A DNA stretch of 16,547 nt, taken from positions 1-16,547 of the forward strand of contig JBJHCF010000068.1 in the NCBI GenBank assembly GCA_050506795.1, in the 5' to 3' direction. Source of the DNA: Opitutia bacterium. GTDB taxonomy: Bacteria; Verrucomicrobiota; Verrucomicrobiia; Opitutales; T3Sed10-336. Below, piece after piece: positions 1-16,547 of the stretch (its first letter is position 1; every line of letters begins with the position of its first letter). Under the pieces are notes generated by a model. That model saw nothing but the letters and a program-made list of their open reading frames with translations. It did no database searches and had not been told where the DNA came from. The position numbers were made by a program, and so were the translations under genes.

Positions 1-1
1 T

Positions 2-820
2 CCACGCCCCAAGCGCCACTTTCCATTCGGCGTTCTTCGGTTCACTCATACAATTTTGAGGCTTCTTTTCCAGGACGTCCATCCCCATTTCCAACGTCTG
101 GCGCCACTGCAGTTCAACCAGTTCCTTTTGCAACTCTGCATTCGCCCTGGCCTCACCACTCTGTACTCGCCCCGCCAAATAAGCCTTTCCTTCCTCGCTG
201 CCCACAAACCATCCGCGGCACAATCGCGCGAATTCCTTCTCCCGCTTTTCCGGGGACTCTTCCATCACCCACTTCAAACGCCGATGGTAGGCGTTCATCC
301 CCGCCGCACTATCGCTTAAACCTCCCGCCTCATGCAGAAATTCAGCCGGAGTCAGGAATCCCGGCCGGCCCTTCCTGCGAAAGAACGCAGGGAAGCTGCT
401 CAGAGAATAGGACTTCAGATCGTCCAATTTCACGATTCCAGCCCTCACCGGATTCAGATGGATGTAATCCACCACCTGGAGCAACGCGGTCGAATCCTCC
501 AGAAGCAAAGCCTTGTAACGCCCTTGGAACACATGCCCACGCTCCCCGACAAACTTGTTGAAGCGGTTCGAAAAAACCGACTGCAAATACTGCATCCCTG
601 CCGAGAGATTCCCCACAGGCGTCTCCAGCGCCAGGTGATAATGATTACTCATCACCACATACCCGTGCAAGATCCACCCAAACCTCCGGCACGTCTGATA
701 CAGAATCTCGCGAAACGCCTCCCCGGTTCGATGAACCGCAAACAGGGCCTGCCGGTAATTACCCCGGTTCAACACGTGGTAGCGCGCATCTTCATACTCC
801 ACTCTCAAAGTCCTCGGCAT
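2..820 (-). CDS. REP-associated tyrosine transposase (RAYT)-like HUH/Y1 transposase, IS200/IS605 TnpA superfamily; 3' end runs off the window
   Basis: Translated by hand from ATG at 820: MPRTLRVEYEDARYHVLNRGNYRQALF...GYVVMSNHYHLALETPVGNLSAGMQYLQSVFSNRFNKFVGERGHVFQGRYKALL...VVDYIHLNPVRAG. It has the HUH motif (NHYH, H60/H62, nt 635-646), GHVFQGRY, and the catalytic-Tyr motif YIHLNPVRAG (Y119, nt 464-466). No stop codon before the window edge. Confidence 0.93.
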   Translation of the reverse strand, partial: MPRTLRVEYEDARYHVLNRGNYRQALFAVHRTGEAFREILYQTCRRFGWILHGYVVMSNHYHLALETPVGNLSAGMQYLQSVFSNRFNKFVGERGHVFQGRYKALLLEDSTALLQVVDYIHLNPVRAGIVKLDDLKSYSLSSFPAFFRRKGRPGFLTPAEFLHEAGGLSDSAAGMNAYHRRLKWVMEESPEKREKEFARLCRGWFVGSEEGKAYLAGRVQSGEARANAELQKELVELQWRQTLEMGMDVLEKKPQNCMSEPKNAEWKVALGAW

Positions 821-862
821 CACGCCTTTCTCCCAAACCGTTCGAATCCAGTCAATACCTAT

Positions 863-1195
863 TTACTTAGGCCTGACCCCTTTCGCCTCGCCTTCACAAC
901 GTGAACGCCTGCGGTGTTCACTCCCCATCAATCCTGACCTGCGTCCCGCTTGCCGACCGTAACGATAGATTCCTCGAAAATAACTTCCGGCGCCCTTAAA
1001 AAATGCTCCAGGGCCACTCAACGATGAAGCATTGAAAAAGCCTTCGTCGTAAAGTCCTGGAGCTCCCGAGAACAAACCGAGTCTATCCCGTCGATTCACC
1101 GGATTGCCACCGACATACCCATACAACCCCGGCCCTTCACGCAATAGCTCCGCCATAAAGAGCGGGTCCCTGTTCAACCAGTTACCTACAGCCAT
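863..1195 (-). pseudogene. Orphan Rhs C-terminal module (end of core + start of an alternative toxin tip), apparently truncated
   Basis: MAVGNWLNRDPLFMAELLREGPGLYGYVGGNPVNRRDRLGLF aligns without gaps to the full-length Rhs core end GRWLSRDPLFNAELLPEGPNLYGYAGGNPVNAVDLLGLF. The sequence after DxxGL is unrelated. There are no upstream YD repeats, and the frame ends in the RAYT-end motif. Confidence 0.85.
866..892 (-). mobile_element. Putative terminal/target motif of the RAYT element (AAAGGGGTCAGGCCTAAG on the minus strand) with an adjacent 5-bp tandem duplication
   Basis: The plus strand reads cttaggcctgacccc-tt-tcgcc-tcgcc. The motif lies ~50 bp upstream of the transposase ATG, where the orphan Rhs frame ends (...EGEAKGVRPK*). 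From recollection, GGGGTCAG-type motifs commonly flank this RAYT subgroup; the partner end is outside the window. Confidence 0.55.
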
Positions 1196-1214
1196 AGATG
1201 TGGCGAAGGTGACT

Positions 1215-1898
1215 TTATTCCGGGGATGATCGATCATTTTCCAAGGCTGAAGATTTCCAAATTGCCTCGATTTCGTCAACCACTCCCTTCAACCCATCGA
1301 CGATCGTCAGGTTTCCCACAATTCCGTCATTGGCCACCGGACCAAGCTCGTAGGGGCCTTCGATGTATTCCAGGCCTTTGTCGCTGACTGTCAGAACTCC
1401 CTGTTTCCATTTGATCGGGACGATCGGGGGATCGGCACAATTTAGGATATCCACAATCTTACGTCCTTCTCCCGAACCTGATTCGCCTTGGCAAAGCTTG
1501 ATATTCGGACATTCATTCCGGCCGAAGAAAATCTGGAATCGGAGTTTTCTCCCGGTAAAGGAACATTCATTGCTCCGAAATGAAACGAACGTCCTAACGT
1601 AAATATCGTCATTACCATTGGAATCCAGAGAAAATTCAATTATGCGCCCGTCGCTTTCACTTGAGAATTCTTCAATTTTCGATTGAGGATATTGATCACG
1701 TAAAGCATTCCGTCTCTGTTCAAAAAAAAGGTACATAAATACAACGATAAAGATAGGAGGTCCCAAAATCGGCCAAACAAAAAGCGCCTCCCTAAGTGAA
1801 GATACGCCACCTGTAGTACCTGGCGCTAACAGAAATATCGGCGGTAATGAAATAGCAGCGACAATGCTGATTCCTATAATCCGAATCAGAGGATTCAT
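1215..1898 (-). CDS. Putative immunity protein for the Rhs toxin; two N-terminal transmembrane helices followed by a soluble domain
   Basis: Lies ~40 bp downstream of the Rhs stop on the same strand. Low GC (e.g. 20/60 at 1681-1740). Two hydrophobic segments: IIGISIVAAISLPPIFLLA and LFVWPILGPPIFIVVFMYLFF. A purine-rich AAGGAAGAGAG precedes the start (ATG 1898; alternative TTG 1901). The immunity role is inferred from position only. Confidence 0.7.
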   Translation of the reverse strand: MNPLIRIIGISIVAAISLPPIFLLAPGTTGGVSSLREALFVWPILGPPIFIVVFMYLFFEQRRNALRDQYPQSKIEEFSSESDGRIIEFSLDSNGNDDIYVRTFVSFRSNECSFTGRKLRFQIFFGRNECPNIKLCQGESGSGEGRKIVDILNCADPPIVPIKWKQGVLTVSDKGLEYIEGPYELGPVANDGIVGNLTIVDGLKGVVDEIEAIWKSSALENDRSSPE

Positions 1899-1939
1899 CA
1901 AATATACCGCTCTCTTCCTTCACAAAACATCAATTTCTA

Positions 1940-4900
1940 CTAATGCCCGATGATACGATGCCGTTGATCCCACAGGGTCATTCCACCATAACCCACTCCA
2001 CCGAAAAACGTCGCCGGGGGGAATGATGCCGGATGCGCCATGGCTCCCTGAGCAAGATTGCTAATCCCCTGGCTGGTTTGCACCCCATAACGATAATACC
2101 CCCTCTGCGCCACTTGAGCCCCTATCTGCCCACTTCGGATCACACCGTAAATACCGGCTGATCCAGTATAATGCACCGCACTTCCGAAAGCCCGCGTTCC
2201 CCTCCACGCCATCGCCGCCCCGCGAATTAGATGCGCAGGATATGATGCCGGAATCAACAAGCTTGACAACAAAGCGGCGTCCTTCGCCATCTCCAATGCC
2301 TCCTCCGCCGCGCAACGACCGCGCTCCCCGCTCTTGCGAGCAAACTGTTGCGCCGGGGTCTCCCCGAACTCATTGGGCATGCGGTAAATGTCTCCCATCC
2401 TTGGCGTGCGTCCCGTCGCGTGCGACATGTCCAGGTAGTTGTTGACGGCCTGCTCGCTGAGAAACAGTCCCAACAAGTCCACGGCATTGACAGGGTTACC
2501 GCCCGCGTAACCGTATAGATTCGGTCCTTCGGGCAGCAATTCAGCGTTAAACAGCGGGTCCCGGCTCAACCACCGCCCCAAATCCGCATCATAGGCGCGG
2601 TACGGAGCCAAATGCAGGCCGCTCTTTTCGTGATAAAAATGCCCCGTAAATCGGAGATCCGCTTCGATTGTACTGTTTAACTCGTCCTCTCGCTCTACCC
2701 GCCCGTACGGATCGTACTTGTACCGCGCTACGAGCGCACCCTGGTCATCGGTCACTTCCCGGATACTCCCCAGGTGGTCGAAAGTGTAGAAGTAATCACC
2801 GACATTCGAACCGGAGACTATTTCGACTCCGTGGCTGTAGAAGCGTTTGACCGGATTGAACCCGCTCAAGTCCCGCTCTTCGGCGATAGACAGGCCGTCC
2901 CAGATAAAGCGGCGCCTGCTCTCCGTGGTGCCGGAGGCGTTCTTTTCGACGATCTGCACCCGGCGACCCAGCCCGTCGTAGGTAAATTCGCTCCTTGAGC
3001 TGTCCGGGTACTCAATGGCAATCAGCCTGTTAACGGCATCCCACTCGTACCCGGTCGTGCCGCCCGAATCGGTCCGGCTGAGCAGGTTCCCGTTCAGGTC
3101 GTAAGAAAGCGTCACCGTCCCTTCGTTGGCAATTTCCACGGAATAAATGTTCACCGTCTGAAGACCGTCCAGCGTCTCCGCTTCCACCGTCACCTGCTGC
3201 GTGCCCGAACTTAAGGGCACGTAAGCCTCAAAGCCCTGGAAGTTACGCATTTGCGCCTCCTCGTTCTCGACCCACACCTGGCCTGGCTGCGAGATTTCGC
3301 CCGCGAAGCGCACCAGACCGCTCCCCACACCTGTGAGTTGATTAAACTCGTTGTGAACGGCTTGGCGCAAGCCACCACCGTCGATCTGCTCGGAAACACG
3401 GTTCCCGGCCCGGTCGTACCCGTAGCCGAAACTGCTGATTACGTTCTGCTGATCGTCTTCAAGCACGGCGGATGTTAGTCGATACGCCGTATCATACGTG
3501 AATTCGTAGGTCTGTGAATCCAAATTGCTCCGCTCCTGCTTCCAGGAGTCGATGACCCCGTCGGAGTCGTACCCATATTCGTACGCTGAAAGGACCGACT
3601 GATCAGGGAAACGGTGTTCGATCCGCTCCAGACGGCGATCCTGGAGGTTGGGAAAGAAGCTAAAATGTGCTGTCTGGCCATCGTTCGGGTAGGTCACTTG
3701 CTCCAAATCGAACGTTTCATTGACATACTGGAAGCCAAAGGTTCCAAGATTGTTGGTTTCCTCAGCAAGACGGCCTTGAGTGTCGAAGACCCGGCTGACA
3801 GTATTCCCGGAACCCCCGATCGTTCTCTCCACCACTCGCGACAGGGAATCATACGTATAAACGATTGTGTCATTAGAAAATGGTCCATTAACCGTATGAA
3901 CCCTTCCGGCACCGGGCGCTTCCCCATCCACGGGAGGATGGGGATAGGAGGGATCGGAAAGCAACTCTGTCAAGGCATCTTCGATTGATTGGTTAGCGAG
4001 AGTCGCAACTTCCGAATGAGTTGGCGCGGTTTCGGATTCAGCTAAACCAACCAATGCCAGTGCATAAGGGGAACGATTTAACGGACGTTTATTCGGCATT
4101 TCGTACACGATCAACTTACTGCGGTTATTGCCATAAAATAAATGCTCCTCATTGTCCACACAAAAGACGCTTAGGAATATTGTACGGTCTTGCCCCGCCG
4201 ATGCCCAAAACGGATCGATTCCTGAGAACAATCGCGCCCATCCGAACCCAGTCGGCTGAGGGCCGATATGTTTGTTCCTATGGACCTGCTCCACAAAATC
4301 CATATCCGTTTGGTTCTCAAATTCATCAAAGAACTCCGTATATTTGGGCATAAGGAAATTAATCAACGGAATAAAGTCTGAAAACTCGCCTATATCTTGA
4401 TTCTCGTCAAATTCAGTATGTTCCGTAGGGTGGATTGGAAGCGCACTTGGAGGCTCCTCCAAAATAGGATTTTCCGAATCAAAGTCTTCGCCGAGCAAAA
4501 CGTGATATGCTTCCTGAAGTTCGATAAACGAGGGCCATTGCCCTGTTAACGTCAAGTAGATCTGAATAGTCTTGATCCGAGTATCATATTCCAGCCCCTC
4601 CATGACGCCCGACAGAAACGCGACCCGACTTTCGACAGTGCCATCCAATGCCGCCAATGCATTGTCGACTTCAAAACCAGTGGCCTTTCTGCCAAAAATA
4701 GCGACGTATGCTTGATTGACAAAATTCTGATCTCCGGAAACCTGATTCTCATCCATGTAAGGGTGGTAGGTGTACGAGGTCTGACCGATGCCACCGCTCA
4801 CGTTAGTCAACCGATTGACATCGGGGTCCCACGTATATGTTAAGGAATTCGTTGGATTGACGCTATTACTGTAGTTTATCGTATTAATATTCCCATCGAG

Positions 4901-7900
4901 GTAGTAGGTATATGATGTTATTTGTCCCAAAGCATCGGTCATTGAAACCAATCGACCATTGTCCGGATCATATTGATACACAGTCTCAGTCTGGTTCGGA
5001 TAAACTTTCTTCGTCAATCGTCCACTACGGTCATATTCCCATCGGGTCACATTTCCGTTGGGATCAATCACCCTTTCCAGATCTCCGCAAGTGCAGTAGT
5101 CATACTGGGTAATGTTTTCCTCGGAGTCGATCTCCACCATGAGTTGCCGATTCCCGTTGTACAAGTATGTAGTCATGCGCCCTTCGCGATCGACATAGGC
5201 CCCGACGTCGAGGCGATCATAGATCCACTCCTCAAAAGTGCTGTCCGGATATGACACACGGGTACGACGATCAAGATTGTCATATGAAAACTCCGTTGTG
5301 TGTCCACCCGCGTCAGTTATAGTCGCCACTCGACCCGCCGAGTCGTAGGTAAAGGTATAATCAGCACCAGCTGTCGGCCCTTTGATTTCGTAGAGATACC
5401 CATGGCCCGAAGGAGTATTGTTATTTGGATCGAAATCGAGGCGGTCGTCATAAATGTAGTCCGTCGTCTCGTTCAAGCTATTCGCAATTGAAAGAATTTG
5501 TCCTTCGTCATTGTACGTATAATACGTCTTTAGGCCGGCAGCGTCAACAACAAGACCCGGCAGATGATTGTCGTAATCGGTGAAAGATGAAAGAACCTTC
5601 CAGTTTCCACCGACTCGTTGCCTTACATGCAAGAGGTCGATTCCGTTACCGGCGTACTCGTACCGCGTCTCTCGCCCAACCGGATCAACAGACCGGATCT
5701 TCTGTCCTTGATCATTATACTCGTGCTGTACAATCTTCGATGTGCCGGATGAATCGATGGCTTGGGCGATCTTCGAGACAAGCCCGGTACCGTCAAATAG
5801 CCCAGGGTGCGACTGTCCCTGATAATTATAATAGATGCGATTCTCCAATTGTGGCTTCTCTGACTCGAGCCTACGCATGGAACGCGACCAATCTTCCGTA
5901 TGTAGCCATTGATAAATATGGGCCTTAGAGTAATCGAGAGTTTCCGTCCCACCCATCTCCTCAACGGCCCTCCTATCCCAATAGAACGTATTCCGGTAAA
6001 TCCGATAATGGTTCGTATCATTTTCGGTATAGATTCCAATTTTTCCGTCTAAGTCCGAAGTCACCGAATCCGCGGAATAGGGTTGTGGCAGTGGGAACTC
6101 ATTACTGTCTAGACCGTTCGCTTCATGACGATACTCCACCCGTTCCTTGAACCCGAGCGGATCCTCGACCTCCACCCAACGCACCGTATCATGTACTCCA
6201 TTGTCGCCAAGGCCATCCTCAAATTCATCCTGGCTGAATCGAGTAGTCCCGTATGGCGTGATCATTTCCTTGATAAAATCCCCGCCTCCGTCATACACAA
6301 ATTGTGTCTCGATACCCTCGGGGTCTATAATTCTCTCCAACCGACCGGTTGAGTCATATTCAAATTCTACCGTGCTATTTATTCCAAAGACATCCCGCCT
6401 CACCTTTGTTACCAAGCGAACATCTTCATGATCGTAAGAAAGTAATGTCTCGTTGCCCAATGAATCGGTGACCTTCCATAGAATATAGTGCCCTAACCAC
6501 TGATACCAGAAACGTATCGTATTTCCATAACGATCGATTCGAAACGTTCGAAGCAAACGGACTTTTCCGTCTACGGCGTCCGTTTGCTGATGAAATAGAT
6601 CTACGGTTCCATCAGGGTATATTAGCTCGTAATAGGTCGGCGCATGTCTTATAAGACGATTCCCGGAGTTCTTTTGTATTTCAAATTCCCCGCTTACTCC
6701 ATGTATATTTGTTTCCTGAAAATTCGTGAAGGTTTCCGCGCCTCCCCCCGGCATCGAATGCTTAACGTCCGCATACAAATCGCCGCTGTCATGGATGATC
6801 GCGGAAATCCAATTAGAAGTCCATTTTGGACCAAAGTTGGAATATTTGAACGTTGCAGGTTCATTCGCTTCGCGCTGGTTGTAACTTAGTCGAAGATCGA
6901 TAGAAGGTCCGTATGGAGTATTATACCTTATCGGAACATCAACAATATTCAAACTCACCGTGTGAAGGTGAATATTCCAAATCGGCATCCCAAATCCATC
7001 TCCGTCGCACCCAATTTTTTCATCAAGATCGCTCGTAGCGTCCTCGTCGTAACCGTACACATATCCTCGCCCCCAGATCCCGGCAGCGGTATCTATAGCA
7101 ACAGGTTCCCACCCCTCCGGTAGCTCAATATCTTCCGGAACCAGGAAATAGCCGCTTCCCTCCTCGTCAATCGCCTGTGCCGTCACATTCAGATTTTCTC
7201 CAAAAGTACCGTCCTCAACCAAAAATCGATCTCCCCGCTTCGTGATCAATGGACCGAAGTGATCGGACTTCCAGTGAATCACCGACGGAAGAATAATTTC
7301 CGAGCCGGGACGGCGCTTGGCCATGCGCATCGGAACACCAGCGTCCCGCGCCAAGGTATACACTTGCTTCAAGGAAAGGCCCTGCGGTGTGGACTCGGCA
7401 TTGAGAATTCGATCGCGGTTCGGGCGATCCGAGTCGATAACGCCATACACGCGATCCAATGCCATGGGACCGCACAAAAATGATATTTCCGGGTACGCCT
7501 TCATCATAGCCAATCCGATACGGGCACCCGCAAGCTTCTCAGTCGCGGAACCTCGAATATCGCGCCCTCGAACTTCCGAGAAAATCGCTTCCAATTGATC
7601 CGCACGCCCGAGTTTGGAATTAAGCAAAGCATACTCACTCACCGCCCGGTCCGCAATCGCCTTGGCTCGAATATGTTCGTCTTCTTTCGCATCGTCCCAC
7701 GCCAGTTTCCAGGATTCCAGTGCCTTCGTAAACAAACCGTCTCGATAATGGAGAGAACCCAGATTCAGGCGTAGCGAAGCGTTCCATGGCGACGTGGGAT
7801 AGTCATTTAAGTACGTCTCAATTCTCCCCGGTACGTCCGCCAAAGCAGCAGATTCCGCGCTAAGAATTTCCCAATAGAAGGCAGCTAGCGCAGTATTGTG

Positions 7901-8095
7901 CTCTTCTGTCGGCTCATGATCGCCAACAGGCCAGAGGAGTTCTGACAGAGCATGCACTTTGGTCAGAGCCTCAGTGGTTGGATTTTCGAATAAGTCAGGA
8001 GGAACGCGATCAAAGCGTGAATCTGCGCCAAGACCGACTTTTGCTGCGATACAGATGCCCCCAACGAAAAAAATCCGTTTTATTAAAGTCTTCAT
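1940..8095 (-). CDS. Rhs/YD-repeat polymorphic toxin with signal peptide, TPR-like region, C39-like cysteine peptidase, DUF6531-like pre-repeat region, Rhs-associated core and variable C-terminal tip
   Basis: 2051-aa ORF with many YD repeats (YDSTGRL, YDSAGRV, YDNLDRR, YDRSGRL, YDRAGNR, YDLNGNL, YDGLGRR). The core is DHLGSIREVTD...YDPYG...FTGHFYHEKSGLHLAPYRAYDADLGRWLSRDP...NLYGYAGGNPVNAVDLLGL. N-terminus MKTLIKRIFFVGGICIAAKVGLGA. Peptidase motifs LCGPMAL / VIHWKSDHF / FLVED. Confidence 0.96.
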   Translation of the reverse strand: MKTLIKRIFFVGGICIAAKVGLGADSRFDRVPPDLFENPTTEALTKVHALSELLWPVGDHEPTEEHNTALAAFYWEILSAESAALADVPGRIETYLNDYPTSPWNASLRLNLGSLHYRDGLFTKALESWKLAWDDAKEDEHIRAKAIADRAVSEYALLNSKLGRADQLEAIFSEVRGRDIRGSATEKLAGARIGLAMMKAYPEISFLCGPMALDRVYGVIDSDRPNRDRILNAESTPQGLSLKQVYTLARDAGVPMRMAKRRPGSEIILPSVIHWKSDHFGPLITKRGDRFLVEDGTFGENLNVTAQAIDEEGSGYFLVPEDIELPEGWEPVAIDTAAGIWGRGYVYGYDEDATSDLDEKIGCDGDGFGMPIWNIHLHTVSLNIVDVPIRYNTPYGPSIDLRLSYNQREANEPATFKYSNFGPKWTSNWISAIIHDSGDLYADVKHSMPGGGAETFTNFQETNIHGVSGEFEIQKNSGNRLIRHAPTYYELIYPDGTVDLFHQQTDAVDGKVRLLRTFRIDRYGNTIRFWYQWLGHYILWKVTDSLGNETLLSYDHEDVRLVTKVRRDVFGINSTVEFEYDSTGRLERIIDPEGIETQFVYDGGGDFIKEMITPYGTTRFSQDEFEDGLGDNGVHDTVRWVEVEDPLGFKERVEYRHEANGLDSNEFPLPQPYSADSVTSDLDGKIGIYTENDTNHYRIYRNTFYWDRRAVEEMGGTETLDYSKAHIYQWLHTEDWSRSMRRLESEKPQLENRIYYNYQGQSHPGLFDGTGLVSKIAQAIDSSGTSKIVQHEYNDQGQKIRSVDPVGRETRYEYAGNGIDLLHVRQRVGGNWKVLSSFTDYDNHLPGLVVDAAGLKTYYTYNDEGQILSIANSLNETTDYIYDDRLDFDPNNNTPSGHGYLYEIKGPTAGADYTFTYDSAGRVATITDAGGHTTEFSYDNLDRRTRVSYPDSTFEEWIYDRLDVGAYVDREGRMTTYLYNGNRQLMVEIDSEENITQYDYCTCGDLERVIDPNGNVTRWEYDRSGRLTKKVYPNQTETVYQYDPDNGRLVSMTDALGQITSYTYYLDGNINTINYSNSVNPTNSLTYTWDPDVNRLTNVSGGIGQTSYTYHPYMDENQVSGDQNFVNQAYVAIFGRKATGFEVDNALAALDGTVESRVAFLSGVMEGLEYDTRIKTIQIYLTLTGQWPSFIELQEAYHVLLGEDFDSENPILEEPPSALPIHPTEHTEFDENQDIGEFSDFIPLINFLMPKYTEFFDEFENQTDMDFVEQVHRNKHIGPQPTGFGWARLFSGIDPFWASAGQDRTIFLSVFCVDNEEHLFYGNNRSKLIVYEMPNKRPLNRSPYALALVGLAESETAPTHSEVATLANQSIEDALTELLSDPSYPHPPVDGEAPGAGRVHTVNGPFSNDTIVYTYDSLSRVVERTIGGSGNTVSRVFDTQGRLAEETNNLGTFGFQYVNETFDLEQVTYPNDGQTAHFSFFPNLQDRRLERIEHRFPDQSVLSAYEYGYDSDGVIDSWKQERSNLDSQTYEFTYDTAYRLTSAVLEDDQQNVISSFGYGYDRAGNRVSEQIDGGGLRQAVHNEFNQLTGVGSGLVRFAGEISQPGQVWVENEEAQMRNFQGFEAYVPLSSGTQQVTVEAETLDGLQTVNIYSVEIANEGTVTLSYDLNGNLLSRTDSGGTTGYEWDAVNRLIAIEYPDSSRSEFTYDGLGRRVQIVEKNASGTTESRRRFIWDGLSIAEERDLSGFNPVKRFYSHGVEIVSGSNVGDYFYTFDHLGSIREVTDDQGALVARYKYDPYGRVEREDELNSTIEADLRFTGHFYHEKSGLHLAPYRAYDADLGRWLSRDPLFNAELLPEGPNLYGYAGGNPVNAVDLLGLFLSEQAVNNYLDMSHATGRTPRMGDIYRMPNEFGETPAQQFARKSGERGRCAAEEALEMAKDAALLSSLLIPASYPAHLIRGAAMAWRGTRAFGSAVHYTGSAGIYGVIRSGQIGAQVAQRGYYRYGVQTSQGISNLAQGAMAHPASFPPATFFGGVGYGGMTLWDQRHRIIGH

Positions 8096-8123
8096 ACAAT
8101 CTTACTTCTCGTTCAGTTTAGTA

Positions 8124-9254
8124 TTAAGGTATTAAGTCCGCTTCTTTAGGTGAAGTCAGGGTAATGCTGGCTGGATTTCCGGATGGCGTGCTATCTATAA
8201 AAGTTGGATCCATTCCCAAACGAATCGCGATCGAGTCCCAGATTCCGTTTTGATTTGTATCCGGATTCAATGGATTGGTTCCGGCCAGATATTCTTCAAG
8301 ATTCGTTAATCCGTCACCGTCAGCGTCGTCGTCGGCATCGACATTGGTCGTTCCGAAATAGTACAACTTCCAGGAGTCCGGAATTCCGTCTCCGTCGGTA
8401 TCGATTTCGGATGTGCCTATGTATATTTCTACGATGTCGGCAGGTGACAAGGCGTGGTCATAGATCCTGGCCTCCCAGAAGTTTCCCCGGGCGCTCCAAT
8501 GATTACGACCCACGCTGGCATAACCGATAATCCATCGAGTAGATGTGTTCGAATGACTATAGTTCGCATTTATCGCATCGCTTCCAACCTCATGACCGTC
8601 AACATAGAAACGCACTTCTCCCTCGTCATAGTCAACAACCTGACAAAGGTGGTACCATTTATTCCAGTCCTGGTACTGAGGCGAGGAAATCACCGTACTG
8701 CCATCGACATCTTGATAAAAATGAGCGTAAAACCTGCCGTCCGCGTTCAGACGAATGCCAAACAACGAACCCTTCATTAAGATCGCAAAGTTGTTTGATG
8801 TGCCGTTTTCTCCTGGAAGATGATCCGGTTTAAACCAAATCGATAGACTGTGGGTTCCTTCGTTTAGATGGTCGAGGGCATAGACCGATGGGGTCCGAAC
8901 AAGGGACAAACCGTCAATCCTTAACGCCGTAACCCCATCGACCTGTTCGAAGCTTAGGTGGTCGCCAACCATATCGGCATGATGGTCGTTGATGGTCTCG
9001 TCCGGGATCAGGTCACCGTATGAATAGGTCAACATGTAGTGAACCATGCCGCCGTCGAGCGGGGGATTGTCGATGTGGTCGGCCTGCAAAATCGGTAACA
9101 GCGACCCCAGGACGAGAGCGAGCGCTCCACTCAGCCACAGTGAGGCGGCCCGGTGCGGGGAGGACCTCCGGTTGGGGCTATCGAGCGAAGGCTCGATGCC
9201 ACGTTGGATCCGATGCGGTGACACTGGATCGTGACAGGCTTGCTTCCTTTTCAT
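8124..9254 (-). CDS. Secreted LamG/concanavalin A-like domain protein with bacterial thrombospondin type-3 (DxDxDG) Ca-binding repeats
   Basis: Hydrophobic signal segment LWLSGALALVLGSLLPILQA. LamG motifs SLSIWFKP, KWYHLCQVVD...VRFYVDG, WEARIYDHALSPADI. Repeats DTDGDGIPDSW, DADGDGLTNLEEYLAGTNPLNPDTNQNGIWD. The start overlaps the upstream gene's stop (ATGA, 9251-9254). Confidence 0.88.
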   Translation of the reverse strand: MKRKQACHDPVSPHRIQRGIEPSLDSPNRRSSPHRAASLWLSGALALVLGSLLPILQADHIDNPPLDGGMVHYMLTYSYGDLIPDETINDHHADMVGDHLSFEQVDGVTALRIDGLSLVRTPSVYALDHLNEGTHSLSIWFKPDHLPGENGTSNNFAILMKGSLFGIRLNADGRFYAHFYQDVDGSTVISSPQYQDWNKWYHLCQVVDYDEGEVRFYVDGHEVGSDAINANYSHSNTSTRWIIGYASVGRNHWSARGNFWEARIYDHALSPADIVEIYIGTSEIDTDGDGIPDSWKLYYFGTTNVDADDDADGDGLTNLEEYLAGTNPLNPDTNQNGIWDSIAIRLGMDPTFIDSTPSGNPASITLTSPKEADLIP

Positions 9255-10333
9255 GGCTGTGTGGCGTTGACCGGTCGTGATCCGGTTGTTTCAAGGTTTC
9301 GATTGGCTCTCGCAATGGCTGGGGCCAAGTGCGGGTCGCCCAAGGCGGCCACACGTTCCAGGACGCGAATCGCCTCCGGCGATCCGTCCGATCCCAGGGC
9401 CGCGATGGAGGCCAGGCGAAGGGGATAACCCGCGGCCGGGTCCAAAGCCCATTCGGCGGCGGAATCGCGCGTCTGAGCGGACGCGGATCCGGCCGCAAGA
9501 TTCAAAGCGGTGACGCGGGCCAGGTCGCCCGCGGTTTCGTCCCGTACGATGGCGAGAGCCGCTTCGGCGACATTCAACCCGCTGGTTTCGTCAGGGGATC
9601 CGGATGCGGTCAGGTGATTCAACCCGATCAACGCGGTTCCGGCCAGGCTGGTGGCCCTTTCATCGAGCGCCGCCTTGAACGCGTCCAGTATCCTTCCCTT
9701 CTCCTCGTCGGACGCGGACTCGTGCCACACCCCCATGTGTTGCAACGCGTAATCCCGAACGGCTGCGTCCTGGTCCGAGTCTCCAAAGAGATCCATCATT
9801 ACCCCGGTCAGATCCTCGGGCGGGTTATCCTGATTTCGCAAGAGGTTGAGCAGATCGTTCTTTACCGCCCGATCGAGAACGCGCTCTTCCTCGGTATCGG
9901 GAGGCGCGGCGAGGAGGAAACGGTACAGCGCCTCGATCTCGAATGGAGACAGGTTCGTTCCCAGACCGCGTACCACCGCGCCGCGTTCGGCATACGTTCC
10001 TGAGGGATCCTCGATGGTCGCGAGCGCCCGAACGAAGGCGTCGTCAAGGACGAGCGCCTCCTCCGCGAGAGGGCGGCCGTGAGGCAATTCTCCGGAGGTT
10101 TCCTCGATTTCACGCGCCATGCCCGTCGATGCCCCGGAGGTATCGACGGAAGCACCGCGTCGAGATTCCTCCGATTCAGCTTCCCCGCGCACGATTGCCG
10201 TTTCGTCGGGTTCGGAAGGTTCGGGCCGGGATGGCGAGAGCAAGACCCGCATGGTCGCAACCAAAACAACGACAGCGGCCAATGCCAAAAGCCATTTCGC
10301 CCGGGAAGATCGAGAATGCGGTCGATGTTTCAT
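9251..10333 (-). CDS. Membrane-anchored HEAT-repeat (alpha-solenoid) protein
   Basis: Basic N-terminus, single TM (WLLALAAVVVLVATMRVLL) and acidic linker, followed by HEAT-like helices (VRDYALQHMG, LAGTALIGLNHL, ARVTALNLA, LRLASIAALG). ATG at 10333 was chosen; an in-frame TTG at 10351 is the alternative. Confidence 0.8.
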   Translation of the reverse strand: MKHRPHSRSSRAKWLLALAAVVVLVATMRVLLSPSRPEPSEPDETAIVRGEAESEESRRGASVDTSGASTGMAREIEETSGELPHGRPLAEEALVLDDAFVRALATIEDPSGTYAERGAVVRGLGTNLSPFEIEALYRFLLAAPPDTEEERVLDRAVKNDLLNLLRNQDNPPEDLTGVMMDLFGDSDQDAAVRDYALQHMGVWHESASDEEKGRILDAFKAALDERATSLAGTALIGLNHLTASGSPDETSGLNVAEAALAIVRDETAGDLARVTALNLAAGSASAQTRDSAAEWALDPAAGYPLRLASIAALGSDGSPEAIRVLERVAALGDPHLAPAIARANRNLETTGSRPVNATQP

Positions 10334-10354
10334 TCGTTCGTTATTTCCCAAACG

Positions 10355-13300
10355 TCATCGTACCCCGACGAGTTCGCCGTTCTGATAAACGTAAGTGCGG
10401 TGGCAGGAGGAGGTGATCGCCCAGGCGGGCATGATGAAACGGACGGTGGTCTGGCCGAGTTCGTCGAAATCCTCCGGCGTCAGGACCCGCTCGATGGTGC
10501 CGTCGTCAAAGACGACCCCGCCCACGAAAATCCGCAAATGCACCTCGATGTCCTCCGGTAGAGGACTGAGGATGGTGGTCATCTCCACCAACCGGCTGCC
10601 GTCGGGAAGGGCCCCGAGAACGCGAACGTTCGTTTCCCACGAGGAAAGAAGTCGAATTCCCTCGACTCCGACCGAATCCAGCACGGGTCCGTTTTCACCC
10701 AGGCGGGAGACGATCGTCCTCGGATCGTTATCCTCGGATCGAAAGCGCAGCCGGGGACTTCCCTGCTCCCCGAGGTTCTCGAATTGAAGACGGGGATCGG
10801 CCTCGTAAACGCCTGTGTATTGTCCGACATCATGCGAATTCCAATCCCGATGGCGATTGACCAGGGCGAGCGGGCGTTCCGGGAAGGTGAAGCCGTGGAC
10901 GTTGACACGGAGCGTGCCGGACGACTCGAATCCGTCGCCGGCGCGGTAAGTCCCTTCGATCAGGTACTCACCCGGTTCGGTGAAAGTGTAAACCAACGGG
11001 GAATCGGGAGTGGTCTCGAAGTGCGATTGCCGGCGAGTCGATTCCGGCATGGCGGATTCGTCGCGGATGGTGAGGGTGATGGAAGATTGCGAGTCATCGG
11101 CGGAAGCGCCGACGCCAAGGGCCGTGATAAGGAGGGAATCGCCCTTGCGCACGGTCATCTCGCCGCCTGCGAGAATGTCGTAGGGCACCCAGCGCGCGAG
11201 GAGACGATCTTCCGCGACACCGTTTTGCCAGGATACGGTGACGGCGTTGTCGGCCAAAGGCGCCAAGGGGACGTCGGCATGGTAACGGTATCCGGGGCCC
11301 GGTTTAGCCGGGAGCCTTATGGGGCCGAGGAAGGTTTCAAGATAGGCGTTCCAGTCCGCCGGATCGTGCGGGAGGAGGTGGGAATCGGGGGGAAGGACGG
11401 AAACATCGGCGGCAAGGGCGGAGCCTTGCCCTCCAGGGGGCAAATGCGGGGAATCCGCTGGAAAAACCTCGCGTCCGATGCGCATCATGCTCGGGTAGCG
11501 GCCTCGGCCTTCGATCGGCAATGGGGAGACGTGGGTGAGGATGGGTTCCCGGTTCGTGGTTCCTGGTTCCTGGTTGGCGTAGTGGAGCCGGTCTGTTCCG
11601 CTTTGGCGGGCGAGGCGGTCCTCCACCCAGTCCTTGATTCCGTTGCCATTGGAGTCGGGCCCTTCGACGCCGTGCAGGGCAATCGAATCCATCCGGAGGT
11701 TTGTCCCGGCGCGCGCACCGTCCCAGAGCACCCGAAGGCGATAGGTCCCTTCGGGCAGCCAGGGAGTGAAAGCGTACACCGACCCGGAATCCCCGTAAGC
11801 GCCCTCCAGCACCCGAGTGCCCAGGTATTCGTCATCCAGATACAGTTTCAAGTCGAAGGAAGACGCCGTCTCGATCGAGCGCCGGGCTTCTCCGCCCCGG
11901 ATCTCGACCAGGTACACATCCCCCCGGGGAACCTCGATATCGAACCCGATCCATCCCCTGCGATCCATACAGACGATGCCTTCGTCCGCACCGAACCAGC
12001 GCCCCACCCAATCGCTCGCTTCGGCCCCGGGGATCTCGACCCGCACATTCGTTTCGACGCCTACTTCACGCAACTCCTCAAGAGAGGGGGAACGCAACGC
12101 GAGGGCCGCGCTGTCGTGGTAACCGATGCCGTCCCACTCGCCCATCCAGGCAAAGGAATCGAAAGAGGGTTGGCCGTCGATGTCCTCGTAGAACCAATCG
12201 GCTTCGTCGTCGAGTTGAACGATCTCCAAATCGCTCACCCTGCCGCGCACATGGAAATCTTCGGAATGGGAAGAGACGAACATCCCGACCGGCACCGTCG
12301 CCGGCATCACCACGGAATCCTCCGACACAAGGACCCAATTTTCGCCGTCCCCGGACAGGTAATGCCGGAAGCGGTGCCCGGTGCGTCTGAGGCGAACATA
12401 CCGGTAAGCTTCGCTTCCGCCCGTTCCATGAGCAAAATCCAGGGCACCCTCACCTTGCTGCCGTCGAAAACGCGACCAGTAGGAAGACTTCCCCGAAAAC
12501 ACCGCGCTGTAGGAGGCCCCTTCGCTTAGGGAAGCCCGGGCCATCAAACCGTTCTGGGCCGGGAGACCGCGCTGCGTGGCGGCGGAGAAGTCCAAGGTTT
12601 CCGGGGCGCGCACCTTGGCGACGATTTCGAAGTTCCCCGTCAACTCCCGGTAAGCGAAGGTAAAGCCGTCGCGGTCCCCCGCGACTCCCCTTCCGCTGCC
12701 CAGGATGCGATATTCCTCTCCCACAACGTACGCATGAGGACCGGAAGCGCGCGTTCCGCCCACCTGCTCCAGATGCCATCCATCGAGGCCGTAGGCTTGG
12801 GGATAATCGCCGGCGTCCAGCACCCCGGTTCCCGCAAGTGCTTCATCGAAATCGCTCCAACCGTCGCCGTCGGTGTCGGCGAGGTGCGGATCGGTACCCA
12901 GCCGGTACTCTTCCAATACGCTCAAGCCGTAACCATGAAGATCGCTTCCGCCCAAACCGGAATCCAGCGGATCGAGACCGTACTTCAACGCCCACCAGTC
13001 CGGCACTCCGTCGCCGCTGGTGTCGGTCGCGTACACATCCAGTCCCAAGGCGCGCTTTTCCTCGTTGGTCAATCCGTCACCCGAAAAATCGAGTCCCTCC
13101 GGCTCGTGCTCCGAGACCACAATGTCATCGAGTAGCGACCCCCGCCCGCCGTCCAGACCCAGGCGGCTGAGAGTTCTCACCCCGGGATCCCTGAAGCCCA
13201 GATCGCGCAGACGCAAAACGCCGTCCACACAAAGCGACCAGCGACCCGTTTCGTAGTCGAGATGCACATCGACCCGTACCGCTTCGCCCCTCTCCACCCG

Positions 13301-15289
13301 CCGCCGGGAATTCATCCAGCGTTCGGCGGCGCCGTCGTATCCGACGAGGTAACCCGCGTGATTCACTGCGATCAAAGCGGTTCGCGGACCGCCCGGCAAC
13401 GAAGCGTCCGGGACGACGCCGGGCTCTCCGGTCAGGAAGCCGCTGAGCCAAATACTTTTCCCGTCATCGGCGCCCACATACAACTCGTCGACGCCCACCG
13501 GGCGAACCCCGGGCGCGGGACGCAAAGGCCGGTCGCCGGCGCCCCTGCTTTGCAGTCGAAGTGAAGACATCAAATCATCTCCGGCGGCCGCCGGAGCATC
13601 GTCGGGACGGACGAAATCGTCCGAGGCCAACGGATCGAATCCCCAGAAAACCTTGTCGCCGTCCCACATGCCGTCGCCCGAAGTGTCCGGACGGTTCGGA
13701 TCGAGCCCGAGCGCGATCTCCGCCTCGTTGGAAAGCCCGTCGCCGTCGTCGTCGAGTCCGGGAGGTTCCGCCTCTCCGATATACACGTTGTCCACGTCCG
13801 AGGTGCGGCTCGGTCCGGACAACTGGAAACGCCCGTATTGGTCGGAAGCGAACCCGAGGCCCTCCAGTACCTTCACCGAGTTCAGCCACAGGTTCCAGGT
13901 ACCGTTCTCGAAGTCCTGCCGAATCGTCACCCGCACCCAAGGTTCGATCCGGTCACGCGAAGGAGGAGCCTCCGAAACCAGGAACTCCGAATACATCGAG
14001 TCCGGCAAACGCGACAAGGGAGAAACCGGGGGAATCGGCACGGTCACCCACTCCCGACGGACGCCGTCCCAGGCGACCGCTTCCCGCTGACGGTTGAAAT
14101 ACAACCCGACGACCGTCTCTTCGCCGATCTCGGGCGGCTCCGACCTCAGGTGTCTGGCCGGACGGACAAAAAAGTCGGTCCAGACCACCGGCGGAGTCTC
14201 CGTTTCCTCCACTATCTCCACGGCGACGGCGGTTTCTCCACCGGACAACCGCAATCCGCGCTCGCCCCGGTAAGCCGCCCCGGTTTCGACATCCGCGCGC
14301 CCGAAACCCGCCGAACGCCATCCGCCCCGCGCGTGGATGTCTCCCTCGGGCCACCATTCGAAATCCTCGAAGAACGGCAACTCCACCGCGTAAACGTTGG
14401 ACGGCAGGCTCGGGTCCAGACCCAGCGCCAGCGCCTCCTCGTCGAAAAGACCGTCCCGCGAGGTATCCGCGCGGAAAATACCACCGTATCCCTCCGATTC
14501 GCCGAAGCCGAATTCATCGCGCGTTCTTTCCGCGAAGATCCCCTCCTCGGGTCCCGCATCGCCCAAAGGATCGGCGACCCCGGCATAAAAATCATCCAGA
14601 AAGACATTTCGCTCGGGATGCCCTCGCAACACGAAGCGCGAAAACCGTTGCTCCCCGCCGATCAGCAGATCGACCCCCACAAGTTCCCCGTCGACGAACA
14701 AATCCCAAATCCCGAACGTATAATCGAACCGCACGGTGAGCCGAACGAATTCCATCATTCCCGATTCGCCATCCAACGCGATCAGATCGCCGGAAGCCCG
14801 CTCCCACTCTCCCGTCATTCCGTTGAACGCATAAACGGCGGCCAGTCCCGGCGACGTTTCGACAACCGCCAGTTCGAATGCCCCGACTTCGACGTCGCCC
14901 AGGCCAATAATCGGAGAGACGTTGGCGCCGCCTTTGAGGAAAAAGTCGAGGTACACCACTTCGGACCGCTCGAAACGCGAAAAATCGCGCACGACGACCC
15001 CCGGCGGAAATCCCGCCGGTATCACGAGCGATTGCACTCCGGAAACCACCGTTCCCCGGACAACACGAGCCTCACCCTGTCTCACCTGCCAACCATCCTG
15101 CCCGTGGAGGTCGCCGGTGAGGTATCCCTCCTCGGGTTCGAATCCGGTGAAGTACGACGGAACCACCTGGGCGGGCAGCATGACCGGAAGCAGAAGCGCC
15201 ATAAAAACCACCTTGACGACACCGGCCGCCGCCACACTGAAACGCCGACCGCCGGCAAGGTTAGCGAAAGGGGAAAACGTCGTGTTCAT
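10355..15289 (-). CDS. Giant secreted/surface protein: three ConA-like beta-sandwich repeats alternating with TSP3-like Ca-binding repeats, a DUF1349-like lectin-fold domain, a CBM-like jelly-roll and a C-terminal beta-rich region
   Basis: 1644-aa ORF with a hydrophobic signal segment (VVKVVFMALLLPVMLPA). Repeated motif FVRLTVRFDY..GIWDLFVDG / WVRVTIRQDF..GTWNLWLNS / VRVDVHLDY..GRWSLCVDG. Ca-type repeats DDDGDGLSN, DTSGDGMWD, DTDGDGWSD, DSNGNGIKDW. DUF1349-like segment DGFTFAYRELTGNFEIVAKV...GLMAR...VRLRRTG...SGDGENW (~12215-12778). Confidence 0.85.
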   Translation of the reverse strand: MNTTFSPFANLAGGRRFSVAAAGVVKVVFMALLLPVMLPAQVVPSYFTGFEPEEGYLTGDLHGQDGWQVRQGEARVVRGTVVSGVQSLVIPAGFPPGVVVRDFSRFERSEVVYLDFFLKGGANVSPIIGLGDVEVGAFELAVVETSPGLAAVYAFNGMTGEWERASGDLIALDGESGMMEFVRLTVRFDYTFGIWDLFVDGELVGVDLLIGGEQRFSRFVLRGHPERNVFLDDFYAGVADPLGDAGPEEGIFAERTRDEFGFGESEGYGGIFRADTSRDGLFDEEALALGLDPSLPSNVYAVELPFFEDFEWWPEGDIHARGGWRSAGFGRADVETGAAYRGERGLRLSGGETAVAVEIVEETETPPVVWTDFFVRPARHLRSEPPEIGEETVVGLYFNRQREAVAWDGVRREWVTVPIPPVSPLSRLPDSMYSEFLVSEAPPSRDRIEPWVRVTIRQDFENGTWNLWLNSVKVLEGLGFASDQYGRFQLSGPSRTSDVDNVYIGEAEPPGLDDDGDGLSNEAEIALGLDPNRPDTSGDGMWDGDKVFWGFDPLASDDFVRPDDAPAAAGDDLMSSLRLQSRGAGDRPLRPAPGVRPVGVDELYVGADDGKSIWLSGFLTGEPGVVPDASLPGGPRTALIAVNHAGYLVGYDGAAERWMNSRRRVERGEAVRVDVHLDYETGRWSLCVDGVLRLRDLGFRDPGVRTLSRLGLDGGRGSLLDDIVVSEHEPEGLDFSGDGLTNEEKRALGLDVYATDTSGDGVPDWWALKYGLDPLDSGLGGSDLHGYGLSVLEEYRLGTDPHLADTDGDGWSDFDEALAGTGVLDAGDYPQAYGLDGWHLEQVGGTRASGPHAYVVGEEYRILGSGRGVAGDRDGFTFAYRELTGNFEIVAKVRAPETLDFSAATQRGLPAQNGLMARASLSEGASYSAVFSGKSSYWSRFRRQQGEGALDFAHGTGGSEAYRYVRLRRTGHRFRHYLSGDGENWVLVSEDSVVMPATVPVGMFVSSHSEDFHVRGRVSDLEIVQLDDEADWFYEDIDGQPSFDSFAWMGEWDGIGYHDSAALALRSPSLEELREVGVETNVRVEIPGAEASDWVGRWFGADEGIVCMDRRGWIGFDIEVPRGDVYLVEIRGGEARRSIETASSFDLKLYLDDEYLGTRVLEGAYGDSGSVYAFTPWLPEGTYRLRVLWDGARAGTNLRMDSIALHGVEGPDSNGNGIKDWVEDRLARQSGTDRLHYANQEPGTTNREPILTHVSPLPIEGRGRYPSMMRIGREVFPADSPHLPPGGQGSALAADVSVLPPDSHLLPHDPADWNAYLETFLGPIRLPAKPGPGYRYHADVPLAPLADNAVTVSWQNGVAEDRLLARWVPYDILAGGEMTVRKGDSLLITALGVGASADDSQSSITLTIRDESAMPESTRRQSHFETTPDSPLVYTFTEPGEYLIEGTYRAGDGFESSGTLRVNVHGFTFPERPLALVNRHRDWNSHDVGQYTGVYEADPRLQFENLGEQGSPRLRFRSEDNDPRTIVSRLGENGPVLDSVGVEGIRLLSSWETNVRVLGALPDGSRLVEMTTILSPLPEDIEVHLRIFVGGVVFDDGTIERVLTPEDFDELGQTTVRFIMPAWAITSSCHRTYVYQNGELVGVR

Positions 15290-15396
15290 AGCATTAAAAT
15301 TCGGGTTGGATCCATGATGTCGCGCAGACCGGTCCGCATCCGATCGTTTCGGACAAAATCAAAGGGTAACTCATCGATAAGCGATTCAGGTACCGG

Positions 15397-16275
15397 TCAC
15401 ATGCCGGAGGACCGGGGGTGTAACGTCGAAAGCTCCAACAGCGTTCCCTGCCCGGCGGCGGGATCGGGATCGGCTCCCAGGAAACTCGCGGGCTCGAGAG
15501 CGGCGTCGGAGATCCTCACTTGATCGATCCAGCCATCGAAAAAATTCGAGAAACCGCCGCCCCACATTCCCCGCCCCACGACCCAGAGCGCGTCTTCGAC
15601 CGCGAACAACCCGTCAATGGGATGGGTACTCTGCAAGTGGTATTCGACATCGTCGGGACCCTTGAGCCAAAGAGCCATTTCCGTGGACGTGGCGGTGAGG
15701 GCGGCGCTGTACCATACGTCGGCTGCAAGCGGCTCCTGGCTCTGAATGAAAATAAATTCGCCCGCCCCGTCGGTGATCAACGCTTCGAGACGGCCTTCGA
15801 CCAGCTTAAGCGCGATGGGCTGCGCGCCATGCTCCTCGGGGTTGGGTTGACCGTCCTTGCCCAGGATCACCTGGACAGCCTGGCCGTCATAAGGTTTGAA
15901 CGAGGCCTCCAGTGTAATCGCACTGAAGACATGGGTGTTCAGCGGTTTGTCCTCACTGTACAGATCCCGATTACCGTGCCGGAAGTTCATTGAAAAATCA
16001 TTGGGCTCACCGGTCAGCGGAATCGAACCGAACGGCGTGTCCTCCGAGTAGGAAGGCGCCGTGTAATCCGCCCACGTACGTAGATGGTTTCCATTGCCCG
16101 AAGAATCCAAGACCACGTCCACCTGCGGGTGCTCGACCATGGACCCGGCCGGACCTTCGTCGAAGCGCCAGTGGGCGACCGTCTCGGCCGCGGCCGCGGG
16201 GAACATTGACAGTGTGACACTCGTTGCCAAGGCACAGACCAGCCAATGAGGGCAAGGGGGATTCGATGATTTCAT
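15397..16275 (-). CDS. Secreted LamG-like jelly-roll domain protein
   Basis: Signal peptide ending AAAA-E. Motifs VAHWRFDEG, DSSGNGNH, ITLEASFK, WYSAALT, FFDGWIDQVRISDAALEP. Confidence 0.9.
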   Translation of the reverse strand: MKSSNPPCPHWLVCALATSVTLSMFPAAAAETVAHWRFDEGPAGSMVEHPQVDVVLDSSGNGNHLRTWADYTAPSYSEDTPFGSIPLTGEPNDFSMNFRHGNRDLYSEDKPLNTHVFSAITLEASFKPYDGQAVQVILGKDGQPNPEEHGAQPIALKLVEGRLEALITDGAGEFIFIQSQEPLAADVWYSAALTATSTEMALWLKGPDDVEYHLQSTHPIDGLFAVEDALWVVGRGMWGGGFSNFFDGWIDQVRISDAALEPASFLGADPDPAAGQGTLLELSTLHPRSSGM

Positions 16276-16397
16276 GATGCTCGGGTTGTTTGTAGGCTTA
16301 CGTTGGAATCGGCATGGCCGCTGAGGCGAGGGAAGGCGGTGAGGCTGATTTCGTCAGGTATCGAGAATCGGCGTTCAGATCAGCTAATGGGATCGGG

Positions 16398-16436
16398 ACA
16401 ACAAAAAAGCCGTTCCTCGATCAAGGGAACGGCTTT
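16398..16436 (-). terminator. Intrinsic terminator (second of a tandem pair)
   Basis: Minus strand AAAGCCGTTCC-CTTGATCGA-GGAACGGCTTT-TTTGTTGT: a perfect 11-bp inverted repeat (16406-16416 / 16426-16436) running into a U6 tract. Confidence 0.8.
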
Positions 16437-16466
16437 ACAACAAAAAGGCTCCACGTACGGGAACCT
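16437..16466 (-). terminator. Intrinsic terminator-like hairpin (first of a tandem pair)
   Basis: Minus strand AGGTTCC-CGTACGT-GGAGCCT-TTTTGTTGT: a 7-bp stem with one G-U pair, followed by a U-tract. Confidence 0.6.
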
Positions 16467-16517
16467 GAATATGGATGAAATCGTGACAGATCGGATTTCG
16501 CCAGACGCGATAACCCT

Positions 16518-16547
16518 AGAGAGAGAGAGAGAGAGAGAGAGTGTGTG
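16518..16547. repeat. Dinucleotide simple sequence repeat (AG)12 followed by (TG)3 at the window edge
   Basis: Read directly: agagagagagagagagagagagag (16518-16541), then tgtgtg. Confidence 0.95.

Follow-up and report, generated by a model that had tools for sequence, protein, structure and literature searches.

The window, meaning the whole stretch of DNA that was analysed (16,547 nucleotides), carries on its minus strand a gene for an Rhs/YD-repeat toxin, with a gene for a LamG/TSP3 protein (here called the adaptor) directly upstream and a candidate immunity gene directly downstream. The features were as follows:

1215..1901, minus strand: candidate immunity gene, a 228-aa ORF immediately after the toxin end, named by position only
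1940..8095, minus strand: Rhs/YD-repeat toxin gene, 2051 aa (PF05593, TIGR03696, fold match to Rhs shells)
1940..2464, minus strand: variable C-terminal toxin region, ~174 aa
2465..2716, minus strand: Rhs repeat-associated core (TIGR03696), ending in ...NPVNAVDLLGL, an autoproteolysis-type motif read from sequence
3131..3319, minus strand: Ig-like insert, strands B to G without A/A', residues 1593–1655 (Pfam coordinates and model)
3950..4732, minus strand: extra insertion of ~260 aa, residues ~1122–1382, missing from the 3 homologues compared
6836..8095, minus strand: Rhs N-terminal region, residues 1–420, with a signal-peptide-like start (by eye) and a TPR-like and C39-peptidase-like region
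8096..8123, minus strand: spacer of 28 nt from the adaptor stop codon to the Rhs start codon
8124..9254, minus strand: adaptor gene, LamG/TSP3, 376 aa (Laminin_G_3 at 129–274, TSP3 at 310–331, linker, tail)
8127..8177, minus strand: C-terminal tail NPASITLTSPKEADLIP, which is proposed to donate strands A and A'; the stop codon comes next

The 2051-aa Rhs protein was recognized by its YD repeats (PF05593, 167.3 bits in Pfam; TIGR01643, 116.2 bits in NCBIfam) and by the Rhs repeat-associated core at residues 1794–1877 (TIGR03696 in NCBIfam, 66.6 bits vs a cut-off of 32.5). A model of residues 1440–1890 (pLDDT 89.7) matched Rhs, Tc and teneurin shells; among the solved Rhs shells E values ranged from 4.6e-23 (7q97_A) to 8.5e-16. 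The sequence NPVNAVDLLGL is read as a DPxGL-type motif of putative autoproteolytic function and precedes the variable toxin region, in which 0 Pfam families were matched at E ≤ 1; the 228-aa ORF at 1215–1901 was likewise without a significant family match in profile scans. The N-terminal region was assigned via homology: relatives match PF03412 and TPR families, and homologues aligned over residues 30–430 of the window Rhs match PF03412 with 61.5 and 64.0 bits, while the Pfam scan of the window Rhs itself gave no PF03412 match at E ≤ 0.01. A cysteine and a histidine, as candidate catalytic residues, are visible by eye in its sequence. The extra insertion of ~260 aa gave a weak match to DUF4214 (E 0.024), below cut-off.

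The adaptor was identified by Laminin_G_3 (PF13385, 76.2 bits) and one bacterial TSP3 repeat (PF18884, 31.9 bits); by eye, its N-terminus holds a hydrophobic stretch resembling a signal peptide. The adaptor and Rhs genes likely form one operon, and in related loci the tail gene and the Rhs gene commonly abut or overlap. The 16 C-terminal residues first reported (8127–8174) were confirmed as the end of the protein, with the stop codon directly after them. Across loci the tail follows the pattern D-T-x-P-x-I-x-L-x-x-P-x-x-A-v-x-x-P, then stop, and with a profile of the tails the window tail ranked 1st of the 19,972 C-termini of its own genome (20.2 bits, next 13.0).

The earlier note had described the YD repeats as interrupted at nt ~3115–3325 by an Ig-like insert that fits the Ig pattern only from the second strand onward. 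The interruption was confirmed at 3131–3319, with YD repeats on both sides, and the insert comprises 63 residues (GLVRFAGE...YSVEI). It was matched by Pfam Glucodextran_B (PF09136) at profile positions 21–80 of 83 with 18.9 bits (E 0.0014), which falls under the curated cut-off of 27 bits; the inserts of 4 relatives scored above the cut-off (profile positions 21–80/81 or 16–78, 28.1–36.2 bits), and those of the Rhs proteins of L042 and G047 scored 29.5 and 36.7 bits. A six-frame scan of the window's genome returned the insert at PF09136 positions 20–80. In every Rhs insert scored, the match begins at position 16–22 of 83; in complete domains elsewhere in the same order of bacteria it begins at position 1–4. 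By these coordinates the second half of the claim holds as well.

When the insert was folded alone with AlphaFold, a confident six-stranded module was obtained (pLDDT 85.8); by this model and the Pfam coordinates together, the insert is therefore without A/A' and forms an incomplete sandwich, not one that is complete by itself. At the top of the structural matches of the insert model, each with Z 8.0, stood an S-layer Ig domain, 8cka_A (rmsd 2.3, 70 aligned), and residues 706–779 of glucodextranase 1ug9 (rmsd 2.7, 69 aligned, 25% identity); these matches support the predicted fold class only, a Z of about 8 being common among small sandwiches. That the first strand of 1ug9 is left unmatched is read from Pfam coordinates only; 1ug9 was not among the matches of a PDB sequence search with the complete domain P0243 from the same genome. 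In the 60 homologues inspected out of 120, strand B follows the preceding YD strand (N-x-L-N-Q-L-T) after only 5–7 residues, too few for A/A' to fit in cis. In a larger AlphaFold model a short YD strand (model residues 148–151) lies two residues ahead of strand B and might partly cover the strand B edge in cis.

The likeness of the tail to strands A/A' was scored with two profiles built without tail sequences, one from 5 complete domains and the other, the cis-domain profile, from nothing but the 24 residues that precede strand B in 600 complete tandem domains of 150 unrelated proteins (consensus ..LDTTPPVLTITSPADGAT..), against a background of 19,972 ORF C-termini of the window's genome. The window tail scored 9.0 bits with the 5-domain profile (reached by 0.03% of the 19,972) and 7.2 bits with the 600-domain profile (reached by 0.02%), so that the likeness of the neighbour's tail to the first strand, as originally noticed, is above chance under both. 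Among the four large proteins of the window the tail was the sole positive match to the A/A' profile, with which no A/A'-like segment was found within the Rhs protein itself. Across loci, 25 of 38 tails lay above the 99.9th percentile of the background with the 600-domain profile and 31 of 38 above the 95th; with the 5-domain profile, 23 of 38 were in the top 5%. Seven of the 38, all divergent subtypes, were without a score against the cis-domain profile. Because the tails of loci L051 onward were partly located by a motif pattern, the adjacency subset (the end of the neighbouring upstream ORF, n = 19) alone is free of this bias; of its tails, 15 reached the top 0.1% and all 19 the top 5%. A Pfam scan of the 38 tails, in pieces of 45 residues whose length falls short of what the scan's filters need, returned TSP3 and stray weak matches and no Glucodextran_B.

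The tail gene was found to accompany the insert, as had been proposed: it lies upstream in 35 of 37 assessable insert-bearing Rhs loci, vs a convincing upstream tail in 0 of 40 loci whose Rhs is without the insert. In these 40 loci the best upstream C-terminus scored −1.8 to 3.3 bits, with one of 8.0 bits located 881 nt away; real tails score 7.8–22.9 bits. The two insert-bearing loci without a tail gene are L040, where a search with the tail profile found none nearby and none in the 95%-complete genome, and L056, whose Rhs gene comes second in a frameshifted tandem pair. The tail gene and the Rhs gene are not immediate neighbours in L038, L039, L041, L067 and L120. The Rhs proteins of L038, L039, L041 and L042 have an N-terminus of the CBM48/AMPK-CBM type, without TPR/C39, and retain both insert and tail gene; at the level of sequence, then, the tail gene tracks the insert independently of the type of Rhs N-terminal domain. 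The TPR/C39 N-terminus was also considered as receptor of the tail and was ruled out, given that the CBM48-type subfamily keeps tail and insert. The upstream proteins have little in common except the tail: the domains in 24 adaptors scanned were LamG, RCC1, Calx-beta, PKD, CBM20, pectinesterase/beta-helix, Ig/fn3, CHB_HEX_C, or none known. It is in this respect, with widely varying domains joined to a retained tail, that the adaptors can be called exchangeable.

We consider it probable that these parts form a split Ig domain completed in trans, which clips exchangeable binding proteins onto the Rhs cage. The donor-strand interpretation of the earlier note draws support from the insert fold, the co-occurrence and the adaptor diversity; the physical strand insertion, the docking geometry, the route of export and the adaptor's function are what we infer in the following scheme. 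Two genes of a single operon would share one domain of the BIg/glucodextranase-domain-B type: strands B to G would come from the Rhs shell, inserted between YD repeats, and the upstream-encoded protein would end with a linker and strands A/A'. Following export, the tail would slot into the unfinished sandwich by donor-strand complementation in trans and thereby fasten the upstream protein to the toxin cage, and the variable N-terminal part of the adaptor (here LamG and TSP3) would probably bind a ligand on a surface, that of the target cell or of the producer. No description of a strand-complementation mechanism for Rhs was found in literature searches, which covered the literature in part; within the same partial coverage, Rhs and donor strand occurred together in one paper only, a general review of secreted-protein prediction (PMC8047123).

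For complex prediction, Rhs residues 1440–1890 (451 residues) were combined with the last 45 adaptor residues in 3 runs with 3 controls. The ipSAE was 0.52, 0.51 and 0.52 in the three runs, with 0.00 for the best control, contact agreement was at least 88% and partner pLDDT at least 57. The mark used for such scores is reached by 116 of 157 solved complexes and by 2 of 215 mismatched pairs; at scores of 0.60 or less, the mark was reached by only 18 of the 157 solved complexes and by both mismatched pairs that passed. The prediction that the earlier note had suggested thus backs the pairing itself (0.52 vs 0.00) as weak support, with a score, given without contacts, that does not place the tail on the 451-residue fragment. 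The tail could bind the shell or the artificial cut edge of the fragment.

It is unlikely, on our estimate, that the tail docks elsewhere on the cage (on the shell surface or plug), the insert being complete in function, the YD strand covering its edge in cis, and the A/A' likeness of the tail reflecting descent from a truncated BIg domain. Such docking would agree with a complex prediction that shows no interface, with an insert that is modelled confidently without the tail and has a YD strand two residues ahead of strand B, and with the presence of the insert in L040 without any tail gene; it leaves unexplained, however, the A/A' pattern, the DTxxP linker and the invariant proline across distant subfamilies, and why inserts always miss exactly the A/A' profile positions. 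The persistence of the tail gene beside CBM48-type Rhs without TPR/C39 speaks against a second alternative, which we regard as quite improbable: the tail would be a C-terminal sorting or processing signal for a shared export/anchoring machinery or for the Rhs C39-like peptidase, and tail and insert would be linked via that machinery. The tail is indeed short, C-terminal and conserved, the proteins have signal-peptide-like starts (by eye) and many Rhs relatives carry an N-terminal C39-like peptidase domain; a sorting signal, however, would mark many proteins, whereas the window's genome has one tail carrier (1st of 19,972), and the complex fragment without the N-terminal domain still scored 0.52 vs 0.00 for controls. 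Chance likeness of a proline-rich, beta-prone C-terminus beside an Rhs with an ordinary Ig-like insert is scarcely credible, for although the motif is short and a loose pattern matches 1.5% of ORF C-termini (301/19,978), it would have to account for 35 of 37 loci with the insert vs 0 convincing of 40 without, and for a window tail in the top 0.02–0.03% under two profiles built without tail sequences.

For the split Ig domain completed in trans, a broader formulation can be given, towards which the balance tips slightly: a BIg domain split at the A'-B loop would serve as plug and socket, by which Sec-exported Rhs cages recruit interchangeable receptor-binding proteins via a C-terminal strand of ~17 residues, in hosts among the Verrucomicrobiota, Planctomycetota and Acidobacteriota. 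The Verrucomicrobiota concerned include MAGs labelled Akkermansia muciniphila. How Rhs toxins that do not depend on type VI secretion are targeted and attached is a largely open question, and, if the formulation is true, a conserved socket on the cage and a conserved plug on diverse lectin-like proteins would answer it in concrete, testable form for a large clade, one that includes gut Akkermansia and many soil and water Verrucomicrobiota. Both ends of such a toxin would be polymorphic, since aiming module and toxin tip could each be swapped; strand complementation would occur with reversed polarity and for one-to-one coupling rather than fibre assembly; and a natural pair of short peptide and domain would be at hand for study as a means of coupling proteins. 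In annotation, the tail motif flags otherwise unrelated 'hypothetical' surface proteins as Rhs partners.

Among known systems, the Rhs effectors of type VI secretion systems with solved cages (RhsA 7q97, RhsP 8h8a/8h8b, Salmonella bongori Rhs 8qjb-d, Tse5 8cp6, Tse15 8uxt, Tre23-Rhs 7pq5) share with the window Rhs the YD shell, a core with a DPxGL-type end, a variable toxin and a small downstream gene. Their sequences align to the window Rhs only after the insert (query position 186 onward, the insert being at 128–190). Unlike them, the window Rhs begins with a signal-peptide-like stretch and carries a TPR/C39-like N-terminal region, and its mounting is proposed to occur by a separately encoded strand; PAAR, VgrG or Eag-type mounting parts were not found in the 6–7 window ORFs scanned (Pfam, NCBIfam). 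In Tc (ABC) toxins a YD cocoon encloses the toxin and is joined non-covalently to a separately encoded receptor-binding component, TcA, the TcB beta-propeller docking on the pentameric TcA translocation channel. The Rhs model matches the fold of Tc toxins (4o9x and 6h6e); unlike theirs, the joint proposed here would be a strand of ~17 residues in an Ig-like insert, with small, diverse, lectin-like partners and no sign of a channel, and Pfam/NCBIfam scans of the window proteins returned no TcA-like translocator or TcB propeller families.

Subunits of chaperone-usher pili lack the C-terminal strand G, receive an N-terminal extension as donor, need a chaperone and an usher, and assemble into a polymer. 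Here, in contrast, A/A' are missing, the proposed donor is a C-terminal tail and a one-to-one pair is proposed; no chaperone or usher gene was noticed among the window ORFs in the Pfam/NCBIfam scans. The pair would accordingly be said to work like donor-strand complementation, as an analogy, and is not filed as a member of that class. An incomplete Ig-like fold completed by the strand of another polypeptide is described for chaperone-usher and type V pili and for archaeal cannulae (PMC6615685, PMC4654587, 10.1101/2024.12.30.630787).

Bacterial teneurin-like proteins (PDB 9ifo) are surface-associated YD-shell toxins that have immunity genes and carry BIG domains within one protein; the BIG, TTR, FN-plug and NHL parts lie N-terminally and in cis (PMC13018210). 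A term search of the main text of that paper found no mention of Ig-like inserts, C39 or Verrucomicrobia. The domain type of the insert is also that of giant adhesins (SiiE 2yn5, Bap 7dm0) and of glucodextranase domain B (1ug9). A profile of the insert matched 21,470 representative proteins (E ≤ 0.001), those at the top holding as many as 73 repeats. This number is dominated by giant tandem-repeat adhesins and is not a measure of Rhs family size; the matches served as a source of complete domains. In tandem BIg adhesins the sequence of linker and A strand in cis, ..DTTPPxIxIxSPxxG.., resembles the tails; their domains are complete in one chain, whereas here the break lies in the A'-B loop and the parts are in two genes.

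All genes relevant here lie on the minus strand of the window and were assigned from family matches as follows.

1940-8095, minus strand: Rhs protein of 2051 aa (RHS repeats PF05593, 167.3 bits)
Rhs residues 1794-1877, minus strand: Rhs repeat-associated core (TIGR03696, 66.6 bits), terminating in ...NPVNAVDLLGL
3131-3319, minus strand: Ig-like insert, Rhs residues 1593-1655, flanked on both sides by YD repeats
8124-9254, minus strand: adaptor of 376 aa (Laminin_G_3, 76.2 bits, and one bacterial TSP3 repeat), C-terminus ...NPASITLTSPKEADLIP

The Rhs protein carries the defining features of the Rhs/YD toxin family and is a member of it; the ~174 residues after its core gave no family match. Its residues 1-430 are homologous to relatives with TPR and Peptidase_C39 matches, and PF03412 was not matched in the window's own Rhs at E 0.01. 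The adaptor end and the Rhs start are separated by 28 bases, both N-termini are hydrophobic and signal-peptide-like by eye, and among named relatives the nearest come from Opitutales and other Verrucomicrobiota. The YD shell also contains an insertion of ~260 residues (Rhs ~1122-1382, nt 3950-4732, minus strand) which is absent from the compared homologues P0005, P0010 and P0016 and has DUF4214 as its best match (E 0.024, weak and sub-threshold). Downstream of Rhs and its candidate immunity gene, a 138-aa ORF (863-1279, minus strand) includes 33 residues (nt 1094-1192) with 76% identity to the final part of the Rhs core and resembles an orphaned Rhs tip, a putative displaced toxin cassette. 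At 2-823 (minus strand) an IS200-like Y1 transposase is encoded. The region upstream of the adaptor (9251-15289 and 15397-16275, minus strand) encodes a 366-aa protein without family, a protein of 1644 aa with TSP3-like repeats and another LamG protein (292 aa), and these three may be part of the same surface system.

Beyond this Rhs, the insert is seen in an alignment of 120 homologues, and the 60 of them listed share the consensus N-x-L-N-Q-L-T, 5-7 residues, G-G-x-V-R-F-x-G ... V-x-V-N-G ... F ... G-x-N ... A-x-D-x-x-G-N. Glucodextran_B (PF09136, 83 profile positions) was matched above cut-off in four relatives, in each case starting late (profile 21-80, 21-81, 16-78 and 21-81), and in the window at 21-80 with 18.9 bits, under the 27-bit cut-off; a six-frame scan gave 20-80 for the window's insert and, in another genome's Rhs, 22-81. 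Glucodextran_B domains that are complete, from the same genome and order, begin at profile position 1-4. The insert is in the fold class of bacterial Ig-like (BIg)/glucodextranase-B domains, yet it does not pass as a complete domain, and the earlier note is right, for the clade as a whole, that it follows the Ig pattern starting at the second strand, given the late profile starts in the window and its relatives. Sequence alignment with solved Rhs structures begins just after the insert.

For the missing strands A and A', a complete domain within one chain (cis), from a protein of 5707 aa in the same genome, reads ..PPPPTIVSPLDGSLFSDPQ-VTVSGTAEPG... The C-terminal tail of the adaptor is P-x-(x)-I-x-L-x-S-P-x-x-A-x-L-x-P, then stop, and the insert opens with ..G-L-V-R-F-A-G-E-I-S-Q-P-G; since the tail ends at A-x-L-x-P and the insert starts at G-L-V-R-F, the break falls in the A'-B loop. 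Tails were scored with A/A' profiles containing no tail sequence, against a background of the 19,972 ORF C-termini of the window's genome. With a five-domain profile, the window tail scored 9.0 bits, reached by 0.03% of background, and 23/38 tails of related loci were in the top 5%. A larger profile was derived from the best 150 protein-library matches to the insert profile, which are giant tandem-repeat proteins; 1021 complete domains were located in them, and the 24 residues preceding strand B were taken from 600 distinct domains (consensus ..VTLDTTPPVLTITSPADGATTN.., including the D-T-T-x-P linker common to many tails). The window tail then scored 7.2 bits (0.02% of background), 25 of the 38 tails exceeded the 99.9th percentile and 31 the 95th, and tails picked solely as the end of an Rhs-adjacent ORF (n = 19) fell into the top 0.1% in 15 cases and into the top 5% in all 19; seven tails of divergent subtypes (e.g. 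..GFSIWLSTPSGFNGIP, ..LGLRVIIVRPRSNSSIP) did not score. Over four large window proteins the tail was the sole positive match to the A/A' profile, and the window Rhs itself gave none. The resemblance of the neighbour's tail to a first strand that then stops, also claimed earlier, is borne out by a background rank of 0.02-0.03% under two tail-free profiles. Metagenome LamG/TSP3 proteins (P0165, P0167, P0168, P0174, P0184, P0188) end in ..L(R/N)(V/L)(L/R)(I/V)LTP(M/L)E, a shorter form of the tail resembling that of locus L044 (..IGLKVHTP).

Co-occurrence of tail gene and insert was analysed in related Rhs loci. A search with the Rhs N-terminus in 201 genomes of the order gave 10 loci; the tail motif ends the upstream ORF in 10/10, and the full Rhs, obtained for six, contains the insert in 6/6. 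A 181-residue insert-region search in 401 genomes of the phylum gave 15 insert-spanning matches and several on flanking repeats only. After omission of L037, which is cut by a contig end, the tail gene is present in 13 of the 14 assessable loci (adjacent in 10, separated by a ~190-aa gene in 3), and L040 bears the insert without a tail gene. A further 74 loci came from scanning a single genome for each species, with the tail gene at 15 of the 16 new insert-bearing Rhs genes whose start lies in the locus; L056 alone lacks it and is the second member of a frameshifted tandem Rhs pair. With duplicates of earlier loci (L057, L061, L063) counted once, the tail gene is present in 35/37 insert-bearing loci, which are mutually related, so that these counts are not independent events. 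It was absent from all 6 insert-less control loci, and 34 further insert-less loci gave no convincing tail (best upstream C-terminus -1.1 to 3.3 bits on the tail profile vs 7.8-22.9 for real tails); one insert-less locus reached 8.0 bits with a C-terminus 881 nt away and dissimilar by eye. The proposal that the tail gene accompanies only insert-bearing Rhs genes therefore largely held. In the window's genome, which has a single Rhs of this type, the adaptor tail ranked first of the 19,972 C-termini, with 20.2 bits against 13.0 for the runner-up. In five loci (L038, L039, L041, L067, L120) the tail gene and Rhs are not immediate neighbours. Loci span Verrucomicrobiota, Planctomycetota and Acidobacteriota as labelled, including records titled Akkermansia muciniphila MAGs (L088, L091); L088 has an insert-bearing Rhs and a 210-aa upstream protein ending in ..ELRVKIASPRKSSLLP, and the module is therefore present in a culturable gut commensal. 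Short Rhs ORFs in L052 and L054 (651 and 357 aa) start in the shell shortly before the insert, after other toxin/immunity-like ORFs, and may be orphan C-terminal cassettes including the insert.

Four loci (L038, L039, L041, L042) encode Rhs proteins with an N-terminus of CBM48/AMPK-CBM type in place of the TPR/C39 region. All four keep the insert (each is in the alignment; L042 matches profile 16-81 with 29.5 bits) and the tail gene (..WPEITILWPQDGQEL and similar), so the tail goes with the shell that bears the insert, independently of the N-terminal domain; with this subfamily, the C39-like peptidase or TPR drops out as likely tail receptor. Its loci have a conserved ~190-aa gene between tail gene and Rhs (L038 5091-5672, L039 4690-5244, L041 a 196-aa ORF) ending in ..NGTFGxQPIQAxxxGxxxTLLTVxA... 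Another conserved gene, two places upstream of Rhs in some of the related loci (L021 3-842, L026 2-778, L035 a 270-aa ORF), ends in ..INFWKVE or ..IYFWKIE... In the Rhs of L045 (genome G238), which lacks both the insert and a tail gene, residues 1263-1354 give a DUF642-like match that is weak (E 0.0019, 18.4 bits, cut-off 27), late in the shell and ~50 residues before the RHS motif; this may be a cis binding domain at a nearby, non-identical site.

Adaptors range from 185 to >2000 residues and contain between them LamG, RCC1 propellers, Calx-beta, PKD, CBM20, pectinesterase/beta-helix, Ig/fn3, CHB_HEX_C or no known domain. Common to them is the C-terminal tail, often after an element of TSP3-like type (D-G-D-G-x-x-D ... 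P-L-D-P) followed by a short linker. The adaptor had been called exchangeable, and its domains do vary from locus to locus with the tail constant, a pattern that would be expected of exchangeable binding modules with a common connector.

In a model of Rhs 1440-1890 (pLDDT 89.7), which matches solved Rhs, Tc and teneurin shells, the YD sheet carries the insert as a separate strand cluster, with a short YD strand two residues ahead of strand B that might shield part of its edge. Modelled alone (77 residues, 31-row alignment), the insert has six strands (pLDDT 85.8), and its best match is the S-layer Ig domain 8cka_A (Z 8.0, rmsd 2.3, 70 aligned), together with glucodextranase 1ug9 residues 706-779 (Z 8.0, rmsd 2.7, 69 aligned, 25% identity); such Z values are common for small sandwiches and indicate a predicted fold class only. 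For complex prediction, the 451-residue Rhs fragment and the last 45 adaptor residues were supplied as alignments. The score mark was reached by 116/157 solved complexes and 2/215 mismatched pairs; scores past the mark of at most 0.60 came from only 18/157 solved complexes and from both passing mismatches. Three runs gave 0.52, 0.51 and 0.52 vs 0.00 for the best of three controls, with contact agreement of at least 88% and partner pLDDT of at least 57, and the result was graded as weak support for the complex suggested in the earlier note.

Completion in trans of a split BIg domain is the most likely mechanism, and we consider it probable. The tail would supply the cage-borne B-G module with strands A and A', the completed domain would form a tight one-to-one joint, and the variable part of the adaptor (here LamG and the calcium-binding TSP3 repeat) would attach to a ligand on a surface. 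The sequences show complementary profile coverage, tail-A/A' homology, conserved linkage, independence of the N-terminal domain and adaptor diversity. We infer strand insertion, export of both proteins and an adaptor that either directs the toxin to targets or holds it on the producer. Sequence and comparative evidence support this interpretation, and structural prediction does so weakly. Counted against it are the exceptions L040 and L056, the five non-adjacent loci, the seven non-scoring tails, the window's Pfam score below cut-off and the confident modelling of the insert without the tail. The complex score is consistent with binding of the tail to the Rhs fragment, without placing the tail on it; docking elsewhere on the cage, with the likeness to precisely the absent strands as a relic, is unlikely. 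A sorting or processing signal at the end of these adaptors, which accompany the insert-bearing shell, is less probable still, and chance resemblance is barely credible. The observation itself is confirmed and lies far beyond chance.

In the literature searched, with partial coverage and including passages of PMC13018210, PMC3482391 and PMC8920140, no description of the split domain or of tail-bearing Rhs partners was found. PMC3482391 describes polymorphic toxins with cis-fused adhesion domains, Laminin-G among them, and suggests anchoring, which fits the role proposed for the separate adaptor. In its working, the proposed joint is comparable to donor-strand complementation in pili but is no member of that system: another strand is the missing one, the donor sits at the opposite chain end, and no chaperone, usher or fibre would take part. 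Tc toxins follow a similar logic of a cocoon and a separately encoded targeting component, with different parts.
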